This document shows positions 1 through 58,678 of a stretch of 58,678 nt of DNA, piece by piece. The notes beneath the pieces are model-generated. The model ran no database searches. It was not told the DNA's origin and saw only the letters and a program-made list of their open reading frames with translations. Positions within the stretch are counted from its first letter, which is position 1; each line of letters opens with the position of its first letter. Both the position numbers and the translations under genes were made by a program. The stretch is from Christensenella sp. UBA6406 (GTDB lineage: Bacteria > Bacillota > Clostridia > Christensenellales > UBA1242), in assembly GCA_002438625.1 (NCBI GenBank), contig DJPS01000016.1, forward strand, positions 1 to 58,678, written 5' to 3'.

Positions 1-101
1 AATATTGAAACAACATCCACAACGGAAAACCACCAATCTTCCTTATCCGCATCCCATTCGGCTCTTATCTTTTTATCTTCAAAAATCTTAATATCAGGCA
101 T
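1..101 (-). CDS. 5' end of a gene truncated by the window edge (MPDIKIFEDKKIRAEWDADKEDWWFSVVDVVSI...); function not assignable, with a weak resemblance to N-termini of Bro-N/antirepressor-like proteins
   Basis: ATG at 101..99 is preceded by GGAG about 7 nt upstream. The frame is open to position 1. A TGtTATAAT extended -10 lies on the minus strand at 129..121. It is absent from the ORF track because fewer than 60 aa are visible. Confidence 0.45.
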   Translation of the reverse strand, partial: MPDIKIFEDKKIRAEWDADKEDWWFSVVDVVSI

Positions 102-221
102 AAATTTCTCCTATAATTTGATTATAACATAAACTATAATTGTTTTGTATTAAATTTTTGCAAATACTTTAATTTTACATCACTAAACAAACAACACAAT
201 AATTTTTCCAAATTTTTTTAT

Positions 222-262
222 AAAAAAAGGGGGGAAACGATTAACGCTTAGCCCCCTTTTGG
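222..262 (-). terminator. Candidate intrinsic (bidirectional) terminator downstream of the TasA-like gene
   Basis: A G-run at 229..234 pairs with a C-run at 252..256. It is flanked by an A-run on one side and a T-run on the other, so either strand has a stem followed by U-rich tail. The loop is rather long. Confidence 0.45.
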
Positions 263-472
263 TTTTTTGTTGCAGTGGTATCAACAACAAAACTTTTATA
301 TTTTTTCTTTAACCACTGCAATGGTACCGAATTTGTATGAGCAAGTCGTCTGTGGTAGTAACTTGCTAATACTATTGTAAATAAATATGTTTGTACTAAA
401 CAAAACATTTTCCACAGGTGCAACCACCATTAAATGATTGCACCTAATCAATTTCTAATGATTTAGAAATTA

Positions 473-1132
473 TTACTTAGCATTTGCTTGTGTTCCAGCA
501 GTTGCCCAAACTTTATCACTTGCTAAACCAGCAGTTAAAGCAGCACTAACATCAGTACCATAATCTTTAGTTAAGTGGTCTGCTTGAATTGCTTGCACTG
601 TAATAGTTAAAGTTACAGTTACATTTTGCCAAGAATTGTCATAATTAGCAGCTGTAAATATAATTGTTGCACCATCAGTACCATAATCTAAAATAGCTGT
701 ATGTTGCACATCTGCATTTTTAGCGATAAAACCATAGTATGTCTTATCTGCATCATTATATGTCATATTTGCCTTACCCTTAAAATAAGTATTTGCAAAA
801 ATGTCATTTATCAATGCATCAAGATTCAATCCTGCATCACTGCTTTCAGCAGCTAATTTGACGCGATAGAAAGTGTTTACATTGCTTTCCAATGTAGCTG
901 AACCTGAAACCTTGACAGAATCTCCAGGAACTATTTTACCAGTCTCAACTTGTGCAATAGCCAAATCGTTACCAGTAATTTTAATTTGACCAAAACTAAT
1001 AGATGTTTCACTACTTTCCTTGTTAGCAGTGAAATAAGCGAATGTTAGAGTTGCAGATAATGCAACTAGTAGCAAGATTACTGCTGACATAGCAACAACT
1101 AACTTGCTTTGTGATTTTTGTTTCATTTTCAT
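473..1132 (-). CDS. TasA/camelysin-like (peptidase M73-like fold) secreted protein with a SipW-dependent-type signal peptide
   Basis: The N-terminus is MKMKQKSQSKLVVAMSAVILLLVALSATLTFAYFTANKE, i.e. a basic n-region, a hydrophobic core and the AYF(T/S) motif typical of SipW-cognate signals. A PGDS motif is present and the terminal strand is ...TLTITVQAIQADHL, as in TasA/camelysin. The SD AAGGAG lies upstream of ATG 1132. Confidence 0.7.
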   Translation of the reverse strand: MKMKQKSQSKLVVAMSAVILLLVALSATLTFAYFTANKESSETSISFGQIKITGNDLAIAQVETGKIVPGDSVKVSGSATLESNVNTFYRVKLAAESSDAGLNLDALINDIFANTYFKGKANMTYNDADKTYYGFIAKNADVQHTAILDYGTDGATIIFTAANYDNSWQNVTVTLTITVQAIQADHLTKDYGTDVSAALTAGLASDKVWATAGTQANAK

Positions 1133-1940
1133 TTTTATTTTATCTCCTTATAAAATTGTTTGATAGTTAAGGTTAAGCATTTACCCTAACTACTAAAATG
1201 TGATTATTTGGTTTTATGCAAATATAAAGATAAAGCAAGTTGCAAAATATTTAAGCGGACTTAAAATTTAGAGCAAATTGATTTTAACTATTTTTGCATT
1301 TTGATTGTTTTATACATTTTAGTTTTTACTATAAAATTTTCATTTTAATTTTGACATAATAATTTCCTTCCCCTTTCTTAAAGCAAATCACAATGCCATA
1401 GCATTCAAACATTTTACAATAAAGACAAAACTTTTCTTTTAAACTTTTTGCATTATATTACATTTACAATTACGCATAACAATTTATACCGCCAGTTAAA
1501 AAGCAATTAAATAGACTTTATTAAATTACAAATTTAAACTTGCCAATTATCTCCTAGGCTGACTTTTAGCAAACTTAAAAATGCAATTAATTTATGTACT
1601 TAGCAAACTCTTATTGCGTGCTGAAAAATCTTAAAGAACTAGACTTTTGGGAATTTAATAAGTAGGTAAACTAAATTAAACTAGCACACCAAACACACCT
1701 GCAAAAATATTTAATTGTTTTTAATAAGCGACATAAGACCATTAAGCATAAGCGTAAAAATAATAGTCCTGCAAAAATTTTAAGCGATAAATTTTGAGAT
1801 TAATGTTTATTGTTTTTCGCTAATTGCAAAGTTATCCACCCGCCAAATTTAAAGCACTTACCACGGCACTTTAAAGGGCAATTTACATCTAAACATATTT
1901 CTATATTTAGACCTAAGGGCTAACTAAGATGTCACTATCA

Positions 1941-1968
1941 ATTATACCCCCCCCCGCCTAAAAGTCAA
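1941..1968 (-). promoter_or_regulatory. Near-consensus sigma-A type promoter whose spacer contains a G9 homopolymer
   Basis: On the minus strand: TTGACT (1968..1963), a 16-nt spacer TTTAGGC+G9, then TATAAT (1946..1941). A T8 run (A8 on the + strand, 1977..1984) sits just upstream of -35 like an UP element. It points toward the TasA-like gene about 800 nt downstream. Confidence 0.55.
1947..1955 (-). repeat. Homopolymeric G9 (C9 on the + strand) tract
   Basis: Direct reading gives attata-CCCCCCCCC-gccta. It has the same flank (TAGGC-G9 on the minus strand) as the tract at 47230..47238. Confidence 0.95.
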
Positions 1969-2172
1969 GCAAATGCAAAAAAAACACAAAATTTTTTAAA
2001 ATTTTCTTAAAAAACCCCTTTTTTGCCTCCATTTTTGAACAAAACACCCACCGTTTGTCCAATAATTTTTACCCCTTAAAAGCCCCCATTTTTAGCAATT
2101 ATCCCCAAAACAGCACCAAAACTTATAAAACACTCCCCCAAACTTTGCCCAAAATACCACCACAACACCACA

Positions 2173-2215
2173 CAAAAAAGGCAAAGTGAAGATTTTAATC
2201 ACTTTACCTTTTTCT
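2173..2215 (-). terminator. Intrinsic terminator hairpin, copy A of a 43-nt direct repeat
   Basis: On the minus strand: GGTAAAGTGA-loop-TCACTTTGCC followed by T6. It abuts the TAG stop (2216..2214) of the Toprim-like gene. It is 42/43 identical to 4318..4360. Confidence 0.65.
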
Positions 2216-2972
2216 ATAAATTATATTTTGATTTATGTGTTGTTACTTGGTTATAAAATGTTGTTGGATTATATTCAACCAAATATAATATGAAAGTATT
2301 TATAACATAAATCCAGCCATTTGAGTTTAAAAGGCTTAATTGTTTATCAAACAAATCAACTTGTTTTGCGTTATAAATAAAGTCTTTGGGTGGCAATTCA
2401 AATTTGCCATTTAAAATATAATGTAATTTTAATAAATGGTGATATGCCAAACTTACAAATAAGGCATAACTATGGTGTTCCACACAAGTATAATTTGAAA
2501 TATTGCCCACAATTTCCTTATAATTCTTTGCATCTTCTTTTGTTATTATTACATCTTTAAATTCATTATTTGGCAATTTATTAAAATGCCTATAAGACTG
2601 CATCATAGGATAATTTATATATATTTTTCCATTTTCAGTTGACTCATTAAAATATAAAGCCAACTTCCTTATAAGGTCAAAATGCGGGAAATCTTGTTGT
2701 GGTTCAAAATCAAAAACCAAAATAATATCGCTAAAATTTTGGGATAATATTTCCTTTTTATCACTATCTTTTTCTATTGATTTTAAAAAAAGTTGAATAT
2801 CAAAATCATCCTTAATTTCCCCATTTTTAGCGATTAAATTTGCTAGATTATGCAAGTTTGTTTTATAGGAAAAAATTTCATAATTTTTTAAGTCTTGACA
2901 AATTGAAAACAATCTATTTATAAATTTTACTTCATCATTTTCACCTTCTACGATAAATAAAATTTTACCCAT
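2214..2972 (-). CDS. Toprim-like protein of the RloB / AbiLii / DUF4435 (AriB) class
   Basis: The N-terminal motif is KILFIVEGENDEVKF, a Toprim catalytic-Glu strand (compare the RloB EGEKTE motif). An acidic strand ILVFDFEPQQD follows, then IYINYPMMQSY. ATG 2972 has GGAG 6 nt upstream, whereas the track start at 2975 is a TTG. The gene overlaps the ATPase stop by 8 nt, consistent with translational coupling. Confidence 0.55.
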   Translation of the reverse strand: MGKILFIVEGENDEVKFINRLFSICQDLKNYEIFSYKTNLHNLANLIAKNGEIKDDFDIQLFLKSIEKDSDKKEILSQNFSDIILVFDFEPQQDFPHFDLIRKLALYFNESTENGKIYINYPMMQSYRHFNKLPNNEFKDVIITKEDAKNYKEIVGNISNYTCVEHHSYALFVSLAYHHLLKLHYILNGKFELPPKDFIYNAKQVDLFDKQLSLLNSNGWIYVINTFILYLVEYNPTTFYNQVTTHKSKYNL

Positions 2973-4095
2973 CAAATTCTCCGCTTCTTAATAATTTTTC
3001 TAGGTTATGTGCTTCCCTTAATTCTCTTGCAGTTCTATCAATAAACGAATCTATTTTTTTATTATCAATAATAAAGTAGCAATCTGGTCGTAAAACATTG
3101 TTGCTTGCAATATAAGTGTTATGAGAAGTTAATAAAACTTGAATATTTTTCATTTGTTTAAACATTTCAACAACTTTTTTAGATAGTTCAAAGTGATAAA
3201 AAGCATCAAATTCATCAATAAATAAAAGACTTACATTATTTAATTGTTGATACCAATAAAATAATATTGTCATTGCTATTGTACCAGAAGAATTGACTAA
3301 TGCGAAATCTAATGCCTTATCACCTTTATCATTTACCATAACAAGCGTTTTTTGCGGTAATATGCCTGATGATATTGCAACATCTAATTTAACATTTAAT
3401 TTTGCATATGTGTTTAAAAATTCTTCCAATTCTTTAACTTTATTATTTTCAATTATCCACGCAATAATTTGTTCTGCACCATTTGAAATTCCAATATAAG
3501 CGTTTTCTTGTAATGACCTAAAATAAAGCATTCTGCTAGCGAAATCGCAAATAAATTTAATTATAGAATCTTGCTTATGAGAACCGTAAGCAAGCATATA
3601 TTTTATAAATGAAATGTCAAAATGATAATTATCATAATTAAACGAATCAAAGTCAATTTTATCAACATTTAGGCTTATAAAAGATTTTTTGCTTAAATCA
3701 CAACAAAATATTTCTTGATTTGCAACAGTTAATTTTTCGTAAATTATAGTTTTTGGGTCTTTTTTTCTATACTCGTAAACTATTACAACATTGTTATATA
3801 TAAACTCGTAAGTAAAAGTAGCAAATTTTTTTGAAGAATTAAAATTTAAAAAACTTCTTTTATCTAGTTGCCTTATATTCACATTATTAGCTGTTAAAAC
3901 TGAAACAATATCAAATAGAGCAAATGCAAGATTACTTTTTCCGCTTCCATTTTTTCCAAAAATAATAGCATTTTTAATTATACCTTTATCATTAATTGCA
4001 TCTTTGTTAAAATCGTAATCGTGTGATTTTGTTAAATCTAATGTTATTTTATTTTTAAATGATTTATAATTTTCAACACTAAATTTTGTTAGCAT
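2965..4095 (-). CDS. ABC-type (AAA_21/AAA_15-like, OLD/RecF-like) ATPase, partner of the Toprim-like gene
   Basis: Motifs present: Walker A GKNGSGKSN, a signature-like SSGT, Walker B/D-loop LLFIDEFDAFYH, and H-loop LLTSHN. The likely start is ATG 4095 (MLTKFSVENYKSFKN) with GGAGGG 6 nt upstream. The track start at 4152 is a TTG lying inside the predicted promoter. Confidence 0.75.
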   Translation of the reverse strand: MLTKFSVENYKSFKNKITLDLTKSHDYDFNKDAINDKGIIKNAIIFGKNGSGKSNLAFALFDIVSVLTANNVNIRQLDKRSFLNFNSSKKFATFTYEFIYNNVVIVYEYRKKDPKTIIYEKLTVANQEIFCCDLSKKSFISLNVDKIDFDSFNYDNYHFDISFIKYMLAYGSHKQDSIIKFICDFASRMLYFRSLQENAYIGISNGAEQIIAWIIENNKVKELEEFLNTYAKLNVKLDVAISSGILPQKTLVMVNDKGDKALDFALVNSSGTIAMTILFYWYQQLNNVSLLFIDEFDAFYHFELSKKVVEMFKQMKNIQVLLTSHNTYIASNNVLRPDCYFIIDNKKIDSFIDRTARELREAHNLEKLLRSGEFDG

Positions 4096-4123
4096 TGCTT
4101 TCCCTCCAAATGTATACACTTTT

Positions 4124-4152
4124 AGTTTACACTCCTTTGCTTTAAAAGTCAA
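4124..4152 (-). promoter_or_regulatory. Candidate promoter of the two-gene cassette
   Basis: On the minus strand: TTGACT (4152..4147), a 17-nt spacer, then TAAACT (4129..4124), about 25 nt upstream of ATG 4095. Confidence 0.4.
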
Positions 4153-4317
4153 TTAATTTTTAAATCTTTCCGTAATTTTTTTACGGATACATTTAATTAT
4201 AATCTTTTGATTGAAATTTTATGCTTTAATTGCTATAAATAAATATTAATATTTTATCTATCACATTATAACATACAAAATTATTAAATTAAAGTTTTCC
4301 TGCCAACCGAAACATAG

Positions 4318-4360
4318 CAAAAAAGGCAAAGTGAAGATTTTAATCACTTTGCCTTTTTCT
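4318..4360 (-). terminator. Intrinsic terminator of the 3956-aa gene, copy B of the 43-nt direct repeat
   Basis: On the minus strand: a perfect 10-bp stem GGCAAAGTGA/TCACTTTGCC followed by T6, about 65 nt downstream of the stop at 4424. Confidence 0.7.
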
Positions 4361-4423
4361 TAATTGTTTAATTTTATTTAATTTATTTTTATTACAATTT
4401 TAAATTGCTGTCATTAATTAAAA

Positions 4424-7400
4424 TTAAATATATTCTTCAATGTTTCGTTCTGAGCCGACTTGATTGCTTTTATCTAATGAGCCATAACCGCAAACCTTAA
4501 TTAATTTACTGAAATTTTGATAGTAATTGTTAATAATTTGCGTAAAACTTACGCTCTTAGTTATTGCACCAATTAAAATGCCATATTGTGTGTTTGCATC
4601 TGCTTCAAGTTCTGTTGCGTTGCTTAACCTTATAAAGTTATTTTCAATATGCATATTTTGTGCTTTTACATAGCCGACTATGCCTCCAACCCTTATAGGT
4701 TCTTTATTTGCCCCTACAAAGTTTGCTTTTATTGCACCATCAAAGATAGAATTAACAATTTTTGAACCTTCTGCATAGCCAACGAAACCGCCAACATATG
4801 CATAATTTTCATTTTGACTTATTCTTAAAGTTACATTCTTAACATTAACTTTATTGATTGTTGACACTGTTGAAATGCCTGCAATAGAACCTAAATAAGT
4901 TTTGCCTTCGCTTTGTTCTGTTTGGTTTAGAGTTATTGTTAAGCCATTAAATGTTACATTTTTAATTGCTGAACTATCCACTCTACCAAAGAAACCTAGT
5001 GAAATGTCGTTATCCTTGCCTGCTGTTTCGCTTAGCACAACATTTCTTATTGTGTAGCCTTTGCCATCAAAAATGCCTTTAAATGGAATTTCAAATGTAC
5101 CTAAACTTTGAACTGGATTACCATTTATTGTTGTTAAATTATTGAAATCAATATTTGTGCCCAATTCAAAAATTCTACCATCGCCACCATTTGGAATAGT
5201 GCCATTTCTAATTTGAATAGCAATATTTACAAGTTGAGATGCTTTTGTTATTATGTGCGTTCTTATGCCATCAAAACCCGTGTTTGTATCTGGTTCTTCT
5301 ATTGAAACTTTTTCCACCCATGAATGTGTTGGGTAAGATGCTGGCAAGTTATCCAAATTCCAATTTGCCGTAACTAACCAAGGATTTGTTGAACCGCTCC
5401 AATTTGAAGAAGTTTGATAAAATGATAATTGATTAAAGTTATCACTTGAAGAATTTATGCTCTTATAAACCTTTGTTAGTTTCATTGATACGCTAGAATC
5501 GTAAGCCAATAAGTTCGCACTATTTAGTGTGCCTGAATATAACTTAGTCCACGAATTGATTATGTTTGTGGTTGTTGTGCCTTTTGCAATTAGCCCGTAA
5601 ACTTTTCCGCTTACGCCATTTGCAATGCTAGCATTTAATATATTTGCATAGCAATTTGTTATATTCACACCTTGTGAAGATGTTGCACCAATAAATGCTG
5701 AAACATTTGCATTTGCATTTATATTAATCTTATCAACTGATGTGTAGCAACTTTGGACTGAACTTGCTCCGCTTGTTGTGCCGAACAAGTAACCGCCCAT
5801 AGCACCAACAGCAATCGTATTTGGATTTGCCACTGTAATTGTTGCCTTAGACACTGAAACCTTGCTTAAAATTGAGTTTGTTGCAAAGCCCACAAGACCG
5901 ACATAAATTGCATCATCATCTTCGCTTACATTAAATTCAACGCCATTAAAGGCAATATTTTTAAGTGTCATTCCGCTTGCATAATTTATAAAGCCTGTAT
6001 AGATATCGTTGTTGTTTTTAAACTTAACATTAGAAATCGTGTAGGTATTCCCGTCAAAAGTGCCCCTAAATGCATTCATACTTGAACCTAGACCTGCAAA
6101 GTTTGCACCTGCAAAATCAATGTTTCCAGCAAGCATAAATGTTATGCCTTTTGCACCATTTGCAATGTATCCATAATTGATTAAAGTTGATAAAATTTGT
6201 AAATCTTTAACTGAACTAATTAAATAGCATTCATAAGAAACGCTTGTAAGTTTCTTAAATATATTCAACTTGTTCAAATCAACTTTTGTAACTTCTATAT
6301 CTCTTAAAACTGGCGTTTTGCTATCTCCATTTTCAAATTCAAAGTTTGAGATTAAATGCATTAAGAAGATTTGTGTTTTCATTCCTTTAATTTTTACGCC
6401 GTTTCTTGTCCAATCTTCATAAATTGGAGTGCCATACGTTTGATTAACTGCTTTTTTACCATCGCTAAGCATTTGCAATAATTCATAGCCATTTCCATAT
6501 GTGTTTACGCCTTTGCTGTAACCATCTGGCACTGCCATTTGCGTGTTTGCGTTGTTGCTTAGAACGGCAACATCGTTAATTACAATATTTGTTGCTATAT
6601 CGTTTGCTTTTTCTATGTTTGGCGTTGCAGTTTTATAGACAACTTTATTGAATGAATTTGCAAATAATGAATTATTATCATTTGCTTTTAGTGGAGCGAC
6701 ATCGTTTATTGTGCCAACCAAGCCGACAAGTCCGCCAATTTGCGTTTGTTCGTATTCTTCCAATTTAGTATAATCGTAACTTACAAGTGAAACCGCATTA
6801 TTGATTTCTAGCACATTTGTTGCTGATAGCAATTTAACCACATTTGTATTCACTTCATCATCCACATAAACATTATCAAATTTTTGCGTATAAATGAAAT
6901 TGTTTGCAAGAGAGCCAACGATTCCGCCAATATACTTATAATAATATGTTGATATTGTTGTGCCTGGATCATAAGTTGCTGTATCACTATATTTAATATA
7001 AATTGTTCCGCTTGCATAAACATTTGAAATTACACCGCTTAAACTGCGACCAACAATTCCGCCAGCGACAAGAGCGTATTCATCTTTAATATTGACTTTT
7101 GAATATGAATTAGATATATTACCGCCATTATTAAAGCCAACCAATCCGCCTATTGCTGTTGCCTTGCCATCTATTCTATTTGAATCAGTTATTCCAACTC
7201 TATAATAATCATTATTTGCTATTGTGTTGAAATATCCAACCGCTTCGCCCGTATCAATAACGCTTTGGACATCATCTTCATATTGAATAAATGATTTATC
7301 TATTTTTCCTCTATTTTCAGATGCTAAGCCACCAATCATACTTATACCTTTAATGAACATATCATCTGTTACATACACTTTTGCATTGCTAACGGCACTT

Positions 7401-10400
7401 GCTTTATCTATAAGCCCGAAACCGCCACCAACCATTTCGCCAATGACTGTAACGCCGTTTGTGATGCTTACACTTTGGACTTTACTGCCCACAAGCACGC
7501 CAACCACGCCACCAGCATATGACACCTTATCAGCAACGGCACTTTCGTATAGATATGTGTTTGTTGCCCTATAACCTGCATTGACTGAAAGTTCTGTGTG
7601 AATGTCCTTGATTACACTATTTTCACTATATCCCGCAAGTCCGCCTGCCATATTCTTTCCGTGCACAATCGCTTCACCAGATAGAGAAATATTATAAACT
7701 TTGCTGTTATTAATTGTCCCCGCAACTGTTCCAACCTTTTGGCATGCACTACCAAACATTTCGTCCGCTTTTATTGTTACATTTTTAAATACTGCATTAT
7801 CAAGCGTTCTAAATAAGCCCATATTGCTTAAATCACTTGCTTCATCATTAGAATTTAAATAACTATTTCTTAAATTTGCAATTTGCATTGCATTTCCTTC
7901 AAAATAGCCATTAAAGTTAATCTTATAACTTTCTGCCATTATTACATCTTCGCTGAAATCAATGTCGCAAGCCATTATATAATATTTATCATTTCCGCTT
8001 GATGAAGCAGGTTCTAGCACATACGTGTTGAAGTCGCTTGCACTATAAATTACATAAGGATGTTCAACACTTCCATAATTTGCACCAATTAATGATGTAT
8101 AAATATATTCAGGTTGACCGCCCGTTGTGGTTACCGTAACCAAATCTACATAACCACGAGAAATAATGTTAGCAGATGTGATTGTCGGTTTTCCATAAAT
8201 GAATTTTTGTCCTTTATATGCACTTGTTGTGCTTGCTTTTGTTGTTGGAATAAACCAAACACCATTTACACTATTTTCATTTACATTGCCATTAACTTCT
8301 GTATCAAATGCAAAACTTTCAAATGTATCAATGAAAGCAAACTCTTCTGCCGTTTCAATCATTGTTGCAGGCTGACTATCTTGATATGTGTATTTACCCA
8401 TTAAGAAATATGCACTTATAATGTCTCCTGTGTTATTTACATTGTTATAATCATCTAACCCAATATATGGCATATCTTGCACACTGTTTTCTCTTACAAT
8501 GCTTGTGCTATATGTGTTTTTAATGCTTCCACTGTTTGTGAACACAAAACCCGCTGTTGGAGCATTAGAGTTGATTCTTATATTAGAATAACAGTTGCTA
8601 ATTTCGCCCGCATTTTCATAAACGAAACCGCCCACACGGCTTACCGCATTTAATTCTATTTCAACATTATCTCTATTTGCAAAATTATATTTTCCTTCTA
8701 CAAATGAAAGAGCAATTCTTCCGCTGTTAGAGCCAACCAAACCGCCGACTTTGCTATATTCGCTTGCACTTGTATAACTGTAAAGGATTGCTTTGCTGTA
8801 ACAACTTGAAACAACACCAGAGTTTTGCCCCGTGATTGCACCAACAACCCCGTAATTGTGGAATTTAACATTTTCTTCTATTCTGCTATTTGCGATTGTT
8901 CCATTGTTTTCGCCAACCAAAATACCCATTGTGCTTTCTACAAAGTCGCTATCAACCGTGGTTAATGTTATCCTTACTTTTAAGCCTTTTGCACTTGCAG
9001 GGATTGCATTACCAGACACCGTTGTGGTTGTTTCCGCTAAATTTGATGAAATAATTGTATTTTGATAATCATATGGAGAAATAACTTCCTTACCATTTAT
9101 AACTCTTTGAACGATTGCAGAAGAAACTTCTTCGCCAGCATATGAAACACTGCAATTATAGATGCTTCCATTGTTTACAGCGGTTAGCAAACCAAATATA
9201 ACTTGACTATAACCTTCCGCATCAATCTCCAAAGTTGAATTTCCAACAATTAGATGAATATTTTCAAATATTGCGCCTTCATAAATTTCTGTAAATAAAC
9301 CTATTTGCTTAGAACCTGACCTATTTTCAAGTTCTGTTTCATCTTTGTAACTATTGATAGTTATTGTATGATTATTACCATTAAAAGATTTAATTTGCGT
9401 TGAAATTGGCTTAAAGTTATCTAAAACTAAATCAGTCATTAATATATAACTTATGTCCGCTTCCATTGCATAAAATTCATTTTCATTATAGATAGGTACG
9501 GCATTTGTTCTATCTGTATTTAGATAAAAATTTACCGTAAACACCCTATCTAAAATTTGATAAACTTTTCCGTTTGCAATATATTTATCCGTTAAAAGTG
9601 CAGATAAATTCTTATCATCCCTATAAATATTCTCTATACCTGATTTTTCATAAACCCATTCTTTTGTAACTCTATCAAAACTAAACTTTAACTTTGCTGA
9701 GATGCGTTTTTGATTTGAATCCTTATTGTCATAATTCACCCCTGTAACATAAAGGTCTTTTGATGTTATACTCTTAGAATTTACTTCAAAATATGCATTT
9801 TTATAATATTTACCTATTGCAACATCGTTGCCCGTGTTGCTTGCCTTGTAAGCATACCAAGTGTTGAAATCTGATGTGCTTAACTTTTCTAAATCTGCAA
9901 TAATTTTCGCCCTTATTGCATCGTTTGTTTCATCATAGAAGAATTTAGATTTTTCAAAACTTAACTTTAATGCATAAGTTCCTCCAAAAACTTCTCTCAT
10001 AACATTGTTTGAAACATTTTCAAAACCAATGTCCTTAATTACATAATCTACAACTATAAATTCTAGCGTATCAGTTGCAGTTTTTGTTAATTTGCCAATT
10101 CTCTTATTTATTGTTGCCTTAATTTCCACAACATCACCAACACTTGCAAGAGAACTAACATTTAGTTTATAAGCATTTGTTCCCTTAACTTTCGTAACGC
10201 TTGCATATGGATAATTAACGCCATCTTTTGTTACGTCAAAACTTACATCGCCATCGTATTCAAAGAATGACACACCAAGTTCGCTCTCCGTTCCAAATGG
10301 CATATAAATTTCATTATTTTGTTTGCTTGTTTCGCCATTTAAACTTAGGTTGACTTTTGGCAAATAAGCACAATCTAACACTAGATCATAAGAATAAACT

Positions 10401-13400
10401 TCTATTTTTTCTCCATTAGTTTCCTTATAAGCCGTGATTTTAACAGTATAAGATTTTTTAGTTGTTTCACTAGCAACAAGCATAGACACATAATATTCAC
10501 CATTAACGCCACGCACAAGTTGCCCGTTTCTATAATACGCATTCACTAATGTGATACCGTTGACAAGATAGTTTCTATCTGCAAGGCGTTCATATGGATA
10601 AGAATTTATTGATTTTGAATCATTTTTAACTAATTGCTCGAAAGACATTTCACTATTTGTAACTTCAATATAATCAAAATCTGCATAAATAGGGAAAACA
10701 TTGATTGACAACAACGCATTATAACCAGGAATTATGCTACTGCTAGGTTCTTCGGTTGGATTATAACCATTGTCCCCCATTACATCCCTTTCAGCGTATG
10801 TGTAAACCTTTGTTTCAGTCCTTTGAATGTTTTCTGGCATAAATGTCAAATAATATGTTAATTTAACTGATGGCTCAGTTTTTGCTGATAAAATGATTGT
10901 AAATCTTGTTTCTTCTTTAATAAATTTACTTTCATCGTTTAACTTTAATGTTAAGTTATAGTCTTTCGTTTGATTTTGTTCATCCATAGCACTTAAATTT
11001 GAAACTAAATCAAATTTAGCACTTGATAAATGACCGCCAGTATAACTTGAAACAAGCCTATTTTGAGCATCTAATATTGTAACTAAAACATCATCATTAG
11101 GGTCATCAGTGTGAAGCCTTGCCTTTATATCAATTTCCGTGCCCGCTGAAATTGTTGTGTTTTCTTCGCTAAGGAATTCAAAGTCAGTTGCTCCCAAAAT
11201 TACGCCAATGTTAAATTGCTTAGTAAATCTATCATCTTCAAAATAATCACTTAAATAAACTTTTTCGCCACTTTCAATAACTATATAAGGTCTTGCTGTA
11301 ACTCTTGCAAGTTTGCCCCCCATTCCTTCAAGTGCATTTACAATGTGCGTTAAATAGTAATCAATAGTAACAGCATTTTCGCCCGCACTTTCGCTTGATT
11401 CAAATGTGAAATATTGCGTGTAATCACCTAAATCGCACTCAACTTTATATTCTACATAAAGGTCTGTTGCAATGCTTGCACTTACGCCATTAACTTTTGC
11501 AGTTACATATGGCCTAATTTGATAGTTATCGCCCTTCTTTATCCTTAAAGTTGTCAATTTTTCAGCACCTGACAAAACATTGTTGCCTTGATACATATCA
11601 AAATCTAAAACTGGATAAGTGGCATAAATATTTATAGATGCAAATACTTTTGCACTTAATTTAGAAGTTACAGTTATTCTTGCACTTCCTGTACCTACAA
11701 CATTAAAACTTCCATCACTTAAAACTTTTACAACATCTTCGTTTGCACTTGTAACTTTAAGCCTATTAACATAACCAGATGTAGGCAATACATTTGCACT
11801 AATTAAATCGCTAATCTTATAAATATTGTAACTTAATAAAGCAAGTTTATCATTTACATCGTTTGATGTGTAATAGAATAGAAGCATAGACTCGTTGCCC
11901 ACTTTATAAGCATTAATCACTATTTCAATGCTCTTAGGTGGTTGTTGAACTAGTGCAAAACCATCTATTTCCAAATAAGGCAATAAACCTGTTTTATTCC
12001 AAATTGAACCGCTAAAACTATTGAAATTGTCAGTTGGAGAACCTTTTGCATCAAATATAATTGGTGCGTTTTCACCAAACTTAGCATATGAACTTGTAAT
12101 TAAATAATCATTTCCATTTACAATAAAAGTTGCATTATTTTTATTTTGCATATAAGAGTTATCTAGGTTTACAAATCTTGCATAACCTATCATTCCACTT
12201 AGTGAACCTTGCGCAATAGCAACAAAATTTGTGTAGGCATATCTTATAACCATATCCACAGATGCAGAACCATAAGCATAACCTATAAGCCCACCAACAT
12301 TGCTAACACCAACAACATCACCAGCATATTCATTTACTGAACTTCCTGCACCTACAACTCTATCTTTATATGTTGCACTATAAACTTTGCTAATGCTTCC
12401 GCCAACTGCATAGCCTATAAGCCCACCAACATTAGTGTTTCCTTTGACATTTACGGCATCATCACCAAAACTCTTTCCATCTTCATAAGATTGGACATAA
12501 GAGTTTTCCAAATGCCCCGCATTCATTCCTATTAGTCCGCCAATATTCTTCGTTCCCCTAACAAGAGATGAAGAGAATGCATTATATATTTTTCCATCAT
12601 TACCATTTATGCCCACCAAACCACCAACATTGTTTAATCCATAAACAACATTGTCTGTAGACACATTCATAATGCTTCCATTGTTTTGCCCAACAAGTCC
12701 GCCAATTATTGCATTTTCGCTAAGCACTGCATTATTGTAATAGATTCCATTATATTCATTATTAATATTTGCTGTTACATCTATTCCCTCGTCTTCAAAC
12801 AAAGAACTAAATATAACATCATTTCCATTCTTTTCGTTGTAAATGCTTTTAATATAACCATCGTTTTGTCCAACCATTCCACCGACATAATAAGTTGAAT
12901 GATATGTATCTTCGGCTGACATTCCAGGAATTTGGAACTTAATCTTGTCCACAATAATTATATCTCCACCACTTACTGCGTTTGTTTTGCTTGTATACAA
13001 TATATCTGCACTATTTTGACCTAATAAGCCACCAACATAAGCAGTGTTTTTACCAACATAGTATTTGAACTCGCCCAAAACAACATTAACATTAATTACA
13101 CCAAACTTGCCTGCAACTTCTGCATTTTCTCTATCTGATTTATATAAATTATCACAAGAGAACTTGCCTGCAACCGCACCAACATATACCTTGTAATCTT
13201 TGTTGTTGCTAAGCACATTTATTCCACTACAATCCACTTTTAAAACTGAAACCTGCAAAGTTAAATCGCAAATTGTTCCAATTCTTGGCACTGTATCGTA
13301 AACTTTTTTACCAAATACATTTTCACTAGATGAAATTTGTGCAAATAAACCAAAATAATCTTCATCTTCATTTTCTTTTATATCATTTGAAATTATTGAT

Positions 13401-16294
13401 TTATTTATATTTAAATTTAAAATTGAACTTCTTAAACTAAATGTTTCAACCCTTTCATTTACAAGTTGTTCAAACGTAAATAAACCGCTTAAATAGCCAG
13501 TAAATGCCAATTTTTTGCTTCTTCCAATAGGTTCAAAATTGCTAACATTAGAAAAATCTATATTGTTAGTTAATATATAATAATAACTCATTGTCAAAGC
13601 ATCTGTTCCTATTGACATAAGGTCGCTAGCAGTTGAAATATGAAAAGCGGTTTCCCTTGTTAAACCATCTTGCACTGTAACAAACACTTCTACATAATTT
13701 GTTGCATCGCTTGCATTTGTAAAACTGTCTTCACTTGCTATTCTAAGTTTTGCCTTACCCGCACGAAGAGGCGTAACAACACCATTTGCATCAACTTTAA
13801 ACACAGGGCTATCCACAGATTCTCCAGTTGTTGTGCTTCTATATTGATATCTAACCTTAGTGTTTAATGCATCTGTTGGATATGCATTTGCTTCCACCTT
13901 AAATGTATTGCTTTCGTTATCTAGCCCTTTCCTGCTATCAAAATAAATGTTTCCATTTACAACATTTGTTAAGACTATTGAATTTACAAGTTTTGCACTG
14001 CTAACTTCTATCATACAACTTTCGCTATATGTTCTGCCAAACTCCTTAACTGTTGCTGTTACAATAAGCGTGTCCATATCACCTTCAAGTGGTCCAGCAG
14101 TTACAATCGTGCTAAGCCCTTTAACAGCACTTAAACTTCCACTAACAAAATCATTGCTAGTCCTATCCGTTATTGTCCATTCCACATCCTTTGCATAAGT
14201 CGCATTTTGCGGATAAACATTTGCAACAAGCCCAATTTGACTAAGTGTTGATTTATTATAAAAACCAACCGTTGAATAATCATATGCTATTGCATTTAAC
14301 TTATTTAATGTTATTGAAGAAATTGCCCTATATGCCTCTATTGTAATTGATGCAGTAAATTGAATTTCATTTCCATTTCCGCCTTGCTCATAACCCGTTA
14401 AATTTACAACTAATTGCGTAACACCTTCCCTTAATGGTCTAATTACCCAATTATCACAAGTTGCAATGCTTCCATTTGCAACAACAAACTCACTGCCAAT
14501 TATTGTCGCATTTTCATTCACTATTTTCTTTAAATCAACTTCACTATTGATTTGCAAATATATCTTCTTTAAAGTTTTTCCATCACTATAGTATTCTTTT
14601 TGCCCTATTGCACTATTCGTATACGGACTATCCACTTCTAACGCAAAATCCGTAAGCGGAACATAAGATATAATTCTAGTTTCAGTGCCTCCGCCGTTTC
14701 TGTAATAAATACGCAAAATTTCATCTGTTACATCATTTGCCTTTATAGTGTATGATGTGCTAGACTGTCTTGTTAGTGTCAACTTATCACTAACTTCACC
14801 AAGTTCAAATCCTTCCACATTTGCATTAACAGGCACCAAATTCAACTCTAAATCTGCACTTTCGCCCTTTTCAATGTAAATTACACTTGGCACATTTATA
14901 GATGAAATTCCCGTTACAACCTTAACATTTAACTTGCACTCTAAATTAAGTTCATATTCCTTAGCCTTCAAACTCTCCACATTAAATTCATATGTTGCTT
15001 GCATTGCATTATTTGCTCTAACATAAAGAGTTTCGCCACTTTTAACTTCAAAAGTGCCATTATTTACATCAATCAATTCGCCATTTTCATTTAAAAACCT
15101 AATTGTGCCCACAGCATTTAAATCTGCATATGTAACTTTCATTACACTATCTTCCAAAAGCACACTGCTTGGACTAAGTGAAAAACGAATACTTGCACCT
15201 AAAACATTATCGTTATATCTATCGTATACAGTTAAATCTATTTCATCATCAACCTTTTTACCATTTATGTTGATTGCATTTGGGATATCTATAACATTAA
15301 AACTGATTGTAAACTTAATTGCTTCCAAATAATCTTCCGCATTTTTTAAATTTACACTGAAAACTAAATCAGTCTTTCCAAGTGCAACTGCTTGCACCCT
15401 TATAATGCTTCCGCCCTTAACATCTGCTTGAATTATTTTATTGTTAAAAGAGATTAATTTTAAATCTATTAAATCACTAGAATAATCACTACACTCCAAA
15501 ATCAAGTCTTCATAAGATAAATTTTCAATAGTTTTAACCAATTCTAAACTGCTTAACTTAATTTCACCATTTTGAATTACATTTTTTCCGCTTTCACTAG
15601 ATAAAGACAATGATTCACTTTCAATAGGTTTAACAATGTTCACGACCTTAACATCATAATTATCTGGATTATTTTTACCATAAACTTTTATGCTAAACTT
15701 CCCTGCCACTGTTGCATTTGTTGCATCTATTAATCCTGTTGTTTCATTTATCGTAACCCCAGCAAACTGTTGCACCATTTCAAAACGTAAATCACTTTTT
15801 GCACTGTGAATAGGAGATAAATTTAATTCACTATCTGCTTTAATAACATATTTACCACCAAAAGGAATGTAAATTTCATTTTCACTTACAAATTTAACAC
15901 TTTCTACGCTTTGATAAACATTTACCTTAATTTCCCTATAATCACTGCTATCAATTAAATTATGTATGCTAATCTTCGCACTTCCAGGCATTAAACCTGT
16001 TACCATAAATTTAATTACCGCACTATTTTCGCTAATCTTTTTAATTGCTACAATGCTTTCATTTTGAACTGATGTCCACACACCATCATCAGCATTTGCA
16101 TCCTGTTTATTTACCGAAAAAATTACAGAGTCATCAATCACTTCCTCACTGCTTGTCGTTTGCCCAAGTATGATTTCAATTTCTTCCACACTTGCACTAA
16201 ATTTAAAGTTGCTACCACCGCCAGCACAGCCCGCAAATGCAAACACCACAAACGCAAACATTATACTTAGCATTGATAAATATTTTTTCTTCAT
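4424..16294 (-). CDS. Giant (3956 aa) surface lipoprotein with N-terminal Ig-like (Big_2-like) domains followed by multiple GLUG-motif beta-helix modules
   Basis: A single uninterrupted ORF. The signal peptide carries the lipobox FAG-C (MKKKYLSMLSIMFAFVVFAFAGC). Many (V/I)GGL(V/I)G repeats are spaced about 20-25 aa apart (for example NVGGLVGINGNDGKIYNAF, NIGGLIGMNAGHLENSY). Recurring cap motifs of the type ...PY.I....D(L/F).......Y.L..(D/N)IDF... are present. The SD AAGGAG precedes ATG 16294. Confidence 0.85.
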   Translation of the reverse strand: MKKKYLSMLSIMFAFVVFAFAGCAGGGSNFKFSASVEEIEIILGQTTSSEEVIDDSVIFSVNKQDANADDGVWTSVQNESIVAIKKISENSAVIKFMVTGLMPGSAKISIHNLIDSSDYREIKVNVYQSVESVKFVSENEIYIPFGGKYVIKADSELNLSPIHSAKSDLRFEMVQQFAGVTINETTGLIDATNATVAGKFSIKVYGKNNPDNYDVKVVNIVKPIESESLSLSSESGKNVIQNGEIKLSSLELVKTIENLSYEDLILECSDYSSDLIDLKLISFNNKIIQADVKGGSIIRVQAVALGKTDLVFSVNLKNAEDYLEAIKFTISFNVIDIPNAININGKKVDDEIDLTVYDRYNDNVLGASIRFSLSPSSVLLEDSVMKVTYADLNAVGTIRFLNENGELIDVNNGTFEVKSGETLYVRANNAMQATYEFNVESLKAKEYELNLECKLNVKVVTGISSINVPSVIYIEKGESADLELNLVPVNANVEGFELGEVSDKLTLTRQSSTSYTIKANDVTDEILRIYYRNGGGTETRIISYVPLTDFALEVDSPYTNSAIGQKEYYSDGKTLKKIYLQINSEVDLKKIVNENATIIGSEFVVANGSIATCDNWVIRPLREGVTQLVVNLTGYEQGGNGNEIQFTASITIEAYRAISSITLNKLNAIAYDYSTVGFYNKSTLSQIGLVANVYPQNATYAKDVEWTITDRTSNDFVSGSLSAVKGLSTIVTAGPLEGDMDTLIVTATVKEFGRTYSESCMIEVSSAKLVNSIVLTNVVNGNIYFDSRKGLDNESNTFKVEANAYPTDALNTKVRYQYRSTTTGESVDSPVFKVDANGVVTPLRAGKAKLRIASEDSFTNASDATNYVEVFVTVQDGLTRETAFHISTASDLMSIGTDALTMSYYYILTNNIDFSNVSNFEPIGRSKKLAFTGYLSGLFTFEQLVNERVETFSLRSSILNLNINKSIISNDIKENEDEDYFGLFAQISSSENVFGKKVYDTVPRIGTICDLTLQVSVLKVDCSGINVLSNNKDYKVYVGAVAGKFSCDNLYKSDRENAEVAGKFGVINVNVVLGEFKYYVGKNTAYVGGLLGQNSADILYTSKTNAVSGGDIIIVDKIKFQIPGMSAEDTYHSTYYVGGMVGQNDGYIKSIYNEKNGNDVIFSSLFEDEGIDVTANINNEYNGIYYNNAVLSENAIIGGLVGQNNGSIMNVSTDNVVYGLNNVGGLVGINGNDGKIYNAFSSSLVRGTKNIGGLIGMNAGHLENSYVQSYEDGKSFGDDAVNVKGNTNVGGLIGYAVGGSISKVYSATYKDRVVGAGSSVNEYAGDVVGVSNVGGLIGYAYGSASVDMVIRYAYTNFVAIAQGSLSGMIGYARFVNLDNSYMQNKNNATFIVNGNDYLITSSYAKFGENAPIIFDAKGSPTDNFNSFSGSIWNKTGLLPYLEIDGFALVQQPPKSIEIVINAYKVGNESMLLFYYTSNDVNDKLALLSYNIYKISDLISANVLPTSGYVNRLKVTSANEDVVKVLSDGSFNVVGTGSARITVTSKLSAKVFASINIYATYPVLDFDMYQGNNVLSGAEKLTTLRIKKGDNYQIRPYVTAKVNGVSASIATDLYVEYKVECDLGDYTQYFTFESSESAGENAVTIDYYLTHIVNALEGMGGKLARVTARPYIVIESGEKVYLSDYFEDDRFTKQFNIGVILGATDFEFLSEENTTISAGTEIDIKARLHTDDPNDDVLVTILDAQNRLVSSYTGGHLSSAKFDLVSNLSAMDEQNQTKDYNLTLKLNDESKFIKEETRFTIILSAKTEPSVKLTYYLTFMPENIQRTETKVYTYAERDVMGDNGYNPTEEPSSSIIPGYNALLSINVFPIYADFDYIEVTNSEMSFEQLVKNDSKSINSYPYERLADRNYLVNGITLVNAYYRNGQLVRGVNGEYYVSMLVASETTKKSYTVKITAYKETNGEKIEVYSYDLVLDCAYLPKVNLSLNGETSKQNNEIYMPFGTESELGVSFFEYDGDVSFDVTKDGVNYPYASVTKVKGTNAYKLNVSSLASVGDVVEIKATINKRIGKLTKTATDTLEFIVVDYVIKDIGFENVSNNVMREVFGGTYALKLSFEKSKFFYDETNDAIRAKIIADLEKLSTSDFNTWYAYKASNTGNDVAIGKYYKNAYFEVNSKSITSKDLYVTGVNYDNKDSNQKRISAKLKFSFDRVTKEWVYEKSGIENIYRDDKNLSALLTDKYIANGKVYQILDRVFTVNFYLNTDRTNAVPIYNENEFYAMEADISYILMTDLVLDNFKPISTQIKSFNGNNHTITINSYKDETELENRSGSKQIGLFTEIYEGAIFENIHLIVGNSTLEIDAEGYSQVIFGLLTAVNNGSIYNCSVSYAGEEVSSAIVQRVINGKEVISPYDYQNTIISSNLAETTTTVSGNAIPASAKGLKVRITLTTVDSDFVESTMGILVGENNGTIANSRIEENVKFHNYGVVGAITGQNSGVVSSCYSKAILYSYTSASEYSKVGGLVGSNSGRIALSFVEGKYNFANRDNVEIELNAVSRVGGFVYENAGEISNCYSNIRINSNAPTAGFVFTNSGSIKNTYSTSIVRENSVQDMPYIGLDDYNNVNNTGDIISAYFLMGKYTYQDSQPATMIETAEEFAFIDTFESFAFDTEVNGNVNENSVNGVWFIPTTKASTTSAYKGQKFIYGKPTITSANIISRGYVDLVTVTTTGGQPEYIYTSLIGANYGSVEHPYVIYSASDFNTYVLEPASSSGNDKYYIMACDIDFSEDVIMAESYKINFNGYFEGNAMQIANLRNSYLNSNDEASDLSNMGLFRTLDNAVFKNVTIKADEMFGSACQKVGTVAGTINNSKVYNISLSGEAIVHGKNMAGGLAGYSENSVIKDIHTELSVNAGYRATNTYLYESAVADKVSYAGGVVGVLVGSKVQSVSITNGVTVIGEMVGGGFGLIDKASAVSNAKVYVTDDMFIKGISMIGGLASENRGKIDKSFIQYEDDVQSVIDTGEAVGYFNTIANNDYYRVGITDSNRIDGKATAIGGLVGFNNGGNISNSYSKVNIKDEYALVAGGIVGRSLSGVISNVYASGTIYIKYSDTATYDPGTTISTYYYKYIGGIVGSLANNFIYTQKFDNVYVDDEVNTNVVKLLSATNVLEINNAVSLVSYDYTKLEEYEQTQIGGLVGLVGTINDVAPLKANDNNSLFANSFNKVVYKTATPNIEKANDIATNIVINDVAVLSNNANTQMAVPDGYSKGVNTYGNGYELLQMLSDGKKAVNQTYGTPIYEDWTRNGVKIKGMKTQIFLMHLISNFEFENGDSKTPVLRDIEVTKVDLNKLNIFKKLTSVSYECYLISSVKDLQILSTLINYGYIANGAKGITFMLAGNIDFAGANFAGLGSSMNAFRGTFDGNTYTISNVKFKNNNDIYTGFINYASGMTLKNIAFNGVEFNVSEDDDAIYVGLVGFATNSILSKVSVSKATITVANPNTIAVGAMGGYLFGTTSGASSVQSCYTSVDKININANANVSAFIGATSSQGVNITNCYANILNASIANGVSGKVYGLIAKGTTTTNIINSWTKLYSGTLNSANLLAYDSSVSMKLTKVYKSINSSSDNFNQLSFYQTSSNWSGSTNPWLVTANWNLDNLPASYPTHSWVEKVSIEEPDTNTGFDGIRTHIITKASQLVNIAIQIRNGTIPNGGDGRIFELGTNIDFNNLTTINGNPVQSLGTFEIPFKGIFDGKGYTIRNVVLSETAGKDNDISLGFFGRVDSSAIKNVTFNGLTITLNQTEQSEGKTYLGSIAGISTVSTINKVNVKNVTLRISQNENYAYVGGFVGYAEGSKIVNSIFDGAIKANFVGANKEPIRVGGIVGYVKAQNMHIENNFIRLSNATELEADANTQYGILIGAITKSVSFTQIINNYYQNFSKLIKVCGYGSLDKSNQVGSERNIEEYI

Positions 16295-16346
16295 AAGTTA
16301 TCTCCTTATTATTTCTCTTTTAGACTTTTTAATCGCTTTACTATAT

Positions 16347-16368
16347 AGCAGTCTTGAATAAGAAAGTT
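16347..16368. repeat. Left arm of a perfect 22-bp inverted repeat (AGCAGTCTTGAATAAGAAAGTT)
   Basis: Read directly from the sequence. Its exact reverse complement is at 16509..16530. Confidence 0.95.
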
Positions 16369-16508
16369 ATTTCTTAAAGTCTTTTCTTTCCATTTTTTCA
16401 TTATATTTTGACTAAAATTTAACATTTTTAGCCAAATTTACATTAATTATTTACCTTTTTAATCAAAACTTAAAAACTAATGCAAATTATAAATGATTTA
16501 ATTTTTTA

Positions 16509-16530
16509 AACTTTCTTATTCAAGACTGCT
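16509..16530. repeat. Right arm of a perfect 22-bp inverted repeat (AACTTTCTTATTCAAGACTGCT)
   Basis: Read directly from the sequence. It is the exact reverse complement of 16347..16368. Confidence 0.95.
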
Positions 16531-16742
16531 CAAATTTGAGCATATCTTGATTTGCTTTAATCTATCTTTCATAAATTAAAACTATTTTTTAAATTTCCAC
16601 ATTCAATTTAATCTATTAATTAAATGTTTATCTTTTGTTTAATGCAGATAAATTTATTTTAATTTTTGCTTGCAAATTAAAATTGTTTTATTTGCATTAT
16701 TTAAATTTATTTACATCAATTAAAATTGAAATAACAAACTAA

Positions 16743-19700
16743 TTAATTTTGTAAATAACTAGGTTCACCTTGTGCACCAGCACCGCCAGATTGCTCTTCG
16801 CCACCGACATCAACATCATACTCTCCAACAGTTCCATCATCTCCATTAACTTTATTACCATTGTAACCGCCGTTACCAGAACGCCCACTATTTTTGCCTG
16901 CATGATAACCTTCCCAAAGCAAAACTCCAAAAAACTCCGCTTTGAAATGACTTCCATCTCCGCCTTTTGTTCCTTTTCCGCCATCTCCACCAGGGGCACA
17001 TTGTAAATCTATCGTAGAACCTGATGCTTTATATGAAGATGATGAAGGATTTAAACTTGTTGCCCCATAAGAGTTACCAATAAATGCATAACCACCATTT
17101 CCGCCATTTCCTCCATCGTTACCCTTTGTAACATCGCTACATGAGTGTACACCTTTACCCCAATCACCATGCGATAAAGGGCATTGTATGTGATTTGTTC
17201 TGCCATAGCAACAACTTGTTGCATCATCTTTACCATCGCTACCATTTCCGCCACGACCTGCGGCAGTACCGTGATCGCCATCACTAACAAAGTCAAATGA
17301 GCCACTGTTTGTGTTTCCTGATAAATTACAATTTGCATTTATGCCAACAATTCCGCCAGCAATTACATTACCGCCATTTCCGCCCTTCATACCTTTTTTA
17401 GTTTCTGGGTCAAAACCTTTGGCATTATCGCCATTTCCAGCATGTCCAGTAACAACTTTACCAGAATTTGAACAAGAACTTATATTCACATTGTTTGCAT
17501 AAGCAACCAAACCACCAACTGGACTAGCATTAAAGCCATTGTTCCCATCAGTATAATCAAAATTTGTTAAAATTTTAATCGTTTCATTCTTTTGCAATGT
17601 AAATGTTTTAAATGAAACAGTCGCTTGTACATTTGATGCACTTACTTTATCTACACTATTATTCATTAAAACAGTTTCGTAAAAATTTGCATCCAAAGCA
17701 CTATCACCTGTAACTGTGCAACCATTGTTTTTAGAACTTGTTAAATTTCCATCTGACATAGCACCGCAAATTCCGCCAGCAAGACCCAAGTTTCTTGCAT
17801 AAATTGCATCTCCACTTGATGTTGCCTTAGCAATCATATCGTACGCTGTTACACTTAAATTAGAAGTTTCGCAACTTGTTATATTTGTGCTTTCTGCATA
17901 ACCAACAAGTCCACCAACAACATTTGCTGTAAGTTTTGTAGTTGTTAAGAAAGATACTTTTACTTTTGATATTGTGGACTTAGAAGCAATAGCACATAAA
18001 CCACCTGAATAAGATAAATATTTACTCATATCCGCAAACATTACATTTGTAGATGCACTGCTTGAAGAATAATATCTTTCATATTCTGTCATCATATTAC
18101 TTCCAGCACTTTCTAATTGTAAATCTAAATTAGTTATTGTAGCATTATCAATAACATATAAGAATCCCATCATAAGAGCAGAGTTATCTCCGTTACTTAC
18201 CTTTTTAGAATCTATTGCAATTCCTTTAAGTTTCTTATTGTTACCATCTAATGTGCCACTGAAACCAGCAGCAGATTTAGGGTTCCAAGCCTTCTTAGTT
18301 TCGCCCTTAACATCAAACCCATGTTGATTTATGTTGTATGCAAGTTTAATCTTAACACCCGCTTTATAGTCCGTATCCATTAATTTATAGAATGCACTGA
18401 AATTATTTACATATGTATAACCACCAGTTATAGTTGTTCTTATAAAACTGTCAAACCTAGGGAAATATGCATAGCCAAAGTTTTTAGTGCTATTTCTACA
18501 AACATTATTTGTATTTTTATTGGTTGCATATAGCAAATAATAAGAACTTCCCGTATTTATCGTATCTGATAAATATCTATCAAATGCAAGTGTTTTTAAT
18601 GAACTTGTAGAAGTTGCAATGCTATTTCTCGTAACTGCCTGTGGGTCAAAACTGCAATATACAAACTTAGTTTTACTATCGGCATATCCAACTACACCTG
18701 CATTTCTACTTGATAATGTTGTATCTAAACTTGTAACAGAGTTTACAAACTTAAATAAAGTATTTTCACTTCTACCAACAAATGTACCTGCATAATTTCC
18801 ACTATCTACAACTAATCCACCAAGAGTGAAGCAGTTAAAGATTGTACCATCTTCACTTGTAGATGCAATTATTCCGCTTGTCCCACTAGAAATAACTTCT
18901 ATATCTGCAATGACATTTAATATCATACCATTGTTTGTTGTAACCACACCACCAACACTTGAACCTTGCACCTTTCCAGTTGCATAAAGGTCGTGGACAA
19001 CACCATTGCTTGTATCTGCAACCATTGCACTAGAAATGCCACTTGATGATGTTGTTTTAACCGCAAAGTTGCCAACAACACCATACTTACCAATTTTGCT
19101 AAATAACGAATCGCTAACAGTAATTTGTTTATAATTACCCGCAAAAACACCATTAATTGATTTAGAACTTGTAACAGTAATATCTCTTGTTAATAGGTGA
19201 TAAGTTTTGCTACTACTTAAAATTCCGCTAGAACTTGAAACCCTAATAGGATTAAACACCGTTCCACTTTTAATAGTGATAAATTCTTTAATGTATTGAT
19301 ACATCATATCTGCACTTCTATCAAACTCATCTAAGAAATCAACATAATCCAATATATTATAGGAATCACTATTCGCAAATCTTATAGTGTTATCATCGCT
19401 TGTCAACAACTTGCTACTTTCAAACCTAGAACCAGTAACTTCATCTACCACAGTTATACCATTGTTTCCGCCCTTGTAGTTATTTACACCCGCAAGCACA
19501 TCAATGTTATATTTGTTCTTGTTTTCGTTTCCGTATTCAGGCTTAACAATGGTTGTTAAGATTGTCGTGTTTGAAATTGAATCTCTTGTGTCTCCCGCTA
19601 TACCACCAGCATAGATATGTTCAAACTTAGAACCTGTGCTGATATCTATATATCCAGAAGCAACGCAATTCTTTATTTCTAATGAACCAGAATCTTTGTA

Positions 19701-22700
19701 AGATGTTTCATCACCACTTAAAACCAAGTTGTTTAATGATAAATTTTCAGCATTTCCAATTATTCCGCCAACATAGGCTATTTTATTAGAATAGATGCTT
19801 ATTTCCATTCCGCTATAAGAATAATTAATTGATGTTGCAGATGAATCATTAGAATCTAAAACCTTTAAGACATTGTTACCAACAAGCCCACCAACATACA
19901 TAAATTGAGCAGTGTTAGCATTTAATGTTCCATAGGCATTTATACGATTATTCTGTATTGCTTGATTTGTTTTAGCATAGTTATGGAACTCGCCATAAAT
20001 TCCGCCCATTGCAAGATATTTAGCATTACCACTAAAATCTATATCAACATACGCATTTGTTTGATTTGACAAATTGCTTGCGTTCATACTTGTAACGATT
20101 GAACTTCCAACAATTCCGCCAACTTTTGCGATTGAGTTTATATTTTCAACATTAACCTTACTGTTATTATTGAAAGCACCTAAATAGACACTACTTATAA
20201 CTGCGTTCGTACTTTCGCCAAGCAAACCGCCTACATAAGCCCATTCACCGCTTGAGCAATTTACATTCACATAAGCATAGAAGTTTCTAATATTACCAGA
20301 ATCAATTCTTCCAGCCAAACCGCCAACTCTTATGTATTTTGCACTTGCATCTACAGAAATAGTTATGTTGCTATTTGTTCTACCTTGAATGCTTGCATTA
20401 TTTGCAATTAACATACTTCCATTAAAGCCAACCAAACCGCCAACATACAAGTTATCACACTTAGAATCAGTTTCACTAACTTTAACAGTTGAACTTCCGC
20501 TAGGTAAACTTGTTAAACTAACTTCACTAACTAACCTAAACGCATATTCTTCCGTTGCTGTCTTTTGCGTATAAACACCAAATTGCATATTTGTTGCAAA
20601 GTCAAAATATCCAAAAGTTGTTCTATCGTACAATTTAACTATTGCACTATATCCAATAAGTCCACCAAAGTATAAGTTATGTGTAGGCGTGTAATTATTA
20701 ATGAGTTCTATATTTCCGCTAAATGAGCAAGAATTTAAAACTATTGTCCCACTGACGTCACCAACAATTCCGCCAACTTTACAGCCGTTTATCTTTAATG
20801 TTCCAAGTGATAACGCTTTCGCATTTGAACTTGTAACTTGTGGATTACTTACACAAATTACCCTAACATTATTTAAACTACTTGCTTCATCTTGTGCAGA
20901 TACCACACCAAACCTTTCAACATAAGTGCTTGAATAATTTGCTCCTATTATAAAGAAGTTTATTTCTGAAATTGTTGCACGCTTAGTCGATACAAAGAAA
21001 CCAATGTTTTCATTCTTATTTGCAGGGGCAAATAATGCTGTGTAATCAATGTTGTAGAAATTTGTTGATATTAAATTATCTTTATCATCTGTTCTTGCTG
21101 ATAACAATTTACCTGTAAAGGTTCGCTTAACAAATGATGTTACTCCGCTAAAATCAAGGTCATTCATTATTCTAAATGTTTTATAAGGAGATTCATTTAT
21201 TGCTTTAATTAATTGTTCCGCCGTATAAATCTCTTCTTCATTTAATTTGTTTCCTAACCTTAGTTCTGGATATTCACCCCAATATCTATCCCAAATTGAG
21301 CCACCACTTACATTCAACAATTCCAAAAGGAAAGTTGTAACATGTGCAAAATTAGTGCTATCAATTTCATAAATATCATTTAAGGTTATTGAACTTAAAC
21401 TTCTTTCAAGCTCATAATCTAGTTCAGAACTGTTACCTAGCAAGTTAGCATCATTCTTACCAACCATTCTTAAAGCAACACTGCCACTTACTCCGTTGCT
21501 ACCAGAGAATAAATTTTTGCCATTAAATTTGATTTGATTAATAGAATATAATGCACCAACATCTGTTGTTATCTTACTATCTTCAATAGGAGATACATAG
21601 CCCACATATGTTCCTGCGTAATAATTTGTTCCATCAGTCCTAAATGTAGTCTTTGCCGTGCTGTAATCCCAATAATTTAGTGCATAAAGTGTTCTAAGTG
21701 TAATTACATAAGGATTTGTCTTATTGTCTTGGTCCTTAATGACTCTACCAGCCAAATAATTAACCCTACCAATTAAACCACCTGCATAATAATTGTCATT
21801 TTCTTCCGTTTCACTTGCCTTTGTTACAATATTTCCACTTGCATATGCACTGCTGATTTCTCCGCCATAAGTTACGCCTACAAGCCCACCGAAATATTGT
21901 TCAGTAACCTCATCTAAATCGCTTGAAATGTTAGGGTCAACAATATCAACTCTTGTATAACTGTTTGTAACAATTCCACCATAATTGATACCTACGACAC
22001 CACCGACATACCAAAGTTTTCCGTTAAATAAATTTGTCTTACCAAAGTTACCAGTTGCACCAGTTTTTAAATATGTCTTAATAGCATTATCAACTTTTGC
22101 TTGATTTTCATCGCTGTGTCTAACTTTTGCGTGATTGATAGAACCATAGTTCACGCCCACAATTCCGCCAGCACAATATGTTGAATAAATTTGTTGCCTA
22201 TTTTCGCTATCATCATACTTCACTTCAAATGAAATATCATAAACCGCACTGCTTTCGCCTAAATAGCCGAACACACCACCAACATATTCTCCACTTACTG
22301 AAACATCCCCACTTACTGAAACAAATTTAATATTTGCATTATTCATAAGCACAAATTCTTCATATGGAAGTTCAGTAGATAAATCAGCAATACCTGCAAC
22401 CGAACCCGCATGAGATATCTTTCTAACATTTTCTTGCTTGTCGTAAACAAGTGGCTTTTCTTGTTTTTCGCTTGCTTTATAAACTGCTTGCACTGATGCA
22501 CTGCTGTTTATTCTATTTAAAACGCTTTGCCCACTTATTATACCCGCAAGTCCGCCAACGACATTATATGCTTGCATAACTGAATCCGATGATACATTAA
22601 TATTTAATATATTTGTATCTTCAACAATTCCTGCCAATCCGCCCATATAACTTACATTTAGTGCATTTGCTTCCAAAATATGCAAACTTAAATTTTTAAT

Positions 22701-25700
22701 TGTTGTAAACTTACCGTTCGCACTATCTGCATAAATCTTTTTAAACAATCCTATGCTTAAAGTTTCGCTATCATTAGCACTTGAATTTATACGAATATTA
22801 GATAATTTATAACCATTACCATCAATAGAGACATTACATAAAGTTACATCTTTTGTCATATTATCACCAGCAACATCATTAAAATCAATATTACTAATGA
22901 TTCTATAATATTTGTTGTCTATAACTTTATCCGTTTCTTTATAGTCTTGATTGAAATAGAAATTAAAATCTTCCGCATTTGCAATTAGATATGGGTTAGT
23001 CTTTGCACCAAGATGAGCATTCACACCAAAGATGTATGTAAATGTTCCATCATCATATCTCACCATTGCCCTTGTTGATTTTGCTATATCATTCGCACTT
23101 ACAAGTTCAGGATAACCTTGCTCCATTGTCCAAACTGAATCATAAACATCTGTAACACTAAAACTGAAATTATTAAATTTAAGTTCTACTGCAAATTCTT
23201 CGCTTGTCAACGCAACCACACCTTCACCCAAACTTGAAGTTTCATACGCTTCATCACCAAGTTTCAAATAATAGCAATTTTCTATTCCGTTAGGGTTTTG
23301 ATTTTGTACATTAGACTTAGCATCAACACCAATAAATGGCATATGTAATGCACTATTTGTTAAAACCTTGCTTGCACTATAAGAGGTTTTAATTGTTCCG
23401 CTACTCTCGTTTGAGAATACAAACCCACCCGTTCTAGCATTGCTAGATAGAGTTATATTTGAATATGAATCGCTTATATCGCCATTGTTCTCATATACAA
23501 AACCGCCAATGTTTCCATTTGAAATTAATGCACCATATTTGCTTCTATAGTTTTCTAATATGAATCCACCTTTAACATAAGAAAACATAATCTCGCCTTG
23601 ATTTCTTACGACAAAGCCCGCAGTTTTGCTATCTGTTGCACTAGGATTTGTGTTGTAAACAAACAAATTACTTACAAAACTTGAAGCAATATGCCCTGAG
23701 TTCGTATAAGCAAAGCCCGCAACACTTCCCTTAACTTTAAGTTGAATAAATGCATTGTTATCTTCACCAACTCTACTGTTTGTGATATCTCCATTATTAT
23801 CTAAAACAAATGCACCCATAGTCAAGTCAGTGTCTGTTCCGCCAATGTTCGCAGTTGTTTTAATTTCAAGCGTTTTCATTGTTGAAACAGTTTCAATTTC
23901 AACACCATTTATAACAGTTGACCTATCATAACTTACTTCACCGCTTGACAAACTTTCATAAGATACCGCACAATTTGTAACAATACCATTATTATAAAGA
24001 GCAAAGAAACCAATATTTATGCTTGAATAAGCAGATAAATCTATTGAATTTAATTCACTTATATTAACAGTAACATTTTTAATTATCGTACCTTCACTAA
24101 TTGTTCCGAACAAACCTAATTCTATAGAATTTCCACTTGCAACCGCTTCAATATCAAAAGTCTTAATTATTAAACTGTAACCATTTCCATCAAAACTTGA
24201 AATTGCCGTACTTATAGGTTTATATGCTGTTAAAGTGATATCATTCATCAAAATGTAATGTTCACCCGCTGTCATTCCCTCAAAATCTGCTTGCGTATAA
24301 ACAGGTAGAGGCAAATCCATATCACTAAATGTAACAATATTAAATGAATATTCTTGCTCAAAAATCATAAATGTTTCTGGCAAGTCATAATCGCTATAAA
24401 CTTTTATATTGTAATTATCATATTCATCAAAGCCATATTTTAAAGTGTATTTTAATCCAAAATTAGAACCCGTTGATAAACCTATTAAATACGCTTTACC
24501 CGTGCTAACATCTTCTTTAATATAAAACTTAGAATTTGGAGTTATTTCAGTTTCTACTGAGCCATAGACATTATTAGATATCTTTTTGCTAAATTTAGAA
24601 ATATCATATCTAATAGAATTTTCCAACTTGCCCATCTTTGCTTCCAACCCTAATTCAAAAGTTGCAGTTGCTGGAAGAAGAGAGTTTAAAGTTATACTAG
24701 AATCTGATTTTAAAACCAAATTATAATCATCATCATAAACAAATCTTTTACCTTCAAAATTTGTGCCACTTGCATTCATAAACACAAATTCGTTATAAGA
24801 TTTAGCAAGATATAATTTCTTTCCACTTGCAAGTTTAATTGTGCCATAGAAATATCCGTTATAAATGCCTTCACTTTCCGTGCTTAAACTTGAATACATT
24901 CTTCTCGCCACTTCAAAAGTAGGAGCAGATTTAAAGAATATTTTAGAAACACCAATTTCATAGTATTCTTGCATATTCATTCTTAAATAATTGCTTTCAT
25001 TATTAAATGAATATAAATCTATATCATCAATTAAATAATCAATAACAATCAATTCCAATTCGCTATAAACACTCTTTGAAATGCCGTTCTCTTCATAATC
25101 AACAACAACCAAAACTGTTATTTTTGTGCCACTTGGAATTCCGATTCCAACATAAATTGTATCTTTATAAACTTCCCTACCATTTACAATATCATAGTTG
25201 TTTGATTGCGTGTAAATAACTTTTTCAACTTCGCTTTCACTTAGCATCAACTCTTCGTTATCTAAAACAGCAGTTGGATTATATGTTTGTCCCGCAAAAG
25301 TTCTTCCCATTGTAACTTTAAGATTTGTCGTTGTTCCTCTAACAACATAATGCGTTGTTGATTCTTCTTCTAACTCAACCTTAACAAAAGGAATCTCTTT
25401 TACATTTAAATCAATAGTTTTAACGGCAGAAACCTGTAAAACGCCATTTTCATCATAGGTGTATGCCGTAACCTTAACAGGCAAGATTGTCCCTTCTGGC
25501 AAATTATCTGAAATAAGTGTTCTTACATAGAAATTTCCATCAAAAGACTTTTCTTCATCGTAAACATTTGAATACTTTTGAAGAATCATTGCCTTACCAT
25601 CATCAGTGTATTGCGAACGTGGCTTAATTGCAGAATAGCCACCCGTTCCATCACCATATTTATTTGCAACTAATTGCGTAAATGTTATTTTTTCGCCATT

Positions 25701-28700
25701 AACTTCTTCACTTTCAACTGTTACCATATCTACATTAGAATAGAATGGGAACATATTAATGCTAAGCATACCCATAGAGTTTGAAGCAATATCAAGAGAG
25801 GCAACTTCATTCCTATTGTAAACAAATTCGCCATCACTATTTTGCTTAATCTCTCCGCTTGTGTAGTTTAGCACATCTAACCTTTGCACTTGTTGTGGTG
25901 CAAAAGTTAAAGTTATATTTTTAGTTTTATCAGCAATCAAATCTGAAACAAATGTAACATCGTATGACTTGTTTTCGGTTAGATATCGTGCAGTAAAACT
26001 ATTTTCCAAATTTGCATTTAATAAATAAATTATTTTATAAGTGCCATCTTCTAGCATCGTTGTGCTTTGATAATTTAGTGATAAATTCAAATAATCATCG
26101 CCACAACTAACAAAAGCAGTTAAACCATCGTTTTTAGAATCTGAAATCATAAATACTTCAAAACTAATCGTATCACTTGGACTGTAAACAACGCTATCAA
26201 CACTTGCTTCAATATTAATTGCACCCTCATAAATGTTTATATTTGCATTCTTAGCGTTAATTTGCTTATTGCTTGCATAAACATTTTGAGTTACAACCAC
26301 ATTTAACTCGTCTACAAATTGTGCCTTAATGAACGGCTTAAATATAATTTCATTAGAATATGATTTTATTCCTTCAAAAGACAATGTTCCAACGCTATCA
26401 ACATCCATTGTAATTTTGTCCACATAAACAGGATAGCATCTTCCGTTATAATATACACCATAACCAACCTTTCCATCTTTTGAAACTTTATCTAAAATCA
26501 ACTTGTCCACATCTAAATCATTAAACACCAAATTGTTGTTAGACATAGTTGCATAATGTTTTACATCATCTATCTCTATATAATAAGTTGCACTAAACTC
26601 TTGTTGATTTACTGTAAATTGCCCAAAATCAAAATAAGAAGTATACATATTTTGATAAATAGGATATTTACCACCATTATAAGACATAAACAAATTAATT
26701 GTGCCATCTTCGCCCGCTTCAAACACAACTGTTCCACCAGTTAAATCTTTAAATACAACATCAGAGCCCACAACTTCTGCTTTATAAACTTTCCCACCAA
26801 TAGCAGTGTAATAAGATGTTGTACCTTCTATATAAGTGTTTGATGCCTTTGATTGCATTTCAATCGTTAGACCCATTCTTTCGCTTTGCTTAAATTCAAC
26901 ATCGTTTAAAGTGCTTAGAATCTTAGCAAAAGCATCTAATTTAAAGTCCTTTCTAATGCTAATTGTTGCGCCATTATCATATTCCACACCGCTTGCGTTT
27001 GTACCACTATAAAGTTTAAATGCAGAAACAAAATTTGTTACATAAATTTGTATTGTTGTCTTTAAACTAGGATTTACAACACTTGAAATTTCAAGCAATA
27101 CAAGCCCTTCACCTTTAATTGTTATTGTGCCATTTGCATTTACTGAAACAATTTTACTTTCGTTTCCCTTTGCATCTTTTGCAACAACATTAAGCCTTAC
27201 CGCACTAAATGGAATAGGGAAAACTTCCACATCTAACACATCGCTTAAATTTACGACATTTAAGTTTCCAGCAATTTGCCTAAACTCGTATTTTTTATCA
27301 CTGCTTAAATTACTTTCAAAACTTGCATCTAATTCATAATAGAACAAAACTGCCTTAGAATCATCAACTTTAACAAATTTGTCTCCACCTTCTTTAACTG
27401 TTACGCTCATCATATCGTAAAGAACGCTAAATAAAGGAAGTTCATTAGGTCTGCATATGATTAACCTACCACCATTAAGACTTTCATCCAAATCAACATT
27501 TTTGCCGTTTACGACAATCGTTGTGCCAGGTTTAACCCATAATTTAACATCATTATAAGTTGCATTAATTAAATTTGATTCATTATAACTATTGTCCGCT
27601 TCACTAATATAATAATATGAACTAACCGCATTTATAACGCCCAAAGTTGCACCATTTGCAAAACTGAACCTTACATCTGCACCATTTGCAACACCAATCA
27701 TTTTTCCGCTTGTTGCAACAATATCACTGTAACAGCCCAAAACAAAACCATTTGTTACAAAGCCTGCAATCGTTCCAATACTTCCACTTCCGCTTATTGC
27801 ATTGCCTTTAAATGCAGTGCTTATATAACTGAATGAAATAATGCTCTTTATTTCAATATTAATTACGCTTGTTTTGCTTTCATTTTCGTACGCAATTAAG
27901 CCCCTTTCTTGACTATCCATAAAGCCAACCAAACCGCCAACTTTATCTTCACCAACAATCGCTAATTCATTGCCCGTTTCAACAACTGAATCACTAATTT
28001 GATTTGTGCTTACTCCACTTATTCCGCCAACATTACTCTTGCCTTTAATCTTACCAGTAAAATACGCATTATTTATATAATAATCATTTGCACCAACAAT
28101 TCCACCAACATTTAAAATGCTATTTGCCACAATATTTGCAGAAACGCCAACATCTTTAATCATTATCTTATTAAAGAAATCTTCCGCACTCTTTGCCTTA
28201 AAATCAATAGAAGAATCATCTTCACCTTCCGCCGTTGTTGCCGTGCTATAATCAACAATCGCACTACCAATAAATCCGCCAACAGCCGAACTTGCATAGC
28301 CCGCATCTTCAACAATTAACTCACCTAAAACAACATCTAAACCGCCATTGCCAAAATATGATTGATAAATTATTTTGCCATTATCTCCGCTTGTTGCATT
28401 CCCGCTCAAACTGCCAGTTACAGTTGCACTTAAAATTGAAGTTATTTCATTTGCAGAATTTATATAAACATTTGACTGTATTGCACCCGCAAAACCGCCA
28501 ACATAAATATCGTTATCCGTAATTGCACCGTTATCAACAACCTTCAAATGCTTCAAATCAACTGCCGTAAATCCGCCACCTAGCGTTACATTGACCCCGT
28601 TTTCAATAAAGCCAAACGCACCACCAACAAAGTTGCTCTTTTGTGCCAAATTTATGCAGTAGTTATCCACATTATCCACAAGACTTTTAACTGAAATATT

Positions 28701-31700
28701 TTCAATTTTAGTCTTTTTAACTTTTTCGTTCCTATCTATCGTATCATCAATAGTCTGCCTTACAACACCCGCAAGAATGCCCACATATAAATCAGCATTT
28801 AAGTTGCTTGCATTTATATTAAATTTAGAGCATTCAACTTCCAAATCCACAATTTGCCCGCAATTTATGCTTGCAAACAAACCAACATAGGCATTGTTTG
28901 AGCCACTCACATTCGCATCAATGCTTAAACCTGTAATTTTTGAAGTTATTTCAATTTGATTATATCCAATTTTATATTTTCCACTTAAATATCCCGTAAA
29001 TGGTCTATCATAAGCACCAATAGGTGTCCAAGATGAAATTTTAGATAAATCAATGTCATTGGCAAGCACATAATGCAAACTCATAGAATTCGTATTTTCA
29101 CCAATCGCAATTAAGTCATTTGAATCCGTTATCCTATAAGCGGTGTCAATGCTTGAACCATCTGCCACAACAATTTGTATATCTCTATACAAACTCATAT
29201 GGTCCAAATCAACATAACTATCTTCCGCTACAACCCTAAGCGTTGCAACACCACCCCTAAGTGGCATAACTCTGCCATCACTTGAAACAGTAAACACAGG
29301 CACAGCATTATCATCGTTTCTATTTTGAATGTAAATATATTTTAAATTCTTATTAAATGCATCATTTGGATAGGCAACGGCTTGAACATTATAAGAATTT
29401 CTAGTTCCAACTAAATTGTTCTCATTATCATAACTTGCAAGCCCGTCCCTAGCATCAAAATAAATTTCACTATTGAATACGTTAACAAATTTAATGTCTT
29501 GCACCATAACTGCCTTAACAACTTCAATTACACAATTTGCACTATATGTCCTTCCTTTATCCTTAACATAAGCAACAACGGTAACCACTTCGCTATCTCT
29601 ATCGCTATCCAAAATTGGACCAGCCGTAAATGTTGTCATAAGTCCATTAAATTCACTTATTGAACCAGATGAACCCACAATCTCCCAAGCTATATCTTCT
29701 TCCTTAATTGATGCATTGTTAGGATAAATAGATAAATTTAATTTTAATTGACTATGCTTTGAAATATTGTTATAGCCAACAGTTGTATAATCTTTAAGCG
29801 TTGCACTTGCATAATTTATTGCAACATTATTAATAGGTATATATCCTTCAACCGAAAAAGTTTTAGTCAACGCTTCATCATCTTGCACCACGCCAAACTC
29901 ATTATAGCCATAAATATAAACAGTTACAACCGCCCTACCAACACCTAAAATGCTCACATAACCTGTGTTGTTAGAAACTGAGACATATTGCTGTCCTTGA
30001 GCATTTACTTCATATCTAATAAGAGCAACGCTGGCATCATCATTCACCTTAACACTCGTTGAAAATCCGCCCTTAATTTTAGCAGATACATAACTTAAAG
30101 AGCCTTGCCCATCAACAACCTTTTCGCCAATAGAACCATTTTCAAATTGATTATCTCCTAAAATTATTGCACTTTCTAATTTTCCATAAACAATTATTTT
30201 TATTGTTAAATAATGCCCATTGCCACTATCAAATGTAATCTCACTTTCTCCAGCCTTTAAGCCATAAACAACATATTCTGTGTTAGATTGCTTTAAAATT
30301 CTAATATTGTCATTATCAATTTTATAAGTTATGCCAGATGTGTCCCCCGCATTGTTCCCTGTACCCAAATAAATTACAGAGCCACTTCCGCTTCCTTCGC
30401 CTTTTTCAACATAAATAGTGCTTTGACCCGTTGTTAATTCTTGTATACCTTCAAGAACTGTAAGATTAACTTTCGCCTTTACTTCATCGCCCTTGTTATA
30501 AACCTTAGCAATTTGAGAAGTTGCAGTGAATGAATATTTTGTATTTTGTGCTACTGTTGAAAGCGTGCTTTTAATGTAAATCGTTTCACCCGCCTTAACA
30601 GTAAAAGGTTCAAACCCAACAACACTTCCAGATGCATCTAAAATCGCACCAAGCCTATTGCCTTCACTATCCAAGATTAAAAGCGAATTTTGAACAGCAA
30701 GCGTATCCTCAAATTCAATAAGAATATCTGCATTTTCTTCCAAAACACTTGAAGGTGTTAAAGTAAATCTAAATGCCATTCCATAATCGCCACTTGCATA
30801 ACGATTGTAAATTGTTTTGTTAAACTCGCCACCATTAGCCTTAGAACTTTCACCATTTACATTAATGTCATAAGGAGATTCAATAACACTAACATTAAAT
30901 GTAATTTCAAGTGGCTCAATAAAGTCTTCCGCACCATCAATGCTAAACTTTAATGTAATCGCACTCTTGCCAAGCCCAACCGCTTTAACCGCCACTTTAT
31001 TTACGGAAAGTTTTTCAGCAGTAACACTTTCTCCGTTCTTAGAAATAGTTAAATTTTGGTTCATTATGTTTGCAGTATAATCTATTTCAAAAACAAATTC
31101 ACTATAATATTCAATAGTCTTAACCATTGTAAGCGTATCATAAATTGCTTGCCCATTTTGATAAAGAATTAATGAATCATTATCAGTTGAATAAACTCGC
31201 CTTATCGTTACATCTTCTTTATCCACACCCTTTATAACATTCACAGGGATGTTTGCAAACACTTCATCGCTAACCTTTGCCTTAACAACCAAACTGCCCG
31301 CACTTGTCGCATTTGTCGCATCTATAACACCAGTGTTCTCATCAATAGTAACATTTAAATTTTGCGGATTAGATTCAATGCTATATTTAATCTCCGAAAC
31401 ATTGCCATCTATTGGCGCTATCATCATACTTTCGTTAGGCCTTATAGCATTCTTATGTCCTATTGCAACATAATGTGTATAGCCCGTAACAAGTGCCATA
31501 GACTTAATTGGTTGAATAACATTTACCAAAATATCCTTATGTACTTTGCTGTTTTCAGTTAAAAACGCAACAACCTTTGCTTGACCTGCTTTTAAGCCCG
31601 TAACAGTTACACTATATCTGTCATATTTCCTTTCGCTAGAAACAAGCACAACACCTTCGTTTTCAACCCTAAACACAATGTGTGAATTCTTAAACTCGTT

Positions 31701-31886
31701 GACCGTAACTTCAAAATTAGCCGTGCTTAAATCACCGCCTTCGCCTTCACTATCATCTAGCCTTATTGTTACTTCATCAACTGTTGATGTTATTTTCGTT
31801 CCTATCTTAACTTCTCCGCAACCAGACACAAACACTGATACGCAAAAGAATAAAAATATTAGACTTAAAGCAAATCTTTTCTTCAT
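16743..31886 (-). CDS. Giant (5047 aa) surface lipoprotein, paralogue of the 3956-aa protein, with Ig-like domains, many GLUG-motif beta-helix modules and a Gly/Cys-rich C-terminal tail
   Basis: A single uninterrupted ORF. The lipobox is VSG-C (MKKRFALSLIFLFFCVSVFVSGC). The N-terminal region is collinear with the 3956-aa protein (IDATNATSAGSL vs IDATNATVAGKF; TLTPSSVLEEN vs SLSPSSVLLED). Abundant VGG(L/F/I)(V/I)G repeats are present. The SD AAGGAG precedes ATG 31886. Confidence 0.85.
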   Translation of the reverse strand: MKKRFALSLIFLFFCVSVFVSGCGEVKIGTKITSTVDEVTIRLDDSEGEGGDLSTANFEVTVNEFKNSHIVFRVENEGVVLVSSERKYDRYSVTVTGLKAGQAKVVAFLTENSKVHKDILVNVIQPIKSMALVTGYTHYVAIGHKNAIRPNESMMIAPIDGNVSEIKYSIESNPQNLNVTIDENTGVIDATNATSAGSLVVKAKVSDEVFANIPVNVIKGVDKEDVTIRRVYSTDNDSLILYQNGQAIYDTLTMVKTIEYYSEFVFEIDYTANIMNQNLTISKNGESVTAEKLSVNKVAVKAVGLGKSAITLKFSIDGAEDFIEPLEITFNVSVIESPYDINVNGESSKANGGEFNKTIYNRYASGDYGMAFRFTLTPSSVLEENADILIEFEDTLAVQNSLLILDSEGNRLGAILDASGSVVGFEPFTVKAGETIYIKSTLSTVAQNTKYSFTATSQIAKVYNKGDEVKAKVNLTVLEGIQELTTGQSTIYVEKGEGSGSGSVIYLGTGNNAGDTSGITYKIDNDNIRILKQSNTEYVVYGLKAGESEITFDSGNGHYLTIKIIVYGKLESAIILGDNQFENGSIGEKVVDGQGSLSYVSAKIKGGFSTSVKVNDDASVALIRYEVNAQGQQYVSVSNNTGYVSILGVGRAVVTVYIYGYNEFGVVQDDEALTKTFSVEGYIPINNVAINYASATLKDYTTVGYNNISKHSQLKLNLSIYPNNASIKEEDIAWEIVGSSGSISEFNGLMTTFTAGPILDSDRDSEVVTVVAYVKDKGRTYSANCVIEVVKAVMVQDIKFVNVFNSEIYFDARDGLASYDNENNLVGTRNSYNVQAVAYPNDAFNKNLKYIYIQNRNDDNAVPVFTVSSDGRVMPLRGGVATLRVVAEDSYVDLDHMSLYRDIQIVVADGSSIDTAYRITDSNDLIAIGENTNSMSLHYVLANDIDLSKISSWTPIGAYDRPFTGYLSGKYKIGYNQIEITSKITGLSIDANVSGSNNAYVGLFASINCGQIVDLEVECSKFNINASNLNADLYVGILAGVVRQTIDDTIDRNEKVKKTKIENISVKSLVDNVDNYCINLAQKSNFVGGAFGFIENGVNVTLGGGFTAVDLKHLKVVDNGAITDNDIYVGGFAGAIQSNVYINSANEITSILSATVTGSLSGNATSGDNGKIIYQSYFGNGGLDVVLGELIVEDAGYASSAVGGFIGSAIVDYSTATTAEGEDDSSIDFKAKSAEDFFNKIMIKDVGVSANIVANSILNVGGIVGANDYYINNAYFTGKIKGKSNVGGISGVSTNQISDSVVETGNELAIVGEDKVGGLVGFMDSQERGLIAYENESKTSVINIEIKSIISFSYISTAFKGNAISGSGSIGTIAGFVTNGFVLGCYSDIVATSGKMIGVANGADVRFSFANGATLGVINAVSSYYYISEADNSYNESNLINATYNDVKLWVKPGTTIVVNGKNVDLDESLNGGRLIICRPNELPLFSVLYDMMSVTVKEGGDKFVKVDDSKAVLFYYELDASFESNLSSDKKYEFRQIAGNLNVVNLSDVLDVEVFPIPFSAVRLNVVAKDAKGNESKIVSVNANGTITIKGEGLVLLEISSVVNPSLKTTIQIYVTNFVSAFKLYSGTNASGVEYDNGATISIRKDFKLDAFAKILSTLNDVEFKQSERMGLTIEMQSKASNTYIEGTTSYYTAIGGKVYKAEVVGSDVVFKDLTGGTVVFEAGEDGTINLFMSYNGGKYPIYQNMYTSYFDFGQFTVNQQEFSATYYIEIDDVKHYATMSNNNLVFNDLDVDKLILDKVSKDGKVGYGVYYNGRCYPVYVDKITMDVDSVGTLSFEGIKSYSNEIIFKPFIKAQFVDELNVVVTQNVYASNKQINAKNANINIYEGAINIEASVDSVVYSPSDTISFEVFMISDSKNDGLTAFVSCGDDYLNLSLNYQSTTMLEDGTYKIIYLLNANLENSFTARYLTENKSYDVTFVSDLIADKTKNITLTFAPQQVQRLDVLNYTSGEIKQNSDGEFVYNRNEVASLDIASNSMGMLSINMFPFYSNVDMVTVESEEVNGEKITFTQLVANKYGDGTGGYSAIKPRSQYTDDGKAMILQKYSNVYDEEKSFDGNFYVRTLISDNLPEGTILPVKVTAYTYDENGVLQVSAVKTIDLNVKEIPFVKVELEEESTTHYVVRGTTTNLKVTMGRTFAGQTYNPTAVLDNEELMLSESEVEKVIYTQSNNYDIVNGREVYKDTIYVGIGIPSGTKITVLVVVDYEENGISKSVYSELELIVIDYLIDDIDLYSFNNESNYLRMNMQEYYEIGVSKIFFKSAPTFEVARRMYSSLSTESEGIYNGYFYGTIKLASGKKLYLAKSYNEFVFMNASGTNFEGKRFVYDDDYNLVLKSDSSITLNSLLPATATFELGLEAKMGKLENSIRYDISKFSKKISNNVYGSVETEITPNSKFYIKEDVSTGKAYLIGLSTGSNFGLKYTLKYGFDEYDNYNIKVYSDYDLPETFMIFEQEYSFNIVTFSDMDLPLPVYTQADFEGMTAGEHYILMNDITLTAYKPISTAISSFDGNGYSLIIKTFDIEAVASGNSIELGLFGTISEGTIIKNVTVNISELNSIDLSAYSSINIGFFALYNNGIVTNCAVSYESLSSGEVSYDRSTVINGVEIETVSTMKTLEIKTTANIGGTDTDLTMGAFVLDNNGDITNSRVGEDNNAFIQLKVKGSVAGFAYTNSGHIASSFVSNLFVYNTNPSATDSKTAGFVVRNQGEIMFSYVKGGFILENYRSKYGALISNGNIGGFVYENNGDISDSYSNITLSSNARTGGFVFSNESSGTIKTSYSASKVLTNSALHMPFIGVDAKSNVQNQNPNGIENCYYLKLGDEAYETSSLGEGVVALTSEEFAVELKFNNFSFSVTDVYDSVWTMEQGYPELVSANDIAKSTRAMVRYDDGTFTYIFGVNAHLGAKTNPYLIANAEDFNFYFNQDYKETDKVIDNKYYRIISNIDFNDVAGDNMTKDVTLCNVSIDGNGYKLSNIRINSSANDSETLSIGLFKKIYADSANGKFTTIKNLSLHILEANALNVSYMGGLAGIVEDTNILNINVSSDSVMQAYNVVGGLAGIISGQSVLNRINSSASVQAVYKASEKQEKPLVYDKQENVRKISHAGSVAGIADLSTELPYEEFVLMNNANIKFVSVSGDVSVSGEYVGGVFGYLGESSAVYDISFEVKYDDSENRQQIYSTYCAGGIVGVNYGSINHAKVRHSDENQAKVDNAIKTYLKTGATGNFGKTNLFNGKLWYVGGVVGINYGGIVTNSYTRVDIVDPNISSDLDEVTEQYFGGLVGVTYGGEISSAYASGNIVTKASETEENDNYYAGGLIGRVNYLAGRVIKDQDNKTNPYVITLRTLYALNYWDYSTAKTTFRTDGTNYYAGTYVGYVSPIEDSKITTDVGALYSINQIKFNGKNLFSGSNGVSGSVALRMVGKNDANLLGNSSELDYELERSLSSITLNDIYEIDSTNFAHVTTFLLELLNVSGGSIWDRYWGEYPELRLGNKLNEEEIYTAEQLIKAINESPYKTFRIMNDLDFSGVTSFVKRTFTGKLLSARTDDKDNLISTNFYNIDYTALFAPANKNENIGFFVSTKRATISEINFFIIGANYSSTYVERFGVVSAQDEASSLNNVRVICVSNPQVTSSNAKALSLGTLKINGCKVGGIVGDVSGTIVLNSCSFSGNIELINNYTPTHNLYFGGLIGYSAIVKLYDRTTFGYFDFATNMQFGVYTQKTATEEYAFRLVSEVSLTSLPSGSSTVKVSETDSKCDNLYVGGLVGFNGSMLIANNASIQGRTNSNITISVDASAKYIRVGGLAGRIDSGNIRNFYAYVNVNCSSGEWAYVGGLLGESTNAVISSVYLGAFNNNSKVNVENINSIAKVGGIVGSSIVTSMNASNLSNQTNAYVDIDFSGNAKYLAMGGIYGEFHNYAKTNQAIQNNRINAYGTLNANTAQFMYVGGLVGNNVLKVLDSNDSSATSINYSYSGMEISIYSNKIAYVGGIIGNAENLSLNNLVLSGDETSYKDSGSLEIKNCVASGYIDISTGSKFEHIYAGGIAGDTRDSISNTTILTTIVKPEYGNENKNKYNIDVLAGVNNYKGGNNGITVVDEVTGSRFESSKLLTSDDNTIRFANSDSYNILDYVDFLDEFDRSADMMYQYIKEFITIKSGTVFNPIRVSSSSGILSSSKTYHLLTRDITVTSSKSINGVFAGNYKQITVSDSLFSKIGKYGVVGNFAVKTTSSSGISSAMVADTSNGVVHDLYATGKVQGSSVGGVVTTNNGMILNVIADIEVISSGTSGIIASTSEDGTIFNCFTLGGLVVDSGNYAGTFVGRSENTLFKFVNSVTSLDTTLSSRNAGVVGYADSKTKFVYCSFDPQAVTRNSIATSTSSLKTLAFDRYLSDTINTGSSYYLLYATNKNTNNVCRNSTKNFGYAYFPRFDSFIRTTITGGYTYVNNFSAFYKLMDTDYKAGVKIKLAYNINQHGFDVKGETKKAWNPKSAAGFSGTLDGNNKKLKGIAIDSKKVSNGDNSALMMGFLYVIDNATITNLDLQLESAGSNMMTEYERYYSSSSASTNVMFADMSKYLSYSGGLCAIASKSTISKVKVSFLTTTKLTANVVGGLVGYAESTNITSCETSNLSVTAYDMIAKATSSGDAIYARNLGLAGGICGAMSDGNLTSSKNNGCTVTGDSALDANFYETVLMNNSVDKVSASNVQATVSFKTFTLQKNETIKILTNFDYTDGNNGFNASPVGGLVAYANNVNISSCSNSGKVVTGHAGNGDNAKGFDPETKKGMKGGNGGNVIAGGIVGINANCNLSGNTNSGSFDFVSDGDHGTAAGRGGNGSDGKDDATSCCYGRTNHIQCPLSHGDWGKGVHSCSDVTKGNDGGNGGNGGYAFIGNSYGATSLNPSSSSYKASGSTIDLQCAPGGDGGKGTKGGDGSHFKAEFFGVLLWEGYHAGKNSGRSGNGGYNGNKVNGDDGTVGEYDVDVGGEEQSGGAGAQGEPSYLQN

Positions 31887-32029
31887 AAATTTCTCCTTAA
31901 TTTAAATTGCCCAAAATAGCAATTTTTACATATGTAAATTAACAAAATTTTTAAAAACTTAAATAAACTTCAAATATTGTATTTAAATTTTTGATAAACT
32001 TATGCCAAATCACTTACACTTACAAAGTA

Positions 32030-32058
32030 AGTGTACAAAAATATTGCAAAAAAGTCAA
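32030..32058 (-). promoter_or_regulatory. Candidate promoter of the 5047-aa gene, overlapped by a 9+3+9 palindrome
   Basis: On the minus strand: TTGACT (32058..32053), a 17-nt spacer, then TACACT (32035..32030). The -10 lies inside the perfect palindrome TACACTTAC-nnn-GTAAGTGTA (32015..32035). Confidence 0.4.
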
Positions 32059-32244
32059 ACTATTTGGCGAAAAATGTTAAACTTTTTACTTGAAAACGCA
32101 ATAACTTTATGCTAAAATTAAATAATTAAACAAAGCAGGGCATTTTTGCCAACTTTTACGGCTATTTTTGCCAAAATTAAAAACATTTAAATTGGTAAAA
32201 ATAATAATGCAAAATACACAAATAAGGAGATATAAAAAAAATTA

Positions 32245-33036
32245 ATGAGTATACAAAAAATATGTTCACTTGTTAGACGAGCGATTGATGACTATGATAT
32301 GATACAAGATGGGGATAAGATTGCCATTGGTCTTTCAGGCGGTAAAGATAGCATAACGCTTGCTTCAACATTAAAATACTTCCAAAGATTTAGCCCGCAA
32401 AAATATGATTTAATTGCAATTATAATTGATTTGTTTGATGGCAAAACAGACTATTCAAAATTAACTGACTATTTAGATTCAATAGGATTAGATTATAAAA
32501 TTGTAAACTCACACATTTATGATGTTGTATTCAACATTCGCAAAGAAAGCAACCCTTGCTCTCTATGTGCAAAATTAAGGCGAGGCATTTTAAACACGGA
32601 AGCGAAGAAATTAGGTTGCAACAAAATTGCACTTGGGCACACAGCGGATGATTTAGATGAAACTTTTTTCCTAAGTCTTTTCTATGAAGGAAGAATAAGC
32701 ACCTTTTCGCCCGTATCTTATTTAAGTCAAGTTGATGCAACAGTTATCCGCCCACTTATCTATGTAGATGAAACAATAACAACAGCATTTGCACAAGATA
32801 AGCCCGTTGTTTTCAACTGTTGCCCAGCAGACAAAAACACAAAAAGACAATTTATAAAAGATATGATTGACGATTTAGCGGAAAAAATTCCAAACAGCAA
32901 AAAGCGAATTCACGATGCATTAATCCACACAGAAAGAGTGAACTTAATTAAACCCATACCACGCTATCAGCAAGCCTATGAAATAGAAAAGAAAGCAAAA
33001 GAGGAAAAGAAGAAAAAATTGCCAAAGTATGAATAA
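32245..33036 (+). CDS. ttcA: PP-loop ATPase, tRNA 2-thiocytidine synthase TtcA-like
   Basis: The PP-loop motif SGGKDS is present, together with CSLCAKLRRG and a later CC-containing motif typical of TtcA-family tRNA thiolases. Its length is 263 aa. Confidence 0.65.
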   Translation: MSIQKICSLVRRAIDDYDMIQDGDKIAIGLSGGKDSITLASTLKYFQRFSPQKYDLIAIIIDLFDGKTDYSKLTDYLDSIGLDYKIVNSHIYDVVFNIRKESNPCSLCAKLRRGILNTEAKKLGCNKIALGHTADDLDETFFLSLFYEGRISTFSPVSYLSQVDATVIRPLIYVDETITTAFAQDKPVVFNCCPADKNTKRQFIKDMIDDLAEKIPNSKKRIHDALIHTERVNLIKPIPRYQQAYEIEKKAKEEKKKKLPKYE

Positions 33037-33152
33037 ATTAAAACTTAATTATAATCTATTAAAAAAGGATTGTTTTAATTATTAAAAATTGCATAAAAAT
33101 TTCATCTTAATTTAGAAATGGTAAAGTCAATAAAAACCCCGCTAAAATAGTG

Positions 33153-33193
33153 AAAAACCGCCGTATAACACATAAAATTTACAGCGGTTTTTT
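33153..33193. terminator. Bidirectional intrinsic terminator between the ttcA-like gene and spoIIID
   Basis: AAAAACCGC (33153..33161) pairs with GCGGTTTTT (33184..33192), so there are U-tracts on both strands. The loop is long, at about 22 nt. Confidence 0.5.
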
Positions 33194-33194
33194 C

Positions 33195-33464
33195 TTAAAT
33201 TGAATTTTTATTTATAAATTTTTCTGCATACATTTTTCGTGTTGCCTCGCCACCCCTTATGTGTTTTGTTGCAAAGTTTTCACTTAAAATGCGATGAACT
33301 TCTAAATATAGTTCCAAACTTAAACTTTTAAGCTTTTTCGTTACACTATAATGCACTGTGCTTTTGCTTATGCCAAAAACTTCCGCAGTTTTCCTAACGG
33401 TCGCCTTTGTAGATATAATATATTTGGCAAGCGTTATTGCCCTGTCATCAATCGTTTTATACAT
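33195..33464 (-). CDS. spoIIID: Stage III sporulation transcription factor SpoIIID
   Basis: The HTH core TVRKTAEVFGISKSTVHYSV and the C-terminal HIRGGEATRKMY closely match the SpoIIID pattern (VSKSTVHKDL ... RGGEAT). The second ATG (33464) has better SD spacing than the track start at 33470. Confidence 0.85.
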   Translation of the reverse strand: MYKTIDDRAITLAKYIISTKATVRKTAEVFGISKSTVHYSVTKKLKSLSLELYLEVHRILSENFATKHIRGGEATRKMYAEKFINKNSI

Positions 33465-33587
33465 ACACATTTCCCCTTTATTTCTAAAATTATTCTACTA
33501 TATGCGATGCTTATACAATTTATGACAAAATCTCCCACTTAAAAAAATGCTTGCACAATTTAATTTGCAAACATTTATAAAAATCTA

Positions 33588-34109
33588 TCACATTATTTTA
33601 TTTGCACTTACAGTTTCTAAAAGCCTGTTAAATATTTCTAAATGCTCTTTCTCATCATCAATTATGGAAAGAATTGTTTGCACAACTTTTTCATCTGTTG
33701 TAGTTTCAATTAAATCCATATAATTTTTAATTGCCAACTTTTCACTTTCTATATTTTGCTTTAAAAACACTTTTGGACAAGTTTCATAGTTAGCCCATTT
33801 TGTTATGTAAAAATTTTTATTTGCATCAATGAAAATTGGCTCTTCACCCATTGAAACAAGCAAGTTAGATAACTTTTGCACGTGCTCCATTTCATCTTGA
33901 GAAATTTCTAAAATTGCATTTCTCATCTTTTCATCAAGTGCAACAAATGATTGAAATAAATATGTAAAAACAGCACTTAACTCCCCATCCTTGCCACTTA
34001 TATTTTCCCTTATCCTATCCGCAAGCGTATAACTTTTAGGTGCATTTTGTGCATTGCAACCACAGTTGCATCTACAATTTGGATTTTGACAATTTCGTTT
34101 AAATAGCAT
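33588..34109 (-). CDS. Ferritin-like / Mn-catalase (CotJC-like) family protein with a Cys-rich N-terminal extension
   Basis: The di-metal helix motifs have ELSAV..Y and EISQDEMEHVQ spacing, plus a later EKEH. The N-terminus is NCQNPNCRCNCGCN. Confidence 0.5.
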   Translation of the reverse strand: MLFKRNCQNPNCRCNCGCNAQNAPKSYTLADRIRENISGKDGELSAVFTYLFQSFVALDEKMRNAILEISQDEMEHVQKLSNLLVSMGEEPIFIDANKNFYITKWANYETCPKVFLKQNIESEKLAIKNYMDLIETTTDEKVVQTILSIIDDEKEHLEIFNRLLETVSANKIM

Positions 34110-34319
34110 ATATCATTTACTCCTTTACTGATTAATTTATGCAACACCCGCAAATTATGTGCCAATTTAAAAGATAGCAAATTTAAATATAGAAACAAAA
34201 GACACAAAAAAATTTTGGCAAAACAAAATTTACCAAAATCTTTCTTTTGCAAAAAATCCTTTATAACAAATTAAAAATGATAAAAATAAACTTTCAAAAT
34301 TAATTTAATCTTTCGTTAA

Positions 34320-34550
34320 TTAATTAGATTTCTTAGCTTCAATATATTTAACTATGTCACCAACAGTCTTTAAATTAACCGCTTCTTCATCTGGTATAGC
34401 AATGCCAAAATTATCTTCTAGTGTCATAAGCATTTCAACTGTATCAAGTGAATCCGCTCCCAAATCTTCAACTATCCTTTTATCTTCTGTAATGCTATTT
34501 TCATCAATATGCATTTGTTCAGCGATTAGTTTTTTTACTTCTTCAAACAT
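34320..34550 (-). CDS. acpP: Acyl carrier protein
   Basis: The phosphopantetheine attachment motif LGADSLDTVE is present. The protein is 76 aa from ATG 34550, with AAAGGAG 5 nt upstream. The track start at 34592 is a longer upstream extension. Confidence 0.85.
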   Translation of the reverse strand: MFEEVKKLIAEQMHIDENSITEDKRIVEDLGADSLDTVEMLMTLEDNFGIAIPDEEAVNLKTVGDIVKYIEAKKSN

Positions 34551-34803
34551 AAAAATCTCCTTTTGTAATTTACCTTTATTATTATACAACAACTTTTACA
34601 TTTTTACAAGCATTTAAGCATTATTTTTTCGCTACCGCAAAATTTTAATTTTAGACACATCCTAAAAACGCTTAAACATTGTAACTCTACTTTTCTTACC
34701 CTTTTATTTCAATTTAAAGAAAAAAGCAATAATGCAAATATTAATTTATTTATTAACACCACATTAAATGCTTAAATCTTTCAACAATTATTTATTCTCT
34801 ATT

Positions 34804-35391
34804 TTATTTTTCAGCGAATGCTATATAATCGTTTGGATTAACTTTCACGCCATCTCTGTAAAACTCAAAATGTAAATGTGCTCCATCTGTGTGTTCGCCA
34901 TTTGCACTTGTGCCAACTTGCCCTATAACATCGCCAGATTTAACAGTGTCGCCAACTTTAACTTTTACATCGCTATCTAAACTGCTATACAAACTTTTCA
35001 TATTGTTGCTATGCTCTATAACTATAACAGTGCCTTCTAAATAGTTTGTATAAACTTGTGTAACTTTACCATCTGCAACTGCCACAACATTTGCCCCCGC
35101 TTCTGCGCCCAAATCAATCGCTTTATGTGCTTCCCACCTTTTAAGTGTTGCATTATACATTAATTCAGTATCAGAATATTCCTTTATAACTGTAAAATCT
35201 TTAAGTGGCACATTATAAGTAATTGATGGCACATCAACTGGCACAGTTGGTTCTTTCCCATCATCCTTGATATTGCCCGCACCACCTGACGCAATAGCAA
35301 CAACCGCCACAACAAGTGCAACAACTGCCACCGCTATAATGTATAACATATTAGATTTTATAAAGTTCGCAAATCTATTTCTTTTTTGCAT
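34804..35391 (-). CDS. Membrane-anchored M23/LytM family metallopeptidase (SpoIIQ-like by architecture and proximity to spoIIID)
   Basis: An N-terminal TM segment is present (LYIIAVAVVALVVAVVAIA). The LytM motifs HKAIDL and HLHFE are intact. Confidence 0.65.
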   Translation of the reverse strand: MQKRNRFANFIKSNMLYIIAVAVVALVVAVVAIASGGAGNIKDDGKEPTVPVDVPSITYNVPLKDFTVIKEYSDTELMYNATLKRWEAHKAIDLGAEAGANVVAVADGKVTQVYTNYLEGTVIVIEHSNNMKSLYSSLDSDVKVKVGDTVKSGDVIGQVGTSANGEHTDGAHLHFEFYRDGVKVNPNDYIAFAEK

Positions 35392-35511
35392 TTTTTCTTC
35401 CTCCTATACTCAAATTATTGCCACCATTTATGAGTTTATACATACATTTTTAATTTTTTCTTAAAATTATATTTATATTGATTTAATTTATTATTTATTA
35501 TAAAGTTAAAA

Positions 35512-35988
35512 TCAATAACTTCCAAGAATTAAAGGAAAACCCACACATACAATATTGCCACGCTTAGCAATTTGAATATTTACTTCTTCTCCATACAATG
35601 AAACACTTTCCCCAAATCCTTCGTTAAACCCATAAATTGTTGAAAATGAATCAAATATTTCAGTTTTAACCATTTTAAAATTTGTTCTTTGCAAAAAATC
35701 ACTATATTGTTGCTCATCCGCCTCAAACTCAATGCTTTTTCCATATATTTTATTTATGTCAAAACTATCAAGCAATTCAAGTTCGTTTTGATTAAGTGCA
35801 ATTATGCCACCTTCTCCATTTTTTATATAATGACTATCACTTACTTGCTCCGCATTATTTAATGAAACATAAAAATAATATTTAGGATTTGCACATTCTT
35901 CTAGTGAGAAATTAACCGCATCATATTTACAAAAACCCACCATAATAAAACATAATATAAATGCTACAAATATAAAAAACTTACGCAT
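35512..35988 (-). CDS. Hypothetical exported or membrane-anchored protein
   Basis: There is an N-terminal hydrophobic signal or anchor (MRKFFIFVAFILCFIMVGFC). I recognised no family. Confidence 0.5.
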   Translation of the reverse strand: MRKFFIFVAFILCFIMVGFCKYDAVNFSLEECANPKYYFYVSLNNAEQVSDSHYIKNGEGGIIALNQNELELLDSFDINKIYGKSIEFEADEQQYSDFLQRTNFKMVKTEIFDSFSTIYGFNEGFGESVSLYGEEVNIQIAKRGNIVCVGFPLILGSY

Positions 35989-36162
35989 ATCTTACCTACC
36001 AACTTTTTAAATGTTTGCCAAATATAAAAAATTTAAACAAAAAAATGAGTGATTAATTTTAACTTAACTAATCACACACACTTTTTAAAAATTTTACCAT
36101 AACCCCATTACATAAGACTAAAATGAATTAATTTAATTTTGAATATTTATAGATTAATAATT

Positions 36163-37437
36163 TTAATTATAGAAATCTAACACACCTAAATTTCTCATAA
36201 TCTTTAAAAGACACTTTTGCTCCACCACATCAGCACTAAAATAAACACTTTGCATAACTACTTCTTTATTTACGCCACTTAAAAAAGCATAACCACTATC
36301 ATTAAATAAATCTAAAGCCTTAAACATCAATTTATCAACCAACTTATTGATAACTTCAATTTTATTAAGTATTTTATCATTAAATCTTTTAAGCAAATAC
36401 ATTTCCCTATCTGTTACAGGTTCATCTAAAACAAACTCCAAATTCGCATTTCTAAATGTAACATCAAACAAACTCGCCCGCTTGTCTATATCAAAATAGG
36501 AATTGCCAATATAATTTAAATTAAGCAAAAAATCTTTATACAACTTTATGTAAACTTGCGTTGCCACCGCCTTTAACGCATTTACACTTAACTTACTCTT
36601 CTTGTCTAAATATTTATAAACGCTTGAAAACAACCCTTCCTTATCCACAAGTTCAACATTTGACCTATCAATTAAATCGGCAATTTCCAAACTTAAATCC
36701 ATAATGCTAAGTGCATCATTTTTACTTAAATCTATTGCATTATCTAATATTTTATTAAGTTTATCATAAACGCCAACCACTTTTCTTTCAAACTCTGCAT
36801 AACCATTATCCTTACATAAGCAACAATTTATGTAAAGTTCAGCCACCGCCCCAAGTTTCTCCACAATGTTAAAAACGGCATCTACAATTTTATTTCTATC
36901 CAAGCTATTTGATATTTCTTCACTATCAATAAATAAAAACTCCACTCCACAAGTCCATACAGTTTTAAGCACACCATTTTCACAAAACTCACTCATAGGC
37001 AAAAAGGCATCCAAAGAACAAAACTGATTAATAAACCCAATTAATTGCATATTATTCACTTTTGCCAAACACTTTGCCACACCAATTTCAAAGTCCCCGC
37101 CAAAGCCCACACAAAACCTAATTGACTCATCAATAGTTTTTCCAAGTTCTAAAACCATTTGCTTATCAAATTTATCCACGGCAATCCTAACAGGTTCAAA
37201 CTCTATCTCCTTGCTCTCAAAACTAAAATTTATGTAACTACTTTCACTTTCAATTATTAAAACCTTTTGATGCTTTGCTTTTAAATTTATTAGTTCAACC
37301 ATTTTTTCAAATGCATTAACACCAAAAAATTTAGAAAAATATATTCCATTACGTTCTGCACTCCCGCCACTAATAACTTGCATTTTCTTTTCAATCTTTT
37401 CTTCCATTTCATTTTCTCTATAAATTTGATTAACCAT
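36163..37437 (-). CDS. Hypothetical cytoplasmic protein, possibly a divergent dehydroquinate-synthase/Fe-ADH-fold member
   Basis: The motif CVGFGGDFEIGVAKCLA resembles the GGGS.(I/D)..K glycine loop of the GldA/AraM/Fe-ADH fold. The preferred start is ATG 37437, with GGTGGGGGA 6 nt upstream. The track start at 37482 lacks an SD. Confidence 0.4.
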   Translation of the reverse strand: MVNQIYRENEMEEKIEKKMQVISGGSAERNGIYFSKFFGVNAFEKMVELINLKAKHQKVLIIESESSYINFSFESKEIEFEPVRIAVDKFDKQMVLELGKTIDESIRFCVGFGGDFEIGVAKCLAKVNNMQLIGFINQFCSLDAFLPMSEFCENGVLKTVWTCGVEFLFIDSEEISNSLDRNKIVDAVFNIVEKLGAVAELYINCCLCKDNGYAEFERKVVGVYDKLNKILDNAIDLSKNDALSIMDLSLEIADLIDRSNVELVDKEGLFSSVYKYLDKKSKLSVNALKAVATQVYIKLYKDFLLNLNYIGNSYFDIDKRASLFDVTFRNANLEFVLDEPVTDREMYLLKRFNDKILNKIEVINKLVDKLMFKALDLFNDSGYAFLSGVNKEVVMQSVYFSADVVEQKCLLKIMRNLGVLDFYN

Positions 37438-37554
37438 ATAATGTCCCCCACCTTTATAGTCAATTCTATCATAAATAGACATAAAAAAATAAACTAATTC
37501 TATCTAAAAAACACTATTTTTGCCACTTTTTAGCGGTTAAAATAATTAAACTAC

Positions 37555-37591
37555 AAAAAAGTTATAAGTAAAAATTGCTTATAACTTTTTT
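37555..37591 (-). terminator. Intrinsic terminator downstream of the 786-aa membrane protein gene
   Basis: AAAAAAGTTATAAG pairs with CTTATAACTTTTTT across a 9-nt loop. U-tracts are present on both strands. Confidence 0.6.
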
Positions 37592-37643
37592 ATCTTGCGA
37601 CGATTAACATGAAAATCTAACACTGATCAAGTGAAGAATTTAT

Positions 37644-40004
37644 CTATTGACCGCCTTTGCCTCTATTCGCCTTATCTACAGCGTCCTTTATGCTCTTTTT
37701 AAATTCTTCTTTACTTGTCTTTTTCTTTTCATAACCAGTTGCTTTCTTTTGAGATTTAGCTTCTGCTTTAATAATCTTCTTATTTTCTTTTCCGCCGTAT
37801 TTATTTTCCTTAATCTCTTTCTTCAACTTTTTATATTCTTCGGCAGAAATTTGACCAGATTCATACTTCTGCTTAGCAACTTGCCTTCTTATTTCATTTT
37901 CCTTAACCGCTTCCGCCGCAATCTTAGGAGCATCTTCTATCATCTTGTTTGTTTCAGCAAGTGATGCATCTTCACCCTTGCCTGACAATATAGCTTCTTT
38001 TCTTGCCTTAGCATCTTCATGAGCTTCATTAATTCCACGTTCTTTAGCATTGGTCAATCTAGAGTTTCGCTCTTCTGCACTCATTGATGCCATTCTATTA
38101 TCATTTAGCCTATGCATATGATATTTCAAATTTGCTTTTCCTTCATCATCTAAATGACTATATAAATTTGCATCTAGCGAATTAAATGCCCTTTCACTAG
38201 CAGCATTATGATCTAAGCCTTCTGCAATACCTTTTTGATATTCCTCATTATAGTTTTCAGACATTTGACCAATCTGACCTTTCTCAAAACCATTATTTTG
38301 CTCAAATAATCTAGCACCTAACTCATTATTTGCTATGTCAGCTTCAGTCATTGAACTATATTTATCCGCCTTGCTAGACATATTACTATATTGATTATTA
38401 ATATCGTTTACTTGCTTATCTTCAAGTTGTTTACTTGCTGTAAGTTGCCCTTTACCAGTCTTTTTATTTTGATGTTTTTCAGACATCGCTTGCATCTTGC
38501 TAGCACTAACATCTTTCAACTTGCCCGCAGCGAACTTACCAGCACCAACACCAACCGCCATTGCCGCATTTGTCTTAACAAAGTCAGAAACATTTTTCTT
38601 TAACTTATCGCCCGTGCCTTGAATGTCTTCCGCACCAATCATTTCTCCAAGCCATTTGATTGCTTCTTTACAAACCATTGCACCCGCAATAACAATAAAC
38701 AAGTCAAATATGTTTGCAAGCAAAATTGCACCTACTCCACCCGCAGTCAGTAAAGCGACCAACCCAACAGGCAAAACAAAATTTAAACCCGAATTAACCG
38801 CACTTTGAATGGTCCCCATCATATCCACTTGTAAAAGCGTGTTGAGCAATATAAAATATAAATTTAATGCAACCACAGGTGCAAACACCATTGTAACTTT
38901 TCCAATAAATTTCCTCTTCCATGTTCCAAATGGACCAGGGTCAAGTGGCATCATTGAGATAACCGCAGGTGAAATTACAAACAATATTGCAAGCTCGTAT
39001 AAACGCACCGCCGCTCCTAGCGTGATAGACACCAAAATCCCCGCAAGGAAGAATATGCTAAATATTGCTACAATCCAGTTAAAATCTGCCAAATCATAGA
39101 AATAGAACACCATTGATGCATTTTTACAGTTGAAATATGTGTCTTTTGTTATTCCTTTGTCCGTACCAATTATACAAGTATCAACATAATTAGCGAACCT
39201 ATCTCCCGTTGTCATAGTTTTTTTCAAAACAACTTGCCCCTCAATCGCACCACCATATTTTTTACTTATATCTTCAATAGTCTTGCATTGGTCAAAAGCA
39301 TCATCAATCGCTTCCGCCATTTTTTCTTTATCGGTAAACCCAGTAAATAGATAATTATTTATATTATAGCCATCATATTTATGCTCAACATCTGTCATCG
39401 CCTTAAAGAAACCTTCATCACTTCTCGCCCTATTACAAGAGTATGCTGAGGTTAAAAACAATTTATTTGAAATTAGTGTTGATGAGTTAGGACTTGTTGC
39501 ATAATCGAGGGCTTGCATTAAATACCCCGACGCAATTATTCCAAATATGCAAACCATAGGAATAAAGAAGAAAGAACCAAAAGCCCTTAAACTCTTTCCA
39601 ATAATCGCACTCTTTCCATTGCCTGACTTAGCCGTTTCTGTAGTTGCTTCACTTTTAATAACAGCAATAAAAGTGAATATGATAAGCAAGAAGAACGACA
39701 ACATTAAAATTCTCATAAATGCTTCATAAATGAATGGATGCATAATTATATCTATTATTAAGTTGCCACTATTTGCAAAAAGCGAGTTAGACTTATACAC
39801 AACAGGCACAGTTCCAGCAAACATTTGGAAAAGAATTTGAATGCAATCTAAAATATTTGCCACAGAACTCCAAAGTGCAAAAAGCAATTTATAGAACATA
39901 GCAGCGATATAAGCACCTATATCACCAATTATTCCAGTTATCCAATCAATTATTGCACTTATAGGATTCCAAAAGTTCAAATTACTTATGTTAAATCCGC
40001 TCAT
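37644..40004 (-). CDS. Large polytopic membrane protein with a roughly 300-aa highly charged Lys/Glu-rich C-terminal tail; function unknown
   Basis: Multiple hydrophobic segments occupy the first approx. 470 aa. The tail is rich in K/E/A (…KKLKKEIKENKYGGKENKK…). A good SD, AAGGAG, is present. Confidence 0.6.
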   Translation of the reverse strand: MSGFNISNLNFWNPISAIIDWITGIIGDIGAYIAAMFYKLLFALWSSVANILDCIQILFQMFAGTVPVVYKSNSLFANSGNLIIDIIMHPFIYEAFMRILMLSFFLLIIFTFIAVIKSEATTETAKSGNGKSAIIGKSLRAFGSFFFIPMVCIFGIIASGYLMQALDYATSPNSSTLISNKLFLTSAYSCNRARSDEGFFKAMTDVEHKYDGYNINNYLFTGFTDKEKMAEAIDDAFDQCKTIEDISKKYGGAIEGQVVLKKTMTTGDRFANYVDTCIIGTDKGITKDTYFNCKNASMVFYFYDLADFNWIVAIFSIFFLAGILVSITLGAAVRLYELAILFVISPAVISMMPLDPGPFGTWKRKFIGKVTMVFAPVVALNLYFILLNTLLQVDMMGTIQSAVNSGLNFVLPVGLVALLTAGGVGAILLANIFDLFIVIAGAMVCKEAIKWLGEMIGAEDIQGTGDKLKKNVSDFVKTNAAMAVGVGAGKFAAGKLKDVSASKMQAMSEKHQNKKTGKGQLTASKQLEDKQVNDINNQYSNMSSKADKYSSMTEADIANNELGARLFEQNNGFEKGQIGQMSENYNEEYQKGIAEGLDHNAASERAFNSLDANLYSHLDDEGKANLKYHMHRLNDNRMASMSAEERNSRLTNAKERGINEAHEDAKARKEAILSGKGEDASLAETNKMIEDAPKIAAEAVKENEIRRQVAKQKYESGQISAEEYKKLKKEIKENKYGGKENKKIIKAEAKSQKKATGYEKKKTSKEEFKKSIKDAVDKANRGKGGQ

Positions 40005-40172
40005 AAAACTCTCCTTATTTTAGTTTTCCATTTTCTCTTTATCTTTTATTATACACAATATAACAAAATTTGCAAGATATATTTATAATTTTTTGTTGCA
40101 TTTTGCTAAAAAACACCTATCCAACCACAAAAAACAATATTTTTTCATAATCCTAATAAAATTTTATCACTT

Positions 40173-41855
40173 TTACCACAAAAATGCAAATCTAAATTTA
40201 ATAGGCTGATTATGATTGCTTGTTACAATGAATTTAACCTCTAAAAAGTCATTAAAATCGTTCTCGTAAGCAAAATCACAACCAGTTAAAGAACCGCTTT
40301 CAATCGCAGCCAAAGTTTTTGTAGCCTCGCTCGTTTCTTCACTTTCCTTCTCTCTATATGCTGAAAGGTCAAAACTATAAATTCCGTTTCTTGTAAACTC
40401 GGTTACAGTAATGCCTGATGTATCAAGTCCTTTATTTTTTAAATCTTCTACAATCTCATCAGTCATAGTTAAATCAGCATAAAGACTTTCACTATCGCTA
40501 TCCACCTTACCAGGTTTTATAGTTAAATTACCCAAATTTGATGAAATTTTATTAAATACACAACTGCTTGAATGCGTGTGCAAAGTTTTATCTTCGCAAG
40601 CGTTATAAGTTGCATCTATTTTAAAATCAACACTTTCAGTAACACTATCATCTAGCTCTATATAAAGCCAAATTGAACTTAAAGACAAATCTTGTTTAGC
40701 CTTAATTATCACGCTATAAAATTCGCTTGCTTCAACATTAAACATATTTGCAGTGTTTTGCGTATCATCATCAAAATGAATAGAAACATCTTCCGTTTGT
40801 AGTTCGTTTGCCGTTGCATTTGGTTTATGCCCACCGCCAAACACATTTCCAGCAGATTTATAAACTAAATAATAAACAAAATTTACATAATTCTTAAATC
40901 CACTATATTTAGTCTCCCCATTTATTGTGTATTTATTTGCTATGTTATTAGTCTTTAAATACTCTATTGAGTAAGCGCCTTCTTCCGCTATTTCACCGCT
41001 TGGCACAACTGGGTCAGTTACGGCAGGGCCAAATTCAATGCTATTCCACACATCGCTTCTACTTGTAGAATTCGCACGAGGTTTTGTAAATGCATAATTT
41101 CTAATAATTTTTTGTCTATATTCTTCTACTTCGGTGCCACCCAAACTTTTAACATTTTCGTTGTAGTCAAATGTGCCGTTACCATTTCTGTCTATAAACT
41201 TTCTGCTATCATACTCAACCGCATTTGCACCTATAACATAATTTAGAACATATTCAGAAATCGCATCTGCTTCATAATAGAACAAACCCGTGTGCATAAC
41301 TTTCCTTGCCATTTTTTCAAACGCTTCATCGCTAAAATCGCCCGCTTGCTTCATTTGAAAATATAAACTATTAGATGAAATGTTATAAACTTCTATTGCC
41401 GTTATATCTTTATTTAAAAGGATTTGAAATAAATTATATTTCATAACAATGCTATAATCTGCCTTATCCAAACCTTCCCTTGTCCATAAACTGCTCGTGC
41501 CAACATCTGTGCCGTAACTTTCCTTACCAGCAAACAACCACGAATCTTGCCACATTGCATTCTTATGCGTATCTTCAACACTATCTCTAAATAAAGCAAA
41601 ATTGCTCGTTGCTCCATAAGCCTCATAAAGCCCGTTAATCAAGTCTTCGGTAAGCGAATCAACAAAAGCCATAACTTCTTCATAAGTGTCATCGCCGTTG
41701 CCCGTAGATATAGCAGTAACCCCACTTATCATATTTTCCGCACTTGCAATCTCATCGTCATCACCGCCATCGCCATTAAAGCCACAAGAAGCGAAACAAA
41801 AAGGAAGATATAAACAAAACATTATGCATAAAAATCTTTTTAACTTAGTTTTCAC
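40173..41855 (-). CDS. Lipoprotein of unknown function (560 aa)
   Basis: The lipobox is FAS-C (MKTKLKRFLCIMFCLYLPFCFASC), followed by an acidic linker GDGGDDDE. It has a GTG start with AGGAGG 6 nt upstream. Confidence 0.6.
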   Translation of the reverse strand: MKTKLKRFLCIMFCLYLPFCFASCGFNGDGGDDDEIASAENMISGVTAISTGNGDDTYEEVMAFVDSLTEDLINGLYEAYGATSNFALFRDSVEDTHKNAMWQDSWLFAGKESYGTDVGTSSLWTREGLDKADYSIVMKYNLFQILLNKDITAIEVYNISSNSLYFQMKQAGDFSDEAFEKMARKVMHTGLFYYEADAISEYVLNYVIGANAVEYDSRKFIDRNGNGTFDYNENVKSLGGTEVEEYRQKIIRNYAFTKPRANSTSRSDVWNSIEFGPAVTDPVVPSGEIAEEGAYSIEYLKTNNIANKYTINGETKYSGFKNYVNFVYYLVYKSAGNVFGGGHKPNATANELQTEDVSIHFDDDTQNTANMFNVEASEFYSVIIKAKQDLSLSSIWLYIELDDSVTESVDFKIDATYNACEDKTLHTHSSSCVFNKISSNLGNLTIKPGKVDSDSESLYADLTMTDEIVEDLKNKGLDTSGITVTEFTRNGIYSFDLSAYREKESEETSEATKTLAAIESGSLTGCDFAYENDFNDFLEVKFIVTSNHNQPIKFRFAFLW

Positions 41856-42065
41856 TTATATCCTCCTATAAAATAGATTTAATTATCTTATCATACATAT
41901 TTATTATACCACAAATTTTAATTTTTTCAATATTTTTCCTTAATATTTGGCAATTTTTTTTGATAAACAGCAAAAAACTATAATTATTTACCAATTTTGC
42001 CACATTTCTAAACATAAAACAATAAATTATCAACAACTTTTTCCATAAGAATAAGAGATAATAAA

Positions 42066-42106
42066 CAAAAAATGATTAAATTGGTTTAAATAGCAATTTT
42101 AATCAT
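42066..42106 (-). terminator. Candidate intrinsic terminator after the 193-aa membrane protein gene
   Basis: A 9-bp stem ATGATTAAA/TTTAATCAT is followed by T5 on the minus strand. It is AT-only, and therefore a weak stem. Confidence 0.4.
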
Positions 42107-42176
42107 CTTCAAAAACAACAAAAACTTTTAAAATTAATTTTGTTTAAGCAATATTCTAAAATGAAAATTACTTTAT

Positions 42177-42758
42177 CTATGCATTCAAGGATAAGATAAT
42201 TATCACGCCAGCAATCGTTCCAACCGCAAGCAATGCACCTAAAACGCCCACAACCAAATCAAGCCACTTTGGAGACATTTTCCTAAGTTCTTTTTTCATC
42301 TTATTTTCATTTACTTCAACTTGCATTGAGTTGTCAGTGCTTTCGCTAGACACATCCACATCTTTATTAGCACTTAATTCATTATCACCACTTTCAACAT
42401 TTGCGCAACGCTCTTTATTAATCTTTTTTCCTTTGTCTAGTCTTTTAAGCTCTCGCTTTTTAATTATGTCGCCAACCGTTCCAGCAATGGCATAGGTAAA
42501 GCCATAAACGCTATAAACAATGCAATACTCAATCGTAACTTCAATAGCCCCCAAAACTAGCACAAAAACCAAAATGCCATAAATTGCGTTTTCATTAAAC
42601 AAATTAACTGCCCACCATTCAAGCAACAATGTAAGAGCAACAAAAGCCACAAGCATAATAATTGCAAAAATCCTTGTTCCTTTACCTCCTCTATCATAAC
42701 GAACAGCATCACCATAATGTCTATCACCAACGCTGAAAAGCCATTGCACAAATTTCAT
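42177..42758 (-). CDS. Small membrane protein of unknown function
   Basis: Three or four hydrophobic segments include a C-terminal anchor (LVVGVLGALLAVGTIAGVIIILSL). A good SD, AAGGAG, is present. Confidence 0.55.
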   Translation of the reverse strand: MKFVQWLFSVGDRHYGDAVRYDRGGKGTRIFAIIMLVAFVALTLLLEWWAVNLFNENAIYGILVFVLVLGAIEVTIEYCIVYSVYGFTYAIAGTVGDIIKKRELKRLDKGKKINKERCANVESGDNELSANKDVDVSSESTDNSMQVEVNENKMKKELRKMSPKWLDLVVGVLGALLAVGTIAGVIIILSLNA

Positions 42759-42856
42759 AATTATATCTCCTTTTATTTAAGCAAAATCAAACCGCACAAT
42801 TTATTCTTTGCATTTTAAAAATGAATAATGCTAATTAAATTAATAAATATTGCATT

Positions 42857-43411
42857 TTAATCAATCTTGCACTTTTCCACATTTTCCCCACTCACCAAAT
42901 AAAAGTCGCTAGAAACCGCTTTCATAGGTAAATCACTTAAACTATCGGAATAAAATGCATTTAATTTCATATTAGGAAAATCTAGCCCAAACCTTTCCAA
43001 TTTAACCTTACCATAACAATTCTCTCCCACAATTTTCCCGTTTTCAATATCCATATTTGTTGCTATGCAATTTTGCACGCCTATCGCCTTAACCGCAACA
43101 TTAACAATGAATTTAGGAGATGCACTAATTACAACATCGTCCGTGCACATATCCTTAATTAACCCATATTTTAATTTACGCACATTCTTTCTCCAAAATC
43201 GCACAACCGACCTTTCTTTATTCGGCACTAAACGCAAGTAAAACGCAAAAACTTCTTTAACCCTTTTCTTATCCCTACAAACAAATGTCATAGCAATCAA
43301 CTGAAAAGGCAAAATGATAATTAAATAAGGAAATCTTAATAAAACAAATAAATAGAAATCTATGAAACTATCACCATTATAAATGGTTTTATCAAAATCA
43401 TATCCAACCAT
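42857..43411 (-). CDS. HAD-superfamily hydrolase (HAD-IB/phosphoserine-phosphatase-like)
   Basis: The protein begins MVGYDFDKTIY, which carries the DxDxT nucleophile motif. A late DS.SD motif is present (SDSLSDLP). ATG 43411 has GGAG 5 nt upstream, whereas the track start at 43462 has no SD. Confidence 0.55.
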   Translation of the reverse strand: MVGYDFDKTIYNGDSFIDFYLFVLLRFPYLIIILPFQLIAMTFVCRDKKRVKEVFAFYLRLVPNKERSVVRFWRKNVRKLKYGLIKDMCTDDVVISASPKFIVNVAVKAIGVQNCIATNMDIENGKIVGENCYGKVKLERFGLDFPNMKLNAFYSDSLSDLPMKAVSSDFYLVSGENVEKCKID

Positions 43412-43618
43412 AGCCACTCCTTTGTTATAAAAATTATAAAGCATTAAGAACAAACATGTCAACCATATTGCAAAAAATTTATAAGAAAAGGCATTTATAA
43501 TATTTTAACTTTTAATAATTCAAGATTTTGTGACTGATTTTAAATACTTTTATAAAGCTTTAGGAGACTTTATGTTGTTTTAACACACTTAATTTCACTA
43601 AATTTGTGCATTTAGGTG

Positions 43619-43652
43619 CAAAAAAGTGTAGTAAGAGGAATCTTACTACACT
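43619..43652 (-). terminator. Intrinsic terminator of the adhesin gene
   Basis: An 11-bp stem AGTGTAGTAAG/CTTACTACACT with a 6-nt loop is followed by T6 on the minus strand. Confidence 0.7.
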
Positions 43653-43755
43653 AATTAATTTTTTATATCTTAAATTCTCTTATTTTACTGAATTGCATAA
43701 AGAAGAAGTGCAACAATAAAGCAATAATAAAGAGCCTATAAAAATACATAGTTAT

Positions 43756-46700
43756 TTATAGTTGAATGAATAAGGCAGGGGCTACACATATATATTCAAG
43801 CGAAACGCCTTTCCCTGCTGTTGCAATTCCACCATTCTCACCCACACAAGCGGCAGTTCCTGAATATTCCGTTTTTGTACGAATCCAGTAATAACTTGTA
43901 ATATTTTTACTAGGTCTAGCACCTAATGCTCCTGTTGCGCCAGCATAATCTGATGCATATTTTAGCCTTTGAGATACATTATTATAATAGGTTTTAAAAT
44001 CTCCTATAGATGGAATAAACACATAATCGCCACTATCTACATCTCTTGCATAAACTGTTTTATCGTTTACGTTACTAGTTGAAAAACTTCCTGTATCTAA
44101 TGTTGTTGGCATAATTTTACTTTTTTGAGTTCCTTCTACAAATGCAGAATCTTTAAATTCTCCGTTCAAATATGGTTTGATATCACTTTCTGTATATGGC
44201 ATTTTGCTTGATAAACTAAACGGCATTGCGAACAAAGATGAAATACTATTTAAGTATGCAACATTATTTGTTTCATCTGTATAAAATATTTTCCATATAA
44301 TTGGTTCTATTCTAAAATAATAATCTTTTTTTAGTATATTATATCCACTACCCCAACTAAAGTAATTATATACACTGGTAGCTGGACTTGTGTCAGTTAG
44401 TTCGCTTGTTGGAGTTGCTTTTTTCTTTACATACAAATAGCCATCATCACCTTCATAACATTCATTAAAAGTTGCAAATTGTTTTACTTTTGTTGTATCA
44501 ATAGTTGTTTCGTTCGGTTTAACTGTTTGAGGATAATATCCAAATGCGATACAATTACCCGCACTTTCAGCACCGCTTTCATCTACACTAAAATATTCTG
44601 TTGGAGATTTTGCCATTGCATAACCGCTCGAATTCCAACTTGCTTTTATTGAACTTAAATAAGTGCTATAATCACTTGATATGCTACCTCTTACATACCC
44701 ATTATAATATGAACTTGAAGTATTGTAGAAATCTTTTAATTTTACCTGTACTTTTACATACCAAGTTACATTTTCACTATTTAAAAATTCATTAAGCAAA
44801 ACACCTTTTTCATCTGTCATTTGATTACCATCTTTATCAAAATAACCAACAAACTTATATTTATCATCTGTAATTGTAAAGGTTGGTGCTGTTGCCTTAT
44901 TTTCTTCATTATAACTTGTTGCACTATTGTAAAGTTGCTTTGAGTTATGTTCGCCATATAAAGTAGTGTTCTCTTCGCTTGAAAAGTTCCCCTTATCGCT
45001 TACACTATCAGCATTAAATATAATTGTAGGTCTTGAAATTGTTACAGTTACATTTGGCTCTTCTAGGTTATAATTTTGAAGGACATCTATTTCACCTACA
45101 AGTTCAGCCGTAACTCTTACCGCTTTATTTTCACCTGCACCAGCAGTATTTATCTCTCCGCTAATTTTTCCCAAAGTAATATTATCAGTGCCTTTAATTC
45201 CTATTATTTTTCCGCCACTAACTTCAACACTTGTTTTTCCATTTGCAAACCTGTCTGTCGCTTTTAATTCCTCTATTTTTAATGTTGCTTTTGTTATTTT
45301 AAATTCAACAATTTTTTGACCAACATAATCGCCTATACCTATAAAATACAATTTCGCCGTATTTGTAACATTTATAGATGCAGTTATTACAATATAATCC
45401 ACATCTTTAACCAAGTTACTTCCATTATAAGTAATGGTGTATGATGGCAATGAATTTGATGAATCATATTCTTTATCCTGAGCTACAACGTTTGCGTCCT
45501 TAATATTTTTCGCTTCTGTTATTTGCAATGTATAAGATGCTGTTGAAACTTTTCCATTTAAATCAGTTGCACTTGCACTTATGATTGTTGTGCCAACTTT
45601 TAAAATATGCACAAGCCCTGTTGCACTGTCAACTGTGGCAATATCCGCTGAACTGCTATTATAAACAATTTCCACATTTTCAGTTGATACACATTTTAAA
45701 GAATTTATAAAATCGGCATCACCTAATTTTTTAATAACTGTTGAATTATTAAAACTTAATTCTATTTTTCCCCATTTTGGCTTTAATGTTATATCACCAT
45801 ACATTTGTAAAATGACTTCTTTTGCTTTTACAATTTGGGCAAAATTCCAGTTTCCTCCCGCTTCCACAACTTCCCAACCAATAAAATATTGATTATTTTC
45901 ATCATTAGTTGTTATTTCAGGTAATGACAAATTTGTATCTGCTAAACTGTAACCAATTTTATAAGTGTTTGTTGTGCTGTCTAAACATGAAGATAATTGA
46001 TTTTTATATGCTTCATTTTGAGACATATCAAAAGTGATTGTATAACTTAACGCTTCCCATACCGCATATAATATTATTGCATTTGTTGTTATTTCAGTAT
46101 TTTCAATGGTTATTTTACTATTATTTACAGCATATGTTGTTGCTCCAAATTTCCAACCACTTAGTTTATAGCCTTGTTTTGTTGGTGTTTTATCTATTGC
46201 TATTTCTATTGTTTCATTTTCTTTTGTTACATTTTGTGCTGATGGCGTGCTATTCTCATCTCCGCCATTTACATTGAAAAATACTTTTATTGTGTTATTA
46301 TTCCCACTATATTTTGCATATAGGGTTATATTTTCTGTAACTGTATAATTCTTTCCACTTACACTTTCTTCCGCTGTGCTATTTGCGAGTTGTGTGAAAT
46401 TTTTGTCTTTATACCAAGTTACATCTACGCCTCCAACTTGTGGCAATATTGCAACTTTACTTTCATCACTATTTAAGCATATATAACTATCTACACTTAC
46501 TCCTCCGCAAGTGTCGTATTTAACTATATATCCTGCTTCTGTATATTGCCCAAATATATTGCTTAAATTTATTGCCTTTTCTAAATCTTCTACACTTTCA
46601 ACATTCTTTGTTTCGCCTTTGTCTGTGTATTGCAAATTACTGCTTTGCACTGCTTCTGCTTTTATTTGTAAACTTACACCATTTGTGCTTAAATTATTCC

Positions 46701-47112
46701 CAAATTGTGTTAAGTCTTGCATTTGTAATCCGCTTGCAAATAAGTTATATGTCTTTACTTCACTTGCAGACATTTCCTTTAATGCAGATTTTTCATAATT
46801 TGTTAAATATAGATAGCCACCACTATATTGCCAACCATAATCTTCTGTGCTATTTGAATATGTTGCTTCTAGTGGCAAAATGCTATTTAATGCTATTGCT
46901 GTCTTTTGACTATTTTCATCTTCTCCACTGTAATTAACCTTAATTCTTACGTAACCATTTAGTCCGCTACCTTCCGCTAACTTAACAGCAATGCTACTGA
47001 ATAAGTTGCTACCTTGCTTAACTTCATCAATCTTTATTTGTTTTGAATTTGTTACATTTTCATTATTGTTTACAATTAGATTTACATCTAATTTTTCAAA
47101 CGAAAAAAACAC
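43756..47112 (-). CDS. Large surface protein/adhesin body: TasA/camelysin-like N-terminal domain, Listeria-Bacteroides (Flg_new-type) repeats, a Big_2-like domain and a DUF6273-like C-terminus. It is separated from its start codon and signal peptide by a frameshift in a G9 tract.
   Basis: The TasA-like domain ends ...SLQIKAEAVQSSNL (compare TLTITVQAIQADHL in the 219-aa protein). Repeats carry G(Y/W)-type motifs (KQGYKLSGWKF, YFIGWEVV, YKFVGYFD). A Big_2-like segment reads ADIATVDSATGLVHILKVGTTIISASA. The C-terminus reads YYWIRT...YICVAPALFIQL. The track start at 47112 is an internal GTG (Val) of a frame that stays open up to 47259. Confidence 0.75.
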   Translation of the reverse strand: MFFSFEKLDVNLIVNNNENVTNSKQIKIDEVKQGSNLFSSIAVKLAEGSGLNGYVRIKVNYSGEDENSQKTAIALNSILPLEATYSNSTEDYGWQYSGGYLYLTNYEKSALKEMSASEVKTYNLFASGLQMQDLTQFGNNLSTNGVSLQIKAEAVQSSNLQYTDKGETKNVESVEDLEKAINLSNIFGQYTEAGYIVKYDTCGGVSVDSYICLNSDESKVAILPQVGGVDVTWYKDKNFTQLANSTAEESVSGKNYTVTENITLYAKYSGNNNTIKVFFNVNGGDENSTPSAQNVTKENETIEIAIDKTPTKQGYKLSGWKFGATTYAVNNSKITIENTEITTNAIILYAVWEALSYTITFDMSQNEAYKNQLSSCLDSTTNTYKIGYSLADTNLSLPEITTNDENNQYFIGWEVVEAGGNWNFAQIVKAKEVILQMYGDITLKPKWGKIELSFNNSTVIKKLGDADFINSLKCVSTENVEIVYNSSSADIATVDSATGLVHILKVGTTIISASATDLNGKVSTASYTLQITEAKNIKDANVVAQDKEYDSSNSLPSYTITYNGSNLVKDVDYIVITASINVTNTAKLYFIGIGDYVGQKIVEFKITKATLKIEELKATDRFANGKTSVEVSGGKIIGIKGTDNITLGKISGEINTAGAGENKAVRVTAELVGEIDVLQNYNLEEPNVTVTISRPTIIFNADSVSDKGNFSSEENTTLYGEHNSKQLYNSATSYNEENKATAPTFTITDDKYKFVGYFDKDGNQMTDEKGVLLNEFLNSENVTWYVKVQVKLKDFYNTSSSYYNGYVRGSISSDYSTYLSSIKASWNSSGYAMAKSPTEYFSVDESGAESAGNCIAFGYYPQTVKPNETTIDTTKVKQFATFNECYEGDDGYLYVKKKATPTSELTDTSPATSVYNYFSWGSGYNILKKDYYFRIEPIIWKIFYTDETNNVAYLNSISSLFAMPFSLSSKMPYTESDIKPYLNGEFKDSAFVEGTQKSKIMPTTLDTGSFSTSNVNDKTVYARDVDSGDYVFIPSIGDFKTYYNNVSQRLKYASDYAGATGALGARPSKNITSYYWIRTKTEYSGTAACVGENGGIATAGKGVSLEYICVAPALFIQL

Positions 47113-47263
47113 ACCATCAACTTTGTTTGATGCCGTAAAATACGCATAACTTATTCCAAATCCTAAACTTGCAAGGAATGCTATAACTACTACAGATATA
47201 ATTATACCATATATTGTATTTCTAGTCTGCCCCCCCCCGCCTATTTTGTGGTTTATCCTTCAT
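47113..47263 (-). other. Displaced 5' end of the adhesin gene: SD, ATG, G9 tract and SipW-type signal-peptide coding segment
   Basis: GAAAAGGAG lies 9 nt before ATG 47263. That frame reads MKDKPQNRRGGAD-stop (TAG at 47224..47222). Downstream of the tract, the body frame encodes GQTRNTIYGIIISVVVIAFLASLGFGISYAYFTASNKVDG and continues into VFFSFEKLDV. Confidence 0.75.
47230..47238 (-). repeat. Homopolymeric G9 (C9 on the + strand) tract within coding sequence
   Basis: Direct reading gives ctg-CCCCCCCCC-gcctatttt. The minus strand reads AATAGGC-G9-CAGACT. Confidence 0.95.
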
Positions 47264-47629
47264 TTTCTAAACTCCTTTTCTTTATATTTTTCCTTCATTT
47301 TTTCTTGCACCATTGTAGTCTAGCCCCTAAAACTAAGCCATAATCTTAAATTAAAACTTTTCCCTTTTAAAATTTTAATCCAAAACCATAGCCACGACAC
47401 AAACGCACAATTTATATGAAGTTTTTTGATGTTATCTTCTTTATTTTACATTTTTATTTTTTCTTTGTCAATTATTTTTTATTAATTTTGTTAAAATTTG
47501 AGTTCTTTTTAAATTTAAGGGTGAGGGGAAAGAATATTGTGAACAATGTATATAAATTTTGTATAACTGTCTAGAAATTTGTGCTATTATGTGATAGAAT
47601 ATAAGAGTACAAATGAAAGGAGATTACAA

Positions 47630-48289
47630 ATGATTATAAACAACAATAAAGAAATTTACATTTTTAAGCATTTGCTTTATGCTTGTTACACCAAAGACAG
47701 TTGTTACCATACAGTGAAGGATAAGTGGACTGATGAGTGTAAAGAATTGGGGCAAGACACAATAACATCAATTTTAATTAAGGATAATTTTGGGGGATTA
47801 ATTAAACGAATTTATGTTGAAGATTGTGATTATTATCATTTTTATAATGTGGTAGACAAAAAAATTTTGGATTTTACTAAAACGCAATTTCCAAAAGAAG
47901 TTACACTTAATTATGAAAATGGGCAAACAAAATCTAGGGCAAAACTTTTGGATATTGTAGATTTAAAAAATAGATATGAGGCAATTAGTGATATGATTAA
48001 GCACAAATCTTATGAACTTGATTGCCTTATAAATGAAATGAACAATGAAAAGATTAATTTTTCTTTATATTTAAATGAAGATTGCAAATTTTTTATAGTA
48101 GCACACGATTACATTGAGGTATCGCAAATAGAAAGCAATCCTAATTTAACTGAAAGTGAAAAAAGATATCTAATTGACAACGCTGTAAAAATTTCTTATA
48201 TTCTTTTGGATGACAACCCAAAAAATGATTATTATATAAATAGATTAAAAGAAATTTTAAATCCTTATAAAATAATAATGCTTAATTAG
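47630..48289 (+). CDS. Hypothetical protein (219 aa), no recognised family
   Basis: ATG 47630 has AAAGGAG 7 nt upstream. The track start at 47579 is a GTG without an SD. Confidence 0.55.
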   Translation: MIINNNKEIYIFKHLLYACYTKDSCYHTVKDKWTDECKELGQDTITSILIKDNFGGLIKRIYVEDCDYYHFYNVVDKKILDFTKTQFPKEVTLNYENGQTKSRAKLLDIVDLKNRYEAISDMIKHKSYELDCLINEMNNEKINFSLYLNEDCKFFIVAHDYIEVSQIESNPNLTESEKRYLIDNAVKISYILLDDNPKNDYYINRLKEILNPYKIIMLN

Positions 48290-48335
48290 CAAATTTATGA
48301 TATACTAAAAAACAAAAAAATAAGAGGTAAATAAA

Positions 48336-49061
48336 ATGGAAGAATGTTTTTTCTGCAAGGCAAATGATTATATAATGGAAAATGAACTTGCAAAGGCAAG
48401 ATATGATGGTTATCCTGTTAGCAAGGGGCATATGGTTTTTGTAACCAAAAGGTGTGTGCCGACTTTTTTTGACACCACAAAAGAAGAACGCACCGCCCTT
48501 TTTGAACTAGTTGACAAGGCAAAGCAAATGCTTGATGAACTTTATCATCCAGATGGCTATAACATAGGCATAAATTGCGGACAGGCGAGCGGGCAAACAA
48601 TAATGCACATACATATCCACCTTATCCCCCGCTATAAAGGTGATGTGCCAAACCCACGTGGCGGGATTAGGGGCGTTATTCCTGAAAAGCAAAATTATGG
48701 CGCAACCGAAACAAAACAAACTTGCCACACATTAAAACTTTACAGCACTTATTTTAATCTTATAAAAAATGGACAAAAGACAATAGAAGTAAGATTGAAT
48801 GATGAAAAAAGGCAAAAGATAAATGCGGGCGACACAATAGAGTTTTTAAGTGCTGAAAATGAATATGAAAAACTAAGCACAAAAGTTGTGGCAAAATATT
48901 ATTTTAAGACATTTAAAGAAATGGCAACGACTTTAAACTCTGCATCACTTGGATTTGACAGCAAAACTGTAAATGAAATTGTGGATGTTTATCACGGCAT
49001 TTATGGCACTGAAAATGAATTAAAGTATGGCATTGTTGCATTTAAAATAGAATTAATTTAA
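48336..49061 (+). CDS. HIT-family nucleotide hydrolase/transferase fused to a C-terminal ASCH-like domain
   Basis: The histidine triad HIHIHLIPR is present. The C-terminal half (TIEVRLNDEKRQKINAGDTIEF...YGIVAFKIE) has the ASCH/PUA-like beta-barrel pattern. Confidence 0.7.
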   Translation: MEECFFCKANDYIMENELAKARYDGYPVSKGHMVFVTKRCVPTFFDTTKEERTALFELVDKAKQMLDELYHPDGYNIGINCGQASGQTIMHIHIHLIPRYKGDVPNPRGGIRGVIPEKQNYGATETKQTCHTLKLYSTYFNLIKNGQKTIEVRLNDEKRQKINAGDTIEFLSAENEYEKLSTKVVAKYYFKTFKEMATTLNSASLGFDSKTVNEIVDVYHGIYGTENELKYGIVAFKIELI

Positions 49062-49245
49062 ATTTAATTAACAAAAATGCAAAATAATAAAAATTTAATT
49101 GTTTTTAGCAATTTAGTCTTGTTAAATATTTAGCACTTTTAATAAATTTAAATGATTTAAAAGATTTAAATAATTTGCATAAGCAATTAATAAATTTTAG
49201 CAATTTAACCGCTAAAAATGCGGAAAAAGGATAATTTTAGCACAT

Positions 49246-49288
49246 AAAAAAGAGCATAACTCAATTTATTTAAACTATGCTCTTTTTT
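49246..49288. terminator. Bidirectional intrinsic terminator between the HIT-ASCH gene and secA
   Basis: AAAAAAGAGCATA pairs with TATGCTCTTTTTT across a 17-nt loop. U-tracts are present on both strands. Confidence 0.6.
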
Positions 49289-49414
49289 CTTTGACAATTT
49301 CTAATTCTCTTTTAAATTTTATTTGTTGCCTTTTTATTTATTCTTTCAAATTAAATTTTATTTTATTCTTATTCAATTTAAATTAAATTCAACTTAACTA
49401 AAACTTAATTAAAA

Positions 49415-52093
49415 TTAATCTTCATCTTTTCCGCAACAATTTTTATATTTTTTGCCACTTCCGCAAGGGCAAGGTTGATTTTTGCCAACTGGTTTTTCCA
49501 TTTCGCCTATTTTTTTAGGTGAAGCTTGTTTAATCTTTTGAGTTGGTTGTTGCATTTGGTTTGCTTTTTCAAGCCTAATGTTCATAATGAAAACAGTTAC
49601 ATCGTGCCAAATTTTTTCAATCATAATATCAAACATTTCGCTACCTGTTCTCTTATATGCGGCAATAGGGTCTTGTTGTCCATATTGCTTAACAAAGATT
49701 TCGTTTCTTAGCATTGCCATTGCATCTATGTGGTCCATCCACATTGTATCAACGACTTTAAGCACGACAACACGCTCTAAGATAGAATAATCAAATCCTA
49801 ATTCTTTCGCTTCTTCTCTCTTTTCATCGTAAACTTTAACAGCATAAGCAAGCACTTTATCTGCAACTTCTTGCACTGTACAATTTTCTACAAATTGCTC
49901 GTTTACCAAATTTGTGCCCTTAGGGAAAATGCCGTCTTCTAATCTTGTATTTAAAGAATCTAATGACCATTCAAAATATGATTTATCTTCATCTAATTCG
50001 CTAAACACAATGGCTGACAATGTTTTGCTGAACATATCTATAATTTGTTCACGCATATCAATTCCATCCAAAATTTCATCTCTTTGCGTGTAAATGTTCT
50101 TTCTTTGCATATTCATAACATCATCATAAAGTAGCACGGCTTTTCTGCTACCATAGTTACGCATTTCAATACGCTTTTGAGCCTTTTCCACGCCAGAAGA
50201 TAAAATCTTTAATTGGAAAGGAACATCATCATCTATTTTTAGCATATTTGCAACCCTAAGCATTCTATCTCCACCGAAAATTCTAACTAAATCATCTTCC
50301 ATAGAGATATAGAAAACGGTTGAACCTGGGTCGCCTTGTCTTCCCGCACGACCACGCAACTGGTTATCTATACGCCTGCTTTCGTGTCTTTCGCTACCAA
50401 TGATATGAAGTCCGCCAAGTGCAACAACTTTTTCCTTTTCTTCATCTGTTGTTGCCTTAAACTTTTCATAATATGATTTATATTTATCTTCTATTTTCTT
50501 AATATTTTCAGGTTTATCACTTCTATAAGATGTTGCGAATGTAATTTCTTCATCTTCATAGCCTTCTTGCCTTAGTTTTTGTTTTGCCAAATATTCTGGG
50601 TTACCACCAAGCAAGATATCCGTACCACGACCCGCCATATTTGTTGCGATTGTTACCGCATTATAACGCCCTGCTTGTGCGACAATGTCCGCTTCTAATG
50701 CGTGGTTTCTTGCGTTTAGCACATTGTGTTTAATGCCTGCCATTTTTAATAGCTTAGACAACTCTTCCGAATTTTCAATGCTGACAGTTCCAATAAGAAT
50801 AGGTCTGCCCGTTTCGTGCATTTGTTTAACCGCTTCTACGATTGCATTAAATTTGCCCTTATGAGTTTTATAAATTATATCTGGTGCATCCTTTCTTATG
50901 CTTGGTTTGTTTGTTGGGATAACAACAACATCCAAATTGTAGATTTTATTAAATTCTAATTCTTCTGATTTTGCCGTACCTGTCATACCTGACAACTTTT
51001 TGTAAAGCCTAAAAAAGTTTTGGAAAGTGATTGTAGCAAGAGTTTTGTTTTCGTCGTTAATTTTAACACCTTCTTTTGCTTCTATTGCTTGGTGCAAACC
51101 ATCGCTATAACGCCTGCCCGCCAATGCACGACCTGTAAATTCATCAATAATTAAAATGCCATCTTCTTCGCTGACAATATAGTTTATGTCCTTTTTCATT
51201 ATATAATTAGCTTTTAATGCATTATTAATATGATGATTCAATTCTATATTTTCAACATCCGAAATGTTTTCAATCTTAAAAAATCTTTCAGCCTTATCAA
51301 CGCCACTTTCTGTCATTATGATAATCTTTTGCTTTTCATCAATGGTATAATCTTCACTCTTTAAAGACTTTGCAAACTTGTCCGCCATAATGTAGCGGTC
51401 ACTGCTTTTCATCCCCTTACCACTGATAACAAGTGGGGTTCTTGCCTCATCAATCAAAATGCTATCTATTTCATCCACAATGGCAAATGGGAAACCCCTT
51501 TGCATTTTTTGTTGTTTTGTTACAACCATATTATCACGCAAATAGTCAAAGCCAAATTCGTTGTTTGTGCCATAGACTATATCGCACGCATAAACTTGCC
51601 TTTTTAAAACATCGTTTTGCCCTGTTATTAAAATTCCAACGCTTAGCCCTAAGAAGTTGAAAAGTTTGCTCATTTGCTCGCCTTGCGATTTAGCAAGATA
51701 ATCATTCACTGTTACAATATGAACGCCCTTGCCTGTTAATGCATTTAAATATGCTGGAAGTGTTGCCACAAGTGTTTTTCCTTCACCTGTTCTCATTTCT
51801 GCAATTCTTCCTTGATGCAATGCTATTCCGCCTATGATTTGTACGTGGAAATGTCTCATATGCAAAACTCTGTCGCTCGCTTCCCTTACGCAAGCATAAG
51901 CATCTGGCAAAATATCATCAAGCGTTTCGCCGTTTGCTAGCCTTTCTTTTAAAAGTTCTGTTGTTTTGCTTAACTCTTCATCTGTTTTTGCTTTATAAAC
52001 TTCACTTAAATCTTCCACCTTGCTTGCTATCTTTTCTAATTGTTTAAGTGCCTTGTTGTTGTCGTGATTTTTAATCGCCGTAATTAAGCCCAT
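49415..52093 (-). CDS. secA: Preprotein translocase ATPase SecA
   Basis: The N-terminal motor motifs are full length (MRTGEGKTLV, DEVD-type IVDEIDSILIDEARTPLIISG, TGMTGTA). The C-terminal zinc finger is CPCGSGKKYKNCCG. Confidence 0.95.
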   Translation of the reverse strand: MGLITAIKNHDNNKALKQLEKIASKVEDLSEVYKAKTDEELSKTTELLKERLANGETLDDILPDAYACVREASDRVLHMRHFHVQIIGGIALHQGRIAEMRTGEGKTLVATLPAYLNALTGKGVHIVTVNDYLAKSQGEQMSKLFNFLGLSVGILITGQNDVLKRQVYACDIVYGTNNEFGFDYLRDNMVVTKQQKMQRGFPFAIVDEIDSILIDEARTPLVISGKGMKSSDRYIMADKFAKSLKSEDYTIDEKQKIIIMTESGVDKAERFFKIENISDVENIELNHHINNALKANYIMKKDINYIVSEEDGILIIDEFTGRALAGRRYSDGLHQAIEAKEGVKINDENKTLATITFQNFFRLYKKLSGMTGTAKSEELEFNKIYNLDVVVIPTNKPSIRKDAPDIIYKTHKGKFNAIVEAVKQMHETGRPILIGTVSIENSEELSKLLKMAGIKHNVLNARNHALEADIVAQAGRYNAVTIATNMAGRGTDILLGGNPEYLAKQKLRQEGYEDEEITFATSYRSDKPENIKKIEDKYKSYYEKFKATTDEEKEKVVALGGLHIIGSERHESRRIDNQLRGRAGRQGDPGSTVFYISMEDDLVRIFGGDRMLRVANMLKIDDDVPFQLKILSSGVEKAQKRIEMRNYGSRKAVLLYDDVMNMQRKNIYTQRDEILDGIDMREQIIDMFSKTLSAIVFSELDEDKSYFEWSLDSLNTRLEDGIFPKGTNLVNEQFVENCTVQEVADKVLAYAVKVYDEKREEAKELGFDYSILERVVVLKVVDTMWMDHIDAMAMLRNEIFVKQYGQQDPIAAYKRTGSEMFDIMIEKIWHDVTVFIMNIRLEKANQMQQPTQKIKQASPKKIGEMEKPVGKNQPCPCGSGKKYKNCCGKDED

Positions 52094-52345
52094 TTATTTC
52101 TATTCTCCTTGTATATGCTTAAATATTTCTTTACTTAAATTCCTTGCAAACCCTTTAATCCCCAAAAAATTAAATTTGCAAATTAAATATATATATATGA
52201 TTATACAACAAATTTTCATAAATTACAAACAAATTAAACTCAAATTTTTATTTATTTTCCCATATAGCAAACTTTTTTAGCAAATTAGCCACAACATTAA
52301 GCCTTAAAAATAAAATATTGCAAATAAATAATGAATAAATAAATT

Positions 52346-53665
52346 TTAAATAAACATTAACATATAGTGTGGCAAAGACAATTTTTTATCCACAAAACCA
52401 ACATTGCCTGAAATAAATTTAAATGCAATATTTGGATTAAACTTTGATATAAAATTATTTAAAGATTTTGATGCAGTGTTTCCCGCTTTAACTTCTATGG
52501 GGGCAACGCCATCTTCAAACTCAATTATAAACTCTAACTCGCTTGAATCATCTGGTTTATAATAATGCAAATTATATCCATTTTTTATTAATGCACCCGC
52601 AACAAAGTTTTCGTATATTCCGCCCTTAGCATTTCCAATTAAAGTGTTGTTTAAAAGTGCCTTTTTAGTGGCAAAGCCATACATAGCAAGAAGCAACCCC
52701 GTATCGTGCATATAAACCTTAAACTCGTTTTCTTTATCGTTAAATTTTAATGGCAAAACTGGCTCGTAAAGGTTACAGCAAATGTAAGCTAAATTTGCAT
52801 TATGAAGCCACTCAATGCTATCCATATATTTCCTTGCTGAACTGCCTTTTTCAACTTCACCAAACTTAAACTTTTTATTTTCCCTTGCAAGTTGCTTTGG
52901 AATGCTATCAAAGCACTTTCTTACTTTCACCTTTTCCACCGTATTTGCGTGATTTAAAATGTCATCTTCATAAGAATGAATAATTTTTTCTTGCAACTGT
53001 TGCACATTATCAAAATTTTTATTTTCCACAAAATCTGCAACCACTTCTGGCATTCCGCCAACGACCAAATATTCCCTTAAAAGAGATTCGTATTTATCAT
53101 TTATTTCATTTGGCACTTTTTCTCTTTTTAGATAAAACTCTTTTAGATAACTTATGGCATCTTCGCCATATCCATTTGCCCATAAAAACTCTTCAAAGTC
53201 CAAAGAATACATAACAACTTGCCTTTCGTATCCAACTGGCACAGAATCAATTTGCTCTACCGCTTTGTCGCTATCTTGTCCATACGACAACCCAAGCAAT
53301 GAACCTGATGCAATTACATCTATGTTTTTATCTTCTGCCAAAAACTTTAACGCCGTTCTTGCCCTTGAACACCTTTGAATTTCATCCAAAAACAAAAGCG
53401 TTTTATTTGGAATAATTTTTATATTTGGAATGTTTGCTGATATCCTTTTTAAAATTTCTTCCGCTGATAAACCACCTTCAAAAATGACCTTCAATTCTGG
53501 ATTAGCATAAAAATTTATTTCAATAAAACTCTCATATTCATTTTTGCCTAACTCCCTAACTAAATAAGTTTTCCCAACTTGCCTTGCACCTTTAATAAGC
53601 AAACACTCGTTTTTCTTGCTATTTTTCCAACTTAATAATGTGTTATAAAATTTCCTTTTTAACAT
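52346..53665 (-). CDS. AAA+ ATPase of the DUF4143-containing family
   Basis: Motifs present: Walker A GARQVGKT and Walker B LLFLDEIQ. The C-terminal region is typical of the AAA_14/DUF4143 architecture. Confidence 0.7.
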   Translation of the reverse strand: MLKRKFYNTLLSWKNSKKNECLLIKGARQVGKTYLVRELGKNEYESFIEINFYANPELKVIFEGGLSAEEILKRISANIPNIKIIPNKTLLFLDEIQRCSRARTALKFLAEDKNIDVIASGSLLGLSYGQDSDKAVEQIDSVPVGYERQVVMYSLDFEEFLWANGYGEDAISYLKEFYLKREKVPNEINDKYESLLREYLVVGGMPEVVADFVENKNFDNVQQLQEKIIHSYEDDILNHANTVEKVKVRKCFDSIPKQLARENKKFKFGEVEKGSSARKYMDSIEWLHNANLAYICCNLYEPVLPLKFNDKENEFKVYMHDTGLLLAMYGFATKKALLNNTLIGNAKGGIYENFVAGALIKNGYNLHYYKPDDSSELEFIIEFEDGVAPIEVKAGNTASKSLNNFISKFNPNIAFKFISGNVGFVDKKLSLPHYMLMFI

Positions 53666-53727
53666 AACTAAAAGCCCCCAATTCTCTTAACATTTTAATG
53701 CTTTTTATTTGAATTGTCAAGCAAAAA

Positions 53728-53859
53728 TGCATAAAATAGGATAGTCAAAATTGCAAAAAATGCATAAAATAGGCAGTTACTTTTGTAACAATTTGCATAA
53801 AATAGGCGGTTACTTTTGCGACAAATTGCATAAAATAGGCAAATTGATTATGTTTTTAT
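53728..53859. repeat. Four direct repeats with an exact 33-bp period (core TGCATAAAATAGG) upstream of the DUF4143 ATPase gene
   Basis: The cores lie at 53728, 53761, 53794 and 53827. Units 2 and 3 are near-identical over 33 bp (TGCATAAAATAGGC(A/G)GTTACTTTTG(T/C)(A/G)ACAA(T/A)T) and unit 2 contains the small palindrome GTTAC-n4-GTAAC. Confidence 0.85.
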
Positions 53860-53861
53860 AT

Positions 53862-53895
53862 AAAAAAACTGCAAAGATTTTTGTTTCTTTACAGT
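53862..53895 (-). terminator. Intrinsic terminator after the topoisomerase A-subunit gene
   Basis: On the minus strand: ACTGTAAAG-loop-CTTTGCAGT (8/9 paired) followed by T7, about 20 nt after the stop at 53914. Confidence 0.5.
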
Positions 53896-53913
53896 CATTT
53901 TTTTCATCTATTT

Positions 53914-56448
53914 TTAAACATTATAGACAGCAACCAAATCTACGACTAAACCATTTTTGCTTCTTGTTACGGACTTGCCTTGACCGCCAACCCTATCTTG
54001 TTGGATTATGATATCTTCACTATATTTAGATATGATTAATCCATTTATATCTTTAACAATTATAGTGTAAGGCATTCTAACAATGCTAGCAAACACAAGT
54101 TTTGTGCCGTTATCTTTGCCAAAGTTTGTTATTTTTATTCCTTTTCTTGCACGCTTTGAAAGTTCATCGCCAAGTGAGGCAATTATGGTGCGTTTTGCAT
54201 AAGCCTTATCTGTTACGGTTATGATTTCCCCTTCATCATTAGAAAGTTGAGCCATAACAACGCTGTCACCATCGTTTAGCACTATTGCCTTAACACCTTG
54301 TGAAACCCTGCCAATAGGGGCAATATCTGTGAGTTCGGCACTTAAAACCATTCCTTGTTCTGTTACAATTATCATTCTATCAAATTGTGGTTGTTCTAAG
54401 CACGCACTTACAATTTCATCCCCATCCTTTAATGAAATTGCATCAAATTGGCTCTTGCCCACATTATATTCACTTAGATTAGAGCATTTAACCAATCCAT
54501 CCTTAGTGAACAAATAAAGTTTTTGATTTTTAGGCATTGTGTTATAAGCACCTAAGAACACCGCCTTTTCGTTTTGCTTAAATTCAAATATTGAAGAAAG
54601 TGGAGTGCCTTTATCTTTAAACCTACACTCTTCAACCGCACTCACAGGCAATTTATAGCAAGTGCCATAATTTGTTATTATATATGCAGTTTTATCCGTG
54701 CTTGTTTCGCAAAGAAGTGAATGCACTTCGTTTAATGTGCTGTTATCTGTAAATTCCTTTTGTGCCATTCCATAATTTTTCTTTGGAATAGATTTAATTG
54801 CCCCATTTGCAGTGATTGCAAGCACGACATCTTTAACCAAATCCACTTCTGGTTCTAATTTGATTTCATCTAATTCTTTTGCCGTTTTTATCTTGCTCTT
54901 TCGTGGCTCTTTATAAGCACGCTTAATTTGCCCAAGTTCTTCTTTAACCACTTGCAACTGTCTTTTTGGACTACCAACAATTTCGGTTAAATATTTTATT
55001 CGCTCTTTCAACTCTTTCAACTCTTGCTCTATTTTCAAGCTTTCTAAGTTTGTAAGTTTTGCAAGCCTCATATCCAAAATTGCTTGTGCTTGTTTTTCGC
55101 TAAAACTGAACTTTGCCCTTAACCTTGCTTTTGCTTCTGTTGTGTTTGGGCTTGTCTTAATTATTTTAATGATTGCATCTATATTTTTTATTGCAATAAG
55201 CAACCCTTCTAAAATATGGGCACGCTCTTTTGCTAAGTCCAAATCGTATTTAGACCTTTTTAAGATAACGCCTTGCCTATAAACAATGTAATATTTAAGC
55301 ATATCAATTAAACCTAATTGCTTTGGCTTTCCATCTGCAATAGCGACCATATTGAAATTAAATTGAGTTTGCAAATCTGTATATTTATAAAGGAAACTTA
55401 AAATTGGCTCTGGCTCTACATCCTTTTTAAGTTTGATAACCGCACGCATTCCGTTTCTATCAGACTCGTCCCTTATCTCTGCAATGCCCGCCAAATTTGC
55501 CTTGCCTTTATCTTCTTTAAGTTCCATAATTTTTGCTAAAAGTCTTGCCTTGTTCACCTGATAAGGCAATTCACTTATAACAATCATTTTTTTGTCACCT
55601 TCTGTTTCAATGCTTAACTTTGACCTTATTGTTACCTTGCCTTTACCCGTTGCATAGGCTTGAACCAAATCTTCCCCGCCTATTAAATAACCGCCCGTTG
55701 GAAAGTCTGGTGCGGGCAACACTTTCATAACTTCGGCTAATGTTGCTTTTGGCTTTTCTATAAGCAATGTGCAGGCATCTATAACTTCGTTCAAATTGTG
55801 CGTTGGAATGTTTGTCGCAAGTCCTACCGCTATACCCATACTCCCATTTACAAGCAAGTTAGGGAAACCCGCAGGCAACATATCTGGCTCTTTAAGCGTA
55901 TCATCAAAGTTGAAACTCCAACTCACTGTGTTCTTTTCTAAGTCTTTAAGCATTTCCATTGCTAGCGGGGTCAATCTCGCTTCCGTATAACGCATTGCGG
56001 CGGCATTATCCCCATCAACTGAACCAAAGTTTCCGTGCCCTTCAACAAGCGTTTCTCGCATATTGAAAGGTTGTGCCATTCTTACCATTGCATCGTAAAC
56101 TGAACTGTCCCCGTGTGGATGATATTTTCCTAAGCAATCGCCAACAACTTTGGCACTTTTCCTAAATGGTTTATCGGGCGACATTCCAAGTTCGTACATA
56201 TCATACAAAATACGCCTTTGAACTGGCTTTAACCCATCTTCAACACGTGGCAATGCTCTATCCAAAATAACGTGCTCGCTATATGGAATCATAGAGTTAT
56301 GAAGAACGTGCTCCACGCTTTCGGTTAAAATGTTATCATCAAAAAGTCCGCCAGTGTTTTTTAGGCTTTTGCTTAACTCTTTGTCTGTTTCTTCATCTAT
56401 CATTGTTAATTGCTCGTTGTTTTTATCTTTTTCGTTCTTATTATCCAT
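53914..56448 (-). CDS. Type IIA topoisomerase subunit A (GyrA/ParC family), leaning ParC-like
   Basis: The core reads [19 protein letters not shown]...[18 protein letters not shown]...[10 protein letters not shown], with the catalytic Tyr in the MRYTEA context. KPVQRR and DSSVY are ParC-like. There is no QRRGGKG GyrA box at the start of the C-terminal domain. A box-like QDRVGGQGK is present only near the extreme C-terminus. Confidence 0.85.
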
Positions 56449-56597
56449 AAAAATTAAATCCTATTTATAATTTTATTTAATTAAATATTGCAAAATTAAT
56501 TTTATTCTATTTTACCGCTTTATTTTGCACTGTTTTATGCACTTTTTTAGCATTTTTAGCGTATAAAATATGTTGATTTATAATAATTAATTATTTA

Positions 56598-58541
56598 TTA
56601 TTTTTTGCTAACTTTATCAAGGAAATCTTCTTTATTAAAATCGGCATATTTTGCAATGTAGGCTTTTCTTGCATCTGCATTGTCGCCCATTAAAATTGTT
56701 ATCATTCTTTCTGCTTCTGCTGCATCTTCCAAATCTACACGGACAAGCGTTCTGTGCTTAGGGTCAATGGTTGTTTCCCAAAGTTGTTCTGGGTTCATTT
56801 CGCCAAGACCTTTGTAACGCTGAATTTGATAGCCCTTGCCCATTCTTGCAATCGCTTCTGGCAACTCTTTATCACTATAAACATATTCAATGTCCTTGCC
56901 TTTTGAAACCCTATAAAGCGGAGGCATTCCAATATAAATGTGTCCGTTTGTGATTAACTCTTTCATATACCTGAAAAAGAAAGTTAAAAGAATTGCCCTG
57001 ATGTGTGCGCCATCTTGGTCTGCATCTGAAAGGATAATGATTTTATGATATTTTAAACTTTTTAAATCTATATCACCAACGCCACACCCAAGTGCTGAAA
57101 TAAGCGTTCTAATTTCATCGTTTTGCAAAACTTGGTCAAGTCTTTTCTTTTCCGCATTAAGTGGTTTACCTTTAAGTGGCAAGATTGCTTGAAAATATCT
57201 ATCTCTCGCTTGCTTGGCACTGCCACCAGCGGAATCGCCCTCAACAATGAACAACTCGTTAAGTTCTGCCTTTCGCCCCGTGCAAGCGGATAACTTGCCA
57301 ACCAAATTTGTGCTATCTATGCTGTTCTTTGCCCTTGTTAGTTCTTTCGCCTTTCGTGCCGCTTCCCTTGCCTTAGATGCACTTTTAGCCTTGCCCACAA
57401 TAATTTCAATAGTTGAATTATATTCTTTTCTTGAAAGCAATTTGGTAAGTTCGTTTGTTACAATCGTTTCAACTTCTGTTTTCGCCTCTACGTTGCCAAG
57501 TTTTGTTTTTGTTTGACCCTCAAATTGAACATTTTTCATTTTGATTGAAAGCACAGCAGTCAAGCCTTCTTTATAATCATCAGCAATTAAATTTTGCTCT
57601 TTTTCCTTTATGAAATTGCCTTTTCGCCCAAGGTCGTTCATCACCTTTGTAAGTGCAGTTCTAAAACCCGTTTCGTGCGTTCCACCCTCTGTGGTTGGGA
57701 TGTTGTTTACATATGAGAACACGCTATCCGTGTATGAATCGGTGTAAGATAAAGCGAGTTCTAACTTAACCAAATCTGTTTGCCCTTCAATATAAATGGC
57801 AGGTTGAAATAATGATAATTTATCAGTATTGATATATTTAATAAAATCCGCAAGTCCGCCTTCGTATTTATAAACTTCATTTTGATTTGATTTTTCATCT
57901 ATTAATTCAATCTCTATGCCTTTATTTAAAAATGCAAGTTCTCTAAGTCTTTTAGAAACTGTGTCAAATTCAAATGTTGCATCTTTAAACACTTCACTAT
58001 CTGGCAAAAACTTAACAAGCGTGCCGTTTTTAGTTGTTGAACCAACTTCTTTCAACTTTTGCGTGCAAACACCGCTGTGTTGGTCGCCTTTTGCATCTAC
58101 AACACTTTCAAAGCGGGCAAAATATTCCTTGCCGTTTTTGTAAACCGTAACATCACACCATTTGCTAAGTGCATTTGTTACAGATGCTCCAACCCCGTGC
58201 AATCCGCCACTATAATTGTAGTTTTCGTTGTTAAATTTTCCGCCTGCGTGCAACTGAGTGAAAACGACTTCAACGCCACTGATTTTTAATTTTGGGTGTA
58301 TGTCAACGGGAACGCCACGACCATTGTCTTCAACTGATGCACTGCCATCTTTAAACAATTTGACAATAATTTTATTTGCAAATCCATTAGATGCTTCATC
58401 TATTGCATTATCCACAATTTCCCAAAGCAAGTGATGCAAACCCTTTATGCCCGTTGTGCCTATGTACATTCCTGGGCGAAGCCTAACCGCATCAAGCCCT
58501 TCTAAAACTAATATATCTTTTGAATCATATGATTTTGTCAT
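56598..58541 (-). CDS. Type IIA topoisomerase subunit B (GyrB/ParE family)
   Basis: The GHKL ATPase motifs are present (LHHLLWEIVDNAIDE, DNGRGVPVD, GGLHGVGAS), along with Toprim EGDSAGG and PLKGK, DADQDGAHI. It lies immediately upstream of the A subunit. Confidence 0.9.
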   Translation of the reverse strand: MTKSYDSKDILVLEGLDAVRLRPGMYIGTTGIKGLHHLLWEIVDNAIDEASNGFANKIIVKLFKDGSASVEDNGRGVPVDIHPKLKISGVEVVFTQLHAGGKFNNENYNYSGGLHGVGASVTNALSKWCDVTVYKNGKEYFARFESVVDAKGDQHSGVCTQKLKEVGSTTKNGTLVKFLPDSEVFKDATFEFDTVSKRLRELAFLNKGIEIELIDEKSNQNEVYKYEGGLADFIKYINTDKLSLFQPAIYIEGQTDLVKLELALSYTDSYTDSVFSYVNNIPTTEGGTHETGFRTALTKVMNDLGRKGNFIKEKEQNLIADDYKEGLTAVLSIKMKNVQFEGQTKTKLGNVEAKTEVETIVTNELTKLLSRKEYNSTIEIIVGKAKSASKAREAARKAKELTRAKNSIDSTNLVGKLSACTGRKAELNELFIVEGDSAGGSAKQARDRYFQAILPLKGKPLNAEKKRLDQVLQNDEIRTLISALGCGVGDIDLKSLKYHKIIILSDADQDGAHIRAILLTFFFRYMKELITNGHIYIGMPPLYRVSKGKDIEYVYSDKELPEAIARMGKGYQIQRYKGLGEMNPEQLWETTIDPKHRTLVRVDLEDAAEAERMITILMGDNADARKAYIAKYADFNKEDFLDKVSKK

Positions 58542-58628
58542 ACATCTCTCCTATATCTCTCAATACAACCATTTTACCACAAAATTACGAATTTTAAAAG
58601 CACTTTTAAAAATTTTTTGTCATCTTAA

Positions 58629-58670
58629 AAAAAGTTATCCACATTTTGGGCGTTTTTGTGGATAACTTTT
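58629..58670 (-). terminator. Intrinsic terminator for a gene beyond the right edge; its arms are two perfect DnaA-box consensus 9-mers
   Basis: AAAAGTTATCCACA pairs with TGTGGATAACTTTT across a 13-nt loop. On the minus strand the stem is followed by a run of 7 T. TTATCCACA lies at 58635..58643 and TGTGGATAA at 58657..58665. Confidence 0.5.
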
Positions 58671-58678
58671 GCATATGT

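Follow-up and report, generated by a model that had tools for sequence, protein, structure and literature searches.

Phase variation by repeat slippage is textbook biology in the small-genome pathogens Neisseria, Haemophilus, Campylobacter, Helicobacter, Treponema, and Mycoplasma. The vlp genes of Mycoplasma hyorhinis form a multigene family whose 5' region and signal peptide are highly conserved, whereas the mature part varies. They encode lipoproteins, and a polyA tract of about 17 to 20 A residues in the promoter spacer sets their expression ON or OFF. In Neisseria meningitidis, the porA promoter carries a polyG tract between the -35 and -10 elements, and shortening of the 17-nt spacing abolishes transcription (PMC7864442). 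The Treponema pallidum gene tp0126, which codes for an OmpW homologue, also has a polyG tract between its -35 and -10 elements, where a spacing of 17 nt is optimal; in the same species, the tract of tprL varies from 7 to 11 G residues within isolates and is mostly 9 (PMC7864442). Campylobacter jejuni (31% GC) has 303, 18, 0, and 4 loci of G5, G6, G7, and G8, respectively, and 11 to 29 polyG tracts per genome (PMC3401435). The modal length of these tracts is 9, with a mutational bias towards 9: insertions prevail at G8 and G9 and deletions at G10 and G11, and the tracts mutate at rates of about 1e-4 to 4e-3 per division (PMC3401435). Within the Clostridia, Clostridioides difficile uses invertible promoters for pdcB, pdcC, and cmrRST, and a 2025 review of phase variation covers this class through DNA inversion in C. 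difficile (PMC11868660). Our own literature search, which was limited, found no repeat-based promoter switch in gut Clostridia.

We analyzed a 58,678-nt stretch of DNA from an uncultured gut member of the Clostridia (the window, meaning this stretch at its full length). The window makes up a whole contig and is chromosomal, as it carries gyrB, gyrA, secA, spoIIID, and an acyl carrier protein gene. On the minus strand, positions 1968 to 1941 read GCTTGACTTTTAGGCGGGGGGGGGTATAATTG. The first-pass annotation had described this site as TTGACT and TATAAT separated by 16 nt that include a G9 run, and the letters agree with that description; a promoter scan returned the site with 11 of 12 matches and a 16-nt spacer. 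It had also placed a T8 run just upstream of the -35 hexamer and the next gene at position 1132, about 800 nt away across a gap with no ORF of 60 aa or longer. Both statements proved correct. The T8 run (1984-1977) is part of an A/T-rich stretch and is separated from the -35 hexamer by 8 nt, and the gene begins 809 nt from the -10 hexamer, with no minus-strand ORF of 30 aa or longer in between. This gene encodes a predicted secreted protein of 219 aa that has 44 database relatives (the family), none of them with an informative name. Transcription would start near 1936-1933. No reading frame crosses the tract at 1947-1955, whether it is G8, G9, or G10. The coordinates of all features are collected in Table 1.

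Table 1. Features of the G9 promoter, the gene downstream of it, and the second G9 locus, in window coordinates
Feature	Position	Strand	Remark
-35 hexamer TTGACT (5/6)	1963..1968	-	same letters in L100
Promoter spacer, 16 nt (TTTAGGC + G9)	1947..1962	-	spacer in L100: TTTTGC + G9, 15 nt
G9 homopolymer, proposed slippage tract (C9 on the plus strand)	1947..1955	-	G9 in 7/7 assemblies
-10 hexamer TATAAT (6/6)	1941..1946	-	same letters in L100
A/T-rich UP-like region with A/T tracts	1977..2008	-	putative UP element
Conserved block TGACATCTTAGTTAGCC	1918..1934	-	begins 6 nt past the -10; kept in L100
Predicted intrinsic terminator of the upstream gene pair, 9-bp stem + T-run	2174..2207	-	hairpin scan
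G/T-rich, C-poor region between terminator and promoter	2009..2172	-	strain-variable length
Long untranslated leader, about 800 nt	1133..1935	-	no ORF of at least 30 aa
Ribosome-binding site AAGGAGA of the 219-aa gene	1143..1149	-	kept in paralogues and L100
219-aa secreted-protein gene	473..1132	-	signal peptide ends AYFTA (1132 to about 1025)
Second G9 tract, in 5' coding region, preceded by TAGGC	47230..47238	-	also G9 in L012
Full coding region of the predicted phase-OFF 1168-aa surface protein	43756..47263	-	ATG 47263; AYFTA-type signal peptide

[quoted passage not shown] By its structure, the locus is a candidate member of this known class of promoter-spacer repeat switches. The likeness to porA is close: in both cases, a G homopolymer occupies the spacer of a sigma-70-type promoter upstream of a variable surface-protein gene. 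However, porA belongs to a Gram-negative pathogen in which length variation and its effects on expression were established experimentally, whereas the present locus belongs to an uncultured gut member of the Clostridia, is known from sequence, and is G9 in every consensus. The locus would share with C. difficile the setting, phase variation in the class Clostridia. The C. difficile switches, in contrast, work by site-specific DNA inversion and not by slippage, and no inverted repeats flank the promoter described here. A repeat search of the leader gave AT-rich chance matches only and no inverted repeats that would hint at an invertible element. A G-quadruplex was considered and rejected, as the G-runs upstream of the tract are missing in the diverged assembly L100.

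Upstream of the promoter lies a gene pair (2214-2972 and 2965-4095, minus strand) matching PDC-M12A and PDC-M12B (E = 6e-112 and 6e-40), which are related to AbiLi; the pair is a candidate two-gene defence system. Its predicted terminator would isolate the promoter from upstream transcription. Copies of 43 nt of the terminator region lie in direct orientation on both sides of the pair (2173-2215 and 4318-4360), and the same terminator thus occurs a second time after a giant ORF. In L100, the pair is absent and the promoter directly follows the giant 3956-aa ORF; the pair therefore looks like an inserted cassette. Two giant predicted lipoproteins encoded in tandem on the minus strand (4424-16294, 3956 aa; 16743-31886, 5047 aa) take up 46% of the window, and the giant ORF of L100 has the same length of 3956 aa. 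The region between terminator and promoter carries 114 extra nucleotides in assembly L005. These form a 22-nt tandem repeat of 4.7 copies (L005 5821-5925) with the consensus TTTTAGTGCAAAGTTGTGGCGG.

The G9 promoter was found in seven assemblies: the window, four that are near-clonal with it (L002-L005), L010, and the diverged L100. Because five of the seven are near-clonal, only about three lineages are independent. L002-L005 come from four other samples and match the window at 100% identity from a point slightly before the promoter up to the start codon, and they therefore carry little information on conservation. L010, from another study, has a leader 96.4% identical to that of the window and keeps the G9. 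The most informative comparison was with L100, in which the giant ORF is 68% identical in nucleotides and 59% in amino acids and the family gene is 32% identical in amino acids. In the intergenic region of L100, two blocks alone still align with the window, the promoter with its G9 and the ribosome-binding site with the signal peptide. The L100 promoter block reads GCTTGACT-TTTTGC-G9-TATAAT followed by TGACATCTTAATTAGCC, with 85% identity over 53 nt, and the position equivalent to the UP-like region holds A8, A8, and A6 tracts. The order of giant ORF, promoter, and family gene is kept despite a differing distance from the -10 hexamer to the ATG (about 260 nt in L100 versus about 800 nt in the window).

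A different type of promoter was present in front of family genes in the more distant lineage L096-L099. It reads TTGACA-AATTT-A9-CTT-TATAGT, giving a 17-nt spacer with A9 instead of G9, and it lies 194 nt upstream of the family-gene ATG. The A9 is found in 4/4 samples. Past the -10, the hexamer TGACAT, part of the conserved block in the window, sits at the offset found in both G9 promoters; TGACAT has 5 occurrences in the 13,536 positions of L096. The family genes behind this promoter are 34% identical to that of the window. On this evidence, the A9 promoter is apparently homologous to the G9 promoters. If so, the homopolymer was kept while its base was changed, which is more in line with slippage than with a site recognized by its sequence. 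Of the promoters described here, the A9 promoter is the one most like vlp; the vlp tracts are longer, however, and the vlp lipoproteins are unrelated to the 219-aa family. L099 has the same upstream region as L096-L098 with a different allele (P0030) behind it. Searches with floating-length tract patterns found no further copies in the JGI metagenomes or viral contigs scanned. Among species-representative genomes, the closest by SecA is L014, a roe-deer colon MAG named 'Clostridia bacterium' (87% identity), followed at near 58% by uncultured Christensenella and Candidatus Onthoplasma. L014 has no DNA in common with the window beyond secA and no long G/C run, and a family-profile scan of the species-representative genomes found no relatives of the 219-aa protein.

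We then compared the proteins encoded downstream of the promoter. Across the family, the signal peptide is almost invariant (MK.KQN.QSKLVVALSAVILLLVALSATLTFAYFTA) and the mature part is highly variable. Three alleles occupy the locus: that of the window and those of L002/L003 and L010, which are 54% and 47% identical to it in amino acids. Their leader, ribosome-binding site, signal peptide, and 3' flank are 96 to 100% identical. The divergence spans the whole mature protein, and near-identity resumes straight past the stop codon. By these alignments, the 219-aa gene is a hypervariable cassette between conserved flanks, as expected of a surface antigen or contingency locus. In sample ERZ27300200, the conserved 5' end of the gene is where one contig stops and a second one begins (L005 and L001), which suggests mixed alleles or cassette switching within that sample. 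The paralogue contigs L001, L008, L009, L011, and L094 break off 15 to 100 nt before the start codon, and contigs of 750 to 1,500 nt carry many of the family members. Both patterns are expected if several copies per genome share identical 5' ends. The L094 paralogue neighbours genes for a reverse transcriptase (RVT_1) and for a member of the phage integrase family.

The first-pass annotation had called this protein TasA/camelysin-like. With cut-offs of E ≤ 0.1 for Pfam and E ≤ 0.01 for NCBIfam, the 219-aa protein matched no family, and the TasA/camelysin sequence models (Peptidase_M73 and TIGR04088) did not recognize it. TasA was the top match in two more sensitive comparisons, neither of them significant. 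A 41-member family profile searched against the PDB gave TasA 8aur_A first (E = 0.69) and 5of1 with E = 1.6, and a Foldseek search with the AlphaFold model (pLDDT 81.8) also gave 8aur_A first (E = 0.023, probability 0.77, TM 0.32). A TasA-like identity of the 219-aa protein is thus only suggestive. No signal peptidase, of the sipW type or otherwise, was found among the window ORFs screened; a sipW gene could be present in another part of the genome.

G/C runs in the window number 14, 2, 0, 0, and 2 at lengths of 5, 6, 7, 8, and 9, respectively, so that only two runs of at least 7 exist in 58.7 kb, both of them G9 (1947-1955 and 47230-47238). The second G9 begins 25 nt into a coding region that has a good ribosome-binding site and an ATG at 47263. 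Read with G9, this frame reaches a stop after 13 codons. Read with G8 it encodes 1168 aa, and with G11 it encodes 1169 aa. The restored frame runs via a signal peptide ending in SYAYFTA into an ORF that had been called from a GTG at 47112. When the repaired protein was aligned with its intact relative P0190 (E = 2e-31), homology began at residue 27, which still belongs to the signal peptide; in other relatives, the N terminus is extended by about 50 aa. Pfam detected Flg_new and Big_2 repeats in the 1168-aa protein, and its N terminus scored 18.1 bits against TIGR04088, the model of the SipW-cognate signal, for which the cut-off is 19. AYFT-type signal peptides were present in 2 of the 19 larger window ORFs screened, and both are linked to G9 tracts. 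The tract is G9 in both assemblies examined, the window and the independent MAG L012 (n = 2).

A change of one repeat at 47230-47238 toggles between a full-length and a truncated product, as in C. jejuni, where tracts also lie in the 5' coding regions of surface-related genes. From the frame logic, the second tract is predicted to be a standard in-frame slippage switch that is OFF in both the window and L012. The likeness to C. jejuni extends to low GC content (31% versus 32% here), few runs of G6 to G8, and a modal length of nine. The C. jejuni figures, however, are whole-genome tract counts with measured switching rates, whereas 58.7 kb were examined here. A placement of the second tract within a promoter spacer was rejected, as no -35 element fits. 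Both tracts are preceded by TAGGC (1956-1960 and 47239-47243, minus strand), and the tract of L100 is preceded by GC. Gene callers shorten the phase-OFF gene to 1118 aa (43756-47112), which loses the signal peptide, and such loci are systematically mis-annotated in MAGs. Five relatives from other organisms (P0175, P0189, P0192, P0193, and P0225) have N termini called inside or just past the signal peptide, like the OFF allele; these cut relatives may be frame-shifted at a 5' tract too.

According to our model, a sigma-A-type promoter, insulated by the terminator and with the UP-like region upstream of it, would transcribe the long leader and the hypervariable 219-aa gene. Slipped-strand mispairing at replication would add or remove a G in the run, which fills 9 of the 16 spacer positions. 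[quoted passage not shown] G10 (17 nt) would be the optimal state, G9 (16 nt), the state of the window, an intermediate one, and G8 (15 nt) a weak one. The same genome would use its in-frame G9 to silence another surface protein, one whose signal peptide is of the same class. With moderate confidence, we regard a real promoter whose G9 slips to vary expression of the 219-aa gene as the best explanation. Likewise, there is a reasonable case for the G9 as a slippage-driven switch or dimmer. [quoted passage not shown] A slippage switch of the porA and tp0126 kind is plausible but unproven.

The first-pass annotation had named an invariant tract length as an outcome that would refute its claim, and at the consensus level the tract is indeed invariant among related strains. 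The consensus is G9 in 7/7 assemblies at this promoter, G9 in 2/2 at the second tract, and A9 in 4/4 in the distant lineage. This invariance is weaker evidence than it looks, since consensus assemblies give the modal length only and may hide mixed populations. The tprL tract, mostly G9 within isolates yet ranging from 7 to 11, illustrates that a G9 consensus can coexist with real heterogeneity. The T. pallidum tracts, however, were sized by fragment analysis and reporter-tested, and the tprL mechanism is not based on spacing. If G9 is a mutational attractor, tracts in different functional states would share one consensus length, and three such states were found at G9: the OFF frame of the second tract, a 15-nt spacer in L100, and a 16-nt spacer in the window. 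Because the two G9 lineages have the same tract with 16- and 15-nt spacers, tract length is not tuned to optimal spacing. We also counted against a switch that the 800-nt leader is unusually long and that promoter-like hexamers are common in this DNA.

The constancy of the tract leaves room for a real promoter in which the G9 is a length-stable cis element, serving as a spacer structure or as a site for a regulator shared by both AYFT-type genes, with expression regulated conventionally. Exactly G9 in every assembly, including two lineages that differ in spacer length, is what such an element would give. The shared TAGGC-G9 at both window tracts, with GC-G9 in L100, points the same way; we put the chance of the shared 5-mer at roughly 0.001 to 0.002, which is an estimate and not a computed test. 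A G-specific site would not, however, tolerate the replacement of G9 by A9 in the apparently homologous promoter of L096-L099. At the second tract, which is within a coding region, G9 disrupts the frame, and this fits a switch and not an operator. Moreover, hypermutable polyG tracts in C. jejuni and T. pallidum are known to have G9 as their mutational mode. We consider a stable cis element rather unlikely, though of the alternatives it is the one to be taken most seriously.

We propose that transcription from the promoter reads through to the 219-aa gene. The alternative is that a real promoter makes a separate noncoding RNA or leader transcript, that the 219-aa gene has its own proximal promoter, and that the G9 does not control it. 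The 800-nt gap without an ORF would suit such a transcript, as would the leader of L010, which is 96.4% conserved while the coding sequence is only 47% identical in amino acids. The leaders of the window and L100 also share a short motif, a strong SD-like GGGGAA..ATTATT followed by ATGTC (window, about 1340-1375, minus strand; L100, about 2925-2965). The resulting mini-ORFs encode MSKLK* in the window and MSHKQQKN* in L100, and the rest of the leader is unconserved between the two; the shared mini-ORF could encode a leader peptide or be what is left of an earlier gene start. Several results argue against a separate RNA. Rfam gave no match on the window at gathering thresholds, and its one match in the leader was at chance level and on the opposite strand. 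Conservation of the leader does not extend to L100, in which the stretch from -10 to ATG is about a third as long, and yet the order of promoter and gene is kept. No terminator-like hairpin was found between promoter and gene in the window or L100 by the same scan that finds the control terminator, and neither leader holds a promoter of at least 10/12 matches closer to the gene. We therefore find this alternative improbable.

The footprint in L100, the hairpin-free leaders, and the lack of a closer promoter together make it very probable that the promoter is real and serves the 219-aa gene. Overall, we have high confidence in its being both real and linked to this gene. Of the earlier claim of a promoter upstream of a TasA-like gene, the promoter stands, supported by phylogenetic footprinting with L100; the TasA label is only suggestive. 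Outside the ribosome-binding site and the signal-peptide DNA, which are common to the paralogues, the 800-nt leader is not repeated, and a leader shared by all paralogues was rejected.

Promoter-like hexamers prove little on their own in DNA of 32% GC, as they occur at the shuffled rate: positions 1-4500 hold 29 such sites, 3 of them at 11/12, against 29.9 ± 5.3 in shuffles. Long homopolymers behave differently. Under an analytical first-order Markov model trained on the window itself, 0.055 runs of at least 9 are expected, so that the 2 observed are about a 36-fold excess (Poisson P of about 0.0015). The long tracts are over-represented, and both are tied to predicted surface-protein genes, namely those with AYFT-type signal peptides. 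The promoter G9 is present in six other assemblies made by different assemblers (SPAdes-style and MEGAHIT-style) in different studies, and it is therefore not an assembly artefact. A chance meeting of hexamers and G9 in AT-rich intergenic DNA, or a G9 produced by sequencing or assembly, finds some comfort in the shuffled-rate hexamers, but with the whole block kept in L100 next to a gene of 68% nucleotide identity, the identical G9 in seven assemblies, and the excess of long runs, it is very improbable and in effect already refuted by the conservation in L100.

Taken together, these results predict, with good support, a well-known mechanism in an unfamiliar host. Tentatively, uncultured spore-forming gut Clostridia may maintain repeat-based contingency loci for AYFT-type secreted proteins, which possibly form TasA-like fibres. 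Such a set might comprise three parts, a promoter with a 9-nt homopolymer in its spacer, an in-frame G9 switch in the gene of a large adhesin-like protein, and replacement of the mature protein as a cassette bounded by invariant flanks; we offer this as a speculative reading. It is conceivable, at a similar level of doubt, that the spacer homopolymer has been kept in this capacity across deep divergence, as G9 in two lineages and as A9 in a third. If true, this would be, as far as our literature search goes, the first system of slippage-driven phase and antigenic variation in commensal Clostridia, in which the described switches are invertible promoters. If confirmed, it would mean that uncultured commensal Clostridia of the gut use the same bet-hedging device as the pathogens for their secreted or surface proteins, and the resulting variation could serve against phage, host immunity, or competitors.

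Follow-up and report, generated by a model that had tools for sequence, protein, structure and literature searches.

A PDC-M12 gene pair encoding an ABC ATPase and a distant RloB-like protein, framed by duplicated terminator hairpins in Christensenella sp. UBA6406

The window analysed here is a 58,678-nt stretch of Christensenella sp. UBA6406 (contig DJPS01000016.1). Near one end it carries a two-gene cassette, genes A and B, placed downstream of a giant gene that encodes a 3956-aa surface protein and bounded on both sides by a hairpin (Table 1). The 8-nt overlap of the two genes, already described in an earlier note on this DNA, is borne out by the window ORFs and by the sequence, and the same overlap is found in homologues from a metagenome, an E. 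coli plasmid and a Vibrio phage. The cassette is distinct in composition. At 24.7% and 24.4% GC, genes A and B are the lowest among the 21 genes of the window, and the pair (24.5%) lies well under the window as a whole (32.3%) and the giant genes (33.3-33.7%). These counts agree with the earlier impression, formed by eye, of a cassette more AT-rich than its neighbours, the difference being 8 points.

Table 1. Features of the cassette and its borders, in window coordinates
Feature	Position	Strand	Size	Description
Open reading frames	2214..2975 and 2965..4152	minus		Hold genes B and A, respectively
Gene A	2965..4095	minus	376 aa	ABC ATPase, Rad50/SMC-head-like, without long coiled coil; PADLOC PDC-M12A
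Gene B	2214..2972	minus	252 aa	RloB-like, Toprim-type putative nuclease effector; PADLOC PDC-M12B
Overlap of gene A stop and gene B start	2965..2972	minus	8 nt	ATGGGTAA; read as translational coupling
Leader/promoter region	4096..4317	minus	222 nt	22.5% GC; holds the ribosome-binding site and candidate promoters
Hairpin copy B	4318..4360		43 nt	Upstream of the cassette; terminator for the giant gene, whose stop codon is at 4424
Hairpin copy A	2173..2215		43 nt	Terminator abutting the stop codon of gene B

Gene A begins with an ATG at 4095, preceded by GGAGGG (4107..4102) at a spacer of 6 nt, and gene B with an ATG at 2972, with GGAG upstream. The TTGACT-17-TAAACT promoter proposed for the cassette is present in the leader, at 4152..4124, with 9/12 matches. 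However, promoter-like matches are as frequent in the window (26) as expected in shuffled sequence (25.6), so this match stands at chance level and is by itself no evidence of a promoter. An extended -10 element, TGTTATAAT at 4273..4265, is as good a candidate. DNA similarity of the pair to homologous cassettes starts only at 4118, which indicates that the leader region is lineage-specific. Scanning the window for Rfam families and tRNAs returned no matches.

Gene A encodes an ABC ATPase that belongs to the AAA_21/Rad50-SMC-head type. Its product matches Pfam AAA_21 at 1e-19, a profile that had been suggested as a check on this assignment, and its Walker A (GKNGSGKSN), Walker B (IDEFD) and H-loop (TSHN) motifs, previously read from the translation, fall on invariant columns, with G47, G52, K53, D294, E295 and H325 unchanged across 42 homologues. 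A Foldseek search of the PDB with the AF2 model (pLDDT 90.1) places PtuA, Rad50 and SMC heads on top, with E values of about 1e-11 to 1e-9. A fold closest to Rad50/SMC heads, together with weak NCBIfam matches to RadB, Rad50 and SbcC, would also suit a housekeeping pair for DNA repair or chromosome maintenance, in which a Rad50/SbcC-like ATPase works with a nuclease partner outside any conflict system. We consider this highly improbable. The NCBIfam scores are 10-20 bits, far under the curated cut-offs of 172-700 bits, and the AF2 model of the 376-aa protein contains neither a coiled coil nor a zinc hook. Moreover, gene B has no relationship to Mre11/SbcD, the pair is atypical in its GC content, and the family is patchily distributed, on plasmids, in phages and at transposon-adjacent sites.

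The product of gene B is more divergent, with no Pfam or NCBIfam match of its own. Its affinity emerges from its relatives, among which the Pfam RloB family (PF13707) is matched by 41/79 family representatives (best E 6.7e-8), all of them sub-threshold, and by 20/53 proteins of another set, colinearly from model position 1. The gathering threshold of this family is 31.5 bits, and since neither gene B nor any relative reaches it, gene B stands outside PF13707 in the formal sense. Weak matches to Pfam Toprim and OLD-like_TOPRIM were found in 9/79 and 2/79 relatives, respectively, while DUF4435 was absent among the families listed for gene B and its 53 and 79 relatives. Of the three similarities that the earlier note had named for this protein, RloB and Toprim are thus recovered in the relatives below threshold, whereas DUF4435 is not recovered and the protein itself matches none.

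Structural comparison points in the same direction at modest strength. With the AF2 model of gene B (pLDDT 92.7), the best Foldseek match in BFVD is a phage protein annotated 'RloB-like protein' (A0A8S5LTA7; E 3e-4, probability 1.00), aligned over 261 columns with modest TM scores of 0.38/0.43. Against the PDB nothing was significant; the best match (E 6.5e-3) is to an unrelated fold, topoisomerase II matches are weak (E 0.05-0.25), and no AriB, OLD or GajA structure appears among the top 50 matches listed. We therefore set this search aside as evidence in either direction. Profiles of the gene B family against PDB sequences retrieved only 1vr8 (E 0.9) and 1t6t (E 0.04), matches that do not settle by themselves whether gene B is tied to a solved structure. 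The match to 1t6t, from Aquifex, spans the FDxD motif; we take this entry to be a Toprim-domain structure, although its depositors named it merely 'putative protein'.

The motifs noted earlier in gene B, an N-terminal strand (FIVEGENDE), VFDFE and NYPMMQSY, are present in the translation and lie on conserved columns, with E9, G10, D88, N120, Y121 and P122 invariant or nearly so. E9, from at least 90% conserved to invariant, follows predicted strand 1, and the invariant D88 ends predicted strand 3, where an E/D90 two residues further on completes a D-x-D/E arrangement. These features suggest that the gene B family forms a remote, RloB-like branch of the Toprim proteins, likely homologous to RloB, and that E9, D88 and E/D90 are the probable catalytic residues, as judged from conservation and predicted structure.

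Both proteins match PADLOC models over essentially their full length, which answers the suggestion that they be run against a defence-system collection. Gene A aligns through residues 1-375 to positions 1-368 of 369 of the PDC-M12A model PDLC04426 (6e-112), and gene B nearly in full to two PDC-M12B models (PDLC04430, 5.7e-40; PDLC04431, 1.2e-39). The pair is a member of PDC-M12, a family catalogued as a 'phage defence candidate'; a literature search found no paper mentioning it. The family is large, with about 1,800 gene B representatives at 50% identity and more than 3,600 gene A clusters at 90% identity. Gene A precedes gene B in every locus examined, including metagenome contigs, E. coli plasmids and Vibrio inoviruses, and in 12/12 informative IMG/VR viral contigs. 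Mobilizable plasmids of 4.0-4.4 kb in Escherichia and Raoultella carry the pair as their only cargo apart from replication and Rop functions, and filamentous phages (inoviruses) of Vibrio carry it too. Plasmid members from E. coli and phage members from Vibrio match the PDC-M12 models at up to 6e-176 and 8e-120, and proteobacterial members share 26-39% identity with the window pair. Elsewhere, homologous pairs lie beside a serine recombinase, an rve transposase, a tyrosine integrase or a TIR protein. Such settings fit a mobile defence or addiction module, of which the block in the window is a resident copy, one of a widespread and horizontally mobile two-gene family.

The relation of this pair to characterised and candidate systems is uneven. 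It agrees with other PDC-M12 members in its full-length model matches and in its adjacent, overlapping genes on one strand, as in the plasmid and phage members, but it differs in being chromosomal, in an uncultured low-GC bacterium, and outside any RM, BREX or DISARM locus. By a repeat of the surface protein, the closest relatives of this bacterium in the databases are Clostridia MAGs. It is further set apart from proteobacterial members by its low identity to them and by the duplicated terminator that frames it. RloA/RloB, from type I RM loci of Campylobacter, likewise combines an ATPase with a small protein related to Toprim. Colinear RloB matches occur in about half of the relatives of gene B, and the best structural neighbour of gene B is annotated RloB-like. 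However, the RloB matches all fall below the gathering score, the window protein gives none, and no hsd genes are nearby. AbiL, known from the Lactococcus plasmid pND861, is a validated abortive-infection system of an ATPase and a predicted Toprim/OLD-like effector (PMC13064643). It shares this two-gene architecture, and gene A matches the PADLOC AbiLi model PDLC02335 at 2.7e-41, whereas the match of gene B to AbiLii is confined to positions 30-75 of the 170 in the model and scores 13.3 bits (E = 0.024). When 72,556 plasmids were searched by tblastn with gene A, none of the matches at E <= 1e-5 was a lactococcal record.

PARIS resembles the pair in general design, with an ABC ATPase as sensor and a Toprim nuclease as effector, and in being carried by mobile elements. 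Its effector AriB, however, is a DUF4435 protein (PMC11464382), a family never matched by gene B or its relatives among the families listed, and no AriB structure appears among the top 50 PDB matches listed for gene B. Gene A is also shorter than AriA (376 aa vs 464 aa), and AriA is absent from its top 50 structural matches in the PDB. The PADLOC 'AriA' model PDLC02980 does match gene A at 4.4e-21, at coordinates identical to those of the generic AAA_21 match, and a gene A profile matches the AriA structure 8ux9 at E 0.002, confined to the C-terminal ATPase motifs. HEC-01, an Hma-embedded candidate, also pairs an ABC ATPase with a separate Toprim-like protein, but the similarity is weak (4e-8 between gene A and the HEC-01A models) and gene B has no HEC-01B match. 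With no DUF4435 match, no AriB, OLD or GajA structure among the matches listed, a marginal AbiLii score and AriA outside the top 50, the nearest relation is RloB-like and not PARIS. The earlier assignment to an 'AbiL/RloAB/PARIS class' was therefore right in kind, as an ATPase with a distant RloB/Toprim protein, but too broad in lumping these systems together.

We consider it reasonably probable, from its family and by analogy, that the pair is a mobile PDC-M12 module in which an ATPase sensor and a translationally coupled RloB-like nuclease provide defence by abortive infection. Following characterised ATPase and Toprim systems, gene B would encode a Toprim-fold, metal-dependent nuclease coupled to the compact ATPase of gene A. 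In the uninfected cell, an oligomer of the ATPase may hold the nuclease in check. On infection, the ATPase would recognize a signal derived from the phage, in a step that depends on ATP, and this would free or activate the nuclease, which would cut host or phage nucleic acid and abort the infection. In PARIS, whose mechanism has been described (PMC11464382), the nucleic acid cut is tRNA; as gene B has no similarity to AriB or DUF4435, any transfer of that mechanism is by analogy only.

The same sequestration design would allow the pair to behave on plasmids as an addiction module, with gene B as toxin and gene A as antitoxin. It is conceivable, if rather unlikely in our judgement, that this is its primary role, that it stabilizes mobile elements with no dedicated anti-phage function, and that the chromosomal copy is a stranded remnant. 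Toxicity assays have shown AAA ATPases acting as antitoxins that neutralise TOPRIM_OLD toxins, and the same study links its ATPase node to an RloB node as well (PMC10440598). The status of the pair as nearly the only cargo of very small plasmids is consistent with such a role, as is the apparent disruption of gene B in one strain (sample ERZ28614778), which would be expected of a dispensable or costly toxin but may be an artefact of scaffolding. Against this, neither gene is broken in the other strain lineages sampled, where both are conserved, and the family occurs in phages, a setting typical of defence cargo. PDC systems are also defined by their embedding in RM, BREX or DISARM loci (10.1101/2024.01.29.577857). 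Addiction and abortive infection are, in any case, not exclusive, since PARIS is both (PMC13064643, PMC11464382).

The defence reading that we favour has its own counterweights. The window copy has no neighbouring defence or mobility genes among the ORFs scanned. The missing Pfam match of gene B, the sub-threshold RloB scores of its relatives, the PDB fold search with nothing significant and the apparent disruption of gene B in one strain weigh on the same side. PDCs were described as candidates without experimental tests, and Payne et al. saw no defence when they assayed HEC-01, a related ATPase and TOPRIM candidate (10.1101/2024.01.29.577857); negative results were likewise obtained for other PDCs assayed in their native hosts (PMC12409345). 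As an ordinary new member of a large and already catalogued candidate family, the pair alone adds little new biology beyond a minor curiosity at its junctions. The analysis does allow the second protein of PDC-M12, which lacks a Pfam domain, to be tied to RloB/Toprim with probable catalytic residues named. The tiny E. coli plasmids, such as NZ_CP101918.1 with the pair at 1412..3260, and filamentous Vibrio phages offer an easy experimental entry to the choice between defence and addiction.

The junctions are formed by two 43-nt direct repeats that are 42/43 identical, as the earlier note had reported and alignment bears out; the window contains two copies of the repeat and no more, where chance predicts 0.00. 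Folding also agrees with the description of each copy as a terminator hairpin. Each is predicted to form a stem of roughly 16 bp closed by a loop of 9 nt, with U6 after it on the transcribed strand and fold energies of -20 kcal/mol (z -6.3) for copy A and -23.6 kcal/mol (z -7.2) for copy B. On the plus strand, copy A reaches -12.5 kcal/mol, compared with -20 on the minus strand. The single difference between the copies is a G-to-A change in copy A, which still forms a G-U pair on the transcribed strand. By these predictions both hairpins qualify as intrinsic (rho-independent) terminators, each a stable stem-loop with a U-run; a simple terminator scanner missed them because it limits loops to 8 nt. 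A reading of the hairpins as integron attC-like sites was dropped, as the stems are perfect with A/T tracts, there are two copies, and no further cassettes follow.

The borders of the repeat coincide with those of the cassette, from the stop codon of gene B to the start of the private leader. Recombination at this gene's own hairpin, or through it, plausibly brought the cassette in behind the giant gene and duplicated the terminator. Both hairpins are present in all strain contigs sampled and carry independent substitutions, even in lineages of about 95% identity, so the event would be old rather than recent; the cassette may have been acquired long enough ago to become fixed in all sampled strains. 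Three variants of the giant protein are known from exact look-up and a 90% cluster, and all co-occur with the cassette; the metagenome-assembled genome GCA_002405695.1 also carries the locus. One strain contig runs exactly from hairpin to hairpin and another ends in the hairpin. Contig breaks of this kind were rejected as evidence of presence/absence polymorphism, as a 43-nt repeat exceeds the k-mer of the Logan assembler, which we take to be 31, and would break contigs anyway.

Searches for an empty site bear on a second account. The hairpin pattern gave 0 matches in the GTDB representative genomes and 0 in the JGI metagenomes. The C-terminus of the giant protein retrieved no orthologue among GTDB representatives, only repeat-level matches of 26-42% in Clostridia, Bacteroidales and other MAGs. 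As for homologues of the downstream 219-aa gene, one lies on a contig that ends at a poly-G tract before the hairpin and another in an unrelated locus. Homologous cassettes in other genomes showed no flanking repeats, which indicates that the hairpin is not part of the mobile unit. Integrase, transposase and recombinase domains were absent from the 19 window ORFs scanned (at least 100 aa, the two giant ORFs excluded), in line with the earlier remark that none accompanies the cassette.

It is accordingly possible, and we hold this tentatively as a lesser option, that the hairpins mark no insertion at all. The cassette could have come by another route, with the terminator copied later by local duplication or gene conversion, as each transcription unit needs one, or it could be ancestral at this site. 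The presence of both independently substituted copies in every sampled strain, the absence of an empty site from the collections searched, the repeat-free cassettes elsewhere and the lack of a nearby recombinase all suit this alternative. The exact coincidence of repeat and cassette boundaries argues against it, as does the 8-point GC deficit of the cassette.

A further observation against late copying comes from a sister strain, in which an extra 131-nt insert lies directly after the hairpin and ends in an 11-nt duplicate of the hairpin 3′ end, suggesting that the hairpin is a recurrent insertion site. In its strongest form, which we regard as distinctly doubtful, the terminator hairpin of the giant gene would be a recombinase-independent capture site that has repeatedly admitted foreign DNA with partial or full duplication of the hairpin. 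The long palindrome with its A/T flanks might let DNA in through breakage or through template-switching during replication, once for the 2.1-kb cassette, with its 43-nt duplication, and once in the other strain for the 131-nt insert, with its 11-nt duplication. If true and general, this would make intrinsic terminators a chromosomal entry route for integrase-less defence cassettes, insulated on both sides. The terminator duplication and the sister-strain insert together offer a small, testable hint as to how such cassettes may enter chromosomes.

The AT-rich cassette adds a member to PDC-M12, a candidate defence family that had already been catalogued. When its two proteins were run against PADLOC, as the earlier note had proposed, gene A matched the PDC-M12A model over its full length (6e-112) and gene B matched five PDC-M12B models (best 5.7e-40, nearly full length). 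The proposed AbiL/RloAB/PARIS class was right in kind, an ATPase paired with an RloB-like Toprim, while PARIS itself falls away and the class narrows to PDC-M12. The PDCs are 145 ‘phage defence candidates’ that derive from genes lying within BREX, DISARM and type I RM loci; PADLOC has since taken them up (10.1101/2024.01.29.577857). PDC-M12 is mentioned by no paper in the literature searched. Among related systems, AriA of PARIS holds the Toprim nuclease AriB, which is freed by binding of the Ocr trigger and then cuts tRNA-Lys (PMC11464382), and AbiL has been classed with PARIS as ATPase plus Toprim (PMC13064643). TOPRIM_OLD toxins are neutralised by AAA ATPases in TA assays, with an RloB-like node linked to the same ATPase node (PMC10440598). 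HEC-01 (ATPase plus TOPRIM) and two other PDCs gave no defence when assayed, which counts against over-confidence.

The region 2173..4360 holds two minus-strand ORFs, 2965..4152 and 2214..2975, and the gene pair and its 8-nt overlap were both recovered as described. This overlap, ATGGGTAA, is common to A’s stop and B’s start. Homologues of the pair on an E. coli plasmid, in a Vibrio phage and on metagenome contigs have the identical overlap, and A and B are therefore probably translationally coupled. All the motifs quoted earlier are present in the translations and fall on invariant or near-invariant family columns: G47, G52 and K53 (Walker A), D294 and E295 (Walker B) and H325 (H-loop) in A, and E9, G10, D88, N120, Y121 and P122 in B.

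Cassette genes and other features of the window
Feature	Position	Strand	Remarks
Gene A	ATG at 4095, 376 aa	-	Likely biological start; GGAGGG at 4107..4102, 6 bases upstream
Gene B	ATG at 2972, 252 aa	-	Likely biological start; GGAG upstream
Giant ORF, 3956 aa	4424..16294	-	Surface-protein gene; faint Glug/HL_N-beta Pfam signals only
Giant ORF, 5047 aa	16743..31886	-	Surface-protein gene, in tandem with the first; faint Glug/HL_N-beta Pfam signals only
YunG-family gene	47579..48289	+	25.6% GC, nearly as AT-rich as the cassette
secA, gyrA, gyrB	49415..58541	-	Housekeeping genes
AAA_14/DUF4143 ATPase gene	52346..53665	-	Between secA and gyrA

Gene A encodes an AAA_21 protein (Pfam, 1e-19) that also matches PADLOC AbiLi (2.7e-41) and the generic ‘AriA’ model (4.4e-21), the latter over the same coordinates as AAA_21. 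The nearest folds to its AlphaFold model (pLDDT 90.1) are PtuA of Septu and retron complexes, Rad50 and SMC head domains (E ~1e-11 to 1e-9). AriA is not among the best 50 fold matches, and the A profile meets AriA (8ux9) at C-terminal motifs only (E 0.002). A is thus a compact Rad50/SMC-head-like ABC ATPase lacking a long coiled coil.

B itself has no match in Pfam or NCBIfam, and none of its 113 close relatives has a precomputed Pfam domain. Searched with a profile, 1.84 billion cluster representatives yielded 1,794 proteins at E <= 1e-3. Scanned singly, 20 of 53 close relatives and 41 of 79 divergent family representatives matched Pfam RloB (best E 6.7e-8), colinearly from model position 1 and always below the gathering score of 31.5 bits; Toprim was matched by 9 of the 79 and OLD-like_TOPRIM by 2. 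These individual scans would tie the B family to Toprim. The family profile also matched 1t6t, a protein of Aquifex, over the FDxD motif (E 0.04); this entry, deposited only as ‘putative protein’, we take to be a Toprim-domain structure. In the confident AlphaFold model of B (pLDDT 92.7), strands and helices alternate, E9 lies just past strand 1, and D88 ends strand 3, followed by E90, a predicted placement as would be expected for a Toprim metal site. No PDB fold matched this model significantly: the best hit (E 6.5e-3) was to an unrelated protein, and Toprim regions of topoisomerase II appeared weakly (E 0.05-0.25). Against BFVD, the top and sole significant match was a myovirus ‘RloB-like protein’ (E 3e-4, probability 1.00, 261 aligned columns). 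We assign B to the RloB-like, Toprim-type proteins as a divergent member. The suggested Toprim/RloB relationship therefore stands, through relatives below the gathering score and through BFVD, and DUF4435 does not: this AriB domain was matched by none of the relatives scanned, and B was rejected as an AriB. AbiLii (E = 0.024 at best) is at best a remote cousin.

A (24.7% GC, GC3 14%) and B (24.4%) have the lowest GC of 21 genes measured, against 32.3% for the window and 33.3-33.7% for the adjoining giant genes, in agreement with the AT-richness first judged by eye. The candidate promoter attributed to the cassette, TTGACT-17-TAAACT, is present as a match at 4152..4124, although such matches are no commoner in this AT-rich stretch than in shuffles (26 found, 25.6 expected). 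An alternative candidate is the extended -10 TGTTATAAT at 4273..4265.

The framing 43-nt direct repeats with terminator-type hairpins were confirmed. Copy A (2173..2215), directly adjoining B’s stop codon, and copy B (4318..4360), 63 nt past the stop (4424) of the 3956-aa gene, are identical at 42/43 positions, and a 33-nt core is found at these two places and nowhere else in the 58.7 kb (0.00 expected by chance). On the transcribed minus strand each forms a ~16-bp stem with a 9-nt loop, then six U (-20 and -23.6 kcal/mol; z-scores -6.3 and -7.2). The one differing position still pairs as G-U on the minus strand; on the plus strand it becomes an A-C mismatch (-12.5 kcal/mol). A consensus terminator scanner flagged neither hairpin, only because it allows loops of up to 8 nt.

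The window is chromosomal, as secA, gyrA and gyrB at 49-58 kb indicate. At least nine contigs, drawn from several ENA, Logan and NCBI samples and among them MAG GCA_002405695.1, carry the locus, always in the order giant gene, hairpin, A, B, hairpin, and the cassette accompanies all three known giant-protein variants. In a lineage of ~95% identity (contigs L067 and L068), the two hairpins differ mutually at ~5 positions. Several of these changes fall in the 5' arm and are wobble-compatible; the 3' arm, TCACTTTGCCTTTTT, is identical in all strain contigs compared. The duplication is therefore older than the divergence of these strains. Breaks of contigs L005 and L017 at the hairpins were rejected as evidence of polymorphism, because a 43-nt repeat exceeds the assembler’s k-mer.

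The more likely origin of the cassette appears to be acquisition through recombination at the terminator or across it, a plausible but unproven route. The borders of repeat and cassette coincide exactly, and the composition is foreign. Moreover, L068 carries a separate 131-nt insert (5800..5930) directly after hairpin copy A, ending in a second copy of the hairpin’s last 11 nt, TTGCCTTTTTT, which hints that the hairpin may recurrently take insertions or duplications. Other observations weigh against insertion or fail to bear it out. The window ORFs scanned revealed no recombinase, in keeping with the reported lack of an integrase or transposase, and homologous cassettes elsewhere showed no flanking repeats. 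Searches for an empty site were negative: neither the GTDB representatives nor the JGI metagenomes contain the hairpin pattern, and among species representatives the giant gene lacks an orthologue, the C-terminus of its 3956-aa product finding only 26-42% repeat-level matches among GTDB representatives, mostly Clostridia MAGs.

Elsewhere, the family keeps A then B adjacent in every locus examined. Metagenome-contig pairs adjoin a serine recombinase, an rve transposase and a TIR protein; others lie beside a tyrosine integrase, or a transposase with a methyltransferase and a UvrD/PD-(D/E)XK gene. The family occurs in 14 IMG/VR viral contigs, with an A homologue directly before B in all 12 that have upstream DNA, and the pair is also found in Vibrio cyclitrophicus filamentous phages (PQ189355.1). 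DNA similarity between cassettes is confined to window 4118..2215, so the leader and hairpins are specific to this lineage. The pair is the only cargo of Rop/ColE1-type mobilizable plasmids, 4.0-4.4 kb in size, in E. coli (NZ_CP101918.1), E. albertii, E. marmotae and Raoultella (PADLOC scores up to 6e-176 and 8e-120); the small E. coli plasmids offer the simplest route for testing PDC-M12 function.

In L067, an ENA scaffold (ERZ28614778), B is split at 1624..2495 (~window 2837..2857) into 41-aa and 177-aa pieces, which lie either side of 121 nt or more of unrelated, AT-rich sequence and a 10-N scaffold gap. The putative toxin may be genuinely disrupted here, or the split may be an artefact of scaffolding. 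Downstream of the cassette, a 219-aa gene (473..1132, minus strand) has by eye an N-terminus like a SipW/TasA-type signal peptide (..LTFAYFT..). Its product is hypervariable, with 47-54% amino acid identity between strains (L002, L044) despite 93-99% identity of flanking DNA, which suggests that this surface protein is under diversifying selection or that its alleles have been replaced. The region’s best promoter match, TTGACT-16-TATAAT (11/12; 1941..1968, minus strand), lies ~800 nt upstream of this gene, holds a run of nine G in its spacer and is a candidate phase-variable promoter; the run is G9 in all three strains compared, and contig L044 breaks exactly there. On the minus strand, the spacer past hairpin copy A (1968..2172) is rich in G and T; its length varies between strains, L003 having ~110 extra nt (10821..10925), part of them a 22-nt unit repeated in tandem (4.7 copies).

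Follow-up and report, generated by a model that had tools for sequence, protein, structure and literature searches.

Two runs of nine guanines (G9) in the window (the whole 58,678-nt stretch of DNA analysed here) are likely to be slipped-strand contingency switches controlling a family of TasA/camelysin-like surface proteins, a reading to which we assign a probability of about 0.68. One base gained or lost in a tract would turn production of a small fibre-type protein, and of several giant adhesins, on or off. This type of switch is familiar from pathogens and bifidobacteria; here it sits on an undescribed family of TasA-like proteins. The features of the two loci, all on the minus strand, are:

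473..1132 (−), gene for the small, 219-aa stand-alone TasA/camelysin-like protein (44 homologs in the family)
1133..1940 (−), leader of ~800 nt between promoter and small gene
1941..1968 (−), small-gene promoter, TTGACT, 16-nt spacer (TT-TAGGC-G9) and TATAAT, with 11 of 12 consensus matches
1947..1955 (−), G9 tract 1 within the promoter spacer, whose length would be 17 nt, the optimum, with G10 and 15 nt with G8
43625..43652 (−), terminator-like hairpin past the end of the large gene
43756..46587 (−), adhesin body of the large protein (stop codon 43756-43758)
~43765-44208 (−), DUF6273 domain (29.1 bits, cut-off 23.5, with the C-terminus scanned alone)
~45544-45681 (−), Big_2-like domain (21.1 bits, just below the cut-off)
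~46063-46284 (−), Flg_new repeats (26.9 bits, just below the cut-off)
46588..47130 (−), N-terminal TasA/camelysin-like domain, by profile comparison
47131..47229 (−), remainder of the signal peptide (hydrophobic core and AYFTA), whose frame is reached at G8
47222..47263 (−), large-gene start as assembled: RBS AAGGAG, ATG, 13 codons (MKDKPQNRRGGAD) and TAG, the OFF-frame product
47230..47238 (−), G9 tract 2, codons 9-12 in the signal-peptide n-region, in frame at G8 or G11
47443..47471 (−), large-gene promoter, TTGACA, 17-nt spacer and TAAAAT, with no repeat tract

A homopolymer scan of the whole window finds only two G/C runs of 7 nt or more, both G9 on the minus strand (C9 on the plus strand, 1947-1955 and 47230-47238) and both preceded by TAGGC. 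The 12-mer TAGGCGGGGGGG has exactly two matches in the window (1949-1960 and 47232-47243, minus strand), a count reached in 0 of 100 dinucleotide shuffles. Under a first-order Markov model of the window ~0.06 C runs of ≥ 9 nt are expected (two observed) and ~18 A/T runs of ≥ 9 nt (none observed); long homopolymers are therefore avoided generally, and the two G9 tracts are the exceptions. Both are much longer than base composition predicts, as is characteristic of homopolymer contingency loci. The host is an uncultured, low-GC, spore-forming gut Firmicute, with a genome of 32% GC that is otherwise devoid of homopolymers of ≥ 9 nt. Only two ORFs of the window (1039 and 47145, minus strand) have a hydrophobic N-terminus followed by AYFTA, and each is paired with one G9 tract. 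The preliminary description had reported both the shared TAGGC-G9 string and its attachment to the only two AYFTA genes, and the homopolymer, 12-mer and ORF searches agree with it. Its suggestion that such tracts accompany surface genes holds for the same-species sequence inspected (the window, L001, L002 and L013), in which four of four G/C runs of ≥ 7 nt touch TasA-like genes. The notion of one identical element used twice is not supported. In the coding tracts AAT-AGG-CGG-GGG-GGG specifies an Asn-Arg-Arg-Gly-Gly n-region that paralogs possess by descent, and the sister-species promoter reads TTTTTGC-G9; since the G9 is kept there without TAGGC, TAGGC falls outside the conserved promoter element. 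The TAGGC common to both tracts probably reflects Asn-Arg-Arg coding plus chance.

Tract 1 is located ~800 nt upstream of the 219-aa gene and, being within a promoter spacer, would act on transcription. The intervening leader has no ORF longer than 37 aa on the minus strand, and neither a terminator nor an Rfam family is predicted in it. A sister-species locus (L004) has a leader of 260 nt that shares the conserved 5′ end (TGACATCTTAGTTAGCC) and 3′ end (GGGGAA..ATTATTATGTC, the RBS region). The promoter core with its G9 is 85% identical to that of the sister species, whereas the adjacent giant gene is only 71% identical and the rest of the leader cannot be aligned. The tract is G9 in five of five same-species copies (window, L001, L002, L003 and L006) and also in the sister-species loci L004 and L005, but the spacer there is 15 nt. 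Retention of G9 in two species despite spacers of 16 and 15 nt is odd if spacer length is selected, and together with the lack of a length variant in seven copies it favours an invariant element with a structural or regulatory role (a stiff G:C block in the spacer, or a binding site for a regulator), in which case only the coding tracts would phase-vary and the TAGGC identity would be chance. We regard this as rather unlikely, since a 9-nt G run is intrinsically slippery in such a genome and its location exactly between the hexamers fits classical promoter-spacer switches, such as the porA and opc promoter tracts of Neisseria meningitidis and the polyC of the Bordetella fim promoter. A modal length of nine is also explicable by mutational bias, to which the modal polyG length of 9 in Campylobacter jejuni has been attributed (PMC3401435).

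The large gene forms a monocistronic unit, as the hairpin past its end indicates. Tract 2 lies within the 5′ coding region and would act on translation; a signal-peptide polyG switch of this kind is known from pilC of Neisseria. Placement thus supports the original proposal that one locus is gated transcriptionally and the other translationally, and puts both tracts where a change of ±1 nt would alter expression, through the promoter spacer in one case and the 5′ reading frame in the other. By frame analysis, translation at G9 stops after 13 codons, whereas G8 or G11 gives a secreted protein of 1168 aa. There is no in-frame start codon between tract 2 and the GTG at 47112, and hence no rescue route to a secreted protein at G9. 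The protein of over 1100 aa described earlier is thus predicted for G8 or G11, but not for the gene as assembled, which is out of frame.

The same species has at least two further large paralogs with AAAATAGGC-G9 on related contigs, giving at least three large G9-gated paralogs, so the two components with two switches envisaged at the outset are too few. One of these paralogs (L013) is preceded by a promoter and leader similar to those of the large gene. Same-species paralogs and relatives repeat one design, in which ATG is followed by ~10 codons, AAT-AGG-CGG-GGG-GGG, a hydrophobic core and AYFT. The tracts of the homologous large loci are:

L013 (same MAG as L002), G9, in frame at G8/G11
L001 and L007, G9 in both, in frame at G8/G11
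L010, G9, in frame at G8/G11
L009, G9, in frame at G7/G10
L008, G10 with flank CGCT, in frame at G9/G12
L019, G8, with the frame kept across the signal peptide

Lengths across loci therefore range over G8 (L019), G9 (five loci) and G10 (L008), with different frame needs. The sole ON example, L019, is a short contig (602 nt) that looks chimeric downstream. Resampling of any single locus always returns G9 (five same-species and two sister-species copies of the promoter; the L001/L007 paralog), and no length polymorphism at one locus is seen among the assembled copies compared. Six of six long-tract large genes inspected are OFF, in a sample biased to N-truncated gene calls; with that bias, the uniformity could also suggest something besides stochastic switching. 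In public catalogues many large homologs are called without a signal peptide (P0045, P0046, P0047, P0049, P0050 and P0053), as expected of OFF alleles.

Homopolymers are error-prone in sequencing and all inspected large genes are disrupted as assembled, which would also be seen if adhesin genes were decaying through pseudogenising mutations, or had been misassembled, and the frameshifts had no regulatory role. Such decay or error is very improbable: six independent loci each keep an open frame of 929 to 1459 codons downstream, the sole disruption is always the same homopolymer at the same signal-peptide position, and the same tract lengths come from different assemblers and samples (metaSPAdes-style NODE, MEGAHIT-style k119/k141, Logan and NCBI MAG). 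Under programmed recoding, a fixed G9 would yield a constant minority of full-length adhesin by RNA-polymerase slippage or by +1 ribosomal frameshifting at AGG-CGG-GGG-GGG-G, a candidate site where a slippery Gly run comes after rare Arg codons. G9 is invariant per locus across all assemblies, the six inspected large genes are all out of frame in the DNA, five of them need the same correction of −1 nt, and AGG and CGG directly precede the run in five of seven loci. However, the frame of L009 is restored by a change in the opposite sense (+1 or −2 nt), L008 has the flank CGCT instead of AGG-CGG, and an in-frame G8 allele exists (L019). Recoding also cannot account for the promoter tract, which lies in an untranscribed spacer, and the best-studied analogue acts by replication slippage (PMC9187656); we consider recoding quite unlikely and slipped-strand switching the better reading of the coding tracts.

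Compared pairwise, the small and large proteins resemble each other in the signal peptide only; the kinship of the domains becomes visible at the profile level. The N-domain has 26 relatives in a representative library, some of which pass Pfam PF12389 (Peptidase_M73). For profile comparison the small-protein family (A1) and the N-domain family (A4) were aligned with a set of five proteins (A5), of which four pass PF12389 and one scores 21.0 against a cut-off of 22.5 bits. Using hhalign, A1 matches A5 with 99.4% probability (E = 5e-22), A4 matches A5 with 99.6% (E = 4e-24) and the N-domain matches A1 with 99.2%. Among 5.8 billion sequences searched with the A4 profile, proteins annotated as PF12389 score E = 1e-15 to 1e-7. 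Neither protein matches PF12389 directly at E up to 0.1, the direct HMM check that the preliminary description had called for. In the PDB the A1 profile matches only TasA (8aur_A, E = 0.48; 5of1_A, E = 1.3), both non-significantly. The AF2 models of the small protein (pLDDT 81.8) and of the N-domain (pLDDT 88.1) are β-sandwiches. Foldseek finds no match to either model in the PDB at E ≤ 0.001; for the small protein the TasA fibre 8aur_A ranks eighth (E = 0.11, TM 0.28), and for the N-domain TasA is missing from the top 50. The earlier assignment of both to one TasA/camelysin-like domain type thus stands by profile homology (99.2-99.6%) but not by direct Pfam or structural matching. Profile methods support the view that the two domains are mutually homologous and belong to the TasA/camelysin (PF12389) superfamily.

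Members of the small-protein family hardly differ in the signal peptide, which ends in AYFTA, and their mature part is a hypervariable cassette. Sharp boundaries mark an allelic replacement of the mature part: nucleotide identity is 40-65% there and ~100% in the flanks, a pattern typical for exposed antigens. Synteny links the small gene to a giant lipoprotein gene and not to the adhesin gene, which lies 45 kb away. Against the cognate-SipW signal model TIGR04088, a comparison that had also been proposed, the large protein falls short (15.7 bits, cut-off 19) and the small protein has no match. No S24/S26 (SipW-type) peptidase is encoded among the window ORFs of ≥ 90 aa that were scanned, confirming the absence of sipW from the window, nor is a signal-peptidase family found near the TasA-like genes of related loci where neighbours were called. 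Of the architecture predicted for the large protein, the DUF6273-like end is supported, and the Listeria-Bacteroides (Flg_new) repeats and the Big_2-like domain are visible, both just sub-threshold. Pfam identifies no cell-wall-anchor domain in the large protein, whose C-terminus reads ...VAPALFIQL. A sortase-dependent pilus adhesin was considered and rejected: no C-terminal LPXTG was seen on reading the large protein and no sortase family occurs among the window ORFs scanned.

Judged by its design, the closest analogue is the G-tract pilus switch of Bifidobacterium breve. In the pilus clusters of B. breve UCC2003 (bbr_0113a/b and bbr_1889a/b) a G-tract splits the signal-peptide ORF from the giant pilin ORF; the reference genome has these genes OFF, slippage of −1+3n turns them ON, and the gut enriches for the ON form (PMC9187656). 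Both hosts are Gram-positive gut commensals in which a short ORF with the start and Sec signal is cut from a giant surface protein (2674 aa in B. breve), the reference genotype is OFF, ON is −1+3n, and equivalent tracts are conserved in related clusters. The B. breve proteins are LPXTG pilins with a sortase in the same operon, whereas here there is neither and the N-domain is TasA/camelysin-like; here the tract is inside the signal-peptide n-region, and a second tract sits on a promoter. Switching was measured in B. breve, whereas the present tracts are known from assembled sequence alone. The Neisseria and Bordetella systems and the polyG phasome of C. jejuni likewise place a G/C homopolymer between the −35 and −10 elements of surface-protein genes or at the 5′ end of their coding sequence, and the host is a low-GC genome otherwise without such tracts; they belong to Gram-negative pathogens and act on unrelated proteins. 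The modal length is G9 in C. jejuni too (PMC3401435).

With the TasA/TapA/SipW system of Bacillus subtilis and the SipW-BsaA-BsaB-BsaC system of Clostridium perfringens the proteins share an AYFT-type signal followed by a domain of the camelysin/TasA superfamily, here a predicted β-sandwich, and the BsaA family is, according to its authors, likewise detectable by iterative profiles only (PMC9674648, PMC10151520, bioRxiv 10.1101/2024.11.04.621531). As with TasA and TapA, a small major subunit would be paired with accessory proteins that have the same N-terminal fold. In contrast to those systems there is no adjacent sipW, the genes are scattered and not in an operon, the putative accessory proteins are large adhesins (900 to 1500 aa) with Flg_new, Big_2, DUF6273, Hint or LRR domains, and repeats, in place of regulators such as SinR, would gate expression; the fibre itself is proposed from the genes.

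In the proposed mechanism, slipped-strand mispairing at replication would change the length of the G-tracts. Tract 1 would set the −35/−10 distance (G8, 15 nt; G9, 16 nt; G10, 17 nt), so that transcription of the gene for the 219-aa subunit should rise or fall as Gs are added or lost. At tract 2, G8 or G11 would give the full 1168-aa adhesin and G9 would be OFF. Each tract would mutate independently and reversibly, so single cells would differ in subunit level and in adhesin combination. In the assembled state the promoter with its 16-nt spacer would be partly active and all adhesins OFF. The small protein may be a secreted, fibre-forming and antigenically variable subunit, to which the homologous N-domain of the large proteins may attach or like which it may polymerise, and a SipW-type peptidase encoded elsewhere would process both kinds of protein. 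A tentative extension, possible but on balance doubtful, is that these gut Clostridia build a donor-strand-exchanged TasA-type fibre whose small subunit is an antigenically replaceable cassette and whose function depends on which giant adhesins are made, each with the TasA-like N-domain as a plug-in and each behind its own G9 tract. It would be the Gram-positive equivalent of tip-adhesin pili, with combinatorial switches in which G9 is mutationally stable and one step from ON, and the gene set would be the first homopolymer-driven phase-variable one described in spore-forming Firmicutes.

If the tracts switch, an uncultured gut Firmicute varies its surface as Campylobacter, Neisseria and Bifidobacterium do, and gene callers applied to metagenomes systematically truncate or miss its adhesins. 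The TasA/camelysin fibre family would extend to fibre domains fused with very large adhesin bodies, and the fusion offers a concrete, testable model of how TasA-like fibres could gain binding specificity. The lengths of the G-tracts could be read from existing metagenomes, as an indicator of selection by the host acting on these surface structures.

Two runs of nine G, both read on the minus strand, lie at the two genes of the window that encode TasA/camelysin-like proteins, one tract in a promoter and the other within a reading frame. A role for these tracts as putative slipped-strand phase-variation switches has good support from the anatomy of the loci and from comparison, rather than being demonstrated; it fits the placement of the tracts, their family-wide position with varying lengths and frames, and the avoidance of homopolymers elsewhere. 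The features concerned are:

473-1132, minus strand: small gene, 219-aa TasA/camelysin-like protein
1039, minus strand: AYFTA site of the small gene
1947-1955, plus strand: C9 run (tract 1, G9 in the promoter of the small gene)
1949-1960, minus strand: first occurrence of TAGGCGGGGGGG
43652-43625: terminator-like hairpin downstream of the large gene
43756-47263, minus strand: large gene, adhesin with an N-terminal TasA/camelysin-like domain
47112: GTG, first in-frame start of the large gene past tract 2
47145, minus strand: AYFTA site of the large gene
47230-47238, plus strand: C9 run (tract 2, G9 in codons 9-12 of the large gene)
47232-47243, minus strand: second occurrence of TAGGCGGGGGGG
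47471-47443: near-consensus promoter of the large gene, TTGACA-17-TAAAAT, without repeat

A scan of all homopolymers bore out the preliminary description in that the two C9 runs are the only G/C runs of seven or more in the window, and in a six-frame motif scan AYFTA behind a hydrophobic N-terminus turned up only at the sites at 1039 and 47145. The G+C content of the window is 32%, and a first-order Markov model predicts ~0.06 C runs of at least nine [observed: 2]. For A/T runs the same model, over the whole window, predicts ~18 of at least nine (none observed) and 44 of at least eight (3 observed). This deficit indicates general selection against slippery runs, to which the two G9 runs are the exceptions. 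Of this species, the sequence examined (window, L001, L002, L013) has four G/C runs of at least seven, all touching TasA-like genes. TAGGCGGGGGGG occurs exactly twice in the window, and two matches were found in 0 of 100 dinucleotide-preserving shuffles.

Tract 1 stands in the context TTGACT-TT-TAGGC-G9-TATAAT (minus strand). The promoter scan ranked TTGACT/TATAAT first in this region: 11 of its 12 positions agree with the consensus, and the spacer is 16 nt long; slippage here would change the spacing of the -35 and -10 elements, G10 giving 17 nt (optimal) and G8 15 nt. The ATG of the small gene is ~800 nt downstream, and the leader between them has, on the same strand, no ORF of more than 37 aa and no predicted terminator. 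Rfam identified no riboswitch or known RNA (whole window at gathering scores; both leaders at E up to 1), and there are no tRNA genes in the window. In a sister species (loci L004 and L005) the giant upstream gene is 71% identical to that of the window over 9.5 kb, and the sole other DNA match is the promoter core (85% identity), where G9 is found again, preceded by TTTTTGC where the window has TTTAGGC, with a 15-nt spacer. The sister-species leader is 260 nt long and has its 5' end (TGACATCTTA.TTAGCC) and 3' end in common with the window leader. The comparison supports the G9 promoter as the small gene's own, and it shows the conserved promoter feature to be G9 and not TAGGC.

Within the leader a motif GGGGAA..ATTATTATGTC (window ~1353-1376, minus strand; L004 ~9925-9950) is conserved and resembles the ribosome-binding site and ATG of a tiny ORF, encoding MSKLK and a stop in the window and MSHKQQKN and a stop in L004; the ATG is ATA in L018, a related locus. 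Just upstream of the G9 promoter, positions 2000-2190 (minus strand) are G+T-rich and hold six or more runs of GGGG/GGGGG, which is unusual where the GC content is 32%; the stretch could form a G-quadruplex or serve as an upstream promoter element. Between this promoter and the giant gene lies a pair of genes (2214-4152, minus strand), missing there in L004; one encodes a 395-aa AAA_21 ATPase, the other a partner of 253 aa. They match A (E 7e-112) and B (E 2e-40) of PDC-M12, a candidate defence system in PADLOC, and are also AbiLi-like. The giant gene, which in the sister species is directly upstream of the small gene, is the first of two in tandem (4424-16294 and 16743-31886, minus strand; 3956 and 5047 aa); both products have lipoprotein-type signal peptides (..FAGC.., ..VSGC..), which rules them out as further AYFT-type proteins. 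A sporulation-type cluster at 33195-35988 (minus strand), with SpoIIID (E 5e-29), a ferritin-like/Mn-catalase-like protein, an M23 peptidase and a weak DUF1779-like protein, points to a spore-forming Firmicute.

The large gene, bracketed by its promoter and the hairpin, would form a monocistronic unit. After the ribosome-binding site AAGGAG it begins ATG AAG GAT AAA CCA CAA AAT AGG CGG GGG GGG GCA GAC TAG, so that as assembled (G9) it stops after 13 codons; G10 would stop after 20, and G8 or G11 is open for 1168 or 1169 residues. The protein of over 1100 aa in the preliminary description is thus that of the G8 and G11 frames and not that of the assembled sequence. The first in-frame start past the tract is downstream of the signal peptide, so no secreted product is expected from the G9 state. 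Slippage in tract 2 would move the gene between OFF (G9) and a full-length frame (G8/G11). The proposal that one gene is gated transcriptionally and the other translationally fits the tract positions in a promoter spacer and a 5' coding region.

A tract at this position recurs in related large genes.

Tracts of large genes (locus; source; 5' flank and tract; frame)
Window large gene; this contig; CACAAAATAGGC-G9; in frame at G8/G11
L013; GCA_002405695.1, a MAG that also has the small-gene locus L002; CACAAAATAGGC-G9; in frame at G8/G11
L001, L007; 1361-aa paralog 9 kb downstream of the small gene; CAAAAAATAGGC-G9; in frame at G8/G11
L010; other metagenome; AAAATAGGC-G9; in frame at G8/G11
L009; other metagenome; AAAATAGGC-G9; in frame at G7/G10
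L008; other metagenome; CGCT-G10; in frame at G9/G12
L019; other metagenome, 602-nt contig; AATAAGC-G8-CAGACT; in frame as assembled

L013 has a promoter and leader similar to those of the window large gene in an unlike setting (cytidylate kinase upstream, thyX downstream). L019, on a short contig that is apparently chimeric further on, has a 3' flank identical to that of tract 2 and keeps its frame across the signal peptide. In protein libraries the gene calls of several large homologs begin at internal starts and lack the signal peptide, consistent with frequent OFF states. A search with a further alignment (A6) found a single distant locus (L012, a roe-deer colon Clostridia MAG), a family member without G tract. 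No small-protein relatives were found in the scan of GTDB-representative genomes; the JGI metagenome scan gave one short locus that does not include the promoter region, and the large-family alignment was too diverged to yield search patterns.

Homopolymer contingency loci are an already known kind of system. The closest documented case is Bifidobacterium breve UCC2003, where, as here, a G tract stands between a short ORF, which supplies start codon and Sec signal, and the main part of a giant surface protein, in that case a pilin; the reference genotype is OFF, and the ON state, reached by slippage of -1+3n, is found enriched in the gut of mice (PMC9187656). No length variation was seen at any single locus (promoter, five same-species and two sister-species copies; one paralog, two copies), and all six tract-bearing large genes inspected are OFF, in a sample biased towards truncated gene calls. 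With this uniformity two other explanations remain in play. One is programmed recoding at AGG-CGG-G9, during transcription or on the ribosome, which would account for one length at each re-sampled locus and for the six OFF genes, but is weakened by the opposite frame requirement in L009, by the different flank in L008 and by the promoter tract, which lies in untranscribed DNA; a frameshift programmed in a fixed direction is ruled out by the opposite shift needed in L009. The promoter G9 may alternatively have a role other than switching, in keeping with its constant length in all seven copies. For phase variation the uniform G9 has a precedent in Campylobacter jejuni, where polyG/C tracts most often have nine bases; mutational patterns are given as the cause, with G8 gaining a base in most cases and G11 losing one (PMC3401435).

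The view of TAGGC-G9 as one identical element used at two loci is not supported, and a shared or mobile element is rejected: in the promoter TAGGC is particular to this species, the sister species having TTGC, and the coding copies are explained by Asn-Arg-Arg codons. The coding tracts read AAT-AGG-CGG-GGG-GGG and so specify Asn-Arg-Arg-Gly-Gly in the n-region of the signal peptide, which is positively charged; the paralogs have this in common by descent. With GC conserved ahead of the run, we estimate the probability that TAG matches as well by chance at roughly 1 in 50 to 1 in 64.

In direct scans the small protein has no Pfam match and the large protein borderline ones only (Flg_new 26.9 bits, Big_2 21.1 bits); DUF6273 scores 29.1 bits against a cut-off of 23.5 when the C-terminus is scanned alone. 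Among the body domains proposed earlier, DUF6273 is therefore above cut-off and the Flg_new-type repeats and Big_2 are borderline. Neither protein matches PF12389 in direct Pfam and NCBIfam scans. The AYFTA motif is present in both, and the model of the SipW-dependent signal peptide (TIGR04088) gives the large protein 15.7 bits where its cut-off asks for 19. In BLASTP the two proteins align along their signal peptides and nowhere else. The small protein has 44 homologs, metagenomic without exception; across the 45 sequences the first 35 residues are nearly invariant and the motifs FG.L, VPG, GN.WQ and AIQA.HL are spread across the domain. A word-indexed search with the large N-terminus found nothing; an exhaustive search of 1.8 billion representatives with its 214 N-terminal residues found 26 relatives, and the distant ones include ~210-aa proteins, four above the gathering score of PF12389 (Peptidase_M73, camelysin/TasA). 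With these PF12389-type proteins left out, the large-family alignment matches the small-family alignment in hhalign with 99.2% probability (E 9e-20, 186 columns) and the PF12389-type set with 99.6% (E 4e-24); the small family matches that set with 99.4% (E 5e-22). In hmmsearch of 5.8 billion proteins the large-family profile has many matches at E 1e-15 to 1e-7 that are annotated PF12389 or named 'SipW-dependent-type signal peptide-containing protein'. The small-family profile finds among PDB sequences only TasA, domain-wide and non-significantly (8aur_A, E 0.48; 5of1_A, E 1.3). AF2 models of the small and large domains are confident beta-sandwiches (pLDDT 81.8 and 88.1), for which Foldseek found nothing significant in the PDB [TasA fibre: rank 8, E 0.11 for the small protein; outside the top 50 for the large], so it is the profiles that carry the relationship to TasA. 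By profile methods both domains are clearly assignable to the TasA/camelysin superfamily, not filed under PF12389 itself; the earlier assignment stands in the profile comparisons and not in the direct PF12389 scan or Foldseek.

In the small gene (window 473-1132) the mature part behaves as an allelic cassette, differing between two strains (L001 10105-10655 against L006/L007). From just past the AYFTA codons to the stop, nucleotide identity is 40-65% and protein identity 54%; the flanks (promoter, leader and signal-peptide codons upstream; also downstream) are ~100% identical. Such a sharply bounded hypervariable cassette is as expected for what may be an exposed polymer subunit. In other members of the small family (L014 1-210, L016 1-170, L017 1-190, L018 265-475) the ribosome-binding site and first ~105 coding nt are almost identical, with differing mature parts and downstream neighbours, and three of the contigs end 15-57 nt ahead of the ATG. 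This suggests that the 5' module is repeated or recombining, or else that the signal peptide is strongly constrained. In L017 (1780-6175) the gene adjoins genes for a 502-aa reverse transcriptase (RVT_1) and for two tyrosine recombinases; these may belong to a mobile element or form a recombination system close to a variable surface gene.

A two-component fibre of the small and large proteins is a reasonable suggestion, to which we give rather less than even odds. It is favoured by the homology of the small protein and the large N-terminal domain, and their mature N-termini have a common SF..L/I strand motif; in TasA the strand that would correspond to it serves as the donor strand. The large proteins have no detectable LPXTG or other anchor, which makes attachment via the N-terminal domain plausible. 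BsaA, a TasA-family protein of Clostridium perfringens, polymerises after processing by SipW (bioRxiv 10.1101/2024.11.04.621531). No S24/S26 peptidase was found among the window ORFs scanned, in agreement with the earlier statement that sipW is not in the window. The small and large genes have no common operon, and it counts against a fibre that the conserved neighbour of the small gene is the giant lipoprotein gene, not an AYFT-type adhesin.

Also in favour of a fibre, the N-terminal domain is joined in relatives to varied bodies, namely DUF6273, a YDG domain, BspA-type leucine-rich repeats or a Hint domain; among P0048/P0067 are a 1088-aa protein with C-terminal Hint/PT-HINT and one of 646 aa with the BspA-type repeats. 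The family is of interest as one of giant adhesins of uncultured gut Clostridia with fused TasA-like domains.

Follow-up and report, generated by a model that had tools for sequence, protein, structure and literature searches.

An out-of-frame G-tract splits the signal peptide of a putative TasA-related adhesin gene in Christensenella sp. UBA6406: a candidate slipped-strand contingency locus

Introduction

Intragenic G-tracts have been established experimentally as replication-slippage switches in the pilus clusters bbr_0113 and bbr_1889 of Bifidobacterium breve UCC2003 (Penno et al. 2022, PMC9187656). The in-frame tract length of one locus lay outside its two major length populations in culture and was enriched in the mouse gut, and the same paper warns, in a section entitled 'Authenticity of G-tract sequences', about the G-tract lengths held in databases (PMC9187656). 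The locus that we describe here resembles the B. breve switch closely. Both hosts are Gram-positive gut commensals; the secretion signal and the body of the protein lie in two ORFs split by the G-tract; the gene concerned is, or in our case would be, the first of a surface-fibre system; the second ORF has no active start within it; the sequenced reference is in the OFF state; equivalent tracts are found across the genus; and there appear to be two independently switched loci per genome. The two systems differ in that the present host is a low-GC (31%), uncultured, Firmicutes-like organism, and the tract is therefore far more anomalous in composition than in B. breve. Tracts here are G7-G10 as opposed to G10-G12, and length spectra were measured in B. 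breve whereas ours are known from assemblies. Finally, the present locus shows no LPXTG motif and no sortase match among the ORFs scanned, and has instead an AYFTA/SipW-type signal and a TasA-like N-domain. By analogy, we would say that it works like the Bifidobacterium sortase-dependent pilus switch without being a member of that system.

The poly-G/C loci of Campylobacter jejuni, Helicobacter and Neisseria (e.g., pgtA, lgt, hmbR, autB) and the poly-A loci of Mycoplasma (vaa, p78) work as we propose below: translation of a protein that is exposed on the surface, or modifies it, is switched by a homopolymer in the 5' part of the coding region. G/C tracts are likewise conspicuous in AT-rich genomes. 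These contingency loci differ from ours in belonging mostly to Gram-negative pathogens or Mollicutes, in encoding unrelated protein families, and in that switching has been measured there. In C. jejuni, tracts commonly rest at G9. The opa genes of Neisseria carry CTCTT pentamer repeats which, like the tract described here, lie in the signal-peptide coding region, where sequence constraint is loose. They form a multigene family of independently switching, mosaic paralogs, as the present genes may do; their products are outer-membrane beta-barrel proteins, unlike the protein considered here. The other classical position for a phase-variation tract is the promoter spacer, as in Neisseria porA/opc, Bordetella fim and Mycoplasma hyorhinis vlp.

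The third point of comparison is the group of SipW-processed Bacillus biofilm fibre proteins, TasA/CalY/camelysin (PF12389) and TapA, which share with our protein an AYFTA-like signal end, a beta-rich domain of about 200 aa, and the pairing of a small subunit-like protein with a larger one that has the same N-domain. They differ in that our locus has no direct PF12389 match, no TasA fold match and no sipW among the window ORFs scanned. TasA operons are under transcriptional control (SinR/SlrR), and none of the papers listed by a literature search on SipW in connection with homopolymeric phase variation mentioned SipW.

Results

The window and its G-tracts

We analysed a 58,678-nt contig of Christensenella sp. 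UBA6406 (GCA_002438625.1, DJPS01000016.1), referred to here as the window. It is chromosomal and low-GC Firmicutes-like, with genes for SecA, GyrB/ParE-like and GyrA/ParC-like proteins, ACP, SpoIIID, TtcA and an M23 peptidase, and has a G+C content of 31%. Its G/C runs are 5 or 6 nt long except for two of exactly nine (Table 1). G runs of at least 8 occur at two sites (four overlapping matches), compared with a mean of 0.27 in 100 dinucleotide-preserving shuffles, none of which reached four; the first-pass annotation was right to call a 9-nt G/C homopolymer unexpected in such AT-rich DNA. A scan of the window for other notable simple-sequence repeats found none.

Several other features of the window deserve mention. 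Two adjacent ORFs (4424..16294 and 16743..31886, minus strand) encode giant predicted lipoproteins of 3,956 and 5,047 aa with lipobox-like FAGCAGG and VSGCGE motifs. A 786-aa protein (37644..40004, minus strand) matches the Mollicutes conjugative-element families MMCAP2_0566, above cut-off, and Mbov_0396, below cut-off, and may mark the remnant of an ICE in a Firmicutes-like chromosome. An intergenic head-to-tail 33-nt repeat (53724..53841; 3.6 copies, 82% match) lies upstream of an AAA_14/DUF4143 gene.

Table 1. Features of the window and tract states at the homologous loci (minus strand where marked; for loci, the correction is the change in number of G that restores the frame)
Feature or locus	Position or source	Strand	Remarks
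219-aa secreted protein with AYFTA signal	473..1132	-	N-domain homologue by hhalign
Promoter with G9 (1947..1955) inside its spacer, TTGACT-tttaggcGGGGGGGGG-TATAAT	1941..1968	-	11/12 matches, spacer 16 nt
Long open frame	43756..47259	-	0 internal stops in 1,167 codons
DUF6273, C-terminal	43765..44208	-	E 1e-6, 29.1 bits, cut-off 23.5 passed
Flg_new (Listeria-Bacteroides repeat)	46063..46284	-	E 5e-6, 26.9 bits against a cut-off of 27
N-terminal beta-rich family domain	46405..47112	-	From GTG 47112, the start of database gene call P0001; AF2 pLDDT 82
Remainder of signal peptide, +1 frame, QTRNTIYGIIISVVVIAFLASLGFGISYAYFTAS	47128..47229	-	Hydrophobic core and AYFTA motif
Short frame as sequenced, ATG...G9...TAG, MKDKPQNRRGGAD	47222..47263	-	Basic n-region of signal peptide, cut by frameshift
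G9 homopolymer, proposed switch element	47230..47238	-	G8 or G11 in frame
Shine-Dalgarno GAAAAGGAG	47272..47280	-	8 nt before ATG; SD and ATG in 7/7 homologous loci
Promoter-like TTGACA-17 nt-TAAAAT	47443..47471	-	11/12 matches; implied 5' UTR about 175 nt
Window	This contig		G9, needs -1
L009	Same locus in GCA_002405695.1, 99.8% identical		G9, needs -1
L001	Paralog, other locus of MAG GCA_002405695.1, 69% aa identity		G9, needs -1
L002	ENA		G10, needs -1
L004	ENA, about 96% identical to L002		G9 then AG, needs +1
L005	ENA		G9, needs +1
L007	Logan		G9, needs -1
L008	ENA		G7, needs -1

The adhesin gene is split at the tract

The Shine-Dalgarno sequence of the adhesin gene is of the same type as those of neighbouring genes (AAGGAGA/AGGAGG), and the ATG that follows it (47263..47261) opens a frame of just 13 codons, which passes through the G9 tract and ends at TAG 47224..47222. 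A 1,155-codon frame containing the signal peptide is offset by +1 from this start. The long frame reads ...GGGGQTRNTIYGIIISVVVIAFLASLGFGISYAYFTASNKVDG at its upstream end and ends at 43756; the other two frames across the same interval contain 111 and 144 stops. Its first canonical in-frame start is GTG 47112, which lies beyond the signal peptide and is preceded by AAAGTTGATGGT, with no Shine-Dalgarno sequence. When indels were introduced into the tract by script, translation from ATG 47263 gave an ORF of 1,168 aa after removal of one G and of 1,169 aa after addition of two, and products of 13-20 aa at the other tract lengths (13 aa unchanged, 20 aa with one G added). The break in the gene coincides exactly with the tract, and the gene has no other plausible start.

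The main elements had been proposed in the first-pass annotation, and they bear recomputation well: the ATG with its strong Shine-Dalgarno sequence and the frame to TAG are correct to the base, the count of nine G is exact, translation bears out the hydrophobic core and AYFTA in a long frame open to 47259, the scripted edits agree that G8 or G11 fuses the ATG to the whole protein, and GTG 47112 is indeed the sole canonical in-frame start, with neither Shine-Dalgarno sequence nor export signal. The sequence LTFAYFTANKE is likewise present in the 219-aa protein, as had been noted.

The promoter-like sequence upstream of the gene has both of its hexamers preserved in the paralog L001, whose homology to the window begins just ~25 nt upstream of the -35 hexamer. 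Downstream, the product carries a weak Big_2 match in addition to the domains in Table 1. A scan of the 1,158-aa product found no LPXTG-like motif and no C-terminal anchor, and no sortase was found among the window ORFs scanned, a set that left out the two giant ORFs. An exact database look-up of the window's 1,118-aa product returned no record.

Tracts at homologous loci

We read the DNA of relatives at each locus that could be reached and recomputed the frames by script; all tract lengths come from consensus assemblies. Seven distinct loci (the window, with which L009 is counted, and L001, L002, L004, L005, L007 and L008) have a G7-G10 tract where the basic n-region (ENR[RW]GG) gives way to the hydrophobic core; among them are a same-species paralog and genes of only ~40% identity. 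The layout is common to all seven: a Shine-Dalgarno sequence and ATG, a short basic peptide, the tract, and then the h-region and AYFT in another frame. Every one of the seven is out of frame, five needing the loss of one G and two the gain of one. A 1-nt change restores an intact ORF of 365-1,495 codons in each except L004, a 1,013-bp contig whose fused frame reaches 180 aa. In the full-length loci the tract is the sole lesion in ORFs of 979-1,495 codons, and the off-frames stop every 8-10 codons. L002 and L004 differ by a single indel within 440 aligned nt, and that indel is located at the tract.

An in-frame allele was found at none of the seven tract-bearing loci, an outcome with a probability of 0.06 under an expected ON share of one in three. 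Comparison with orthologous loci, which the first-pass annotation had suggested as a check on phase variation, gave a divided answer: the tracts vary in length (G7, G9, G10 and G9AG) and fall into two OFF frames, but no in-frame allele is among them. In a more distant homologue, L006, the GG of the n-region is coded GGT GGC, there is no tract and the N-terminus is uninterrupted; still more distant members of the family have complete, normal signal peptides. Over the N-domain, dN/dS was 0.33-0.70.

Other peculiarities were seen at individual loci. The polar SSSNK that follows the tract is coded as (C)TAGTAGTAA(TAA) in L002 (133..144), L005 (414..436) and L008 (700..712), so that one OFF frame meets 2-4 near-adjacent stops straight after the tract. 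At 61..66 of L003, within the N-domain, an in-frame TAA stands in place of the GAA of its relatives. L004 diverges wholly from L002 in its 3' part (830..1013), into low-complexity AT-rich sequence that may represent a chimeric contig or an insertion.

Two ways of reading through the split without a change in the tract were considered and set aside. Termination-reinitiation, or a downstream alternative start, is contradicted by the finding that most loci have no ATG, GTG or TTG before the hydrophobic core, and by the basic, n-region-like peptide upstream of the tract in all loci. The only candidate starts are found at the h-region: L008 has a GTG where it begins, and TTG or ATG codons occur within it in L002, L005 and L008. 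Initiation at any of these would produce a signal peptide without a basic n-region. A prfB-style +1 frameshift at the stop codon does not fit, because both the distance from tract to stop and the last sense codon vary (GAC-TAG, ATA-TAG, CAC-TAG, ATC-TAA).

The family appears to be rare. Neither the GTDB species-representative contigs, a collection that apparently does not hold the window genome or GCA_002405695.1, nor the metagenome contigs yielded a relative when scanned with N-domain alignments; alignment-based protein homologue searches gave two proteins and one, and an exhaustive HMMER search was much more productive. The closest homologues of P0001 are N-terminally truncated gene calls as well. 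Going by their labels, several of the samples may come from pig or poultry gut studies.

Strains, paralogs and a sister species

The window's exact SecA protein is present on other contigs and provided a route to same-species loci. All adhesin tracts in the consensus assemblies of the species are G9, namely those of the window, L009, L010 and the paralog L001. L010 and L011 are 100% identical to the window and so are not independent of it; L009 represents another strain (24 mismatches over 12 kb) and reproduces G9. Since L009 and L001 belong to one MAG, the species has at least two adhesin paralogs; their gene neighbourhoods differ, and each has a G9 tract in the OFF state. Their promoter, 5' UTR and signal-peptide regions are ~86-90% identical, and the alignment of window 47499..46054 with L001 9616..11080 is a mosaic containing a fully identical internal block of ~170 nt. 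A scaffold N-gap in L009 (15400..15560) falls exactly on the block common to the paralogs. This suggests gene conversion between the paralogs, and an identical block with a gap is typical for recombining surface-protein families.

In a sister species (L012, flanks 96% identical) the adhesin gene is absent from the locus, and there is no G run of 6 or more. The segment found in its place (14400..17300) contains CRISPR-like direct repeats (GTTTTAGACCTATACGAAATGACATAACTCTCAAAC) and a Cas9_PI-domain fragment, and also encodes a different 416-aa AYFTA-signal protein without a G tract.

Relationship to TasA

Neither the adhesin N-terminus nor the 219-aa protein matched PF12389 (Peptidase_M73) at E up to 10, and TIGR04088 (SipW-dependent-type signal peptide) scored 16.2 bits (E 0.0087) on the fused N-terminus and 9.2 bits on the 219-aa protein, against a cut-off of 19. 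The AF2 model of the N-domain had no PDB match at E <=0.001, TasA not being among the 50 matches listed, and a profile search against PDB sequences returned nothing. The links to TasA are transitive: the family profile matches small AYFTD-signal proteins that pass PF12389, and the 219-aa protein aligns with the adhesin N-domain with an hhalign probability of 93.5%. In view of these results we describe the predicted product as a secreted protein of large size, the N-domain of which is a remote relative of TasA/camelysin-type subunits. Of the original label 'TasA-domain', then, the remote homology stands, but a Pfam match, a fold match and an above-threshold signal-peptide match do not accompany it.

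The 219-aa protein is a candidate fibre subunit, and both the export of the adhesin via a SipW-type peptidase and its adhesin or fibre role are what its sequence would suggest. No signal-peptidase family was detected with Pfam and NCBIfam among the ORFs scanned in the 58.7-kb window, again leaving out the two giant ones; sipW may lie elsewhere in the genome.

A second G9 tract in a promoter spacer

The other G9 tract of the window is found ~815 nt upstream of the TasA-like gene for the 219-aa protein. It directly follows an intrinsic terminator, the hairpin of which recurs at 2202 and 4347. A G10 tract here would give the promoter an optimal 17-nt spacer. About 85 kb of DNA from this species contains three G9 tracts, two in the signal-peptide regions of AYFTA-signal adhesin genes and this third one upstream of another AYFTA-signal gene. 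On its 5' side the spacer tract has TAGGC, as do the coding tracts in the window and in L001, L005 and L007. We regard the spacer tract as a candidate site of transcriptional phase variation. It is G9 also in L014, L015 and L016, making four assemblies with the window, but the whole segment 750..3500 is 100% identical in these four strains, whose flanks differ by 1-3%, and the constancy of the tract therefore says little about its stability.

The ~800 nt between this promoter and the TasA-like gene (1133..1940, minus strand) match nothing in Rfam and contain ORFs of 37 aa at most; they may form a long leader or encode an unknown RNA. An element of ~40 nt, a hairpin with a T-run, AAAGG(T/C)AAAGTGATTAAAATCTTCACTTTGCCTTTTTTG, occurs on the minus strand after two different genes (2175..2215 and 4320..4360) and looks like a reused intrinsic terminator.

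Discussion

The same out-of-frame G run is found in every close relative, and an ordinary slippage on/off switch is therefore the most likely explanation. With moderate confidence, we suggest that the G9 tract is a slipped-strand contingency locus resting in its OFF state. The tract is real, and that it has a function is very probable; its distribution argues for a conserved, selected feature of the gene family. Varied lengths and two OFF frames are what would be predicted of a hypermutable switch, and not of a one-off pseudogene or a sequencing error. Moreover, since the in-frame length of B. breve was not a major population in culture, an all-OFF consensus is compatible with a working switch. 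The phase switch of the first-pass annotation, OFF as sequenced, can accordingly be kept as far as the split gene, its 1-nt repair and the conserved, length-variable tract are concerned, whereas an ON allele was not seen and same-species tracts are always G9. It is for the latter reasons that reversible switching remains something we infer, namely that tract length changes frequently and reversibly within a lineage and that ON cells exist.

Two observations that count against switching, an invariable G9 in the consensus of the species at both paralogs and the same -1-nt correction at five of seven out-of-frame loci, also favour programmed or tolerated recoding, in which the out-of-frame tract is the fixed, selected state and every cell makes some full-length protein. 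This could come about by slippage of RNA polymerase on the C-run template, producing G8 transcripts, or by +1 slippage of a ribosome with tRNA-Gly on GGG GGG G. The P-site GGG would re-pair perfectly one base downstream in every -1-type locus, and the tract is preceded by AGG and CGG, Arg codons that are rare at the genome's 31% GC. However, L004 and L005 need the opposite correction, tract length varies (G7, G9, G10), and RNAalifold on six loci found no conserved pairs around the tract, where Rfam at gathering thresholds and at E up to 1 gave no match either. Transcriptional slippage in bacteria has been documented mainly for A/T runs, which also counts against recoding. The abstract of PMC1088944 deals with A and T runs only, and the proven Gram-positive precedent uses replication slippage (PMC9187656). 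We therefore consider recoding unlikely, and find it rather unlikely, too, that the tract is a conserved recoding signal, decoded in every cell, that sets a low constant dose of a fibre-tip adhesin. If recoding were nevertheless true, it would make this the first case of a G-run recoding site lying within the signal peptide of a Gram-positive bacterium.

The lack of any intact allele, which is awkward for a switch, would follow simply if the family were being inactivated, the homopolymer acting as a mutational weak spot at which costly surface genes are knocked out and decay begins. The in-frame TAA in the N-domain of L003, the absence of the gene from the locus in the sister species and a fairly high dN/dS, up to 0.7, are all consistent with such decay. 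Yet dN/dS is below 1, the long ORFs stay open with the tract as their sole lesion, and tract, Shine-Dalgarno sequence and ATG are kept at 40% protein identity, where decay would be expected to erode all three and to interrupt the tract more often; we think this explanation quite improbable. More improbable still is an error of sequencing or assembly that hides an in-frame tract (e.g., G8) and an ordinary intact gene. Illumina chemistry does struggle with homopolymeric G, and database lengths can be wrong (PMC9187656); L010 and L011, being identical to the window, offer no independent reading, and some contigs have low coverage (2.5 for L008, according to its record name). But loci taken from several samples, under records named in differing styles (NODE_, k141_/k119_, Logan and a UBA MAG), are without exception out of frame, and in both directions, and the independent strain L009 is again G9.

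Under the phase-variation reading that we prefer, the gene would be transcribed from the conserved promoter near 47450, and ribosomes starting at the Shine-Dalgarno sequence and ATG 47263 would first make the basic n-region of the signal peptide. On a G9 message the TAG would stop them after 13 codons, and it is proposed that nothing is therefore exported. Slipped-strand mispairing during replication would occasionally yield G8 (or G11), joining the n-region to the hydrophobic core, the AYFTA cleavage region and a secreted protein of ~1,160 aa with a TasA-like N-domain, Flg_new and Ig-like repeats and a DUF6273 C-terminus. A population would then consist mostly of OFF cells with a minority of ON cells, and the G9-bearing paralog elsewhere in the genome could make surface variation combinatorial.

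The suggestion in the first-pass annotation that this mode of variation is novel was overstated, given that the same layout, with OFF reference genomes, has been established experimentally in B. breve (PMC9187656). The mechanism itself is textbook and has a near-exact Bifidobacterium precedent; what is new is the protein family and the lineage. There are also consequences for annotation. Gene callers pick an internal GTG, TTG or ATG, leaving the database proteins P0001, P0002, P0003, P0012, P0013 and P0016 without signal peptides; the result is that surface proteins of an entire family are wrongly annotated as non-secreted. The layout of Shine-Dalgarno sequence and ATG, ENR[RW]GG, Gn, h-region and AYFT provides a simple rule by which such genes can be found and repaired. 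If switching proves true, homopolymer contingency loci would extend to an uncultured lineage of low-GC gut Firmicutes known solely through metagenome assemblies, and to a TasA-like, probably SipW-type family of fibre proteins or adhesins that is otherwise thought to be regulated transcriptionally.
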